Source of the DNA: Vermamoeba vermiformis
Lineage: Eukaryota
Reading direction: 5' to 3'
NCBI GenBank assembly: GCA_045837725.1
Contig: JBEWZL010000061.1
Location: forward strand, 62,001-126,000
Length of the DNA: 64,000 bases
The notes below the pieces were generated by a model. That model ran no database searches. It was not told where the DNA came from and worked only from the letters and a program-made list of their open reading frames with translations. The translations under genes were made by a program, and so were the position numbers. Below, in pieces: positions 1 through 64,000 of the stretch. Each line of letters starts with the position of its first letter. Positions within the stretch are counted from its first letter, which is position 1.

Positions 1-586
1 CACTTCAGTGCCAGGAATGTTGAGCCAAGTGTTGTTTGATGCTTCGTATTGATAGGTTCTGATGGTGTAGTTGCCATCGTTCAGCGGAGAATTCGGGATC
101 GTAGCCAACAAAAGTGTCGTCAGAGAGCAAGAAGCCACCAACAGTAGAAGCGATAGTGCTCGTGTTAGAGAGCTTATTATTGGCATCAATAGTAAAGAGC
201 GTCGCACCACCGCCGTTATTAGCAAGAGCCAAGGTCGCGATCCACTTTCCGTTTGTAGTGGCATACACCGTTGGAGCTTCAGTGAAGTTAGCTACCTGTT
301 CGTAAATTCCTTCAGCATTTCGACGTCTAATAACCATTGTGGGAGTTCCAGAAACGTCAAGGTAGATCATCAGATCTTTGTGGGTTGTCAGCCCGATGTT
401 GTAAAGGGAGAGTGTAGTGACGGTAGAAATACCCATTGGTTCGAGAGTGAAACTCTGAATCATGATATTAATAATTTATGATTTTAAGAATAAGACGCAA
501 CGGTCTTCGAGCTTGACACTTACTGGTCGTTCAGTGAACGCAAGAGTCACCAATACAGCGACGATCAAGCCCAGTAACAGCTTCAT
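1..586 (-). CDS. Surface beta-propeller-like family, copy 1 (5' part; runs off window start; +1 frameshift at ~95-97)
   Basis: Exon 1 524-586 encodes signal peptide MKLLLGLIVAVLVTLAFTERP; GTAAGT..CAG intron 455-523; exon 2 (SFTLEPM...GGFLLSDDTFVGYDP) is homologous to copies 2-8; one extra base in the ggg run relative to paralogues. Confidence 0.8.
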
Positions 587-1529
587 TTGTGTTATCGTGC
601 TCGGAGTAAGTAAATTGAATTGAATTTAGTGAACGGTGACCTATTTATGGTGACATATTGCAATCTATAATGACACGTGAAGTTTTTTACCGGTAATCTC
701 GATACGAGATTGTCAGTACTACGCAGATGTAATTCGAAAGAAATGCATTTCTCAACGTTAGCAGTCTTGTCCATTCACTGTGAGTATGATCGTCGCATAA
801 TTTGCATCGTTAATATAACGATACTAATTTGTCGGGATATTTTAGTATACGTGATGCGGTACGGTAAGCAGAGAGCATGCACAGAAGACTACCAATTAGC
901 CGAACAAAGTCTTGAAATTCATTTTAAGCTTTTACTTAACTAATTCTGAATCTTTGCTATCTACGCCATATTTTTTTTTTGGTAAAAAACAAGAGCCGGA
1001 AGCAGTTAATTTATGATTTTGCGTTTCTTTTATTGTAATTTACATTACATTAGTGCCCTCTTAAGGTCAAAGAGAACATTAGAATTCAACTTCGGAGAAT
1101 ACTTTCCGATCCGGAATCAATGCTTCAAATTGAATTGCTCACGGCGTCACTCACCGCGAGTTTATAAAATTGATGATTTAGAACGAGTGGGCTGATCATA
1201 TTACTGATTTTTTTTCATATTACGCTCAATCGGTGTATTCCGAAGTCCAAACTTTTCGACAGACCGTAGCTCAGTAATCTCCGTAGATTTTTAATCAATT
1301 CAATTGGACGAACACTACGTTTGTTATTAACTATCATATTACATCCTTGAATAGCGCTAACACAATTAGGCTGGACGGTCAACTTTCCGGCAATCAAGTA
1401 GACAACGAATTGATCACACGAACATTGGACCTTGTTGAACGAAGAAGTGAGGCCTACATTCGCAGTGATGAAGAAGGTCCAGGGATTAGCTATCACGTGT
1501 AAATTCGGGCGTTTACTGAACTGAAAGTT

Positions 1530-3023
1530 TTACACGAACACAAAAAGTACCACGAAGAGCAAAATAAGGCTGAATTGCACGACATTAGCACCGCTCACAT
1601 TGCCTGTGGGTATTTGAGGACACGTCACTGTTGCATTGCAATAGGCAACTGGACCAAAGCCCTTGTTGAACGAAAACTGTGCTTGCAATACCTTGTTATC
1701 CACGAGTCCGATGCCAGTGAGAGTTGTATCGACAGCACCACATTGAGGATTGTTGACAGTATACAGCGCTGAGATGTCGACTTGAGAGCAGTCGTTGACT
1801 TGTTCATCGTTGCAAGTCGCGCTGATTGGTTGAGTGAAGCAGCGAGGAGCAGCGTAGAATTGAAGGAGAGAGGACACAGGATTGACTGCAGCAATGATAA
1901 TGTCGTAGTCATTGGCGCCAATACCAAGTCCAAAGAATCCTTGGTTTGCAACAAAGTCGAGCATCGGTTCCCAAGCACCGATGTTAGTGCGAGTGAGCAC
2001 CAAAACTTTGCCCGCTTGGAGTGTCATCATTTCAGCCAATCCCTCAAAGCCAGCGCTAATCAGAAGAGTATTTGCATCAGCAAAGACCACTGCAAACCCG
2101 AGCAAAGCAACAGGTCTGTAGCCAACACTGGCTGGCGTGAACTTTTGTTCGATCCATTTGCCGTTGATTTTGGTGTAGGTAAAGATGATACCAATGGCTG
2201 ATTCTTCCTCCTCGAGAATGGAGAGCACGACAGTATCGACTCCGTTGTAGGTCACACTCGCTTGAGAACTTACGGTGTTGTTGACTGGCACTGTTTCCAC
2301 CAAGCTCCATGATCGATCTGCTTGTCGTGCGTAGATATTGACAGTGACGTTATCTGAGGACGATGTGTCAATGAGGACCAAGTGAGTGTCGCTGGCTCGA
2401 TATGAAGAGATGTCTGCTTGCCACCAAGCGTCGCGAACATTGAGTTCAGTGCCAGGAATGTTGAGCCAAGTGTTGTTCGATGCCTCATATTGATAGGTTC
2501 TGATCGTGTAGTTGCCATCGTTCAGCGGAGAGACCGGATCGTAGCCAACAAAAGTGTCGTCAGAGAGCAAGTAGCCGCCCATAGTATCAATATAGCTCAT
2601 ATTTGAGACTTTGTTGGTCTTATCTACGGAGAACAGAACAGCGCCTTCACCGAGGAGAGCGACCCACTTGCCGTTAGTGTTGGCAAAAGGAGAAGTAAAT
2701 TCGGTGAAGTTTGCAACATGCTCGTAGACTCCTTCGTTGGTGCGACGTCTGATGGCCATCACTGGAGAATCTACTTGGACGCCTCGCTTATAATTATTCG
2801 GTCCTTCAACATAGACGAGAAGATCCTTCTTTGTTGCAACTGGAAGAGCCTCGGATAGTGATGAAACTACGGACCAATCCATCGGATCCAGCGTAACCGC
2901 CTGAAGTTATAAATTATTAACTAATTTAATTAATACTAAGATCGTTTAAATACTCACTGGACGTTGTTGGGCAAGCGTAATAACCGCTAATAAAGCGACA
3001 AATAAACCGATCAAAAGTTTCAT
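1530..3023 (-). CDS. Surface beta-propeller-like family, copy 2 (intact; signal peptide, Cys-rich domain, hydrophobic C-terminal anchor signal)
   Basis: Exon 1 2958-3023 MKLLIGLFVALLAVITLAQQRP; intron 2901-2957; exon 2 1530-2900 contains the 450-aa ORF, ending ...SGANVVQFSLILLFVVLFVFV. Confidence 0.88.
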
Positions 3024-4097
3024 CTGATTGAAGCCTGTTGTGTTCTTCGTTGTGCTGAACAATAAGGATCATACGCCATCGCTTTTATGTCCGCGACGCG
3101 TGTCACATGATCTCCAACTTCAGATTGTCGAATACGCACGCTGATTTGTGGTACAATGTTATTATTACGGGCGGTTGGGAATCGATTGTGTGTACTATCG
3201 TTTCATCAGGACTTCGTTAATGACTAGTTGGTCGTCACTAGTGATAGTTTATTCTCGCGCTTCTTATTCCTTTCTCGTCAAGAAATTTGTCTGGTGACAT
3301 TTTCAACGATCATTTGATTTGCACTGTAGATTAGATCTCGTACTTGATTGATGGTCCCTGCAGGTTTTTTACGGTAATTACAGGACGCGTCCCCTAAAGT
3401 TTTGATTAAAACAGTAGTTAGAGTAACTTGCAATCAATATTAATGTAATTAGTATACTTGATTAGACGATACAGAACTACGAATGTATAATTCAGATGTA
3501 AAGAAGTAAAACCAGTGTTTTATAGAATTCAGTTGACTTAATACTTTAAGCGGAGCAGAATCTTTGCTACTTGCGCAATAATCATGGCGCTAATGTCATA
3601 AAGTGCGTATTTCGGTGTCCTGGTGTCAATAACTCACAATTATCCGTAATCTTCAGGTACTATGGCGTCCAGTCCTTGCAAATAGAAGGCCCTATAGCAT
3701 GCGTGTTAGAGTTCATGACGCATGTGAAGCAATAATTCGTGGCTCATCTGCATTTTATCACTCCCTCTGATCTGCTGTAGACTACGAACGAAAAGGTTAT
3801 TAACGTAAGTTTCTAATTAACATGGATTAATATAACAATTTTAAGGGGACGGAGAGGAATATTAATTGAAACTAAATTAAAAAATTTAAAATAATTTGCA
3901 TAACGTCCAGGAGCGTATTAATATTAATGGCGCTAATTTATTAGGCAATAGATTCAGAAAATAACTATTTTTATTAATAATAATAATTTTGTGCTGCCAG
4001 ATTCAATCCGGTTATTTTCAAACTACATGGTCAACTTACGTTGCATTCGATATTACGTTACTGCAATGCTTTAGTAGTGGTGTTGGTTTTATTAACC

Positions 4098-5790
4098 TTA
4101 AATTAGTGAAACAAGCAAGACCGCCAAAACAAACCAAACGAGACCGACTAATTGCCGAACATCAGCACTACTAATTCTTGTACCTGGCGTTTGTGTGACT
4201 GCACCCGGCGTTTGAGCACTATTAGGTGTGACAGGAGGAGCAGGACACGTCACTGTAGCGTTGAAGTAGACAGGTGAAGCGAAGCTACGCGTGAATGTGA
4301 ACTGCGCATTCATCTGTTGATTATTGACGAGACTGAGACTACTAATTGAAGCAGTAACGACACCACAGTGAGGATTGTTAATCGTGTACAGCAGATCCGT
4401 TGAAAACTTCGAACAATCGTCCACTTGTTGATCAGTGCAAGTCACGTCTATTGGGTCCCTGAAGCACCTAGGAGCAGTATAGAGCGTTATTGGATTGCCA
4501 CTAACCCCATCCGGTGTAGTGATCGCATCAGCTGTGATTACAGGAACAATAATGTCGTAATCGTTGATACCGAAGCCTAGTCCAAAGACACCGTAATCTC
4601 CGCCAACGAGATTCACTGTTGGTTCCCAAAATCCGCTTGTGTTGCGAGTAAGAAGCAAGATTTTGCCGCCAATCAACGCTGTCGTTGTTACTGCTGCCAA
4701 ATCCACGTTCTCGTAGCCTGCACTAATGTACAGCGTGTTGGGATCCGTGAAAATAACTTGAGCTCCGAGAAGGCCATTAGCTTTGTATCCAACACTTTCT
4801 ACTGTGAAAGTTTGCTCTACCCAGTTGCCATTCATCTTCGTGTACACAAACACTATGCCTAAGAAGTCAGTGTTGATCGCTTGCACTGGACGAGAATAGA
4901 CCAAAGTGTCTACGTCATTGTAAACCACATTTCCAAATTTAGGGTCGAAAGTGTTGTTGACCGTAATTGACTCAACGTAGCTCCACGATCGATCAGCTTG
5001 TCGCGCGTAAAGTGCAACATGGTAGTCTGCCGATGAAAGTCTATGAAGACTAGGTGCGAGTCACTCGCGCGGTACGTAGAAATATCCCCGGCCCATTGAG
5101 CTGATGTAGCCACAGAGATCTCAGTTCCAGGAATTGAATTCCAAGAGTTGTTGGATGCGGTGTAAGCATAGGTGCGAAAGCGAAGATTTCCGTTCGTAAA
5201 AGCACCAACAAAAGTGTCATCCGAGAGCAAGAACCCACCGAATGTGTTGTTGACAAAACTTGTCGTTGACAGTACATTGTTTTCATCGATGCTAACAACG
5301 ATGGATCCCACGCTTGTCGGTAGAAGCGCGATCCACTTCCCGTTAGTTAGAGCGTACGAGGATTTTGAGTAATTAGCAGCGAACTGATAAATACCCTCGC
5401 TATTGCGACGCCTGATAGTCGTGCAAGCAGTGCCAGATAAGTCGAAGTAGACCAGCAGATCTTTTTTAGTAGCAGTTGGTATATTAAAGCCCGTTGATGA
5501 AGTGATGGTAGAGATATCTGTTGGAGTGAGGGCTAACTCCTAGAATATAAAGATTATCAACTGATAATAATTTTTCTTCGGGTGGATGCACCTTTCCGAA
5601 ACTCAAAAATTGAGAAATTAATCTTTGAACTTAGTTCATAATTTTCCAACTATTTGACAAATTAATTCGGGGCACGAATCGGTTAACGAATGGTGCACAA
5701 AGGTTCCAGATTAGGAAGACTTACTGCACGTCTGCTTTGCGTTGCAACGATTAAAATAGATATGGCGAATACAAGTAACACGAGTTTCAT
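4098..5790 (-). CDS. Surface beta-propeller-like family, copy 3 (most divergent; -1 frameshift at ~5037)
   Basis: Exon 1 5725-5790 MKLVLLVFAISILIVATQSRRA; intron 5540-5724; ORFs 4910-5311 and 4098-4928 join if one base is restored in the aaa run at 5036-5038 (IDFSSADYHVALYARQADRSW). Confidence 0.8.
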
Positions 5791-6084
5791 TGTCGTGATG
5801 TTTCAATCATGTTGAAAGAAAGATTCTGCCCGACTATTTTTGCCTGAAGAAGATTTTGGTTAAGAGAATCCATATTTGAAAGATAATTACCTAGTGAGAA
5901 CCGAGCATTGCTTAGATTTTTCCTCGCCTCGCCACGAATATTATCGTAATAATTTTTAAAAATAATTAAGAGGAAGTAAGCATAACTTGAATTGCGGTAT
6001 TCCCGAGGGCCAAATTAGGCCGTATATCGTTCCAAATATTATATAATAGCTAGACTACCATAATGTGGTATTTTATCATAATAA

Positions 6085-7602
6085 TTAAAACAGAATTTTA
6101 ATGACTAACAGAAAGAGCGCCAAACCTTTCTGAAGTTGAGTAACGCTGCTAGTTTTCGCCGGCGTTGGTAGGGCGCTAACGGGAGGAGCTGAGCACGTTA
6201 CTGTTGCATTGCAGTATACTGTTGTAGTCAAGGAGTTGCGAACGAAGCTTAATTTAACTTGCAGCGCTTGGTTGCTGACAGTGGTGAAGCTATCCAGTGA
6301 CGCAGTGACGTTACCGCACTCAGGATTATTGATCACGTACAGCTCTGATATCGATATTTGAGCGACATCAACCCGAGAGCAGTCGCTGACTTGCTTATCG
6401 TTGCAAGTGACGTTGATGGGTGCAGCGAAGCAACGAGGTGCTGTGTAGAAAGTCAAATTTAAGCCCTCTTCGCCAATGCCGAGAGAAGGAATGAGTAGGT
6501 CGTAGTCATTCGTGCCAACTCCAGCGCCCCACCAATTCGGACCGATCAAGTCAGCGGCAGGTTCCCACAGTCCTTCTTCATTGCGAGCGAGCATCAACAC
6601 TTTGCCAAATTCAGTAAACTGGATCTCAGAAGCTCCTTCGTAGACGGCTGTAATGAGCATAGTGTCTGGATCGAGGAAAACAGTGCCCATGCCAAGGTAG
6701 CCAGTTGGTTTGTAGCCGACACTTGGCACTGAAAATCGTTGCCCTTGCCAAGCACCATCGATCTTCGTGTAAATAAAGACGATGCCAATAGCACCGTTGT
6801 CATCAGAGGCCTCTCCAATGGCATGCACAAGTGTATCTTCACCGTTGAAAGTTGCACTGCCAAACCCGTGCGTGCTGTTGACTGGAACTATGTCGATGAG
6901 ACTCCACGATCGATCTGCTTGTCGTGCATAAATATTAACGGTGAGATTGTCAAAATTGTACGTGTTGACATTAACCAAGTGCGTGTCCGTTGCGCGATAG
7001 GTAGAGTAGTCGCCAATGGTCCTAACTTTAACAGGCACAATCACTTCAGTGCCAGGAATGTTCATCCAAGTGTTGTTTGAAGCTTCGTATTGGTATGTTC
7101 TGATTGCGTACTTTTCATTATCAACAGCGATCGGATCGAATCCAACAAAAGTATCGTCAGAGAGCAAAAAGCCACCAGTTGTAGACACGAAGCTTGCTTT
7201 TGAGACTTCATTGTCGTCGCTTATGCTAAAGAGGTTCACTGTTTGAGCGTTCAAGCCAGTGCTGGCGATCCATTTTCCGTTAGTGCTAATGTACTTCGCG
7301 GTCACTTCGGTAAAATTGGCCACGAGGTCATAGAGGCCCTCGGAATTGCGTCGTCTAATTGCTATTGCTGGGGTTACAGGATCAGAACTATCATAATAGG
7401 CGAGCAGATCCTTCTTGGTGGCTACGGTGAAGAGTTTGTATTCCACGCTAGTTGATGGCACGGTCCAATCCATCGGTGTTAAAGAAAGGCTCTGACATGT
7501 TTTCGTAAATAAGCGCGCTTTTAACTTTAGTTTACATACCGGGCGTGTAGATGCAACCGCAACGGCAGCCACGAGGAGAACAAAGCCAACCAAAAACTTC
7601 AT
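6085..7602 (-). CDS. Surface beta-propeller-like family, copy 4 (intact)
   Basis: 505-aa ORF that includes a 48-nt in-frame, stop-free GTATGT..CAG intron (7492-7539) at the same position as in all paralogues. Confidence 0.88.
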   Translation of the reverse strand: MKFLVGFVLLVAAVAVASTRPVCKLKLKARLFTKTCQSLSLTPMDWTVPSTSVEYKLFTVATKKDLLAYYDSSDPVTPAIAIRRRNSEGLYDLVANFTEVTAKYISTNGKWIASTGLNAQTVNLFSISDDNEVSKASFVSTTGGFLLSDDTFVGFDPIAVDNEKYAIRTYQYEASNNTWMNIPGTEVIVPVKVRTIGDYSTYRATDTHLVNVNTYNFDNLTVNIYARQADRSWSLIDIVPVNSTHGFGSATFNGEDTLVHAIGEASDDNGAIGIVFIYTKIDGAWQGQRFSVPSVGYKPTGYLGMGTVFLDPDTMLITAVYEGASEIQFTEFGKVLMLARNEEGLWEPAADLIGPNWWGAGVGTNDYDLLIPSLGIGEEGLNLTFYTAPRCFAAPINVTCNDKQVSDCSRVDVAQISISELYVINNPECGNVTASLDSFTTVSNQALQVKLSFVRNSLTTTVYCNATVTCSAPPVSALPTPAKTSSVTQLQKGLALFLLVIKILF

Positions 7603-8220
7603 TTCACTTGTCTAGTGTTGTCTAGCTTAAAAATAATTAATAAAGTAAATGTAGTCGGTTTTACAACGAATAGCGACATACCGTATGCGTTCCAAAAATA
7701 GCACGAGATTTTCGTAAATCGCAACGGCAATTGACAACTTTAGAACCAGTATAACCTTACAAATATATAAGAAACGAGCATTTCAATGCCGTTATTAAAG
7801 TTCAAGCAGAATATTTGCTTACAAAATGGTGCGAGTGATTAGTACAACAGTGTGCCAAGTTAAAGCACGTTCGCACTCCTTTTTTGGTGGTTTTGGAGTA
7901 AGTGAGCGAGCATTTAACTGTTGATTATGGACTCGGATCAATACACAGATCAAATCCTGCAAAAAATAAATTAAGCTTCGCAAAAATTCCAAAATTATTA
8001 AAAACCACGACATAGTACTAGAAATAATGTTGGTTTAATTTAATAATCATTGGCAAAATTGATATTAAAATTATTTGTTTCGTTTTTACCGAGACAAGGC
8101 CGCGATCATTTCTTTTAAAACCGAGATTGTACTCCGCAAAGTAATCTACGCGTATATTGTTTGATTATTAACGGTTTGGAACACTTAAGTTATGCATAAA
8201 GTGTGTTTTATGAGGCAACT

Positions 8221-10075
8221 TTACAAGAACATAACCACAACGTACGCGACAAGCGAAGCGATCGCAAACTCAAGTACACCAGCGCTGCTGACCTTTGAAG
8301 GTGTTTGGACGGCAACTGGAGGAGCAGGGCACGTCACTGTGGCATTGCACGAGACTGGTGCACCAAAGGACTTGGTGAACGAGAAGTGAGCTTGAATGGC
8401 TGTGTTTGCCACGAGTCCAAAACCAGTAAGAGTTGCATCCACAGCACCGCATTGAGGATTGTTGACAGTATACAGCGCTGAGATGTCGACTTGAGAGCAG
8501 TCGCTGATTTGTTGAAAGTTGCAAGTGACGTTGATTGGTTGAGTGAAGCAGCGAGGTGTGGTGAAGAATGTCAAACCAATAATGTTGCCACCAACGGGCA
8601 CAATAATGCGAGGAATGATAATGTCGTAGTCGTTAGCTCCGACACCCAAACCCCAGAGTCCAGCAGGAGTTGAGGGGAGCAATTCAATTGCTGGCTCCCA
8701 GGTACCATTAGCGTTGCGAGTCATCATCAAGACTTTACCAACTCCGTCGTAGCCACCGGTCCGAGTGTATCCTTCCTGATTAGCATTCACCAAGAAAGTG
8801 TTGGCATCGAGGAAAACAGTTGTGTAACCAAGGTATCCCAAAGGTCTGTAGTTAAGACTGCTTGTTGTGAATGTTTGTTCGTTCCACTCGCCGTTTGACT
8901 TCGTGTACACGATTACAATTCCGTACTCGTCAGCTGTGGGTTGGTAGCCAAAATTCGCGTAGACAAGAGTATCAACGCCGTTGTAGGTGACGCTAGAAGG
9001 TCCAATGGAGCTGTTGACTGGCACGGACTCGATGAACTTCCATGACTTGTCTGCTTGTCGCTCATAGATATGAACTCCAACGTCACTTATGTTCGTGTAA
9101 TCGGCGACGACCAAGTGAGTGTCTGTTGCACGGTATGTTGAGAAGTCTCCCAGCACTGTTGCAGAAGTAGTGACGATCACTTCAGTGCCAGGAATGTTGA
9201 GCCAAGTGTTGTTCGATGCTTCATATTGATAGGTTCTGATCGTGAAGTTGCCATCGTCAAGCGGAGAGTTAGGATCGTAGGCAACAAAAGTGTCGTCGGA
9301 TAGCAAGAAACCACCACTAGTATCTATGATGCTCCAATTGGAGATTTGATTGGTACTGTCAATGCTGAATAGAGCCATGGAATCGCCAGGGAATGCAACC
9401 CACTTGCCGTTGGTGCTCGGAAAAGGAACCGTAAGAGAAGGAAAGTCAGTGAAGTTTCCAACAGGCACGTAGATGCCATCAGCATTGCGACGTCGAATGG
9501 CCAATACTGGGGGAATAGTGGGACGTAATCCTCTTTTTCGAACCGGCACTGAGGCAGTGTTGCTTGTGTCAAAGTAAACGAGCAGATCTTTACTGGTCGC
9601 AACTTTAAAGACTGGGCCAGGTATGGTAGTCACGGTTGACCAGTCCATTGGTTCTAACTCAGCGACCTGGTGAGAGTTTTGTCAGCTTATCAATTGTAAA
9701 ACGGCGCAATGGATGTAATCCGTTTCTGTACCAAAAAAAGACTAAAAATGTATTTTTTTTATGATTATCTTGATCCCTAAAAAAGAACTGTTTTATAATT
9801 CAAATTTCGATTACTCTTAATTCTAAAATCGCCTTTCGAGTATAGATTTAATTATGTAGCAAACAAAAAGGAGGATTTGGGATTTTTCGTTAACCGGTAA
9901 GCTCCGCCAAAGTTAAAATAGCGTTAATAGTATAGAAAAATGAATTTGGTCTTTTTTTGAACGAAGCCGGCTATAATTGCGTTCGAACTTATTCGTTATA
10001 ACCGAAACTTACAGGACGTTGAGAGTACGCAACAGTTGCTAAAATAGTAATAACCAAAACAAGCAATAACTTCAT
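8221..10075 (-). CDS. Surface beta-propeller-like family, copy 5 (intact)
   Basis: Exon 1 10013-10075 MKLLLVLVITILATVAYSQRP; intron 9667-10012; exon 2 8221-9666 contains the 475-aa ORF, ending in a GPI-like tail KVSSAGVLEFAIASLVAYVVVMFL. Confidence 0.88.
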
Positions 10076-10409
10076 ACTTGAGACGTTGTGGGTTGTTGTT
10101 GGTAAAATACTAACATTATTTGTCGGGTAAATCTTTTGAAGAAGTTGCGGTTGTTTTTTCAGGCTCTTTTAGTATTGCACCGCTGAGATTTGTAGAGATT
10201 AATGAAGCATCCTATTATATAGGAATAAGCTCGGCGCTTTCATATATATCGACCTACTTACGATACATCACCGATTCATTCTCGGACTGCTCTTGGATCC
10301 CGCTTTTATAGTTAGTTTGAGGTAAAGCAGGTGAGCGATCATTTAAATTGCTTGACTCGTCAATGTGTTGCTCTTTGGTGCCGTAGAATTGTCAGTTTTA
10401 TGGGCAGCT

Positions 10410-12199
10410 TTACAAGAACATTACAAAAACGGACACGATAAGCGAAGTGATCGCAAACTCAAGTGTACCGGCGCTGCTGACCTTCGAGGGTGTTTGAGTG
10501 ACAACAACTGGAGGAGCAGGGCATGTTACTGTGGCATTGCACGAGACTGGTGCACCGAAGGCCCGAGTGAACGAGAGTTGAGCTTGAATGGCTTTGTTAG
10601 CCACGAGTCCGATGCCAGTGAGAGTTGCATCGATAGCACCGCATTGAGGATTGTTGACAGTATACAGCGCTGAGATGTCGACTTGAGAGCAGTCGCTGAC
10701 TTGTTCATCGTTGCAAGTCACGTTGATTGGTTGAGCAAAGCAGCGTGGTATGGTGTAGAATGTCAAACCAAGACCACCAGGACCATTAGATACAATAACG
10801 CGAGGAATGATAATGTCGTAGTCGTTAATTCCGACCCCCACACCCCAGAGTCCAGAGCCCTCAGTTGGGTTCAGCAAGTCGGCAGCTGGTTCCCATGCAC
10901 CATTGGCATTGCGAGTCATCATCAAGACTTTTCCTACGCCATTGTAGCTTGAGCCAGTATAACCTTCAAGGCCAGCAGACACCAAGAGGTTGTTGGCATC
11001 GAGGAAAACAGTCGCGTAACCAAGCTGTCCTTGAGGATTGTAGCCAACACTGGTCGTTGTGAATGTTTGTTCGTTCCACATGCCATTCGACTTGGTGTAC
11101 ACAATTACAATTCCAGATCCGTTAGCTGTTGGTTGCGCGTTGAAATTCGCGTAGACAAGAGTATCAACACCATTGTAATTGACGCTAGAAGGACCAAATG
11201 TGCTGTTGACTGGCAGTGACTCGATGAACTTCCATGACTTGTCTGCTTGTCGTTCATAAGAACTTGACTGAGATGTCGGTGGAGTTTGCGAAGTCAACGA
11301 AGACCAAGTGAGTGTCTGTTGCACGATAAGTGGAGAATTCGCCTTCATAAATGACAGGAGTAGTGACGACCACTTCAGTGCCAGGAATGTTGAGCCAAGT
11401 GTTGTTCGATGCTTCATATTGATACGTTCTGATCGTGAAGTTGCCATCGCCCAGCGGAGAAATCGGATCGTAGCCAACAAAAGTGTCGTCAGAGAGCAAG
11501 AAGCCACCAATAGCAGTAACGAAGCTCGTGTTGGAGATGTGGTTGTTGCTGTCAATGCTGAACAGAGCCACGCCTTTTGCAGGCACTGCAACCCACTTGC
11601 CGTTGGTGCTCGCAAAAGGAGAAGTTACGTCGGTGAAGTTACCAACAGGCACGTAGATGCCATCAGCATTGCGACGTCGAATGGCCATTACTGGAGCACC
11701 AGTTGGCAAGGTTGTTCCTCTTTTAACCGGCGCTGAGGCAGAGTTACTTGTGTCAAAGTAAACGAGCAGATCTTTACTGGTCGCAACTTGAAAGATAGGG
11801 CCAGGCATGCCAGTCACTGTTGACCAGTCCATGGGTTCTAACGTCGCGCTCTGGTTAGAGATTTGTTAGCTATCAACACGCAATAATTGGGTCGGATGTA
11901 ACCAGTTTCGTTCACAAAAAAAAAGGACGTTTATGATTTGTCTTAATCGTTCCTAAAAGATCGCCTTCGAGTATAGATTTTATAGCGATAAAAGTCGGAT
12001 TTGGATCGCTGAGGTATACGAATTCAAAAGCTGAATTATATCCTTTTTTTAAAACGAAACGGGCAGTAGTGGCGTCATAGAACTTGATTTTACTATGGCG
12101 TCATAGAGCTTATTAATTTATAAAACAAAAACTTACAGGACGTTGAGAGAATGCAACGGTCGCGAAAATAGTAACGACCAAACCAAGAAATAACTTCAT
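10410..12199 (-). CDS. Surface beta-propeller-like family, copy 6 (+1 frameshift at ~11258)
   Basis: Exon 1 12137-12199; intron 11851-12136; ORFs 11254-11832 and 10410-11615 join as ISVKF|YERQADKSW if one 'a' is removed at 11258-11259. Confidence 0.82.
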
Positions 12200-12764
12200 A
12201 ATTGAGACGTTGTGGTTGGGGTTGTGGTTGGGGTTGTTGTTGATAAAAGAATAAAAAAAGTTGGGTTAAATCGTTTTTATGTGTTAATTAAAGACTTGAC
12301 GTTTTGACGTGTTGCAACACTGAGATTTGCTGAGATTAGTGAACATCCTATGATATGGGAATAATCTCGACGTTCTGATTTAGTTTTAATGACCCACTAG
12401 TTTCAAGATTCGCCATTCTCAATTGACTACCTTGAGCTTACCGCTATTCGCCGGCGTAGGATTAATGATTTGCAATGCGTGATAACGGAGCGAAGAATCA
12501 AGTTAAACTGCCTACTAGTCAGACTTATTACTTCAATTAAACTACTAATAAAAAGTAAATTAAACCACCCCCTCATAGCATATTTAATTTACAGTCGTTC
12601 ACGTTGATTATGTTGGAGATTACGTGTCATTTGTAAACTTTATTCCACTTTAGGTATTAATTAATTTTGCGCTGATTGTTTTCTTCAAGGAATGCGATCA
12701 TTTAACTGCCTGACTCGACGTGTTGCTCTTTGATGCCATAGAATCGGACGTTTTATTTAGCAGA

Positions 12765-14296
12765 TTACAAGAATGTAGCTACAACGGACACGATCAGCGA
12801 AGTGATCGCAAACTCAAGTGCACCAGCGCTGCTGACCTTCGAGGGTGTTTGAGTAACAACAACTGGAGGAGCAGGGCACGTCACTGTGGCATTGCACGAG
12901 GCTGGTGCACCAAAGGCTTTGGTGAACGAGAAGTGAGCTTGAATGGCTTTGCTTGCTTCAAGTCCGACACTAGTGAGAGTTGCATGGACAGCACCGCATT
13001 GAGGATTGTTGATAGTGTACAGCGCTGAGATGTCGACTTGAGAGCAGTCGCTGACTTGTTCATCATTGCAAGTGACGTTGATTGGTTGAGTAAAGCAGCG
13101 TGGTATGGTGTAGAATGTCAAACTTGTAGTAGAAGGACCATTGGGAAGAACGATATTGGGAACAATAATGTCGAAGTCGTTAACTCCAACTCCCAAGCCC
13201 CAGATTCCAGAGCCCTCAGTTGGGCTGGGCAAGTCGGCAGAAGGTTCCCATGCACCATTGGAGTTGCGAGTCATCAACAAGGACTTTACCAACACCATTG
13301 GGCATATTGTTACCAGGGTAGCCTTCAAGGCCAGCAGTCACCAAGAGGTTGTTGGCATCAAGGAACACTGTCGCGTAACCAAGGTATCCTTGAGGTTTGA
13401 AGCCAACACTGGTTGTTGTGAATGTTTGTTCGCTCCACATGCCATTCGATTTCGTGTACACAAACACAATTCCGGACTCGGTGCCGAATTGAGGGGATGG
13501 GGTCGAGCAAACAAGAGTATCAATGCCGTTGTAGTTGACACTAACAGGACCAAATGTGCTGTTGACTGGCAGTGACTCGATGAACTTCCATGATTTGTCT
13601 GCTTGTCGCTCATAGAACTTGACGGAGATGTCGCTGCCGTTTGTGAAGTCAGCGAAGACCAAGTGAGTGTCTGTTGCACGATAAGTGGACAATTCGCCCA
13701 TATAATTGACAGGAGTAGTGACGACCACTTCAGTGCCAGGAATGTTGAGCCAAGTGTTGTTCGAGGCATTGTATTCGAATGTTCTGATCGTGAAGTTGCC
13801 ATCGTTCAGCGGAGAAACCGGATCGTAGCCAACAAAAGTGTCGTCAGAGAGCAAGAAACCACCATTAGCAGCAACTAAGCTGACATTGGAGATGTGATTG
13901 TTGTTGTCAATGCTGAATAGAGCCATGCCTTGGCCATACACTACAACCCACTTGCCGTTGGTGCTCGCAAAAGGAGAAGTAACCTCGGTGAAGTTGCCAA
14001 CAGGTACGTAGATGCCATCAGCATTGCGACGTCGAATGGCCATTACTGCTGGGGTGGAACTAACATCGTTGTAGATGAGCAGGTCTTTTTTCGTAGCAAC
14101 TTGATAGTACGGTCCGGACAATGATGCAACAGTAGACCAGTTCATTGGTTCAAGCGTAGCGCTCTAGATCAACAAAAAAATTTCAGAACTACCGCCAACA
14201 ATGTTTCAGAAAGCGGTTGGATGAGTAACTTACGGGACGTTGAGAGAATGCAACGGTCGCAAAAATAGCGATAACCAAGCCTAACAATAACTTCAT
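12765..14296 (-). CDS. Surface beta-propeller-like family, copy 7 (+1 frameshift at ~13281)
   Basis: Exon 1 14234-14296; intron 14164-14233; ORFs 13216-14145 and 12765-13328 join as GKV|LLMTRN if one base is removed near 13278-13282. Confidence 0.82.
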
Positions 14297-14556
14297 GTTT
14301 GGAAGAGGCGTGGTGTTGAGGTTGGTGTTAATGAAAAGAATGGGAATATACGGGCTATTCAATCCAACTAAATCATTTTGATCGATTGACAGGTTGATTA
14401 CCGGGAGATTAAGTCTATAAAAGGAGTCAGCTCGCAAATTAAATAATATTATTAATATATTACCCGCAGAATTTGACATACCGTCGAAACATTATATTAA
14501 GGAGACCGAACAAGATCTCAACAAGTTTAGAAAGTAGTTTGGTATCTTCCCGGCTA

Positions 14557-14620
14557 GAAATAGATCCCTTTCAAAAACGTCAGTTACTCCCGCGTTACGG
14601 AACAATACGCGCACATGGTA
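14557..14620. repeat. Dispersed ~65-bp duplicate of 17603-17668 (intron/exon junction of the EEP gene)
   Basis: gaaatagatccctttcaaaaacgtcagttac[t/a]cccgcgttacggaacaata...gcacatggta occurs at both loci. Confidence 0.85.
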
Positions 14621-15131
14621 TTAATTACAGCAGCGGGTATATTTGCGCATATTTTCCCACCAAGAGCGATGCAACAAAGACGTACAAACCGTACAAGATC
14701 AAAGCAACACTCGGGATCTAAAAATCTGCTCGAAACGTTTAATTATTAATACGAAGAGTATGTTAAAAAATTGCAAGTGATAAATATTTGCACCAAAATC
14801 AATATTGTAATAATAGGCGAAATCTGATCGAAACACTTTTCATTTACAAGCTAGCAGATACTAACGTGATAAAGATAAAATATTACATGCAAAATACAAT
14901 GTTGTAAATGAGATTAAAATATCATTAAATGATTTTTACCTGATCCGATCCAAAGGGAAGAAACTGAAATTGCTCAAACAGCTCGTTTATTTGCGAGCAG
15001 ATGATATCCAATTCAACAGTTTCTCGAATTGCTTGAATCATTTAGTTACAATTCAATTGCAAGGCATTAATAAAATCGCTTGGTGTTGCACATTATTGCA
15101 AAGTAATTTTTACTCGATTTCGATCGGGTTT

Positions 15132-16786
15132 TTACAACAGCATCGCAACGCACAACAGAGAAGCAAGACCAAATTGAAGAGCACCAGCGCTGCTGACCTT
15201 CGGGGGTGTTTGAGTGACAACAACTGGAGGAGCAGGGCACGTCACTGTGGCATTGCACGAGGCTGGGGCACCGAAGGCCCGAGTGAACGAGAGTTGAGCT
15301 TGAATGGCTTTGTTGGCCACAAGTCCGATGCCAGTGAGAGTTGTATCCATAGCACCGCATTGAGGATTGTTGATGGTGTACAGCGCTGAGATGTCGACTT
15401 GAGAACAGTCGCTGACTTGTTCATCGTTGCAAGTCACGTTGATTGGTTGAGTGAAGCAGCGAGGTATGGTGTAGAATGTCAAACCAACAGCACCAGGACC
15501 ATTAGCAATCATGAAATTGGGAACAATAATGTCGAAGTCGTTAACTCCAACTCCCAAGCCCCAGAGTCCAAAGCCCACAGTTGGGTTGGGCAAGTCGGCA
15601 GCTGGTTCCCATGCGCCATTGGCGTTGCGAGTCATCAAAAGGACTTTACCAACACCATTGGGCATATTGTTACCAGAGTAGCCTTCAAGGCCAGCAGTCA
15701 CCAAGAGGTTGTTGGCATCGAGGAAAACAGTCGCGTAACCCAGGAATCCTTGAGGATTGAAGCCAACACTGGTTGTTGTGAATGTTTGTTCGTTCCACAT
15801 GCCATTCGACTTGGTGTACACAAACACAATTCCGGACTCGTTAACTGTAGGTTGCGCGGTGAAACTCGAGCAGACAAGAGTATCAACACCATTGTAGTTG
15901 ACACTAACAGGACCAAATGTGCTGTTGACTGGCAGTGACTCGATGAACTTCCATGATTTGTCTGCTTGTCGTTCAAAGAACTTGACTGAGATGTCGCTGC
16001 CGTTTGTGAAGTCAGCGAAGACCAAGTGAGTGTCTGTCACACGATAAGTGGAGTATTCGCCTTCATAACTGACAGGAGTAGTGACGACCACTTCAGTGCC
16101 AGGAATGTTGAGCCAAGTGTTGTTCGATGCATTGTATTCGAATGTTCTGATCGTGAAGTTGCCATCGTTCAACGGAGAGAACGGATCGTAGCCAACAAAT
16201 GTGTCATCGGAGAGCAAGAAGCCACCATTGGCATTAACATAGCTGACATTGGAGATGTGATTGTTGTTATCGATGCTGAACAGAGCCATGCCTTCGCCAG
16301 ACAGTGAGACCCACTTGCCGTTGGTGCTCGCAAAAGGAGAAGTAACGTCGGTGAAGTTACCAACAGGCACGTAGATACCATCAGCATTGCGACGTCGAAT
16401 GGCCATTACTGGAGTACTAGAGGGAGCGATAACTAATCCTCTTTTGGCAGCAGGGCTTGCGCCGGTGTTGCTTGCGTCAAAGTAAACGAGCAGATCTTTC
16501 TTGGTTGCGACTTGAAAGACAGGTCCGGGTAATTGAGTCAGCGTAGACCAGTTCATCGGTTCTAGCGTAGCGCTCTAGATCAATAGAGTTAGATCTACCC
16601 GGTTGCGAAATAGTTTTGGAAACCAAGAACACAAAATTAAAGAGTGCTAACCAACCGCAGCTAACAGAAAGAAAAAAATGCTGCGGTTGGATGAAGAAAA
16701 ATAATATAATCAATCAAACTTACGGGACGTTGAGAGAATGCAACGGCAGCCAAAATAGCAATAACCAAACCGAGCAGTAACTTCAT
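15132..16786 (-). CDS. Surface beta-propeller-like family, copy 8 (intact)
   Basis: Exon 1 16724-16786 MKLLLGLVIAILAAVAFSQRP; intron 16575-16723; exon 2 15132-16574 contains the 474-aa ORF. Confidence 0.88.
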
Positions 16787-17220
16787 GTTTGAAAGAGGCG
16801 TGGTGTTGACTGTTGATGTGAATGAGAAGACTAGAGTTTCAACTCGTTCCGGTTTTATGCTATTGAAAGGAGCACAAGTAATCTCGATTGCGAGAGATTT
16901 GCCAACACTGCCATTGCTGCGAAAATCTCCCTGAAATAAGCACAAAACCAACTCTAATCGTTGATTCTGATGCAAAGTGTTAATGGAAGGATGAATAATC
17001 AAATGACAAACTCACGCTACAAACTTTTAGCTTGCGCCATTCAAATATTGAAATTCATGACTTTAATCGCAAAGAAATTCTATAGAATTAACGTTAAGGT
17101 ATGATGTTAGATGTGTGTACACAATTTAATTCGGGTACCTTTGGAATTCCATGGCATCTGACCAGTCTGTACATTGTTGAAGTAAAGACTCGGTAGCGAG
17201 CAAGCCAAGATCGCTCGAAG

Positions 17221-20200
17221 TTACTTGCTGTTTGACGAGTCGTCATCGGCGTCAACATTACCTTGCATTGAGAATAGTGTCTCAACCGAATAATGACCAC
17301 TTGCTTGAGTTTGTGGAGTCGATCCGAAAGGCAAAACTCTAAAAAGGATTTAGTAATTCGTAATGGTTGCGTAAATTAGAACTTACCTGCAATCTTTGAC
17401 GTTGATATGATTAAGGTCATGTTTACCGACCTTATTGAATGCCAAGATGTAATCGATGCGGATCTTCAGTCCTTTGTTCTTTTCGGTCAAGTTTTCAAAA
17501 CTGCCAACGAAACAAATTTAGAATTGGCTAAGTGCCATGACATGGTAATTAAGGTAATTTACCTATTGACAGTATATCCAGGAAAGTTTGGGTTCTTCTC
17601 CCGAAATAGATCCCTTTCAAAAACGTCAGTTACACCCGCGTTACGGAACAATAGATGTGCACATGGTAAACTATTGTATTGATTACATCGTGCACTTACC
17701 TCGGGTTCGCGAGTATTTCCAGCATATTTTCGTACTCACGGGTCTTTCTGAGCCTCCATTCGAAAATGGTGTTTGAATCCAGAGGAGCATCCGGGTTCGA
17801 TTCAATTGCTTCCGTAAAATTGAAATTATTTAACGCTATGTTTGGCTCTGTAGTGTCGATTATGAATATGTCGTCAGCAGTAATAACAGAGCTATCTTCT
17901 TTCAGGATTCGTTCGACGGAAGTGGATTTGAGCATTACTCCGGTCACTTTTCGCAACGATTGAAGCAGTTGGAACTTCAATATGAACACGAATTTTTGCA
18001 TTGGATAATCGGTTCTTCTTTCCTGTACAATATGAATGACGTTAACATTTCATGAATTACCCGAATCCATAAAAGGAGAATATCAATATAAAATCTAGAT
18101 TATTTTAAGATTACCTCGTGATTTAATCCTTCAGGGAACGTTGTAATCAATTTCTCCAACAAGAAGTTTACCCAAAAGTGGTCAGTATTATTCGACTCGT
18201 TGCTGGATTCACTAAAGTCTGAAACAGATCCGGGTCTTGAATCACTTTTTTCTTGCGCAAATAGCAGTTGATAGTAACTTAATACTATATCTCGATATGT
18301 ATTAAGATCCAACGGCACTTCTTGAACTTCTTCCTCGTTGTTCGTATTAGTATTATTTCCGCTCGTAACAATTGCTTTCAATCTCGCCGTAATCTCCTGC
18401 TTGATCACGAAGGTTATCATTTCAATTAAAAATAACAACCTTTCGCGCATCAAATGCTCTTTGATGAGTGCTCTAAAGTGTCCCAAATACTCAATTGGAA
18501 TGTTGTTGCCGTTCATGTTGTCAATGATATCGCTGCTGTATATGATCTTATTCTCCTGTTGATTGATATGATTGGCCAATGTCTTCACTGCTTCAGAATA
18601 AAATTGGTACGACTTGACTTCGATTTGATTCTTCGTGTCTTTCAGTTCTATTTTTCGGATCGCCTTCGGCTCATCAATTTTAATGCCTTGTGAGGCACGT
18701 AATGATACGTTGAAATTTGAATTGCTCTGGTTCACGAATTTTGTTTCTTTAAATAAAAATTAATGTTAGACAGACCGGTCTAAATATCGAAAAAAAAACA
18801 TGATCTTACCGTTTTCAGCGGTCGTTTGAAAATCTCCGCAAAGAATCAGTCCCATATTTTTGATATTTTTGCCGTCCCTAGCCTCGCTCTCCAACGTCCG
18901 TTCAATCTTCGTCATGATGAAGTTGAGTTGGTTTTCACGAATTCTAATTGCGCCTTCGTAGCCCACGCCGCTCAATTTCCACGGCAGACTACCGTCGGGA
19001 TTAGACTGCAAATGCGTTACGAACACATAGAGCGCCTTGTCTTGCGCCACTGATGCCAAGTCGAGCTTGATCCCGAGAACTCCTTTCGAGCACAACGTGT
19101 CTGAACCAACTGAGTTGTCAAACTGCCAAAATCTAGCATAATGTTAGTACTAACGATAAAAAACATGAATTTTTTATGAATTTGAAGGACCGTACTTATG
19201 CTTGATGATCGGGAACTTGCTCACGACAAAAAGTCCGCTGGATTCAACAATCAATCCACCTCCGCTTTTTATGATCTATATTAGCGACATATAGTTAGAA
19301 TCTTTTATATTATGGTTAATTGCACGAGCCCTTACTTGATACGGATATTCAGCTTTGAGTTCTTCGCTCAAAACATTCCTTGCATTGGCGTAGAACACCT
19401 CTGTAACAACGATTATTAGTATGGATATATATAGTACTATTATATTATGTGGCTCGAATTACCTTGCAAACAAACAATGTCATACTTTCGTCGAATGATA
19501 AGATCAGCAATCTTCCTCGCACGTTTTTCAGTGTTATTCTTAGATATTATCGGCGGCAGTAGTTGTGTGTTGAGTGTCAACAATTTGACACTAAAATTAT
19601 CTATCGAACAGTAAAATTAAATTGCGAGCACATACATAGGTAAAGTATGAGCGGATCTACATACCTGGAGTATTTACAGTAGGCTCTTCACCATATTTCC
19701 TTCTTTGTGCCTTTTGTTGATCTTCTTCTTCGTCATTAGGAATGATATAGAATATAGCAGTCGCTTGATTTTTCTTTTTTGCCACGTGTTCAATGCGGAT
19801 CTCAGGCGGTGCACGTGACTTGAAACTTCGATCTCCGATGTACGGATTGCACCAATAAAAGCTAACATCGCCCTAATATAGACATATTAGCTCGGTTTTG
19901 ATGTATCTGCGATTGTAGATCTGAAAACAAGTCATATAAAAATTTTAATGGGAGCGGATCTTGGAACCGATTTCAACAAAGCGAGGATAGCAAAAAGAAA
20001 ATCTATGCGAAGTCAGATAAAACATGGGACCTCTTACCTTAATGCCAGCGACGCTATAATAAATAATGCCTTCAGTGCCCGCAACCCATCCGTCAGTACG
20101 CGCAGCAAAAGTGATGATATCGGTTGGCAGAATAGTCTCTGGCGGGAAAATTGACCACACGCCGTGCTTGAGAACTTGATCGCGCCTTCTTAACGTGTGC

Positions 20201-21541
20201 ATTGTCTTATTTTCTACTGTAATCAATACACTCCTAGAAAAAATAATAGGATGGTTAGATCGGATCCAGAATCACTAGTACGACTAATATAATTAATTAT
20301 AGTGTACCTAGTTGCTTTGGCTATTTCATCTTTCCAATCACTGCTTATTTGTGGTGTTGGTGTCGGTGTCGATCCAAAATCAGAACTAGATCCGCTCGGA
20401 CTCCAACTCTGTCCTCTCTTATCTTCTCGTCGTGATTTCGCCGTGCTATTTGTCAGCGAATTAAAATTGCTGACGCTTGTTGTTGGTGAGTCATCGGGGG
20501 TATTTGACGCTGAACTGGCACTACTAGAATTTCTTCGTCCTTCGTTTGGCGATGACCGTACATTGTCAACCGTAGATCTGACATTCGTATTGTTGTTATT
20601 TACATTGGTATTATTAGCAGTGGTATTCTTTGTCACGGTGAACTTCACTGTGGAGTGATTGGCCGCGGTGGCTGTTCGAAAATTTATTAGAACTATTACA
20701 CTCAAATAGATAAAACGTGAAACGTGTAAAGGGCATATTATTGTCAAATGATATATACTAGCTGATTCATCGCAATTGTTTCAAGCTTGTGAAACGATAT
20801 TTCGAAAAACAGTATTTTGCGAAGATTTTTCGAGTTTTTTGTTCCGGAAAAGTTTTGTTCAAGTTCAGAGCATATAATTATGATACTAAAGGCATTGATA
20901 TTACGTACATGTTTGAGTGATTGTGTACATCGGTGGTCCATTAGCAGTGAATTGTTTTTTGCCCCAGACGTTGTTGACCCAATTAAAGGTCAGCCAAAAT
21001 TCAGGATTTAATTCGAATTTGTATTGAACCGTTCCTTCAGTGCCTATAATCACACGAGTTATTTTTAAGTTCAAAAAAAAAGTATTTCGAAAGTTCTTTT
21101 TCCGGATGTGATCCAACCGCCCATTCACCGGTCAAATAGAGCTAATAAATTATAAATAAAAGCTACATACTCTTTGCAATAAATCCTGATGCATGAGATC
21201 CGAATTCTACTGTTGTATTTGGCGGGATCGATTCTGTAATAGACGTTGAATTAGATTAAATTATCTACACTGCTATAAATATTGTTCATATTATACTTTC
21301 TATTTTACGAGCATTTTCAAATTTATTGGATTTATTCTACGGGAAATATCTTGAGATACTGAAATTTTCAATAATGAGAAATATTAGACTTCTTACCAGG
21401 AGGAAAATGACTCCAAATACCACTGACTAATGAATAATTTGTTCTCACTAGTGTATCATTTGTTTCGTTGCAGATCGAGATGAGGACTGACTTCGCTGCA
21501 TTTCGTAATTGCGTCCTCCAGCTATCAGTTGGAAAAGACAT
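17221..21541 (-). CDS. Multi-exon gene: two aegerolysin/Cry34-like domains + neutral sphingomyelinase-like EEP domain interrupted by a CLU-central-like insert
   Basis: Spliced by hand: MSFPTDSW..SVLISICNET..GIWSHFPPESIPP..TEGTVQY..FNWVNNVWG; second repeat SVLITVENKT..GVWSIFPPETI..GTEGIIYY..FYWCNPYIG; EEP motifs KLLTLN, DIVCLQEVF, SSGLFVVSKFPI, DTLCSKG, THLQ, GDFQ, DLFREKNPNFPGYT, RIDYI, SGHY; stop at 17221-17223. Confidence 0.75.
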
Positions 21542-21655
21542 ATGAACTGGTTAGTTAAATATGAACAAACATAAAATTATAAATAGCGTGTTATTTACAA
21601 ATAAATAGATAATAAAATAACTGCTATTTTACGGAAGATTGTTTATTTTGGCAGT

Positions 21656-24637
21656 TTAAAATCTATTTGGCTGGCGTTTGGGTCCTTTTGGTTTAGTATT
21701 GGTAACATGGCCCTTTTTCTAAAGAGAAACGGTTAATTCGCAAGGGATCCGGGTAATTAATTCAACCAATCCACTTACCTTAGCATTTTCGTTCACGAAA
21801 GTCATTGACAAAGGCTTGTTAGGTACTCGCGACTCTGAAGCATCCTTCATGGTCTCAACTTGCAATCGCTTTTCGAATGAAACAGCCTGTCGCGCCTTGT
21901 TGCGCATCTCTTCTTTTTTCTTATTGTTGAGAATCGGGTTAACGTCGTCTTTGGCCTCGAACATTTGCAGCTTTCTTCTGTTTTGCAATTGGCCGCCAGC
22001 TTTATTGTTAGCTCCCTTAGCATCGTTTTGCTTGGCTTGAGGTTTCTTGGGTTCTGTTTGGATGTACCTTGTTAGCCGCATGCAATTACCACGATTGATT
22101 GTTAATTACCTTCAGGCTCATCGCTATCGTCGTCACTATCTTCATCCTCACGCATTTCATCGTCACCGCTCTCATTATCATCGTCCTCTTCATCGGAAAC
22201 GAGATCGAAGTCGTCTTCTTGTTGCTCCTGTTCCTATGCACAGTATTAGTTAGTTGGAGGTCTAAACGCCATCAAATAGATGCTGTGCGCGAGGAGCTTA
22301 CTGGTCTTTCGTTAGGATGGTGTCTACGGTAAGCATCGTTGGTTTTGTCGATCTGGAAGGACGGATCCTCGAACAATTTCTTGAAACGCTCGTCTTCCAT
22401 AATGTTCTTGACTCTAGCAGCCTATATAATACGTTAGAACGGAATAAATTCCTATTTTGGTCCTTACCTTCGGATCTTCTTCGGCAGTTGTTGCCTTGAC
22501 CGCGAGTTCCTTGTTGACCTTCGGCAAATTGTTTGTTTTTTGTGCACGAATACGAGAGGCTCTCTTTTCTTCGATTCTCTTCTTGATGCGCGATTTAAGG
22601 TAGTCTTTGTATTCATCGGGATTGGCAATGGCTCGGATCTGATCAGCCTTGTTAACAGCTGCTAAAAATACTAAAATATCGCGCAAGAACGTACCTTAGT
22701 GTACAATCGAACGTCCATGAAGTAACCATGCATAGAAGCGCGAAGGTAAGGCGTACCAATCAAGTTTGTAACGCCAAGTCGCTCGAGATCTTCTCGCGTA
22801 ACGAACTTGTAGTCTTGATAAACGGTCTGGTTCTTTTCTTCTTCGAGTTCCTCCTATTAAATTAAACGAACGATTAACATTTTGAATTTGTTTGAGAAGC
22901 GGATGTGGATCACGTACCGTCAAATTGTCCAAGAACGAGCACCACTTGGGAGCGTGGCCAAGAGCGGGAATATAGAACGGACACATTCTCTTCTGTTCAC
23001 AGGCGACTAATACCATGCCCGTGTCTTTAACCAAGCACACATCGTTGATGTCTGAAGGCGGCTCGACTGAGCAGAAAGAAGTGCCATCGTCCTTGTTCCA
23101 AATACGAATAGCCTTCTTACAACTGCTTACTACGTTTCTAGTCTGCTCGTGGAACTTAATATCTACAATAGGCGTTCCGTATTGATGATCCTTAATGTGC
23201 AAAGGCACGCTAAACATGCAAGATCAGAATTATGAAAAAGCCAGAAAAAACACGAGTTATAATTTCTATGTGAGCATAATATTCCATATATATATAATAT
23301 GGTGCTTACCTAGTTCTAATATCATACAAAGCAACATGGCCGGAGTGAGATCCAACACCGACCATCATACCATCATTAGAGAATCTGACGGCTGTTAATG
23401 AAGCAGGACTCGTGACAAATCCAGATGAGGCACCCATAATATCGTGGCCGACAGGCAAGGCACCAATAGCTTTTCGTTCACGCGGATCCCAGCACTCCAA
23501 AATACCATCGTCACCGGCAAAAGCAAACAATGCATTGGCGGGGTTAATTCCGCAAGCCTGGTCGTATTGATAATATTAGTACTACTAGGCAAGCTTAGTA
23601 ATATAGTGGCATGACCTACGTTGACTGAAGGAGAGCAAGACTGCCAAGGCTTCATGAACCGACCTTGTTCCAAGTTGACGCGGTAAATGTCAGGACTCGC
23701 GCCAACTGTGAATAACTCGCACGTAGCGTGACTGTACATCATATCGCGACCAACCTAGTGTTAGATTAGTTAGTGACTAACTCTCTCATTCGCGTACGGG
23801 CAAAAAATCACCGATCTAGTTATTTTCTAATGCACGCTCATTAACAAATAAAATTGCCATAAACTTGCTAATTTATTGATTATTTTAATAAGACTTACCT
23901 TGGGAATGCGCATATTGTAATAGGTACCGAACTGAGCGTGGAACTCGAGCACGCGATCCGTTCGCAAAAAGGCTAATTTTGAAAAATCGTCCGATAAAAT
24001 CTATAATAAAAATACCGTATAATTAATACTCAGCCGACAATTTGCGAGATCGCGATCCATACCTGAAATTTGATAACTTCGCAATCAATGTGTCTTTTAA
24101 ACTTCATACTAAGTTGACTAACTTCGTAGCATCTGACTTGTGGTGGATAAATGCCTTAATAAAATTATCTGTTAATAAGGCTGCTCAAGCAAGCGCACGA
24201 TCTGATCGCATCTATAATCGTTGAAGTTCATATTAACGCTGAATGAATTTTAAAGTACCTGTTGCTAAAATATATTGTCCATCTCGTGACATTTTAATAT
24301 TATTTCCTGTGATCGGAAAGTCGAAATCTTGGATCAGCTCTATTCTTCGTCTGTAATCTAAAAAATCATGTTAAATAATTATAATTTAATATTAGTAATA
24401 GTAATACGAGTAACGGTCATTTTTTTTAATGCTTCAGGATTCGATCAGAAAAAACAGATCGCAAATCTCGTTTTTAAATTTATTGAATTAAACAACCCCC
24501 TCATTTACTATTTATATACTATAATTACCTTCATTTTTCTTGAGAGCCTTTTTCTTTTTGTCAGAGATCCACGACGGCAACGATCTGCTCGCCGAAATGT
24601 TGTAAATACGAACACCGTTCGGGGCGATGACTTCCAT
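21656..24637 (-). CDS. NOL10: Nucleolar protein 10 / Enp2 (SSU processome WD40 protein), multi-exon
   Basis: MEVIAPNGVRIYNISASRSLPSW; IELIQDFDFP; IYRVNLEQGRF; KDHQYGTPI; FYIPALGHAPKWCSFLDNLT; LPKVNKELA; acidic C-terminal region. Confidence 0.92.
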
Positions 24638-24978
24638 TATTTATATCTGGTCAACGCAAGTGTTGCACTTTTAGATAAATAAAAAAAGTGATTGTGCGAA
24701 GCAAAACTGACACGAGAAAAAACACCCTGCAGAAACCTCACGACAATTTCAATTCACAAAAATTAGGGCTTGGATTAATATTAATGAAGACATTTCGTAT
24801 AGGCGCTGTTGCTTAACGAAGTATATACGTTATGACGTCATTAGTCGTGATGAAGGCTTTCTGAACTGAACTTCAAAGACGATCTAACTAAGTTTTACTG
24901 ATAATAAATAATCTAATTAATGTAAGTATATTAATACAATGGCATCACCAAAGACTGATAAAATAAGACGTTGAAAGC

Positions 24979-26449
24979 TTATTTCTTCACGTGGGAGTTC
25001 AACCAAGCGAGTGACTCGGACAAAACGGTCTGCGAGATGCAGCAGTTAGAGGTGTGTAAAGTTGGTTGCAAAGTAATGAAAAATGTTATGCTTAATACTA
25101 AATGCCTTATACTTACGTCTTTAGCCTTGCCAGACAACAAATCGTGCATCTCGCCAGCAAGAGGTTTCAACGTTTTGTCTTCCGATCCGGACTTCTTGTG
25201 GAACTCAGCAACGTTTTTAGGGTTGATCTGCTTATCAGCATCGCCATAGAAGAATAAATAAGGAACCTATTAGAATAGGTCATTAATTAAGACAACTTTG
25301 AAGGGTTACGGTGTGGCACGCGTACCTTGAACTTGGATGCACTCTTCAAAGCATCGTTATTGGCCAACAAAACTTCAACGGAGGGTCTCATGATCATCTA
25401 CATAAAGGAATTAATATTATAGCAGCGTCTAAACGACAGCATTGTCCGTGTAACGAGATCGAAGACTAACGTACCTTCTCGTGCCACACCAAAGGATCAG
25501 CCTTGTATTGTTTCTCTATTCGTGCAATTTATTAACGCATGTCAAATTAATTTAATTCCTATATTTATATCAAAAAGGCTTCCATACCTGCTTCGGGATC
25601 GCTCGAAAAGGTTTCGTATTCAAGAGCTTTCAACTCTTTGTGAGGGCTCATAGCAGAAGCTGCCCTAATATTTGGAATAGATTAATATTCAGAAATGATA
25701 GCTAAGGCAGGCAGCTCGTGTCCAGTAGCCATTCAGGATCAGCTAGTGATTTCTTTCCTAGTTTGATTACTTACTTCGAGGCAGTAAAAGCAATTGTACC
25801 AACACCAGGTGCCATACCAACACCACTGCCTAATAAAAGGACGCCATCTACTTGCTTCTTGTGGTCCACAACGAAATTGACCGCGAATCCTCCGCCCATA
25901 GAAATTCTTTTCAAGAAATCGATTCAATTAATACTTTCGCTTTGGTATTTATATTTGGTTGCGTACCCGAAGAGAAAGCGCGGCAGATCTTTGTATTTGC
26001 CAACGACTTGTTCGAAATATTGATTGAAGTCTTCAAGTAAGTGTGAATATCGTTCAAAATATTGTTTTGATGCTCCTTTGCTTTTTCCGTGGCCTTATAA
26101 AAATTTTGTAAGCATTTAGAACGAACCGTAACGTGCGGATGTACTTACTTTCGTAATCGTGAGCGAAAACAGCATAACCATTTTCGGCGAAATATTGAGC
26201 AGCACGGGCGTGACGAGAGCTATGGTCGCCAAAGCCATGAAGGAAAAAGATCAGAGCTCTAGAAAATTTAGCCGTTAGAAAAATGCAATTAAATTTTATT
26301 TAGTGTATCTTTTGTAGTAATTCAAAAATATAATAACATTTCTTATTTAATTACTTGGGACTAGCAGGAACCCAGCTTTGAGTAAAGATCTCGTGTTTTC
26401 TTGCGTTTGTGAACGTAGATTCGGAGTGCGTGAATTTTGACTCAGCCAT
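24979..26449 (-). CDS. Alpha/beta hydrolase, monoacylglycerol lipase/lysophospholipase-like, multi-exon
   Basis: EIFTQSWVP, FFLHGFGDHSSRH, GHGKS, nucleophile elbow G-I-S-M-G-G, GDADKQI, catalytic His in GEMHDL. Confidence 0.88.
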
Positions 26450-26691
26450 ATTTCGTATCAAGTTACTTGTGTGCGAATAATAAACAAATTGCTATTGAAT
26501 AGCATAGCGAAACACGAACAAAAATTATTTGACATGTCATCAGACACACTGAAGCGATTTTAATTCTCTCTACGTGTTTATCATAACGGACTCGGAAAAT
26601 TAAAATGAAAACTTTAATTATAACCAAATTGTTAACAAAACAGTCAAAATGAATGAAAATGATCTGACGTGATCCAAAAATGGCAACAGAA

Positions 26692-27447
26692 TTATTTCTT
26701 CTGGAGGCTAGCAGCGATTGCGTAATCGTTTTTAAATGGCTCTAAGGCTTGATTCCACTTGACTTCACCTTTGCGGCAGACGGGACAAGGTACAGACTTG
26801 GTTAAATCATCGGATCTTTGAGCCCACGTCGTCAACAAGCGAGGGTAGCACATTGCGCACAACAAATCCGCGCTTGGGCAACCAGGGATAATGTGGCAGA
26901 ATACTGGCACTTGAGGTCGCAAGCACATTCCGCACTTAGGCTCAGCAATTTGTTGTAACACCTTGACTGGTTGAGAATGTTCTTCATAGGAATCGTTATC
27001 AGTCCTCCCCTTTTAAAAACACTCCTGTCGTACCTCTTTTAGCTTTGACTGGAAGCTTTTTTGTCGTTTTAGCTGGCGGATTTTGGGCTCGCATCTGATC
27101 AACAAAAAATCAGAACAGTGTAATTTGCTGGATAAAGATTACCTTCAATCGTCTCTTTTTGTGTTTCAAAACTAATTCAACCAGTTTTGAATCTCGTAAC
27201 TAGGGCAACTTATTAGATCTGATAATGTTTCTTATATCCGGTTGTTACTTACCTGCATTGTGCAGCGGTTGTCGATACGTTTCTGGTTAACTAACTCCTG
27301 GTAAAAGTCCGCACACTTTCTCCGAAAGCTCGGCCAGCAGGCAGGGTAAGGCTTCCTCACCTTGGCTCTTTCAGCCTTATTGAAGAACTTACACTGCGAA
27401 TGTTTGCGCCAAATAGGACGCTTGGATAACCTTCTCGTGGCTTCCAT
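26692..27447 (-). CDS. Hypothetical protein with C-terminal RING-like zinc finger (gene model uncertain)
   Basis: CGMC...C...LLCAMC...CPVC in ORF 26692-26961; upstream ORF 27232-27447 ends at a GTAAGT donor; the joining exons were not resolved. Confidence 0.45.
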
Positions 27448-27635
27448 TGCTTTGAGTTATAAATCTATCTTGTATGACATGGTTTAAATTTGAACAAATT
27501 CAAATCACGTGTCGGGAAATTTCCCCAACTCTCTATGTGTTTCAATTTCAGTTTTACGTGCTTTAAATGACTTACGACTACGGCTATTACCGATGTAAAA
27601 TCTAATATGGCTTTATTACATCAATTATGGTCCTG

Positions 27636-29312
27636 TTACTCGTCAACCAGTTGTCTCCACGAGTGTGCCAATAAAGCCTTGGATCCGGCTGGGACTTTGT
27701 CAGCGTATCTATATCAATACTTTTAGCTATGATACTTCGCAAGATTGCCTAATATGGTAGTTAAAACGTACCTGAATTCAAATGGGCCGTTCTCCATGAT
27801 GGGTCGTTCGAGTTGCCATTCGAATAAACAGCCCGAAGTGCTGCTCAAAAATGGATTCAATTCAATCACCCACAACTTGTCCAACTTATCGCCCGTCACG
27901 GCAAAGTCAATCACATAGCTGTTGAATCGGCTCTTTAACTTGGGATGAATTACATTCGCGTGGAACTCCCTGTCATAGGCACGTGTTAACGAGGTATAAT
28001 CTTGGTTGTATTAAGAGATATAATGAAACGTACCTAATGCGTGCAACAATCTCGTCTTTGAGGGGAATTAAATTCGGGTAATATACAATATAGTTGTATT
28101 GACTCAACGCATTCAAGGTGCCATTGTGGACAAATCCTCTGAACTCCTGTTCGTTTAAAAATAAAATTAATTACTCATAACCATAATATTAATATGATTA
28201 TAACGTACCATTTCTGGCTTAATATCAATCCACTTGCGAATAATAAAGTTTTGTTTGAATCTGTTCGGATGTTCGATCGCGATGGTCATGTCTTGATAAA
28301 CACGTTCTGAAATGCAAAAAGTATACAACAAGTCTGCTGCTGATGTTACCTAAACGTATTATAGTTAATATAGAGTAGACAAGGGTGGCAGAATAGAGAT
28401 CCGGATCTGCGCGTGGCACGTACTTTTAGCACTTCAACTGCCGCGTCTAATAAGCACATAATCTTCGTATTAACGCTATTATCTCCACGCTGCTTAAGCC
28501 TATCAAGATAAATGCCTTTGAACTTCTTGTCATATAATGATGTGTCTTTAGCGCTTCGGCAACTTGACTTGGCAAACACGGCCGGATCTGATCCTCGTAC
28601 TCTGTCAATACTTTCTTGGAGTTTCTATAATTATAATAATAATCAATATAATTGTAACAATAATACATTTATATTCGTTGATTGCTCTTGGCACCGAGAA
28701 TATTTTTGGATTCGGATGTGGTATTAAAAATGTACGAACCTTCTCGAGTGGCTTCAATTTTTCCCATACATCGTCTGATATTTTAGGTGTTTCTTTCAAT
28801 TTATCGACGTTTTGGGTCTGTTCGTAAGCTTGGATGAATGCCTTAGCGTCGTCAATGGTTAACGGCACAAACTCCGTTGGGAATGTTTCGTCTTTGATAA
28901 GGTCGTACCACTCTTCAACATTAATGTCTAGCACGGCTTGTTGATACTCGCCGACTTGATCCAGGGTCATAAAACCTAAAAGTGGTCAATACTCCAGATT
29001 GAGCATTTTTTTGCGTGATTTAATATTGAGAAGTGTATATTCGTATTCTATTAATTATTGGGCGTTGAAATATTCAAAATTGAGCGAATTAATTTATTTA
29101 AATAAATTCGAATTTGAATTTTGACTTTGGAATTCTGAGTTTCGTGTATCTATCTGCGATCAATAAAGTAATAGTAAATATATATTTTTGTCGTGCTTAC
29201 CACTTGTTTTCGGCTTAGATGCGTCGTGCGCAGTTTCGCCTTTCTTTAACTTGACATTTTTCAAGAGGGCAGAAAGACCACCCGAGCTTTCTTCGTTATT
29301 TTGTTCAGCCAT
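27636..29312 (-). CDS. Cdc123-like ATP-grasp protein with N-terminal WH2/actobindin-like peptide, multi-exon
   Basis: NVEEWYDLIKDETFPTEFVPL, FAKSSCRSAKD, EFRGFVHNGTLNALSQY, YVIDFA, VIELNPF..TSGCLFEW, GPFEFR; exon 1 MAEQNNEESSGGLSALLKNVKLKKGETAHDASKPKTS. Confidence 0.8.
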
Positions 29313-30028
29313 GTTGTTGTCTTAGTAATAATAATTGATATAAACATTCGTCGTTGATATTTTTAGTTTTATTGCTTTAGTTCGTTCGTTGAATTTCTGC
29401 TAATTAATCGCATCTGTTTTAACATCCACAATAGAGGAATTCTATGACTAAGCACAATGCAATACATTACATCGATCCGACAGCTCGCGAAGAGGAGCCA
29501 AAATCGGCAGCACGGGTTAAGATCGAAGATTTACTGGGTGAACAGTAACGGGAGCTGTAACTGGTATTAATAGGATATCCACCAAAAATATTTTTAGAAA
29601 ATGTGGCAAATTTTGAGGCCATTTTAAGCAAGACGTTTAGCTGCTCTCCTGTCCATTAATTAATTTTGTAAATCTGCTGCTAATTATTGTCCTGAACACA
29701 AACAACCCTAGAAAATAATGTCTAATAAGCAGACTCCACATGCACGAATAAAGTGAAGCAAAGAAGAACAAAGAAGAAGAGCAAATCCGTTTCGCAAGTC
29801 GAGAGGCCAACAATTCCGAACACATTGCCAAATAAGCACAAATCGTCAATGGTGGATTACATCGGTGGAATACTATTCCAATCTCCAAGACGCAGAAACA
29901 CGGGTGTTACATAATCCACATTAATCCGTGCGTGTCGATTGCCTTTTATGGTCATCGGAAAAATTAAGAAATGCAACTTTTGCCTATGCTTGGCAACTGC
30001 ATTATCCCACCAAAATCTCGTCAAAAAA

Positions 30029-30036
30029 TATAAATA
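30029..30036 (+). promoter_or_regulatory. Candidate TATA box of the ZP-like gene
   Basis: TATAAATA lies ~25-30 nt before the start of a long A/C-rich leader preceding the ATG at 30357. Confidence 0.5.
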
Positions 30037-30356
30037 GGGGTGCGGCAACGCTCAATTATTCAACCAAAACAATAGAGAGAACAACAACTCTCGAACCAAA
30101 AACACAGCGCAGGAATAAAATATCAAACAAGCTCTCAACGACAACTCGATCCGAAGAGTCTAACAGCTCATCATAAGAACAAGTAACAACGAAAGAACAA
30201 AAGAACTCACGAAGAACAAGAAGTAACGAAACCAGATTCGAACAACAACAGCGAAAGAAAGAACAAAAAAGTAACTCAGATCAAAACGAACACTCGAACA
30301 ACAACTCACAACAACAACAACTCGCAACACTCAACACTCGCTTAAATTAGCCTTTC

Positions 30357-32092
30357 ATGAACAAAGCCTGGATCCGTTTTCTTCTCGCCGCTCTTTGCGT
30401 GAGCGCAGTCTTCGCACAAACTTGTCTCTACAGTGACGGCACAACAGTCGCTGGCAAGAGCATCAATGGCCTGTGCAGCTGCTACTCGGGCTACTGGGGT
30501 GCTAATGGCTACGCTGACTGCACTCTCAAGGACGACCAATGCGCCTTCAACCCTGCTCCTCAAAACCTCCAAACCGGCTACATTCCCATCCTCGACGAAC
30601 AAGCCTCTGGTGCTAACAACGGTGAAATCACTCTCGTGATCCGCTCGCCTCTCGTCACCAACAGAATGGACGCCGCCATCGCCTTCCAAAACGGTGATGC
30701 CAGCTGCTCGTACCCTGGCAACTTGTGGGTGAAGAGCGTCACTCAGTGCAATGACACCTTCACTGTCGTCATGCCCATGTCTTCTGCCTCCCTGTGCGGC
30801 TGGACTCGTGACGAAGATGCCACTTACAGCTACATGCGCAGCATTTTGATCGTCTCTCAATACGACAACCTCGCTCTCCGTGGTGACCCCATCCTCCGTA
30901 CCACTCAATCCATCATTCGTGTTGAAGTCAGATTCCCCAAGAGAATTACTGTAAGTAGCTACGCGCTCGACGGAATAATTTCGATCGGAACATTTCTAAC
31001 GCACGTGCTTCTAAATATAGGTTACCTCTGAAATCAATGTGTTCAGCAGTGTCAACCTCTTGGCTGCGATCACGTTCCAAGCCTACGATCCCGTCTCTGG
31101 AACTGGTGCCCTCGAATACACTACCTCGTTGCAATATCCCTTCAAGATCTCCGACGTTATTGGCCTCATTGTAAGTGCATTCGATAACAAGTACTCGACG
31201 ACTAGTGCTCACCATATTGATACCATAGGTCCCCGCTCCCTTGGTCTCCAACTACTCTTTGACCGACATTAACTGCCCCGATACTCAAGGCGCTCCTTGC
31301 ACTCAACAGATCCGTCTTGTTTTGATCCCCAACGCCGCTTGCAAGTTGAACGGTGACTACAACATCACGACCTCGCTCATCTGCCGTGGTGACCAAGCCG
31401 CTTGTCCTTTGGATGCCAACACCAACACTGCCTTGATTGCCTCCAAGGTCGTCTCTGAAGACTTCTGCCAGATCGTTCGCTTCGACATTGACCTCAACGG
31501 TGCTTTGGAAGTCTACCAAGACGCTCAACACACCACCCCCAAGACTGCTTTCTTGCCCTCTCAAACCGCCTTCTTCTTGGCCACCGTCTGGTCCACCAAG
31601 GCTACCATCGTCTCCTCTGCCATCACTGATGTTGCCTACGCTCTTCCCGATGGTACTTCTCGCTCTCTCCTCGCCGCTGGTGACAACACTGCTCTCGGCA
31701 ATGCCAACCAATTCGCCTTGACTCCCAACAACGCCACCTCTGAGGGCTTCCAATTCGTCGTCTCTGTCGGTCAAACCACCAACGACATGTTCCCCGTCAA
31801 CATTGACGCCAACGCTCAATTCCAATTCAGCGCCACCGTTGAAGTCGAATGGCAAGGACTCAACACCCTCAGCACTGGCAAGCGTTTCGCTTTCAACTTT
31901 GCTCAAGCCAACGGTTTGCCTTCTGGCACTCAAGACAAGAAGTTCGACACCACCGTCGGCATTACTCCTTTGAACAACGTTGGTCAAACTCCTTCTGCCT
32001 CTGAGCCCTTGTCCAACCCTGCCTTCAGCAGTGCCTCAACTGTTGTTGCTTCTGTGGCCTCTGCCGCCGTTGCCTTGTTGGCTCTCTTCTAA
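30357..32092 (+). CDS. Secreted, probably GPI-anchored Cys-containing surface/coat protein (EGF-like N-terminus, ZP-like domains), 3 exons
   Basis: Signal peptide MNKAWIRFLLAALCVSAVFA; introns 30951-31020 and 31171-31228 restore the frame; CSCYSGYWG EGF-like motif; C-terminal SSAS + hydrophobic tail; strong bias to C/T-ending codons. Confidence 0.8.
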
Positions 32093-32194
32093 GCCAATTT
32101 TTGATTGTGAATACCTTGAATTGCGAATAAAACTCTATCTTAAAATTACATCTTGTAGTTAACTAAAAAATTTAGTATTTTACATTCGACACTA

Positions 32195-33355
32195 TCAAAA
32201 ACACTTTCTATGCACGACCTTAGCGCCACACTCTTCGTACTCTCTCTTGGTTATCCACTTATCTTGCATACTCGGCATCACTGCCAAACAAGATCCACCG
32301 ATCCACACGTTGTTCCTGCGTTCAGGAGTTCCAAGTACTTTGACAATTTTATCCGCCGGTGCCAGCACTAGCAATTCTTTGCGCAATCGTTCAGTCATGC
32401 CAGGGAACATCGTGTTGCCGCCAGCAAGGACAATGCTGCCGTAGAGATCTCTTCGCAACTGCAAATCATTCTCGCACTTTAAGATGGCGTTGTTAATGTG
32501 TTCGTGAATGCCAGCGGTCTCTAGCCCTATTAATGATGGCTGGAACAGAGCTTCAGGACAACGGAACCGCTCGCTGTTGACTTCGATTGGAACACCCATC
32601 TCGTCATGGTGTCGTACTAAAGTGTTGGTATTCGTGGCTGTAACTAACTCCTGTTCGTAGTCCAAGGCAACATAGCATAACTTCTCTTTAATGTCTCGGA
32701 CTATGCCTCGTTCAGCATCAGTTGAGCTTGTGATGCCACCGTCATTCAACATCTGCACCCAGTTGCCACGGTCATTCATTAGCTTCATCAGGTAATCTGT
32801 CAAATCACGGCCAGCGAGATCCAGACGCGTGATTGCGTGTTGGATGGCGTGGCCTTCGTACACGGGCACAATAGTTGTGACGCCATCGCCGGAGTCCAAT
32901 ACAACACCAGTGTGCCTATTGATCGCCAGGAGTGCCAAGACTGCTGGATTTGCCACGTACATTGCAGGCACTTCAAACTTCTCGAACATGATCTGCGTCA
33001 TTTTTTCTCTGTTCGGCTTGGGGTTCAACTGAGGTTCAGTGAGCAAGACCGCGTGTTCGTTAACAGATACGCGCAGCTCTCTATTGAAAGCATAGTCCCA
33101 CAGCTCTTCCATTACGTCCCAATCGTTGACGATCCCGCGCTCGACAGGGAAGAATAAGTCCAATACGTTGCGCATGGACAGGGCCTGATCGGCTACAAGT
33201 GGTACGCAATCACCCATGCCGAGTGTGGTACTGGTACGGCGGCGACCAACTACTGAAGGAAACACTCCACGAGGAAAATCGTCGCCAGCAAATCCAACCT
33301 TCATCTTGATCGATCCGTTGTCGATGACCAAGGGCTGAGATTCAGCGATTTCCAT
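32195..33355 (-). CDS. Divergent actin-like protein A1 (intronless, intact)
   Basis: 386-aa ORF with [50 protein letters not shown]. Confidence 0.92.
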   Translation of the reverse strand: MEIAESQPLVIDNGSIKMKVGFAGDDFPRGVFPSVVGRRRTSTTLGMGDCVPLVADQALSMRNVLDLFFPVERGIVNDWDVMEELWDYAFNRELRVSVNEHAVLLTEPQLNPKPNREKMTQIMFEKFEVPAMYVANPAVLALLAINRHTGVVLDSGDGVTTIVPVYEGHAIQHAITRLDLAGRDLTDYLMKLMNDRGNWVQMLNDGGITSSTDAERGIVRDIKEKLCYVALDYEQELVTATNTNTLVRHHDEMGVPIEVNSERFRCPEALFQPSLIGLETAGIHEHINNAILKCENDLQLRRDLYGSIVLAGGNTMFPGMTERLRKELLVLAPADKIVKVLGTPERRNNVWIGGSCLAVMPSMQDKWITKREYEECGAKVVHRKCF

Positions 33356-34609
33356 TTTAAAATATTCTTATAATTCCTAAATAGATAAATTAATCACTAT
33401 AACCGCGCTATCAAAGCATATTACTAAACTTAATTGAAAAAATTGTCTGACGATTTTAAGCATTATTAAAATTTCCTCTATTTACCAATAAATAAATTCT
33501 TTGTTTTTCTGATGGAATTTGTTGGGGGTTCGGCTATTTAATATCGGTGGTTCCTGTTTATAAAATAGTTTGAAACGTTTCTAAAATTAATTTACCAAAT
33601 ATAATTTTACCTAACCACGGGTTGCACGGTATGGTCGGGATGGGGTCTTGGTGCTATTGCAAAATACCAACTTCTCTCGCGTGCACGCAAAGACAAAACG
33701 GATTGTTGAAATTAAATCCCTGTTTTGTTGTTCTTTCCACGTTACAAATTAATCAATCAACTGAAATCATCGGTATTATTGTCCAGGACCGACGAGGCCA
33801 AGATTGACTGGTAATTTTTTGGTTAACGGCAACGCCCGAACTGAAACCAAATTTTTGGGTGTAATGTCTTTATCATTTGCCTTAAAATCAATACAACAAC
33901 CAAGCAATGAGCTATCCCCCATCTACCGTACAATACAACGGTATGACTATAAATACTGACATTAGAAATTTTGTCGCCACCTTCCCCTGGCTGGCTCCCT
34001 GGCTCACTAACCCCGCTACCCCCACTCTCCCCACCACTACCACCACTCCCACCACTCCCACGGAGCCACCTACCGCTCCCTCTGACCCCACCTTCGAGCT
34101 ATACAACATTTCCATGTAGTTCACGACCGGATGGCTTATTAAATGGAACAAGATAAGTTCCGACGGTTCCGAACCCAAAATGATATTATCATTGTAATTT
34201 ATATGTTGCAGAGGATAGAAATAAATTTTAAGGACTACTAATACAAACGCTGTAGTGTAGCCACGAAGATGGGCAACAAAAGAATGAGCCCTAAAACAAG
34301 GGCTTTGTGACCCATTTAACCCAGGTATGTTCTCGCTATTGTTCCGTACTTTAGGCGTTACAGGACCGAAAATAATATAAAATGGGGGTGAGAAAGCGTA
34401 ACAGCGGAGATTCGGTTAAAGATTTATTAACTTACGCAACCTAGAATCCGCTTCTTTAAAACAAAAGGAATGTCGGCCACTTGTAATTATTTGCACAACA
34501 ATAGTACTTCAAACGCTAAGCATTCTTAAACCAAAACCGAAAATGAATCTTTATTCTTCAAAACCAATTAACACATTAATGCAGGAGTTCTTGTTTTAAC
34601 CAGATGATT

Positions 34610-35736
34610 CTATATACATTTTCTATTTACAATCGTTGGGCCGCATTCGTCAAACTCGGCTTTGGTGATCCACATCCGCTCCATCGTTGACAAAGAAGCC
34701 AAAATTGAGCCACCGACCCACGCATTTAAATTGCGGTCAGGAGTGGCGCGAACATATGGTATCATATTATTATTATCAGTAACAAGAGCCCTCAATTCCT
34801 TTTGCAATCGCTCCTTCATACCAGGAAAGAACGCGTTCTTCTTGCCACCGGACAAAATGACGTTGCGGTAGAGGTACTGCTGCAGATCTTTGTCGCACTT
34901 CATGACGGCACTGTGAACGAGCTCGTGAATGCCTGCTGATTCTAAGCCCAACAGTGACGGCTGAAACATTGCTTCAGGACACCGGATGCCAGCATCGCCA
35001 ATGTTAATTCGATTGCCGTCAGGCATTTCATAAGCATTTTCAAAGTGAGGAGTCGCTGCTATAGATTGTAGCCTTGCTTCGAAGTCGTCGGCGACTGAGC
35101 AACACTTCTCTTTGATGTCATTGACGACGGTACGTGCCGTGGGTGCGGTGTCAAGTGTGTGCCCACGCTCGCTTAACAGTCTCGTCAAATACTCTGTCAA
35201 ATCTGCGCCTCCAATATCTAACCGCATGACGGCGTGCGTGATTGCGTGGCCGTCAACGATTGGAACGACGTAAGTTACACCAGCACCTGATTCGACTACC
35301 ACTCCAGTGATTGGACCAGTGGAGTACAGTGATAACACGGCCTGATTTGCCACGTACATTGCAGGCACTTCAAACTTCTCGAACATATCTGAGTCATCTT
35401 TTCTCTGTTAGGCTTGGGGTTCAACGGAGATTCGGTGAGCAGCACTGGATGCTCTGACGGGTTAACGCCAAGTGCAGTGTTGAAGGTATGTCGCCAAATC
35501 ATCTCCATATCGTCCCAGTTGTTGACAATGCCGCGCTCGATCGGATAGCTCAGATGCACTCTTCCGGAGTTGGCTAGTGCATCATTGCCGAAATAACAAG
35601 GATCGTTTGTTGACATCGGCGTTTGAGTACGTCCAATAATGGAAGGGAACTGTGAGAGAGGAGCATCGTCACCAGCAAATCCGGCTTTTATCGCGCTGGA
35701 TCCATTGTCGACTACCAAAGCTGGTATTTCTTCCAT
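34610..35736 (-). CDS. Divergent actin-like protein A2 (-1 frameshift at 35386/35387; pseudogene or sequence error)
   Basis: ORFs 35296-35742 and 34610-35386 join as MTQI|MFE; lacks one g relative to A4 (gaacatgatctgag). Confidence 0.85.
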
Positions 35737-36172
35737 AAGCACTAAATATTGAATTATTTAAATAAGTCAATAATATTTAAATGTTTTAATATCATAGAAA
35801 TTACAGTCTTTTCAACGAAAAAGCCTTGAACCCACTAAAGTTATTGGAATTGCATAAAAATCGAGGATTCTTGTGATCGATTAATTACTTGCACATTGAG
35901 ATGTAATAAATCATTAATTTAAAAACAGAAATCGAAGGCGGATGTGAGCTTGGCTTACCAGATAAAGACCCACAGCTACTCTGCAAACAGCAACCAACCA
36001 CTTAATTATACGAACAACCGCTGTTGTATACAATATTGAATTGCAAGCTGAAATGTGCTTGGTGCACGGAGACGAATTGGCAAGTCGCCGGATTTGAGTT
36101 TTCTGGACAATTGTTAGCGGTTTGATGGCGTTCAATGAACCGTTTGTATTGCATCTTCACCATGGATTGTAA

Positions 36173-37291
36173 TTACATTATCGCTTTCTGCTTACGGACC
36201 ACGGAAGGTCCACACTCGTCGTACTCTGCTTTGGTGATCCAAATCTGCTCCATAGACAACGAGCCCAAGATAGAACCACCGATCCAAACCGAACATTTGC
36301 GCTCAGGAGGTGCTACAATGCAGACCCTAGTATGTGCAGGAGCAAGAGCGGTCACCTCTTTTTGCAATCGTTCTGTCAGACCTTCGAACATGGCGTTACC
36401 ACCCGACAAAATAATATTGCCGTACAAGTCCTTATGACTACTGACATCGCACTTTGTGATTGATTTGTGAACGAGTTCGTGAATACCAGCTGTTTCTAGG
36501 CCTAGTAACGAAGGCTGAAACATTGCTTCCGTACATTTCACTCGTCCAGTGCCAATAAAGATCATATCGCCATCAGGTAGCTCATAGCCATTCGTTAAAC
36601 GAGTGTCATTCGCAATCGCTTGCATGTCGCGTTCAAAATCGTTGGCAACAACGCACTTCTTCTCTTTGATGTCTCGAACAATCTCGCGATCGGTCAACGT
36701 GTAGGGCTCGGATAATAGCTTAATCAAGTAGTCCGTAAGATCGCTGCCGCCAATATCTAGGCGCATGGTGGCGTGGTCTATAGCCTTGCCTTGAATGACA
36801 GGCACAACATTCGTCATTCCATCGCCCGACTCCAATATGAGGCCCGTTGTATGACCAGAAGCGCACATCGATAGCAGAGCCTGATTCGCTGCATACATTG
36901 CGGGCACATTGAATTTTTCGAACATGATCTGCGTCATCTTTTCTCTATTGGCTGCGGGGTTCAATGGAGGTTCGGTGAGCAGCACTGGTTGTGCCGCTGG
37001 ATCCACTTTGAGTTCTGTATGGTACATGAAATGCCAAATACTTTCCATATCATCCCAATTACTCACAATGCCGCGTTCAATTGGATGCGAAAAATTAACA
37101 TCTAACTTCCTCCGCTTGGCCATTGCGTAATCTCCGATATAAATTGTGCTCTGTTGTGCCGATGATGATAATCCCTTCGTGTCACGTGCAATAACAGTCG
37201 GGAAAATAGAACGAGGAACATCGTCGCCAGCAAATCCAGCTTTTATAACGCCAGATCCATTATCGACAACTATAGCAGATAAGTCTTCCAT
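36173..37291 (-). CDS. Divergent actin-like protein A3 (intact)
   Basis: Starts MEDLSAIVVDNGSG at 37291; full actin-fold motifs; altered C-terminus VVRKQKAIM. Confidence 0.9.
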   Translation of the reverse strand: MEDLSAIVVDNGSGVIKAGFAGDDVPRSIFPTVIARDTKGLSSSAQQSTIYIGDYAMAKRRKLDVNFSHPIERGIVSNWDDMESIWHFMYHTELKVDPAAQPVLLTEPPLNPAANREKMTQIMFEKFNVPAMYAANQALLSMCASGHTTGLILESGDGMTNVVPVIQGKAIDHATMRLDIGGSDLTDYLIKLLSEPYTLTDREIVRDIKEKKCVVANDFERDMQAIANDTRLTNGYELPDGDMIFIGTGRVKCTEAMFQPSLLGLETAGIHELVHKSITKCDVSSHKDLYGNIILSGGNAMFEGLTERLQKEVTALAPAHTRVCIVAPPERKCSVWIGGSILGSLSMEQIWITKAEYDECGPSVVRKQKAIM

Positions 37292-37787
37292 ATTATTTCT
37301 AAAAATTATTCTGGTTAAAGCTAGGAACGAGGGATTGACAATAAGTGATAGCGAAAAGATGCTTAATGAAAATAAATTTACTGTCAATTTATTTTTAATT
37401 AGTTTGTAATTCTGAATTTTTGCAAACCTTCAAGCTAAAATTACGAAAAATTGCCAACTTTACTATGTAATATAGCAAATAAATATCACTTCGTAATAAA
37501 TTATCACTTACAGTTTCGCGTGGATCAGTGCCACTTATTATGATTGTGCTAAGCTTTACCGTTTATCGCTCGTCAGACCATAATTTATTCACGCGCCGTT
37601 GTGGTGATATTATCCAAAAATTTTAATTTTACTCCAGCTGGTTTTTCTTTTCACCAAACACCGTTGTTAGTCGCGTATGCCTTGCCACTGACTCTACTTA
37701 TCATTACTAGCTGGGCAAATCTTGACTTCGTGTGCGTGAAGTATTTTGCTGTCCCATCCCACTTTCGAAATCTAATTTTGTATCCCC

Positions 37788-38910
37788 TCAGCACTTTCTA
37801 TTAACAATACTAGGGCCATATTCGTTGTATTCTTCTTTCGAGATGCACATAGGCAGGAATGTAGACAACGAGCCCAAAATTGAACCGCCAGTCCAAGATG
37901 AGAACTGTCGGTAAGGCGGATCTATCACTTTGATCTTCATATTTGGAGGCGCAAGAGCCGTCAACTCCTTGAGTAACCGCTCTGCCATGCCAGGGAACGA
38001 TGTATTGCCTCCAGATAGAACAACATTGCCATACATAATGCGTCTGAATATCTTTGTCGCACTTCACGATAGAACTGTGCACGAGTTCATTAATGCCAGC
38101 GGTCTCCAACCCTAACAGCGATGGCTGAAACATCACTTCAGGGCATCGAATGCGCGCGTTGCCACATATGATCGGAGGCCCATCAGGCAGCTCGTAGATC
38201 AGTTCCGCATGTGCTGCAGCGGCAATAGCTTGCATCTCTTGATCCAAATCTTTTGCAACATAGCAGCACTTCTCCTTGATGTCACGAACTATCTCTCGGC
38301 CGGCCGTGGAAGTGAGCGAGTATCCACGCTCAGCCAATAACTTTGTCAAGTAGTCGGTCAGATCGCGACCTCCAATGTCCATGCGCATGATAGCGGAACG
38401 AACAGCGTGACCTTCAAAGACAGGCACGACCTCTGTCGTTCCGTCACCCGACTGCAGCACAACACCAGTGCCACGACCAGAAGCATACATTGATAACACG
38501 GACTGATTTGCCACGTACATTGCAGGCACTTCAAACTTCTCGAACATGATCTGAGTCATTTTTTCTCTGTTAGGCTTCGGGTTCAATGCAGGCTCGGTGA
38601 GCAGTACTGGATGTTCTGACGGGTTAACACCAAGTGCAGTGTTGAAGGTATGTCGCCAAATCATCTCCATATCGTCCCAGTTGTTGACGATTCCTCGCTC
38701 GATCGGATAGCTCATTAATCCTTTCTTATTTGTCGCATGATCACCAACGTAAGTGTGAGTAGAAGCGTCTGATCCGTTCGCATTATCCAGCGTTCCATTC
38801 ATATGACAGACAACACCAGGAAATGTTACTCGAGGAGCATCGTCTCCAGCAAATCCTGCTTTGATTAAATCGGATCCATTGTCGATAACCAACGTCGTGA
38901 AGTCTTCCAT
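37788..38910 (-). CDS. Divergent actin-like protein A4 (+1 frameshift at ~38037)
   Basis: ORFs 37810-38910 and 37788-38036 join as [15 protein letters not shown]. Confidence 0.85.
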
Positions 38911-39232
38911 TGTTAATTTAATTAAAGCTGAAAATTAGAAAATTAAAATAATTATGATACTAAGGCAAATAATACGTTCTTTATTTAGGTGGTTATTCAA
39001 AAATTCAACTGATTAAAAATAAACATTAACGGTTAAAATTAGATTTTAATTTGTTAAACTTACTGGTCAGGCAGATGGCGGACGGAAATTAGCGAGCAGA
39101 CTTAAGTCTATTGCTGTACCACGACGAAGGTAGTTTTATTTGTTTTTGGTTGATTGTTGGTGCACGTTAAACGATTAAACAAAGAGGACTAAAAATACAA
39201 GGCGCCGAAGATTTCTGGTGGACCTGTTTCTT

Positions 39233-40350
39233 TCAAAAGCACTTTCTATTAACAGTAATTGGTCCGCATTCGTTGTACTCTTCCTTTTTTATCCAACAGT
39301 CTTGAAAGGTTGACAGCGAAGTCAAAATAGAACCACCGATCCAAGTTGAATACTTTCGTTCAGGAGGCGCGATGACCTTGGCCCTCATGTCAGGAGGAGT
39401 CCTAGGAGCCAACTCTTTTTGCAATCGATCGGCAAAACCTCGAAACATTGTGTTACCGCCAGTCAGTACAATATTGCCGTAGACAAACTTCTGTATGTCA
39501 GGATGAATCTTCATGATAGCGCCATGAACGAGCTCATGCACACCAGTCTTTTCCAATCCCAATAGTGTTGGTTGGAACATTACTTCGGGACATCTTATGC
39601 GTGCGTTACCAGGGTTAATTGCAACATCACTATGGACCGTGTCTGTTTGAAGACCGAAGTTTGCATCCGCAGCGTAATTTTGCATCTCCTGTTCGAAGTC
39701 CAACGCTACGTAGCAAAGGGTCTCTTTGATATGAGCGACTATTGCTCGATCTGAACTATTGTATTGATGACCCTTCTCTTCCAACAGTTTTAACATGTAG
39801 TCTGTCAAATCTTGACCGCCAATATCCAAGCGCATGATCGCGTGACGCAGTGCGTGTCCCATGGTAGATAGGAACAACGTGTGTGATCCCATCACCGGAC
39901 TCTACTATAACACCAGTCGTAGGTCCACTTGCGCAGAGTGCCAACGCGGCTTGATCCGCGAGATAGAACCGCTGGAACTTTAAATGTTTCGAACATTATT
40001 TCAGTGGTCTTCTCTCTGTTGGCTTTAGGGTTCATTGAAGGCTCGGTTAGTAACACGGGACGTTCCTCGGCGTTGACTTTAAGTTCCTTATCGAAAGTGT
40101 GACGCCAAAGTATCTCCATATTATCCCAGTTATTAACGACCCCGCGCTCTATGGGATAATTTAGCCTTAATGTTCCTCGGTTTGCTAATACCTCGTCTCC
40201 AGCATAATGACTCGGTTGACCCGTTACCGTCGTATCTTTAGGTCTGCCAACAACAGAAGGAAATATTGCGCGCGGGGCATCATCTCCCGCAAATCCTGCT
40301 TTTATACGACTGGATCCGTTGTCGATAACTACGGCCATAACTTCTTCCAT
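39233..40350 (-). CDS. Divergent actin-like protein A5 (+1 frameshifts at ~39969 and ~39859)
   Basis: Three ORF pieces (39892-40368, 39756-39944, 39233-39895) join as [12 protein letters not shown]...IYHG|HALRHA; the extra bases fall in cc and ccc runs. Confidence 0.82.
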
Positions 40351-40780
40351 GATGCACCTTTTAAACAAATTAATGTTATCACTTTACGGTCAATTTAAAA
40401 TAAGAATATAATATCATTACAATAATTATTACAATTATTGAGAACAAGCGCTCGTAATAATTAATAAATTACCAGATTTGAATTTTTAAATTTGGACCAA
40501 AGAAAGAAAATGGTAATATATGGTCCATAATTCATTATCGAGTTTAATAATTAGACTAGTTATTTAATATCGAACTAAAATTTAGATAATGAAAGTAGCA
40601 CGGACTTACGCAAGTCTTAACAATCAAAGTTTTATTAAATACTCGTGTATTATTATATAGACCTAAGGCCGTAGTCACAATTTAGACCTGTTGTGCTATT
40701 TAGTTTTCAAGCGGAATATATTTTACAATTTATTTCTTCACCGAGTTTAGTTTAGTTTTCTCTCGTTCTTAGAGATCTTC

Positions 40781-41875
40781 TTAGAAGCACCTCCTGTGCA
40801 CAACAACAGGCCCACACTCTTCGTACTCCTCCTCGGAGATCCAGATTTGTCGAAATATGGACAACGAACCCAAGATAGAAGCACCGATCCAAACCGAGAT
40901 TTTGCGCTCAGGAGGGGCAATAATTTTGATCCTGTGCCCTGGATCGGCCAAAATAGACAGTTCTTTGCTCAAACGTTCGGCAATTCCTGGAAACATTGTA
41001 TTACCGCCAGCCAAAACGATGTTACTGAACAGCTCTTTACGGATGTCAGCGTCACACTTCATGACCGAGTTGTAAATAGCCTCGTGAATACCGCAAGACT
41101 CCATTCCTAATAGCTGTGGTTGAAATAGAGCTTCAGGACAGCGAAAGCGTTCATTGCCGATCGCGAAGGCACGGATGGAGTCTGGGTATTGCGGGTGAAT
41201 ATCAGCGGCTGTTTGAATTTCTTGTTCGTAGTCCAAAGCCACGGCACAGACGTTTTCCTTGACTTGAATCACATTTTCGCTGTCGATAGAAGCGTAGCCG
41301 CGCTCATTCAACATCTTTGTTAAGTAGCCAGTCAAATCACAGCCAGCCAAGTCAAGACGAATCGTAGCGTGAGGAAGAGCGTGCCCTTCATATATAGGCA
41401 CAACGTGCGTGGCACCATCGCCAGAGTCCAACACCACGCCAGTCGTTCGACCAGCGGCATAGAGTGCAAAGACAGATGGATTGCCAATGTACAAAGCAGG
41501 CACGTCGAAAGTCTCGAACATAATTTGAGCCGCCTTCTCTCTATTAGGCTTGGGGTTCAAGGGAGGCTCGGTAATCAACACAGGAGCCACTGTTGGATCG
41601 CACACTTCCTTTAATTCCTCGTGGAAGACGTAGTCCCAAATTTTCTCCATATCATCCCAGTTGTTGACAATTCCACGCTCAATAGGATAGCTGAGGTCCA
41701 ATACATCACGCTTAGCTCGTGCGTGATAGCCAACGTAATAGGGCTTGAGACCAGGATCAAGACTGTCTGTACGGAGTCGCCCAACGACTGTAGAGAAATC
41801 TCTTGGATACTCATCGCCAGCTAATCCGGCTCTAATTAAACTGGACCCATTGTCAATAACTATGGAAGCAGCCAT
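40781..41875 (-). CDS. Divergent actin-like protein A6 (intact)
   Basis: 364-aa ORF with actin motifs, ending VVHRRCF. Confidence 0.92.
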
Positions 41876-42241
41876 CGCGACTTAATAGATCTTTCAGTAT
41901 CAAATCTTAAAGACTTAACTCCTGCAAAAAAACTCGCATAAATATTGCCGAGTTATATTTGATTAATTATGGCGTTGAATAACTAAAACAAAAAAATTAA
42001 TTAATTTTTTAATTAAATCCGTTGCTAGTCTTGCTCTTACCTAATTCTGGCGCTTAGAACAGATACTACGAATAACTAATCACGTTAAACCACCATTTAA
42101 GTTTTGCAAAACGCAATGACGGTGGTCGTGCAGGCCATAAAACAAACGTTAATGCCTGAAAAACTGCAGTTTTTTTGTAGCCCCGATTTTTAAGCGCAAA
42201 TTTATTTACAACAATATGACTATATATATTATAACTATGTA

Positions 42242-43614
42242 CTAATTTTGATTGCTCAAGTATGGGCTCACGGATCGCAGAATTTCAAACATCAAGTCTG
42301 GATGCCCCTGCGAAAGAAATGGTAAGTGTGCGTTCGAACATCATTAATATCTGTTTCATTTACTACTTTGACGCTCTCTTGGAAGTCTGAGCAGTTAAGA
42401 ACGGCGTTGAAGTTGCTCAGAATGAAGTCCATACAAAACTTCTTCAGCGTAGCAGCGTGGAACCGATCTGCCGTGGATAATACCGAACCAACATTTTCGA
42501 CTTCAACGTACAATGTTAGTTATTATAATGAAGGCATATAGTGTTTTAGAGACAATTAATTTTTTTGATGTTTTGGATGCAGCACTTACTCGTGACTTGC
42601 TCGGCAATGGTCTTCTCGCAAATGGTCGTCAAACTTGACAATAAGTACTCGTCGGAGAGACTTAGCAATCCTAGTGCAGTCTGCGCGTTCAACTATATTC
42701 ACATAGTTAATAAATGAAGTGAAAGAGCACGTGTCACATCAGATGTTTCCTTATATGGAATTCAGGCTCTTACGTTTTCTACGCGGTCGGTATAGATATA
42801 TTCCAGTAGGGCCTTGAAGGCAAGTGCGGTGTGACCTTCAATTTTAATCTCTGCAGCGGTGGCCTCACGCATATTACCCAAAAACATGGCCCTTGACGCG
42901 AGTCAATTAATACAGCTTCAAATATTGTAATCCTTTCGTACCTAAACTTCTCGCATCTGGCAGCTAAAATAGCACGATGAGCACGAATAGACTCGTCTTC
43001 AACCTTGAAAGTAACGTCGGATAAGATAGGATTCGCCAACAGTTCTTTGAGGTGCACGTTGAGCTCAGCTTGCGGAGTTTCAGTTGGTACTTTTGGTGGT
43101 CGAATGCAATTGCGAATGTGAATATAATCGCCGTTTGTCATGCACACCTGTTGCAACAAAGTTTCAATTATTGAAATTTAAATAAAAAGACTAACGGCCA
43201 CCAATGATTTAAAGATTGATATTTGCAAAGAATAATTGGTACTTACATCAGCTGGGCACTGATCTTGGCGCAATTTTTCAGTGAAGAAGAAAGCCATGCT
43301 GCCTGGAGCCAGATAATGACGCAAATAATATTGCTCGAACATTTTACTGAACGGAGTTGTGTATTTCATTTTGAATTCAGTAATTTCGGATTTATGGACG
43401 CGAACAATTCGGTCGTATTCGCCTTCCAAGTACAGATCCTCATCCGCGATCGCAGTAACCTTGATAATACGTTATTAAATTGCCAAAACGTAAAAAATGC
43501 ATCATTTAATATTTTTTATAATTATTGGCCTTCTGTACGACTAAATTCAAGCTTCCGCTGATTACTGGTTCAATCTCGCATGAAACTTACCATTATCTGC
43601 TCAGGCCCGTCCAT
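42242..43614 (-). CDS. SUMO-like domain + BTB/POZ(-BACK-like) protein, multi-exon
   Basis: FKMKYTTPFSKMFEQY..MAFFF..DQCPAD..MTNGDYI (SUMO-like); LSDVTFKVEDESIRAHRAILAARCEKF..MF.GNMRE..LEYIYT (BTB); LKKFCMDFI..HPDLMFEIL. Confidence 0.8.
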
Positions 43615-43812
43615 GGCTTGCAAAGGAACCAATGCAGGCGCTTGATAGCCTATTTTTTATTTTATTTGTGAAGGTATTGTTGCTCTTGACAGCCTAGCTG
43701 AAATAAATTCGAACTTCATTTTACCGTTATTTTCGGTCGATCCTGAAACACCTCTCCTTTTTGACTTCAAATACGAGCGATCAACCAGAATATTATTTGT
43801 ATCTATTTTTAA

Positions 43813-46800
43813 ATGCCACCGAAACAAAAAGGGGCATCCGTAAAAGAGAAAGAACTTTTACCTCGAGCTTACAAAAAGACGGATGACGTCAAGCCGAAGG
43901 ATTTGATAGAAATATATCACATAGCAGATGAAGTATGCGGAGAAAGTAAGTATTACACAGCAATAGTCGTTCTTCGAAAAATTACCAAAATCCAGCCACA
44001 AGATCACCAGCGCTTCTTCCACAACTGACCCGCTACTGCATAATAAAATAATAATATATTTTTTTGAATTATTGTGGTTGATTTTAATTGCGATCCGAGT
44101 TCTTGGATCCTCGTTCCTTTCGTTCAAAATTTCATTCCTAATTTTGACAAAATAACGAATACTCGTTCTACATTGCTGATCTCTTATTGTAGACAAACGA
44201 AAAATAAATTGCAAGCTCAATCCCAATTGTTTTTTGGGCCTTGGTGAGACCAAACTCGGCGAAGCCATCAAAGCTCAAATTGACAAAGACGAAGGCGCTG
44301 GATTTTATTTACGCGAGCCTAATACATACGTTGGCTTAAAGGTACATAATATATTTATTGCCTCGCGAGTATTTTGGCTAATTTTCTTATTGCAGAATTT
44401 GGGCGCAACTTGTTACATGAACACTTTGCTTCAAGCATTATTCATGAATAAAACCTTCAGACAAGGAGTGTATGATTGGGAAGAAGATCAAAAAGTACGA
44501 TATATTTTTAGTATTATTAAATAGGTACTAACGAACCTAAATTTTGATAGGATCCAAACGCGATCTGTTACCAACTTCAAATGCTTTTTGGATTTTTGCA
44601 AGAAGGCAAAAAGAAGTTCTACGACCCCACACCATTTGCAAACGAAATTAATATTAAGACGGGCGAACAACAAGACGCACAAGAGTAAGAATAGCAAAAT
44701 TTAATTAAAACCATTTGCTAATCCGTATTCAATAGGTTTTATAAAATCTTTATCTCATATTTAGAAGAAGAGTTCAAAAAATCACCAGTGCCGCGTGTTA
44801 ATAATTTAATCGAACAACAATTTCAAGGCAAATCACAATACATCACTATTTGTCAAAATTGCAAAACAGAATCGATACGCGACAGCTCGTTTTACGAATT
44901 AGAATTAGGCATTGATGTACGTAGCTTAGGTTATTATGAATAACTATAATACTTACATACGTAGGATGTTTTGACGGTCGAAGAAAGTATTGGAAAGTAT
45001 CTGGGCGAAGAAGATTTGACCGGATCCAACCAATATTTGTGCGAAATTTGCAACGGCAAACAAGATGCGACAAGATTTATTGCTTTAAAAGAATTGCCTG
45101 AAGTGCTCAGTTTGCAATTGCTGAGATTTTACTACGACATTCAAAGTGGATCCAAGAAGAAAAAGAGCAACGTGATATATTTCCCTACGCGACTGGACAT
45201 GAAGAAATTTGTTCGCGAGCCGAATTTACCCGACGAAGAATACATTTACACTTTGACAAGCATGTTGATTCACATAGGAAATTCAGCTTATGGCGGACAT
45301 TATATTGCTGATATTCGCGACGAAGAGTAAGTTCAACGTACTAAGATACTAACTCTAATTATGAAAAAAAAGTCATAAAAATTTCTTTTGGTGCGCATCC
45401 TGATCCAGATCTGACCGCGAAATAATACCTAACAATTTTGAATAGAACGAATCGGTGGTATCGATTTGATGACGAAGTAGTTGAAGAGATTGAATTGAAT
45501 CTTGAACCGGACTTAGAAGATCAAGCCAAAGAAGAGAAAAAAGTTGCGCCAAAATCACCGAAGAAAAAGCCAGGCAAAAAGGCAACTAATAAGAAAGATA
45601 AAGACGAAGACGAGGATTCTGATGTTAGCGGAGAGACACTATCTTCAAAGTCAAATAAGAATAGCAAAAACAATAATTCTAAGAACAATAACAATAACAA
45701 TAAGGTGCTTGATATTACCGATGATAAGGGCGTTAAGGAATCCAAAGACGGGTAAGTATATTGACGTATATTATGATTAATTCATACTAATCGGGTATTC
45801 TAGCTTCGTCTCGTCAAATTCCGCGTATTTCTTGACGTACACGAAAATAGGAAGAAAAACAGTAGCACAACCAACGGTCCCTGAAAATTTGAAAGCGATT
45901 ATCGAGCTGCAATCAAACGAATTTGAAATGGAAGCAGAAGAAGACAAAAATAAGCGAAACAAAGTCATCGACCTCAAAACAGCGCATCAGCAGCTCTTCG
46001 AAAAGATTTGGAAAGACATTGCCGTCGCGGATCCAGGTGTCTCGTCCAAGTGTTATTGGATCAGCTTAGATTGGCTCAAGTCTTGGATCAAAGGTGAATG
46101 TGAAGTTCAAGAAAAGCCTATCGACAATATTCCACTCGTTTGCCGGCACGACAAGTTAGATCCGCGAAAACTAGCCTCGGCCAAGAGAATCAACCCCGTA
46201 AGCTTTATTTATTACCAACATTTAATTTATTCTAACGTAACCTTTCGTCGTAGGACGTGTGGGATATTTTGTTCGAAAAGTACAAAGGCGGTCCAATTTT
46301 GAACGAAGAATCTTATTGCAAGCAGTGTATTGTCGATATGTCGAATGGTAAGAATAACGCGTGAGAAATACGACATGATTTTTGAAAATTAAACTTTTTT
46401 TGTTTCAGATGTCAAAGCGAGCGAAGAAAAAGCGAGTACCAAGCAAGAAATCCTCGATATGATTGCGAATTCTGAGACAAGCAAAGGTTATTGGCTGTCA
46501 CTAGATTTCGTAAAAGAATTCAAAAAAGCCAAACCAAAGGACCCTGAAACAATTCTAGTCAACCAAGACATTCAATGTCCGCACTCAGGACTGTCCGTTG
46601 AAAGCGAAAAGCATCGAAAGATTGTCTCGTCTGAGGTACGTATCAACTTACAATATCAAGCTGTAATATCAATCTCATTGCTGCACGATAGGTGTGGTCG
46701 TACATCACTTCGCTGTACCCGAATAACATCGAAATGCCAAGTCATGACATCAATGACACTTGTGTGTTGTGCGAAGAACAAGCGGCTGTAAGTAAATTCT

Positions 46801-48424
46801 GCTGTCATAATTAGTGCCATTTGTGTTGTGGACATTAACACGGCTTATTAGGACCACAAAGTCAGTTTGAAGAAAGAGACAGCAAAGCGCGAAAAGCTGA
46901 AAAAAGAATTGCCAATTTTATTCAAATCAACGCCTTCGATTGACGGCAAAAACGAAGCTGTAGGTTAACTTACGCAATTTATTTCGTTAGTTAATTGTCT
47001 ATTAGTTAAAACCAAAACGAATCGTTTTACCGCTGGCAAATGAAGACGAAGGTGAAAAATACTACGTTATTCCGCTGCACTGGGCGGAAAAATGGAGGTA
47101 TTACGTGAGTCATCCGAGAGAAGATCTGGAAGAGCCCGAAGAGTGCGACACTTCTGCTTTCTTGTGCGAACATAAGATGCTTACGTACAACTTTGACGAT
47201 TACTTTGACAACATGAATAACACGGCAATTATGTTGGTGGTATCAGAGGAATGGGACAACATCAAAGATAGGTACGTTCGAACGGCGTGAAAAAATTTTT
47301 TCAGTGAACTCACGTGGCTTCTTTTCCAGATATGGTGGAGGACCAGACATCACCACTTTAACTGAAGTCTGTGAATTGTGTCGCGAGAAAAGACTATTGG
47401 AATGGTCAGAAGGCTGTGTCTTTGTCACCAAAGTCACCAAACTTCAACCACTGAGCTCACTGCAGACTGGTAGTTCTCGATCACGTGGTCGCAAGAAGAT
47501 TGAAGGTGTAACTAGTCAAACAACCGTTCAAAAGTTGAAAATGTTGATTTGTGAAGAGTTGGATCTGCTGCCGTCCGAGCAAGAGTTGCACTACCAAGAC
47601 AGTACGTCAATACTATTCTAAGTATTCTTCGATACTAACAACGTGTTAAGCTATCCTTGTTGACTCGAAAAAGACCTTAGCTGAATATGGCGTCAAAAAT
47701 GACTCTGTTATTCAAGTGCTCAAAGTTGATGGATCCGTCAATGATGACATCGGTATGTAACTCTTGCTCTCTTAAAAATGCTGTTGTTAACTCGTCCGCA
47801 TCTATAGCTATGCGTGATAATGCTAAGGAAGAAGGTTTTCTGGGCTCAACGCTATTGGGCGGCAAAAGAAAGCGTGATGAAGGATCTAGATCCGAAGAGA
47901 CTTCGCGGTCAGAGAATAACAATAACAACACTAGCTCGCAGTGGAAATGTGAAGTATGTACATTAGTCAACGAAGCAGATGACCATACCTGCGCTGCCTG
48001 CACCTCTGCGAAACCAGGGCACGATGGCAAAACAGGCGGGAAAAGATCCCGATCTGACAGCGGCATCGACTCGGACTTTGAAGACGAACAACGCTTAGTG
48101 AAACGTCAACGCATCGACCCGCCTTCAGGGTCTAACAATAATGATCAAAATAATCATCAGGAAGATGAAGGCAATGGAGCAGATGCGGAGATGGATGTTG
48201 ACGTAAAGCCGATGTCTATAAGTATCGGTAACTTGCTTAGAAAAGCAGGAAGTTTCTTGGAAAGAACTTTAAATGGCTCTGACAGTCCCGTAGAAAAGCC
48301 TGTGCCGCAGATTAAAGTCACAGGACCGCCGTCACCGAAGAAACTTGCCAAAATTGGCGAGGATGGCGACAGTTTGTTCGAAGAGTTCGAACTAGGTGCT
48401 CCTGATAAGGCTAATAAGAAATAG
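43813..48424 (+). CDS. USP48: Ubiquitin-specific protease, USP48/UBP26-like (USP + DUSP-like repeats + UBL + RanBP2/NZF zinc finger), multi-exon
   Basis: Cys box GLKNLGATCYMNTLLQ, QQDAQE, His box IHIGNSAYGGHYIA, WYRFDDE; N-terminal NCKLNPNCFLGLGE; YWISLDWLKSW, I.C.H motifs; EEGFLGSTL; WKCEVCTLVN..C..C. Confidence 0.85.
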
Positions 48425-48612
48425 ATTGTTCGTTATTGTAAATATGATATTGCAACATTAAATAGTCGCTCAAATCCACCAAGCCGCAAATAAATTCTTT
48501 TGTTAGGTTTTTCTGACGATTTATTTTAGCTTTTACACACTCAACAGTACCGCTTAGAGCAAATATTCATATAAATTTGCATTTTATTATTGTTTGAAGA
48601 ACGAGAAAGGCT

Positions 48613-49215
48613 ATGGAAAAGTCAGACCACGATCAGATTTCGTTTGAAGCGTTCTTGTTGCGGCCCTATAAGCCTGACAATGAAACTGCTAATGCAATGA
48701 TAAATATCAACTCGAAAAAGCGAAAAAGAGAAGAGGTACAAGACAGTGAAATGGATTTACTTGGTGACTCGGCTGAGGGAGACGTAGAAAACGTAACAAC
48801 ATTATTAAAAAACTATCGTATTGTTACATATGTCACTCAATATGATGGAAACTCTTTTGAACGAATTCGAGGTATGCATCTGAATAATTTAAATTAAATT
48901 CATATCAATTAGTAAATATAATCTTACTATTACCAAAAAATGTCAATATTTTTAGGTCTGTATTCTCATTTAATTCTCAATTTAATTTAATTTTTGCGCC
49001 AACTGTCGAGATCAGATCCATTGTTAATTTTTTGTTTTATAGGACGCACGAGTGCTTTAAGCCACCACAGACTGCGTCATTTGACTCGCAATCGAGTATC
49101 TTCAACGCCAACACGACGCCCTCCAAGCCGAGGACACTTGGCAACACAAGACACTGATCGAGATCCGGAATACATCAGCGTCAAACGACGAAAGATTTGT
49201 GATAGACTATATTAG
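48613..49215 (+). CDS. Hypothetical protein (uncertain gene model)
   Basis: ATG-initiated 94-aa ORF with NLS-like KKRKR and a GTATGC donor; the downstream exon is ambiguous; no recognisable domain. Confidence 0.3.
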
Positions 49216-49820
49216 ATACGAGTGCAGTATTATACCGAGGAGCTATCAAGGTTAATGGACAAGTTCAGGCTAGAGCTCTATTGTTGGGCAAGAAACGTTA
49301 TCAAACGTAACAAAAGTCAGCCAAAGAGGCCACGTGATTTGCTGTGGCGCAAGTCGGCAATTTGCAACTGTTTCTCCTGTGTATGCACAACACTGAACTT
49401 AATAAACTACGGTCAAGCGACAAGGATAGAACTCTTATGTTGGTGAATGGAGGTGCACTAGCAACAGGACCTTTGACTTGTGGCGGTGCGTGAGTGACAG
49501 GTGTCACTAGCGGTGCACGACCCTTTGGCGTCGCAGTATATCAAGCACCAGAAGTCAAAATTGTACAGCGATGGCTACAAATGCGATGTTTATAGTCAGA
49601 ATTACTTTCTAAAAGCTTGAGAAAAAATACATGGATCAGTAGTTTTTCAAGGTCTCGTCTTTCGCTGAAGCTTTGGTCCTGGAACTTGCTCGTGACCTTG
49701 TCACACGTTGCACTAAACAAGATCCAGTCAGAGACCCACTCCAAAAGACCAACTCGGCGCTGTAAGTCAGATGAAGGCAAAGTTAGTACTAAATGAAGAA
49801 TAGGTCCTCAGACGTACCAT

Positions 49821-51429
49821 CTACAAGTACTTCGGGTGCAATACTTTGAGCTGACTTTTGTTCTCGAACATTTTTCTAAATAGATCGTGCCAATCAATTG
49901 CCACACCAGGGATTTCAATGAACTTGCACACGTGAAACCAAAGCTCAATTGGCAAGCAATTCTCTTGGTCTCGTGCAATGTTGAATAAAGTAATGATGAC
50001 GTTTTGTACGCGTGTGTTTTGCTGTCGTCTGTTGCGTACAAGATATTCTGTTATTTGGAACTGCATTTCTCTTGGAACTGCTTTTGAAAACGCGCCAACG
50101 TTAATAAGTATCTCGTTCTCGCTGAGAATGTCTACCCAAAATGAAGCAACCGACTCGTCCGAAGCATTTTTGAGAGCAACAGTGTGAAGTGTCTTGTTCT
50201 GCCGTAGCTCGTTAGCTAAGAGTTCCATATGATAGTAATTAAAATTAGGGTCTTCAAGGTCGAGGCGACTGAGCGAGGTGTTGCTGCCAAAGACTTGCTT
50301 GAGGGTAGGATAGTGATGCCCATCGAATGCATTTCCGCGAAGGTCAAGCCACTCCAAGGTGTTGTTTTCTAACAACGACTTGCATATCTCGTTCATGCCA
50401 TCACACACAGCAACTGAATTGTTGGTCAACGAAAGTCGTTTCAATGACGTGTTGCGCTTCAATAATTGTGCCAAGGCGCTGCACGCACTGCTCGACAAAT
50501 TGTTGCCATCCAGCACCAACTCTTTTAGCGTTGAATTTCCTATCAATACTTCGCAAATTGCTGCGGTTGAGTCTTGATTGATTTTGCAGCGCTCCAATGC
50601 CAATTTAACGAGAGTTTTGTTCGTCTCCAGTAAAGTACGCAAAGCCACCAAGCATTTTGGGTTCAAAGGGTCTAAACCCTCCTGAAATTCCAGCGCCTCA
50701 ATCTTATGGTTCGTTTGTAATGCGTTGCAAATAGCTTCAAAAGCAGTCAATTCTACGTACGAAATTTTCAATCTTTCAATGGATGTGTTGCTGCCGAGTC
50801 CTTTTGCGATCGAGTGCAGACCAATGTTTGACTGCCGACGAAAAGGCATGCGTATATATAGGGACTTTACTGTCGTATTCTCAGCCAAAGCTTCGCCCAA
50901 CTCGGAGTAATCGTTGGTTCTAAGATGCATTAAATATAAGTGCGTGATCTTCTTGTTACTCTTCAGCATTCGACATAAACCTGACATTCCATTGTCGTAC
51001 AAAGGCACTGAATTAACAGTGAGCTGAGTAATATTGGTTTGATTCAACGCGTTCATTAAGATGCCCCATCCAGCAAAGTCGATTTTTCGTGCTGAATTGA
51101 TAGCAAAACACGTTATTTGAGGGTTTGCTAAAAGTGATGCAACTACTGTTTGAAAATCTCCTTGTGATAAATAATCGTAATTGGATGCGTCAATTAGTAA
51201 GGAGGAGGTACTGATCTTGAAAGGTGTTCCTGTTTCGACAGCTCGGTCAATATCATGGGGAGTAAAAACATCCTTTAATACCTAAAATAAATTAGATAAT
51301 GGAATATTGGATCGCCTTCAAAATATAAGGCCGTGGTAATTTTAAAAGAATATTTCGAAAACAGGATGTCATACAAAATTCCGAATTTGGAAATCCCCAC
51401 AAACTGCTTACACTTTGCTGTGTGGCCAT
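49821..51429 (-). CDS. RNI-like leucine-rich-repeat protein
   Basis: Repeated L..N.TL..L.L..N units; the frame stays open upstream to an acceptor at 51281; probable short first exon MATQQS (51412-51429). Confidence 0.8.
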
Positions 51430-51598
51430 TATAGCGACCCGTATTTTTATCTGATCGGTGATAAGGATGAGTGGTGCTCAACGCTGGATTTTTGATCTAA
51501 AATCACAATTTATTCAGACAGGTTTTTATGTACAACACTTAACAAAATTTTAACAATATTAATTTTCATCTTTAAAGATGTGGTCGCAACGACGAAGT

Positions 51599-54500
51599 TT
51601 AGTTCATCGTTCCTCGACATGAAGCGGCACCACATCTGCACGGTACTTTCTCATCTTCGATAGGGAACATGTAATCGTAGGCTATCTCCTCACCAGGCTT
51701 GATATCCTTCTTAGCGAAAATGATGATTTTCTTGCGTCCTTCGACGGACACAATGCGTGTGACGGCATTGGGCTAAACAAGAACGGATCAGCAACTCGAA
51801 CTCGATCTGCACCACAACCTCCTACTTACATCACAACAATGGTTGATAAATCTCGCAATGTTGCCCTTCTCGGTTGCGTCGACGATAATATCTTCGTCAA
51901 TCTTGAACATGTAGCAGCCAATGCCCTTCGAGTTATAACGGATCTCGCGCAGATCGGCAATCTTTTGACGAATTTCTTCGCCAACGTACTCGATAATCAT
52001 GTCGTTCTCCCTATTGAGTTTTTAGTTAGTATGTGATACATCAATAAACTAGCCATATTAGCGCGTACTTAATCTCTTGCTTGGCGAAAACACCCCACTC
52101 GTGGATCGGTGAGCGCATGACTTGAATTGTCTTGCTCAACTTCTGGCGCATTTGCCTTTAAGAATATTAGTATACAGTGATGTTACCATAGCGCAAGATA
52201 GTCACATACCTATACAACACACCGACAGGCAACTCTTTGATTGTGTCAGCGTTTTTGTGATCCTCACGGCTGTTGTTAATTTTACGACCAGCAAGACTAG
52301 GAACGAGTTTGTTATGAAGTGCTTGGAAGCCATAAGCACCCATGTACTCCATCTTCTCGTCGTTGTTCTTTTTGGAGTATGGCTCCGTGCGTGCACATCC
52401 AGAAGGATTAACCGGCAATTCCGTCTTGATTTCACGATTATCTATATGAAATAGTTAATAAAGCTGCCAAAGCCATGCGTAAACTAATGAGGTGAAGTTG
52501 ACTTACATAATACAGAGTGCAAAATCGTCCTTGGAATGCGAATGATCATATCATACTGGAAGTTGTAAGCACGACAGAGACGAGCATTAGGCAGCTTCTC
52601 AATCATCTTGGTGACCGTGGGGCTGCCCAAGCCGAAGAAGTATTCAGATCGCAGGTTGTTACGGATGAGCAACAAACGGCTGAGTGGCTCGACGTCCATC
52701 TTCTTGTACAGCTCAATATTCGAAAGCAATTCTTTGTACAGGTTGAATATTGCGCTATTGATCTTTTCGATAACTTGACGCCAAGCATCTAGCACAAAAA
52801 ATGTCAGATTCGATCCAGGATCAGCCCCACACAAAAAAAAAGGATGATGCATTTGTGTTCAGACCCTTAGATGTTATTTGACCACTCATAGATATCGTGG
52901 GTCGAAAGGTTTCATCATATAAATGCCTTTAAACAGAACCAAGCGTGAACTTCGTCACCGAAATCCTCGCATCTGGTTGCCGCAGAAAACTATTGTGGTA
53001 CTAGTCATGCACTTACCAGCCGCAGTCTTGCCAACAATCAGAACATCAGGGTCATCTTCGCAGGTAATCTTGAAACAGGGTTCACCATCAATCTCGAAGA
53101 TCTGCATTCGGTAAAGACAGCGGGGCAAAAACAGCTTCGGCAAGCGGATCATGTCGCGGTGCGCTGGTTTCTTGCGCAACTTTCGACCGACACGAATATT
53201 GCGTCGTCTTATGACATCGTCGTCACGTTCAATCTTCCAACTCCAATAGATACGTGAGCTTGTATAATGAAGAGGGAAAATGTAATCCGCAGTGCTGAAA
53301 GCCTTTTTGTCGTGCACAATTTGGCCTAGATTTCGCACGGAAAGAGCTCCGACACGCGCCTAAATCTTGGTTAGAGCCCTACCTAATACGAAACGCTAAT
53401 GATAAGAACTTACCAGGAGGTCTTGCGGAGGTATTTGAGGTGTCAACTTTGACTTCTTGCCGGCGAGATTGATTTTCTGTGGCACGAGCTTCTTGTTCTG
53501 GGTGAAAGACGACTTCATCACACTGTGAATAACGCGGTTTGGATTGGCAGGATCTTTGGCCTCAGACTTGATAATCGAGGTAGGTGCGTGTGCTTCGCAG
53601 TTGACAAACTTATCTTCGGGACTAATCGAGAATCTGCAATTAGCCTTGATAGCGCAGTTGAAGTGGTAGTTCTTGGAACAGCGCACTGAGTTGCAGCTAA
53701 CGGTGGCACCAACTCCTCGGCACAAATCGCAAACTGTAGTTTTGGCACGATGAAGCGCCTTCCAAATGTTAATCAAGTCGCCTTCCTCGCTCTCGAAGAC
53801 TTCAGAGGACCACGAGGCACAGTTGCTGTGCACCCACGTGTACATTGTCAAGAAGAGAAGACGACCGCGCACTGCCAAATCGCCTTCCTCCCTGCACAAA
53901 GCACACTTTCTCGTGTCTTTTGTGTGAGGATGAACACGTTTGTCAAGCGATGTAATAGTAAGGCAGTTCACCTCTACATCGTCCTTTTGAGCTTTTGGTT
54001 CAGCAACAGCCGTAGGTTCTGCTGACAAGTCCAAAGTCTTCTTGTAGTTCCACACTTTGTTCAAGGCAGGACCGTTTTCCAAACGAGAGATGGTGTTCAA
54101 TGTAAGCGGGGTGTTCTCGTTGATTTCAGCCGAGTTGAAGTAGTCCGCAGTTCCTCTTATCAACTTGTTTGAACCAAAATAGTGCAAAGATTTCTTAGGA
54201 CGACCAACAGGACGCTTGGTGCTACCATCAGCAAAGCCTGACGCAGAGCGAGAAAGGATCGGAGTGCCGAACGAATCGCGCAACTTGGGTGGACGTCCTC
54301 GGCCTCTCTTCAGTAGAGAGCCCTCTGAAGCAGCTGAGTTCGATGATACAGCAAGCGGGCGAGGTCCTTTGAACTCTGGATCTTCATCAACCGAGCTAGC
54401 TGTCATCTTGTCGTCATCGTGAACTGCATGCTCAGTAGCTTGATATTCGAAAATGAAATCCTCTGACTTCGGGATTTTTCTTGGGCGTGTAACGATTCGC

Positions 54501-57500
54501 CGAGGCTCTGTTGGCTCTGCCTTGGGATTTCGTTCGGATGCAGGTCTAGGAGGGCGAGGCTCGCCAATGGGATACTTTCGGGGTCTGCCTCTGCCACGCT
54601 TCGCTTGTAAAGTCTCCAATGTTGCGTTGGACATCATTTCAGGAGGTCCGAGGCTGGTTACATCAACCAAAGTGGTCGGCGTTGTCAAAGATAGTAAGAG
54701 ATCATTCGTGGAATTCGAAATCTCATCCTGAATAAGAGGCACGGGAGACGGATCACTCTCTAATAGCGGCGAAGGGCTTGCAGACGGAATGCTTTGCGGA
54801 GGAATAGGAGTTCCAGACTGAGGTGGCGGGCTCTGTGAGGTACCAGGCTGAGGTGTGCCAGATCTGTTCTTCGGGGGACGGCCACGACCTCTCTTTGGAG
54901 TATCGCCTTCAGGTGGTGGCGGTGTTGGTGTTTCAGAGGGCGGGTATTTGCGTGGGCGACCTCGTCCTCGCTTGGTCGGCGTTGGGCTCAAAATCTGGGT
55001 TTGTCCATTCTGGTACGAGTTGAGCATTGGTAATTGGGAAGGAGGGGACTGGTGCATTGGAGAGATTACTCCAGGAGTGCTTTCGGGAGAGTGGAAAGGG
55101 CTCTTTTGGTTGAACGGGTCGATTGGGTTAAGTGAAGGGGAATTGGCGTTTTTGTAGAATCCTGGGTCGCTGAATCCCGTCGGCTTGAGGATACTGTCGG
55201 GAGGGCTCGAGTGGTGCGGTGAGTTTGGTATGTGCTCGAAGCCAATGTGAGATGGACCAAGTTTGGGAGAGTTTGAGAAGGTGGTTTGTCGTGCGACCTG
55301 CTGGATAATCGGTCTTGAAGCATACGCGGATCCACTATCGAAGAAATCCATATGCGTCAGATCCGATGTCCTGTTCATACCAAAATTGGACATCATATCT
55401 CCTTTGTGGTTATAGACCGATGTTGATGGAACATTCGTAACATGGCTCTCATAAGGCATGGAATATTTTTGCGAATACGCTTCAGGAGCTTGGTTGTGGA
55501 ACCCCGTGTTGTATCCGGAAGTGGGGTACATAGACAACAACGAAGTGTCGGGATCAGTTGGGCGATGGCTCAAATAGTCGTGCATGTCTGGTGCTCCACT
55601 ATACATATCATGCTATTCAAAAGAGTTAATCGTTGTCACTTTGAGAGGCTAAGTTTTAACTCGAACTTACCATTTCAAAAGCGGGGAACGTGTCCATTGT
55701 ACGCATTGGCATAGCCTGTTTATGACCAAATAAATCATCTTCATCGTGATGCATGGACTGTCTATGGGCGTGATAAGACGGAACTTGATTATGATTAGCT
55801 TCGTCATCAAATAAGCGCACCGAGCTGCTGGTCGGGTACTCGGCTGTAGAGTGGCCATTATACATTGTCGCGTTCGAAAAGCCGTTGGGAATATTGATGG
55901 GCATGCTACGGTCGCTACTCTCTTCGCTGATATCTACAAAGTCGTCTTCCATAGCATGCTTTTCTCGTTCATAGTACTCATTCGGCTCAGTGTTTCGGGT
56001 CGCTTGCGGCTGAGCTTCAGCTTGGGCAGCCACCGGTGCTGCCGTTGATACCTCCTTAGCTGCAGAGACAGTTGAAGCTGCTTCGCGAGCAGTCTCTTGT
56101 ATGGCAACAGGCTTTTTCTCCACGGCAGGCGGTGCAGCAGCAGTAGGAGCTGGAGAGACAGGTCTCTCTGGTTTCTCTCCGTTGGTTGATGATGTTAATT
56201 GCCTGCGTGAACTACGAGTAGCAGGATGAACGTTGGATGGAGGTGGCTGAGGTTTCATCGGCGAAGCTTCTTTCTTCTTCTTTACTGATCGTCTGTTTAA
56301 TAAGTGCTTCTCGGCGTAAGGGCTAACGGTGAAAATTCCCTTTCCGAGTTTCTTGAAGCGAGCCTTATCGCCATACTTGTTGATCTCGCAATACAAATTG
56401 CTACCCATGGTCCGCTCGGGAGTTTTGCCCTCAGTTGTAATGTAACCTTCTTTAATACATATCTCCGTTATCTTGTTTACGCTGAGCGGCTTGCCGGCTT
56501 TTTTGAGAACCATGAAAGCGGCGTCTTTGAAACTATATTCACTCAATCGTTAGTGCACTGCTAAAAAAACCTTCGGGGGTTCATACCTATAAGCTCCGTT
56601 TGACCGCTTAGTCTTATCATCTTCACTCATGTCGTAATCTTCAATTCCAGAAAGGCTAGTCTCCTCGATGTCCATCTTATCGTCGGACATGATTTCAAAG
56701 TCTTCTTTCATCTCCTCTTCGTCCTCGGGCAAGAGGTTGTTATCTCCATCACTATTGTAGCTTGGTGGAGGGTCGGAATCCAAATCTATATCGTGCTCAT
56801 CATCGTCCTCTGGTGAAGCATCACTTTGCTTTTCGTATTGCGGCTCTTCTTTAATAGAGCTCGCAATCACAGTCGTAGATGGTGTGACAACGTCAACCAT
56901 TTCTGTCTTCTCCTCGGTCTTCGATATAGGCGCCTGTTTAGCAGGCTCTTGGACTGGTGCAGGGTCCGTCTCTTGCTTGTTGATCTTCAAAATTGTAGTG
57001 ATTGGAGGAGGGACAGGAGGCTTGTTTTTGCTTTGCTCGACTAAGTCCTGCTTAATTTCAGCAAGCTTTTTGTCATATTCTTGGCCGCAGGTCCAACACA
57101 ATGTGTACGAGTGAGTCCATCTAATTATAAGTTAGACATGTAATCTCCACGTCATCAAAAACCGCGGCACTTACTTTGCCCCAGGAGCATCTCCTGGTGT
57201 TCGTGTACCACATCGATCGCATTTTATACAGTGAGAGCAACGCCAGCTTTCGTTAGGTACTTGTTGCAAGGGCGGATCCAAACAGAATATATGAAAACAT
57301 CGATCACACTTTGACAGATTGTCAGTCATACGCGCCAATAAATTTTAACGGGAATTTCACTTACCTTATCGCACATAATTAATTTGTCCTCTTCGCTCAT
57401 TTCTAAGCATTGTTCGCAAAATTTACAGTGAGGGCAGCGCCATTCCGCCAGCGAGCTGAGATTTTCCACCACAACTTTGGGCGTCAAACAGAACGTGTGG

Positions 57501-58376
57501 TATGATTCTCCGCAGTCATGGCAATATATGAGGTTTGCAGAGTCACCTGTTGACCCGCAGACCAAGCAAAACTCCAACCGTTCCGACACCGGATCCTTCG
57601 AAGTGTAGTGAACTTCGACAATCGGAACCACAACCGTCGGTTCAAGTTCCAAGTGCTTTTTAGGAGACAACGTGGACGAAGCGCTCAATTCCGGGTCAGG
57701 CTTTGGTTGCGGAGATTGCACCGAAACCGTTGTGATCTCTTCCACTTTAGTTTCGGGTTCTGGCTCCTTAACGACGGCTGCTTGCGGCTCTGGTTTCGGC
57801 TCTTCTTTTGGAGGATCGATTTTCATCGGTTCTATTGCAGATTCGATCGGAATATAATCGTCCTCTTCTTCTATTTCGTCAAGATCGCGCGTCCCATCTC
57901 CGAGCAGGTTTGGATCGACCCCACGGAAATGCTGTGCAAAGTCTTCAAATCCGTTTACATGCCCTAAAAACACGCAGATTTAATCAGAATGATGAAAGAA
58001 AGCGAGTTGGCGGATCGAATTTCATGTCGGTGAAATCCATAAAAGGTAAAAAACCAGCGATTTAGTAATGAAAAAGACATAAAAATTATTAAGGATAGAC
58101 AAAATTAAGTGAGAAGGCATAATTTCAGTAATTACCGAAAACATTAATGTAATGTCGAAGCGCCAATTTACCAAAAAATCTCGAAAAGTGATTGCGTTTT
58201 AATAGCATACCTTGATTGGCCACGTTATTGTGAGAACCATTGACAAGTTTATCCGAATTAATGGCAATTACTTCTGACTTGATTTTAATTTGCTGATAAC
58301 TGCTTAGGGATCCCGAATCCATTGAATTGCCTATCAATTGGGCTTGTATTTCGAATGTTGACTCGTTCATAGCCAT
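51599..58376 (-). CDS. Trithorax/MLL (KMT2)-like histone H3K4 methyltransferase: PHD fingers, HARE-HTH, five AT-hooks, ePHD, FYRN/FYRC, Win motif, SET, post-SET
   Basis: [37 protein letters not shown] repeats; CALC..WVHSNCA.WSSEV; FGLG...[62 protein letters not shown]. Confidence 0.9.
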
Positions 58377-58714
58377 TATATTAATATGCTTTCAGTTGTC
58401 CGTAGTCTTTTTTTTTCTGCCAATCCAAAAAGTCTCGGGCTTTTCTTGATTGTTGGATTGCGTTGTTATTAACTGCCAAAGCGTGGACAACACTTTATAC
58501 GCGAGAGTAATATACGCGCATCGACAAAAAGCGTCCTTATTGCAGTTGTTTTCGCTCGTGATCTGGACGAAATGAAAAAAACGAACTGCGCCAAAAAAAG
58601 GACATAGCACTGCAAGTTTTGGGCATATCGCCTACAAAGCCGACAGGGTTGAAAAAAGTAACGGCTAGATCTCTGCATGTTATCAGCTCCTCCGAAGCAT
58701 CAGCCAGCAAAGCC

Positions 58715-60707
58715 ATGACCGATGCTAAACCCCCAACTTTGTATCGTGACTCTGGCATCGAACGCTCTATCAACATCAACGAGCATTCATCCCAGCGTCA
58801 GATCGCCATCCACGACTACTATGACATAGACAACACTGCCGAAATTATTTTAAAATACGATTTTAAGAGGGTAATGCATCGTTTTTAATATTTTTCTTTC
58901 GATTCGTGAACTTTATTAATTTTTGATGATTTATTTTTATTAATCCGTGTAGATCGCGCTCCAATTTCCTGATAGCTTGTTGAGTGATTCTTCAGCCGTC
59001 ATTGACGAGTTACAAAAGAAAACCAATAGAATATTCTTTGTTCTTGGCGACACATCTTACGGAGAGTGTTGCGTGGATGAGGTTGCAGCGGAGCACTTCG
59101 CCGCTGACTTTATTGTTCATTATGGTCGTACCTGCCTTAGCCCGTACGTACATATCACGAGGGGTTCTCGGTGCATTTGAGCAAGGTGATTAATAGTCCT
59201 TTTTTCTTTGGATACAGAACTCGCCGCTTGCCTGTGTATTACGTCTTCGGCAAGAATGAATTAAGCGTCGATTCCTTCATGGACCAAATGAAGAGCTCAT
59301 CGGTCCTCACGAAGAACGACTCAATTCTCATCTTGTACGACGTAGCTTACGAATATGCAATGGCCGATCTTGGCTCAAAGCTGCGCGACGAGGGCTTCAA
59401 AGCCGTTGTCTCAACACTATCGAGAGCGAATATCGACGACGTTGTCAAAAAGTCAACTGACAGTACTTCCAATGTAAATAGCACCCAACCTACTGAACCA
59501 AGCAGTGCGCACGAGTTCAGCGGACGAAAGTACACATTGTTGCCTGGCACGTCGATCTCGGACTACAAAATACTCTTTGTTGGCTCTCCTGAAGTAGTTA
59601 CTCTCAATAATATTGCAGTGACGTTTAACCGCAATGAAGTAAGCGTATCAGTATACTTTTTATTCATTTGGGTCTAACTAGTGGATCAGTTGTTCACCTT
59701 CGATCCGAAAACAAATGTACTCCGAAAAGAAAGCTTGAATGTAAATAGAATGTTAATGAGAAGGTACACTTTGATTGAAAAGGCCAAGGACTCAAACACG
59801 TTCGGTATTTTGGTTGGCACGCTCTCAGTTTGTAAGTTTCATATCGATCCTTGGCCTTCCCTCTCCTAACCACGTTCCTCCAGCACGTTATATAGATATT
59901 ATCAATCACTTGAGAACTATCATTAAGAATGCTGGAAAGAAGAGCTACACATTTTTAATTGGTAAAATCAATGTACCGAAGCTGGCTAACTTCATGGAGA
60001 TCGACATGTTCGTGATCGTTGCTTGTCCTGAAAATAGTCTGATCGATTCCAAGGACTTCTTCAAGCCCATCGTAACGCCATTTGAACTTGAAATCGCTTT
60101 AGTGAAGTAAGTCGCAGCGCCACAGATAGTCTTTGCGGTCGTCCTAACACGCTACTAGGGGCAAAGAATGGTCAAATCAGTACACGACAGACTTTAACCA
60201 AGTACTTGCCGAGAGAAATAATCTATTAGAGGTATTCACCAATGGCACGATGTATGGCTGTATGCACGTATTAATGGTTTTTGCAGACTGATCAAGAAGA
60301 GGAAGAGACACGTGTATCGCTTATCAGCGGAACTGTCACTATGAACCCCAAGTCGTTCAAGCCCAATGAAAGTACGTCCACAGGCATTGGCAATTCACAT
60401 ATGCTAATTATACGCTAGATATTTCGACTGATACAAGCTTGGCTACTGTTGGATCTGGAGAGATCACGATGTACTCAGGCGCACAATACTTGAGCCAAAG
60501 AACATTCAAGTGAGTGTCATACCATTAATGTGTGAGTTTGGTACTAATGCCATATTTAGGGGATTAGAACAACGAATTGGCGAGACGCCGGTGACACTCG
60601 CTGCGCAGGGAAGATCCGGTATTGCCATGAGTTATGAACAGGAGCCTGAGAAAAAGGATTGGAATATCGGCACAAACGATGTTTCCGAGGAAATAGAAGA
60701 GATTTAG
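58715..60707 (+). CDS. DPH2: Diphthamide biosynthesis protein 2, multi-exon
   Basis: [88 protein letters not shown]. Confidence 0.93.
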
Positions 60708-60995
60708 ACGATAAATCCGCGAACTTTAAATCTGCAGCACAAGATTTGGATTCGTTTCGGTGGTTAGCGGGATGACAAAGAGTTCGTACAATCAACGATT
60801 ATAAGCGAAATATTCTGTCGAGTCATGGAAGGTACTACAAGATTCTGTTAAGTTCCGTACGTTTCTATTGTTACTATTTTAAGCAGCTTCTCGGAGAATT
60901 AGTCACGAGATAGCAACTTTAAAAGGAGCATGCTATTTCAATGATAAAACATTTATACATAAATTTAAAACTAATCAACACAAACCCAAATCGCC

Positions 60996-61769
60996 ATGGC
61001 TCTTAGCAGATTTGCCAACAAAATTGTCGTCGTAACCGGTGGTACTGGTAACGTTGGCTCTGGAATCGTCAAGGGATTTCTTAAGCACGGCGCAACTGTA
61101 GTAGTCCCTTCCAGAAATGAGGAGTCGCTTCTATCACTGAAAAAATTTGTGCATCCGCACGAAGAAAAACTCGTCACCATCTGCGAAAGTATTGGAACTG
61201 ATGAAGGTAAGACTGTTGTCAATTTGTATACAAAAAAATATATAAATATCAATAATTCGATAGGGGCTGCCAAATTTAAGAAGGACGTCGAGGAAAAGTT
61301 TGGTCGCGTAGATCATTTCGTGTCAAGCATGGGCGCTGGTTGGTTTAAGGGCCCACTCTCGCAACAAAGTACCTCGGAATTCAACAAGGTAATAAATGAC
61401 CTCGCCGCTTCTCACTTTATTGTGGGTAAAGCATTCTTGCCTTGGATGTCGAAGCAAGAGGGCTCTACCTACACAATTATCACTGGTGCTGCAGGCGAGG
61501 GCATTTCCGACGCAAGAAGCTCTTTAATGACGGTTGGTGCTGCCACCTTATTTGGTATTTCAATGGCTTTCAGAACCGAGTTCGCTCAAGATCCTCTCCT
61601 TGTCAACGAATATCGCATTGCTGTTCGGGTTGTAAAACCAGAAGATGTAAAGCAATCATGGGAGAATTCCAACGAGGTTTTTGCCGAAGAATTCCTGCGC
61701 ACCTTGAACGAGGTGATCGAGAAGAAGACCCGATCTCAAGTGATTCGTTTGTCTTCATTGCCTAAATGA
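60996..61769 (+). CDS. Short-chain dehydrogenase/reductase, atypical; one in-frame 57-nt intron (61207-61263)
   Basis: IVVVTGGTGNVGSG Rossmann motif; FGRVDHFVSS; GTAAGA..TAG segment encodes a spurious AT-rich peptide; no YxxxK motif. Confidence 0.85.
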   Translation: MALSRFANKIVVVTGGTGNVGSGIVKGFLKHGATVVVPSRNEESLLSLKKFVHPHEEKLVTICESIGTDEGKTVVNLYTKKYININNSIGAAKFKKDVEEKFGRVDHFVSSMGAGWFKGPLSQQSTSEFNKVINDLAASHFIVGKAFLPWMSKQEGSTYTIITGAAGEGISDARSSLMTVGAATLFGISMAFRTEFAQDPLLVNEYRIAVRVVKPEDVKQSWENSNEVFAEEFLRTLNEVIEKKTRSQVIRLSSLPK

Positions 61770-61898
61770 GCCCGTTTGTGATTAGCATAGTCACGGTATT
61801 AATGACAATTTTTGTGGGTAGGAGGAATCCTCCCAGCAGAAATAGAAATAAATTGAAACGAAACGAAACTTCATGTCCAGATTTGACGTTTTCTCAAT

Positions 61899-63583
61899 AT
61901 GAAGACCAAACTTGCTGTTTTACTTGGCCTTGTTGCAATTATTGCGTACGGTTCTTTAAATGCAGTCGATAGCGATGGGTTACCAGCGTGGTGGCTCTAT
62001 CACGGAGTTGGCGCACTCACCTCGACATTGAAGTCTTTCCAAGAGGCATTGACTCCTCCTCCTTTCCGAATTTTTGATACTCTTCAAGGCTCTATGAAGG
62101 CTCAGATGCTCCATGTAGCGGTTCATTTTCAGGTAGGCGCAATGTTTAAATTTAAGCAGGAGCAAATCTGTTTTTTTTATTAGTCTAATTTTCTCAATGC
62201 GCATTGAGAAAATTCGATAATGCTTTATTTAATACTATCTAGTTAAAATATTAATTAATTTTTTTTTTAAGATAGCGGATCACCTGCACAAAGAGCCCTT
62301 GGATATCAGATCTCTTGCCGCAAAGGTTGGAGTTACCGAAGGCGCTGATGGCTTGAATAGATTTTTGGTAATTATAATTATTCAAATACGCCATAAATAT
62401 AAAATTTACGCCTCACACATTACTAGAATGCACTCATTGCTTTCGGTTACTTTGCTCGCGACAGCAAGAATAGGTTCATCAATAATGCTGCCAGCGAGTA
62501 TTTGAGAACAGATCACCCTTACTCAGCGGTAGCCCTGATCAAACATTGGTCCGACGAATCTTATAAAACGTACGAGATGGCAATCGAATCTATTAAGACT
62601 GGCAAAAATGCCTTTGCTTTGAAACATGGCGCTACGGTATTCGATTGGTATCGCGATCATCCCGAGCACAAGGATAATTTCGCCAGGACGATGAGCGCCG
62701 TTGGTGCGATAGTGAATAAGGTATAGGAGTCCTGTATTCAGCGTAACAGACGTAGTAACACACGTTGCACAGGCGCTCGTTGCAGACTACGACTTCTCTA
62801 AGTACAGAACTATTGTTGATGTGGGAGGTAGCGAAGGCAGTCTCGTGCGTGCAATTCTGAAGAAGTTCCCCACTATCGAGAAGGCTTACATTTTCGATTT
62901 GCCCGAGGTGATCGAGGAGGCTAAGCAGTCGTTACAGACTGAAGGTAATCTACAGCAACTTGCCCAGGTGCGAACTAACGTTGAGGTAGATCCGGCAATT
63001 AGAAACAAAATTGAGCTGGTCAGTGGCGATTTCTTCAAAGAGATTCCCATCAAAGCGGACGCTTACTTGATGCGCTTTATTCTTCACGATTGGTACGTCC
63101 TTGGTTAGCGATTCTGTTATGCTAACTAGGAATCAATGTATAGGTCCGACAAGGATTGTTTGAGAATTTTAGAGAATATTCACAAGAAATCAATTGCGGG
63201 CAACACTACAGTGTTAGTTGTCGAGCAACTTCTCGGTGAGACTCCAAAACTCGTACATCATGACAAACTTAAACACTTACGGAAATATTTTGGTAGGAGA
63301 GAGAACAGACTCGTACATTGCCGACTTGCAAATGTACATGGTAGCCGCTGGTGGTCGAGAGCGTACTTACCCTCAGTTCAAGAACTTGCTCCGATCAGGA
63401 GGTACGTGTAATGTACTATTTTAGTAGTACATTGTGGATACTTACTAGTTGTTAGGCTTTAAGATCTGGGCCGTCACTCCAACACGAAGCCCGTTCAACG
63501 TTATTGAAGCGAGAGCCACTAAAGAGCTCGTGAAATTTGTCGATAACAACGATATGGTGTTAAATACTGATCTTAGTGGATAG
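61899..63583 (+). CDS. SAM-dependent O-methyltransferase (COMT/ASMT-like, Methyltransf_2 type) with N-terminal hydrophobic leader, multi-exon
   Basis: IVDVGGSEG, FDLPEVI, SGDFFKEIP..ADAYLMRFILHDW, GGRERT..F..LL. Confidence 0.88.
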
Positions 63584-63713
63584 TGTATAATTTGATAAAG
63601 TGATCGGCACTTGATTTTAGTCCACCAGAGATCGTTTTTTTGTGTTACACAATCAACGTCAATTTTCTAACCCGCCACAATAGTTTTAACCCATGAGCTG
63701 ACACAACGAGTAG

Positions 63714-63861
63714 ATGGACAATAGGCTGCGCACCGACGATGAGACTGACTCTGACATTTCGGATCTTGAAGAGTTAGATTTGAAGCTGCCTGACAATACA
63801 AACATAAAGAAGATAAAATGGCGCCAAACGATATGCTATTATTTATCGTATATTTCAGAAG
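63714..63861 (+). CDS. First exon of a gene running off the window end
   Basis: ATG-initiated open frame MDNRLRTDDETDSDISDLEEL... ending at AAG|GTAAGA. Confidence 0.4.
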
Positions 63862-64000
63862 GTAAGACGCTGGGCTTGACGGAGCAGTAATTATATTGAT
63901 CCGATCAACCGAAGTGTTTGAATTTTAAAGCTAGGGACAATCTGATTATCATATAATTAATACAGTGAAATTATTTAAGTGACAGAAGAAATTTAATTGA

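Follow-up and report, generated by a model that had tools for sequence, protein, structure and literature searches.

A tandem array of six divergent actin-like genes in Vermamoeba vermiformis

Large actin families are known from other protists. The actinome of Dictyostelium discoideum comprises many actin genes besides that for conventional actin; it is reported to have sixteen isoforms of differing sequence, many genes in clusters and seven potential pseudogenes, of which act30_ps is split by a frameshift into open reading frames of 106 and 258 amino acids (PMC2441452). The locus described here is similar in that one protist genome holds many actin genes and in that one of them, A2, is frameshift-split as act30_ps is. 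However, the clustering reported there concerns identical genes of the Act8 group, and the other isoforms are highly homologous to conventional actin (PMC2441452), whereas the six neighbours here are 50-64% identical inter se and 55-63% identical to actin. Paramecium likewise has a divergent family, with very distinct subfamilies that are 30-80% identical to other actins. Several of these subfamilies are without residues of the inter-monomer interface or residues for ATP, drug or myosin binding, which the authors of that work read as specialisation. In Paramecium the genes lie scattered, in pairs that go back to whole-genome duplication, and many of them are interrupted by introns, in contrast to the single compact tandem array, intron-free coding regions and single clade seen here.

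Low expression and strong divergence do not in themselves argue against function. Chlamydomonas NAP1, which is about 65% identical to mammalian actin, is reported to be normally undetectable, to be strongly up-regulated by latrunculin B and to form filaments (PMC6789165, PMC12050087), and LokiActin, which is 58% identical, is reported to assemble into two-stranded filaments like those of actin (PMC12050087). As a second actin that is silent under normal conditions, NAP1 shows that a low baseline expression and a divergence of this order are compatible with function (PMC6789165, PMC12050087, PMC6541019). It is nevertheless a single gene with a demonstrated latrunculin-resistant, filament-forming role (PMC6789165, PMC12050087), whereas here there are six copies with more radical changes in the D-loop and the catalytic residues. 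The ACTL7A/ACTL7B and ACTRT1/2 proteins of mammalian and reptilian testis also combine an intronless coding region and a conserved actin core with tissue-restricted expression, but their genes are dispersed or paired and do not form a six-gene array (PMC6642428). They are not related to the present copies by descent, P0235 being 41-46% identical to the six and lying elsewhere in the tree. Among the Arps, Arp1 is the nearest to actin and is, like the six, of similar length and without large insertions; however, centractin P0225, the only named Arp1 in our set, is 42-45% identical to the copies as opposed to 55-62% for actin, and lies outside their clade.

The window analysed here is the whole 64-kb stretch of DNA. 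An ORF scan of this window placed six actin-family genes, A1 to A6, head-to-tail and co-oriented on the minus strand between 32195 and 41875 (Table 1). All eight ORFs or pieces submitted to a profile search matched the Pfam Actin family PF00022 (E 5e-33 to 2e-117), including the five pieces of A2, A4 and A5, and the full-length matches of A1, A3 and A6 scored 367.6, 392.5 and 382.1 bits against a curated cut-off of 27. The copies are 364-386 amino acids long, which leaves no room for large insertions. No actin remnants were found beyond the array within the 64-kb window (best outside match E 0.79), and domain searches found no signalling or immune domain fused to or beside any of the copies. 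The original prediction had described six intronless genes. Six actin-family genes are indeed present, but only A1, A3 and A6 are uninterrupted ORFs in the window, the prediction having passed over four single-base frame breaks, one each in A2 and A4 and two in A5. Similarly, the coding regions of all six can be read without any intron, and the gene adjoining the array has two GT..AG introns in a spliced contig, but two stretches are spliced out of the 5' untranslated region of A1.

Table 1. Positions of the actin-like genes and associated features in the window
Feature	Coordinates	Strand	Description
A1	32195..33355	-	intact ORF, 386 aa; Pfam Actin E 8.4e-110
A1 5' untranslated region	33378..33609	-	two spliced-out stretches, ~33378-33486 and ~33553-33609; 959-nt X5 contig
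A2	34610..35736	-	actin gene over two frames; one base absent near 35386-35392
A3	36173..37291	-	intact ORF, 372 aa; divergent actin
A4	37788..38910	-	actin gene; one surplus base at 38044
A5	39233..40350	-	actin gene; two surplus bases, 39969 and 39863
A6	40781..41875	-	intact ORF, 364 aa; divergent actin
Gene-conversion-like tract, A2 vs A4	35325..35552	-	229 nt, 93.4% identity

The spliced contig from run X5 joins 33377 to 33487 and 33552 to 33610, both junctions lying on the 5' side of the A1 start codon. GT..AG ends on the minus strand bound the second skip, and the first is flanked, within 1-3 bases, by GTAAAT and TTTAG. Because A1 has introns in its 5' untranslated region, the retro-origin of each copy that had been suggested for this array is unlikely. 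No A-run of at least eight bases lies within 150 nt after the stop codon of any of the six genes. That the individual copies are processed retrogenes was rejected on the spliced introns of A1, the lack of a poly(A) remnant, and the tandem rather than dispersed arrangement of the copies; a retro-origin of their single ancestor is conceivable. Expression of the array is weak and consists of a single spliced transcript contig, for A1. Contig depth in X5, whose designation as an RNA run is a software guess backed here only by its own spliced contigs, reached 6-11 over A1, did not exceed about 3 over A5 and about 1 over A6 and A2, and was zero over A3 and A4. In X18 and X20, RNA-seq runs that carry the same species label (about 1.85 billion letters read from each), essentially no reads fell on 32170-42585, with a depth of up to 40 on the adjoining gene. 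This negative result is weak, as the reads are mostly just 95-99% alike and may derive from a different strain or from paralogues.

The position of the copies within the actin superfamily was assessed from identities, trees and a structural model. The four conventional actins with which the six were compared are 87-93% identical to one another. At 306 positions these four are invariant; each copy departs from them at 101-123 of these, a change in one or more copies affects 219, another residue stands in every copy at 27, and 87 are kept throughout. Conventional actin is marked by its canonical D-loop, His73, Tyr169 and the catalytic pair Gln137 and His161. With identities well below those within the class and a D-loop and residues 73 and 169 that are not canonical, assignment to conventional actin was rejected. 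Arp1 was rejected as well, the copies being less similar to it than to actin and the Arp1 pair (P0225 and P0261) being placed outside the six-copy group in both trees. AlphaFold modelling of A3, the single copy modelled, gave a pLDDT of 92.2 and a pTM of 0.90, and the best structural match was the actin chain 4pl7_A (Z 48.9, rmsd 1.3 A, 343 residues, 57% identity). In structure-based alignments the A3 model was 34% identical to 1k8k_A, which from our reading of the entry we take to be Arp3, 25-27% to Arp4, 19-23% to Arp7/9, 23-27% to Arp8 and chains of INO80/SWR-type complexes (Arp5/6/8), and 26% to dynactin chain 5adx_J. On this 19-34% identity versus 57% to actin, and with no large insertions, Arp3, Arp4, Arp5/6/8, Arp7/9 and Arp10/11 were rejected too. 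The best 60 of 169 PDB sequence matches were all actins. In the structural comparison 1k8k was represented by its Arp3 chain, and Arp2 did not appear among the matches listed.

A careful tree of 53 rows, in which the bootstrap is not fully settled, recovered the six copies as one clade (bootstrap 87, SH-aLRT 94), with A1 and A6 grouped at 99/84 and A2 to A5 at 99/96. A quick tree of 105 rows left these two sub-clades unjoined; for the same rows, constraining the six to one clade improved the log-likelihood by 49 units over that of the free quick tree (p-AU 0.89). Sixteen derived residues are common to at least five of the six copies. Closer relatives were sought widely: none exceeded 61% identity among the 120 matches listed from 5.8 billion protein clusters, of 37826 profile matches in 1.84 billion representatives, the best 150 included none above 58-67%, and none of 31 metagenome loci with the family motif exceeded 61%. 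Comparable arrays do occur among the latter. One 16.8-kb contig (L015/L016) has three diverged actins and one more conventional copy head-to-tail, with matched pieces 46-63% and 53-79% identical to actin, and another (L018) has two to three tandem copies; all are of the Arg73 type and carry the motif E-R-G-[IV]-V-x-N-W-D. These arrays differ in having introns and in sharing at most about 54% identity with each of the six copies, and are independent cases rather than orthologues. A phylogeny against actin and the Arps had been proposed in the original prediction; the careful tree places the six in one clade outside the Arp1 pair. Judged from these alignments and trees, the family is best taken as lineage-specific and of one origin, and as neither conventional actin nor any of the Arps compared (Arp1, Arp3, Arp4, Arp5/6/8, Arp7/9 and dynactin chain 5adx_J).

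The divergence is unevenly distributed over the proteins. Compared pair by pair, the six copies have a mean identity of 8% in the D-loop, as opposed to 63-81% for the nucleotide-binding loops and 77% for the hydrophobic plug; relative to actin, the D-loop of the copies is 0-27% identical and the plug 62-77%. The greatest divergence is found in the D-loop, the N-terminus, the subdomain-4 tip and residues 322-327, the last of these being, together with residues 228-250, mostly rewritten. The EKSYELPDG region is kept in A2, A3 and A4 and unrecognisable in A1, A5 and A6, with a 10-residue insertion in subdomain 4 of A1. In these respects the original prediction was borne out: the D-loop strings that it quoted are all present and differ in every copy, subdomain 4 is remodelled in the three copies that it named, and the core is kept.

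Residues are numbered after rabbit alpha-actin, with 26 landmark residues serving as a check, and the contact and catalytic positions are likewise those of that protein. His73 is Arg in all six copies, and Tyr169 is His or Lys. Gly15 is replaced in all but A3, whose C-terminus is changed to ...RKQKAIM, and Tyr143 is replaced in three of the six. Gln137 is Pro in A1 and A6 and His161 is retained in two copies, both being retained in A5 only; A1 combines Gly15 to Ile, Gln137 to Pro and His161 to Thr. Arg177, Glu270, Lys213, Glu214 and Gly302 are retained throughout. Given the loss of the D-loop, the replacement of Tyr169 in every copy and the joint retention of Gln137 and His161 in one of six, it is reasonable to regard normal polymerisation as unlikely.

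We consider it probable, at roughly 0.75, that the six divergent actin-like paralogues of the array make up one old, lineage-specific family, whose members may form non-canonical filaments or modulate conventional actin, and the best name for the six would be actin-like proteins. Tandem duplication at the DNA level of one ancestor, in which His73 to Arg, Tyr169 to His, Ile136 to Asn, Phe266 to Leu and Thr303 to Asn had already been changed, would have given the six copies. Purifying selection has maintained the actin fold together with the greater part of the nucleotide pocket, while the segments making longitudinal F-actin contacts (D-loop, subdomain-4 tip, 228-250, 322-327 and the N-terminus) have drifted or been remodelled separately in each copy. 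The proteins probably still bind nucleotide, but since A5 alone retains both Gln137 and His161, most copies may have lost normal polymerisation-coupled ATP hydrolysis, and canonical homopolymers would not be built. Most probably they act as subunits, of low abundance or specific to certain conditions, that may enter non-canonical filaments or bind or modulate the ends or partners of conventional actin.

Alternatively, the copies could be stage- or stress-specific isoforms that are fully filament-competent, with altered dynamics or drug sensitivity as in NAP1, and induced in conditions that were not sampled. NAP1 and LokiActin are reported to polymerise at comparable identities, the hydrophobic plug and the five residues retained throughout fit such a role, and the low or absent expression in the runs examined would agree with conditional use. 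This reading is conceivable but unlikely, as it has to accommodate D-loops that resemble neither actin nor each other, the replacements at Tyr169, Tyr143 and Gly15, a catalytic pair complete only in A5, the rewritten segments 228-250 and 322-327, and null alleles for at least two copies.

The age of the array bears on the actin-like family favoured here. Between copies, pS is 0.65-0.77, which is saturated, and the intergenic spacers of the array show no mutual similarity, so that the duplications are old and the original description of a rapidly diversifying family is not supported. As pN remains at 0.22-0.34 with synonymous sites saturated, the copies are old duplicates under long-term purifying selection, neither fresh nor decaying; dS is defined for 11 of the 15 pairs, which give a dN/dS of 0.08-0.24, a rough figure given this saturation. 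Some of the core is still kept uniform between copies by short tracts of gene conversion. The A2 tract listed in Table 1 matches A4 at 38486-38714, against a background nucleotide identity of 58-68% among copies, and its inner 82-99 nt also match A1 at 32947-33045 (93-96%).

None of the six read-through sequences, of about 1.1 kb each, contains an in-frame stop. The A2 break lies between ...MTQ(I) and MFEKF, coincides with the sole gap of the conversion tract, and is absent among the listed indel rows from reads and contigs of other runs. At the other three breaks, a version shorter by one base occurs in short-read contigs with the same species label. In contigs of run X1 the A4 base 38044 is omitted in 417 of 703 of depth, giving a continuous reading frame, and the A5 base 39969 in 619 of 619; the A5 base 39863 is omitted in 409 of 706 of depth in X1 and 3.05 of 3.05 in X5. 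A4 and A5 therefore also exist unbroken. If the breaks are real, the versions of A2, A4 and A5 in the window would be null, and for at least two copies null alleles co-occur with intact alleles. Together with ongoing gene conversion, this indicates that the family evolves by birth and death. The reads hold at least 13 coding variants; the 13 listed divide into 7 non-synonymous and 6 synonymous changes, which hints only mildly at constraint today. An unrelated tandem family upstream shows single frame breaks in three of its seven copies. With rates this alike, the breaks would be recent lesions or indels of the assembly rather than marks of long decay.

These breaks could also mean that the array is dying, with non-functional duplicates being lost and the intact ORFs being those not yet hit. 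Four breaks over half of the copies, frame-shifted and intact versions at about 40% and 60% of X1 depth at 38044 and 39863, very low or undetected expression and the 7:6 variant split are what such a process might leave. We regard it as improbable. Neutral copies with saturated synonymous sites would be full of stops and would have a higher pN than that observed, 87 actin-invariant positions are retained in all six, and the breaks are all single-base, with an unbroken version in other reads for three of four and the same rate in the upstream family. The original prediction had set decay into pseudogenes against its own reading; the dN/dS where defined, the absence of in-frame stops and the transcribed and spliced A1 speak against such decay.

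A more elaborate proposal is a birth-and-death cluster in which selection keeps the D-loops and pointed-end faces different, each copy serving as a distinct decoy, guard or drug-insensitive spare for conventional actin. If this were true, their targets would be the many natural products and effectors that attack actin, and an arms race would have left its footprints in null alleles that segregate and in gene conversion confined to the core; we think it quite improbable. The narrower suggestion in the original prediction, that the copies are decoys or sensors for pathogen effectors targeting actin, here widened to toxins and to an arms race that would keep their surfaces diverse, is very improbable. 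The tandem array, birth-and-death features and segregating null alleles are circumstantial, the most variable parts are exposed surfaces, and Arg177 and Glu270, which we take to be toxin target residues, are kept in all six. The D-loop, with about 4% of codons, holds 2 of the 7 listed non-synonymous variants, a pattern spotted post hoc in a partial variant listing. Beyond this nothing speaks for the idea: the duplicates are old with no recent burst detectable, no signalling or immune domain accompanies them, expression is very low, three of the six are frame-broken in this haplotype, and surface loops would also be the first to drift once the filament constraint was lifted. Finally, duplicated members of a known Arp subfamily (Arp1-Arp11) deserve next to no credence, since the beta-centractin and ACTRT2-like clusters among the three nearest to A1 in a language-model atlas (all 0.98) and motifs reminiscent of Arp1, such as GSGVIKAGFAG in A3, are outweighed by the identities, tree positions, A3 model and PDB matches given above.

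Actin is among the most constrained of eukaryotic proteins. Six actin-like paralogues that keep the fold and nucleotide pocket and have six unrelated D-loops are a ready-made natural mutagenesis series, which could be used to probe the roles of the D-loop, Tyr169, His73 and Gln137/His161 in polymerisation, capping and partner binding. The array extends a known class and does not open a new one, as divergent actin families with interface and ATP-site losses, clusters and frameshifted members are already known in Dictyostelium and Paramecium, and comparable tandem arrays also occur in metagenome contigs. To these it adds a case in which actin genes evolve by birth and death, gene conversion going along with null alleles that occur beside intact ones.

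We read the array, with a probability of roughly three in four, as a tandem family of divergent actins that is old and specific to its lineage and has evolved by birth-and-death: fold and nucleotide pocket are preserved, each copy has its own rewritten filament-contact loops, gene conversion has acted on the core, and null alleles occur alongside intact ones. Its six actin-family genes (A1 to A6, numbered by rising coordinate) lie head-to-tail on the minus strand between 32195 and 41875 (Table). The Pfam Actin profile PF00022 was matched by all eight submitted ORFs or pieces, and was covered in full by the complete ORFs of A1, A3 and A6 (E 8e-110 to 2e-117). A sensitive tblastn search with the six copies and conventional actin revealed no seventh copy or relic in the window, the best match outside the array having an E-value of 0.79.

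Table. Features of the array and its surroundings (nucleotide positions in the window, or residues in alpha-actin numbering)
Feature	Location	Strand	Description
A1	32195-33355	minus	continuous ORF, 386 aa
A2	34610-35736	minus
A2 frame change (putative)	near 35386-35392		one base absent in window, between ...MTQ(I) and MFEKF
A3	36173-37291	minus	continuous ORF, 372 aa
A4	37788-38910	minus
A4 frame change	38044		one extra base in window
A5	39233-40350	minus
A5 frame changes (two)	39969 and 39863		one extra base at each
A6	40781-41875	minus	continuous ORF, 364 aa
D-loop	residues 38-52		mean pairwise identity among six 8%; 0-27% to actin
N-terminus			mean pairwise identity among six 21%
Residues 322-327	residues 322-327		mean pairwise identity among six 23%
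Residues 228-250	residues 228-250		mean pairwise identity among six 24%
Subdomain-4 tip	residues 195-205		mean pairwise identity among six 28%
Phosphate loop 1			mean pairwise identity among six 70%
Phosphate loop 2			mean pairwise identity among six 63%
Adenine loop	residues 301-306		mean pairwise identity among six 81%
Hydrophobic plug			mean pairwise identity among six 77%
Second tandem family	1530-16574	minus	seven co-oriented copies, protein ~480-510 aa, 44-84% pairwise identity; 3/7 copies over two frames, same rate as actin array
Secreted-looking gene	30351-32092	plus	two small GT..AG introns, 30951-31020 and 31171-31228 (spliced contig)
ORF in A1-A2 spacer	within 33823-34415	minus	167 aa, no Pfam match
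BTB/POZ-domain gene	42498-43177	minus	directly upstream of A6
Large ORFs	53396-57979	minus	PHD-like zinc-finger, HARE-HTH and PHD domains
Diphthamide-synthesis exon	59141-59677
Short-chain dehydrogenase	60975-61769

The copies share 50-64% pairwise identity with one another and 55-63% with four conventional actins, which are 87-93% identical among themselves. Across the 306 positions that are invariant in these four actins, 87 are retained throughout A1-A6, 219 differ in one or more copies and 27 in every copy, with individual copies departing at 101-123 of them. In a search of 5.8 billion protein clusters with A3, the 120 matches listed were all actins and had 43-61% identity. A family profile gave 37826 matches among 1.84 billion representatives, and none of the best 150 was above 58-67% identical to a copy across an alignment longer than 250 residues. 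The family-specific DNA motif E-R-G-[IV]-V-x-N-W-D-x-M-E occurs in five of the six copies in the window (0 expected) and in 31 metagenome loci, none of them more than 61% identical to any of A1-A6. No orthologues were found in the protein-library, profile or metagenome searches and, within the data searched, the family is restricted to this organism. Viral contigs yielded no relatives of A3 in a scan by A3-specific peptides, which is blind to distant viral actins. Rfam gave no matches in the window. A sequencing-run search with the window listed no RNA run as carrying it, and returned window shares of 0.05-0.18 in metagenome runs from water, aquifers and soil, which do not imply a habitat.

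A careful 53-row tree placed A1-A6 in one clade (ultrafast bootstrap 87, SH-aLRT 94, the bootstrap still not being fully settled), with sub-clades (A1,A6) at 99/84 and (A2,A3,A4,A5) at 99/96. The two sub-clades were left unjoined in a quick 105-row tree with a large polytomy; a tree constrained to unite all six copies was 49 log-likelihood units better and was not rejected by the AU test (p 0.89). Sixteen derived residues are common to at least five copies, including Ile136 to Asn, Phe266 to Leu and Thr303 to Asn. His73 is replaced by Arg in all six, and Tyr169 by His in five and by Lys in A3. Synonymous differences between copies are saturated (pS 0.65-0.77, with pN 0.22-0.34), and the 11 of 15 copy pairs with computable dS have dN/dS of 0.08-0.24. 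The inter-copy spacers show no similarity to one another. Together, the saturated pS, low pN and dissimilar spacers argue that the duplications are old and that the proteins have mostly been under purifying selection since. The rapid diversification proposed in the original prediction therefore finds no support. The D-loops are not alignable from one paralogue to another. Gene conversion in the conserved core is indicated by short stretches of high identity: A2 (35325-35552) and A4 (38486-38714) share 229 nt at 93.4%, and an inner 82-99 nt are also shared with A1 at 93-96%.

Residue lists follow alpha-actin numbering, which was checked on 26 landmark residues, each with the expected identity in all four conventional actins. 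As had been predicted, region-wise identities are lowest at the longitudinal-contact surfaces, and the six D-loop strings originally quoted match the window letter for letter. The subdomain-4 segment EKSYELPDG is unrecognisable in A1, A5 and A6 and retained in A2, A3 and A4. Asp11, Ser14, Lys213, Glu214, Gly302, Arg177 and Glu270 are retained in every copy, and Gly15 only in A3. Gln137 and His161, two residues central to ATP hydrolysis, are both retained only in A5: Pro replaces Gln137 in A1 and A6, and His161, kept in A5 and A6, is Thr in A1, Tyr in A2, Asn in A3 and Glu in A4. We infer that A1-A6 probably still bind nucleotide, that normal hydrolysis has probably been lost in most of them, and that canonical homopolymers are probably not formed; the proteins may form unusual polymers, or bind conventional actin or its partners. 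A candidate role in pointed-end capping, based on a conserved barbed-end face and a rewritten pointed-end face, was dropped as the changes extend to residues 283-294, residues 322-327 and the W-loop.

Loop divergence would not in itself be proof of lost polymerisation. Published work describes filaments formed by NAP1, a divergent Chlamydomonas actin about 65% identical to mammalian actin (PMC6789165, PMC12050087), and by LokiActin at 58% identity (PMC12050087). An alternative, which we consider unlikely, is that the copies are isoforms resembling NAP1, expressed only under certain conditions yet able to form filaments.

Six genes are present as originally predicted, but only A1, A3 and A6 are continuous ORFs, and the frame breaks had been overlooked. 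Four public runs were aligned to 30000-43000 of the window. In X1, whose contigs bear the same species label and show Illumina adapter tails, the extra base is omitted in 417 of 703 depth at 38044, 409 of 706 at 39863 and 619 of 619 at 39969; a second run, X5, also omits it at 39863 (3.05 of 3.05 depth). Once the extra bases are dropped, the A4 and A5 proteins are uninterrupted, and no in-frame stop occurs in any of the six read-through sequences. As both versions co-occur in X1, the frameshifts at 38044 and 39863 look like real alleles alongside intact ones. The extra base at 39969 has no support in X1 and could reflect an assembly error or a private variant. The putative lesion in A2, which is not among the indels listed for these runs, appears young or an error, since it is the sole gap of the A2/A4 tract. 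Single frame breaks occur at the same rate in an unrelated upstream tandem family (three of seven copies), which is compatible with assembly indels or with a haplotype that has many young null alleles. The 13 coding variants listed (6 synonymous, 7 non-synonymous) are too few to gauge present-day constraint. Could these breaks mark a dying array? We regard this as improbable, given that the saturated pS and the dN/dS range argue against the decay at dN/dS near 1 that the original prediction had allowed for.

Transcription was assessed in X5, whose RNA nature is a guess and which contains spliced contigs, and in X18 and X20, true RNA-seq runs with the same species label. A1 has a depth of 6-11 in X5, where a 959-nt contig runs from its coding region into the 5' leader minus two stretches (~33378-33486 and ~33553-33609). 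Depths are ~3 or less over A5, ~1 or less over A6 and A2, 0 over A3, A4 and most spacer bins, and 100-260 over the neighbouring secreted-looking gene. X18 and X20 have practically no reads on the array and at most 40-fold depth on that neighbour, a negative weakened by the fact that their reads are mostly 95-99% alike with fixed differences, and may derive from another strain or from paralogues. A few reads from these runs align at 35658-35692, over just 35 bases of A2 in the DNGS region, and run on into unrelated sequence at either end; their probable source is a strongly expressed actin gene located elsewhere in the genome. Of the six copies, only A1 is shown to be transcribed and spliced, at a low level. 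The description of the genes as intronless holds for all six coding regions but fails for the A1 leader, whose 5'UTR introns argue against a retro-origin with each copy a fresh retrocopy. An acceptor-like Y-rich...AG lies just upstream of each ATG, a pattern that is common in AT-rich DNA and is RNA-backed only for A1. That the proteins act as decoys or sensors seems to us very doubtful.

Membership of a known Arp subfamily can practically be dismissed, as the representative named as centractin (Arp1), P0225, is 42-45% identical to A1-A6 versus 55-62% for actin and falls outside A1-A6 in both trees with its partner P0261, and the best 60 of 169 matches in a PDB sequence search are all actins. 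An AlphaFold model of A3 (pLDDT 92.2, built from 58 sequences), aligned to ~48,000 solved chains, has actin as the top structural match (Z 48.9, rmsd 1.3 Å, 57% identity), compared with identities over the modelled fold of 34% for Arp3, 25-27% for Arp4, 23-27% for INO80/SWR-type Arps and Arp8, 19-23% for Arp7/9 and 26% for dynactin chain 5adx_J. These comparisons, which took in Arp1, Arp3, Arp4, Arp5/6/8-type Arps, Arp7/9 and 5adx_J, indicate that the copies are not Arps of these kinds; no Arp2 was among the matches listed.

Several neighbouring features were also recorded. Proteins of the second tandem family have a hydrophobic C-terminal tail and, in copy 6085-7611, a signal-like N-terminus; the seven pieces scanned gave no Pfam match, and the protein atlas no usable one. 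The secreted-looking gene is the best-expressed feature near the array. Its summed contig depth in X1 is 3000-4100 versus 440-890 over the array, with up to 7 variant contigs. RNA reads align to this gene at no better than 95-99% and show fixed differences; the gene is probably one of a multi-copy family with members elsewhere in the genome. The A1-A2 spacer is the longest of the array (1.25 kb); its segment 33823-34415, with the 167-aa ORF and a low-complexity stretch that is Gly/Ser-rich on one strand and Pro/Thr-rich on the other, has slightly raised X1 depth (885) and may be a remnant of another gene. X5 contigs (depth 3-17) skip 42891-42940 of the BTB/POZ gene, with minus-strand GT..AG ends, and 42499-42589, with non-canonical ends. 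The large ORFs are probably exons of one chromatin-reader gene. Beyond them, the diphthamide-synthesis exon has Logan or JGI protein matches at 76-99% identity (two homology searches), and is followed by the short-chain dehydrogenase.

Comparable families are known. One Dictyostelium study lists 16 non-identical actin isoforms with clustered genes, and seven potential pseudogenes, one split into two ORFs by a frameshift (PMC2441452). For Paramecium, 30 or more members are described, falling into very distinct subfamilies of which several lack interface and ATP-binding residues (PMC1852557), and vertebrate testis has intronless actin-like genes with restricted expression (PMC6642428). In two metagenome contigs from other eukaryotes, diverged actin genes that contain introns and have Arg at the His73 position also stand in tandem arrays: one of 16.8 kb (loci L015/L016) with three diverged copies and one more conventional copy, the other (L018) with two to three tandem diverged copies. 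As divergent actin multigene families are already on record, the A1-A6 array is a further case rather than a new system, and one that provides an attractive natural series of D-loop and active-site variants.
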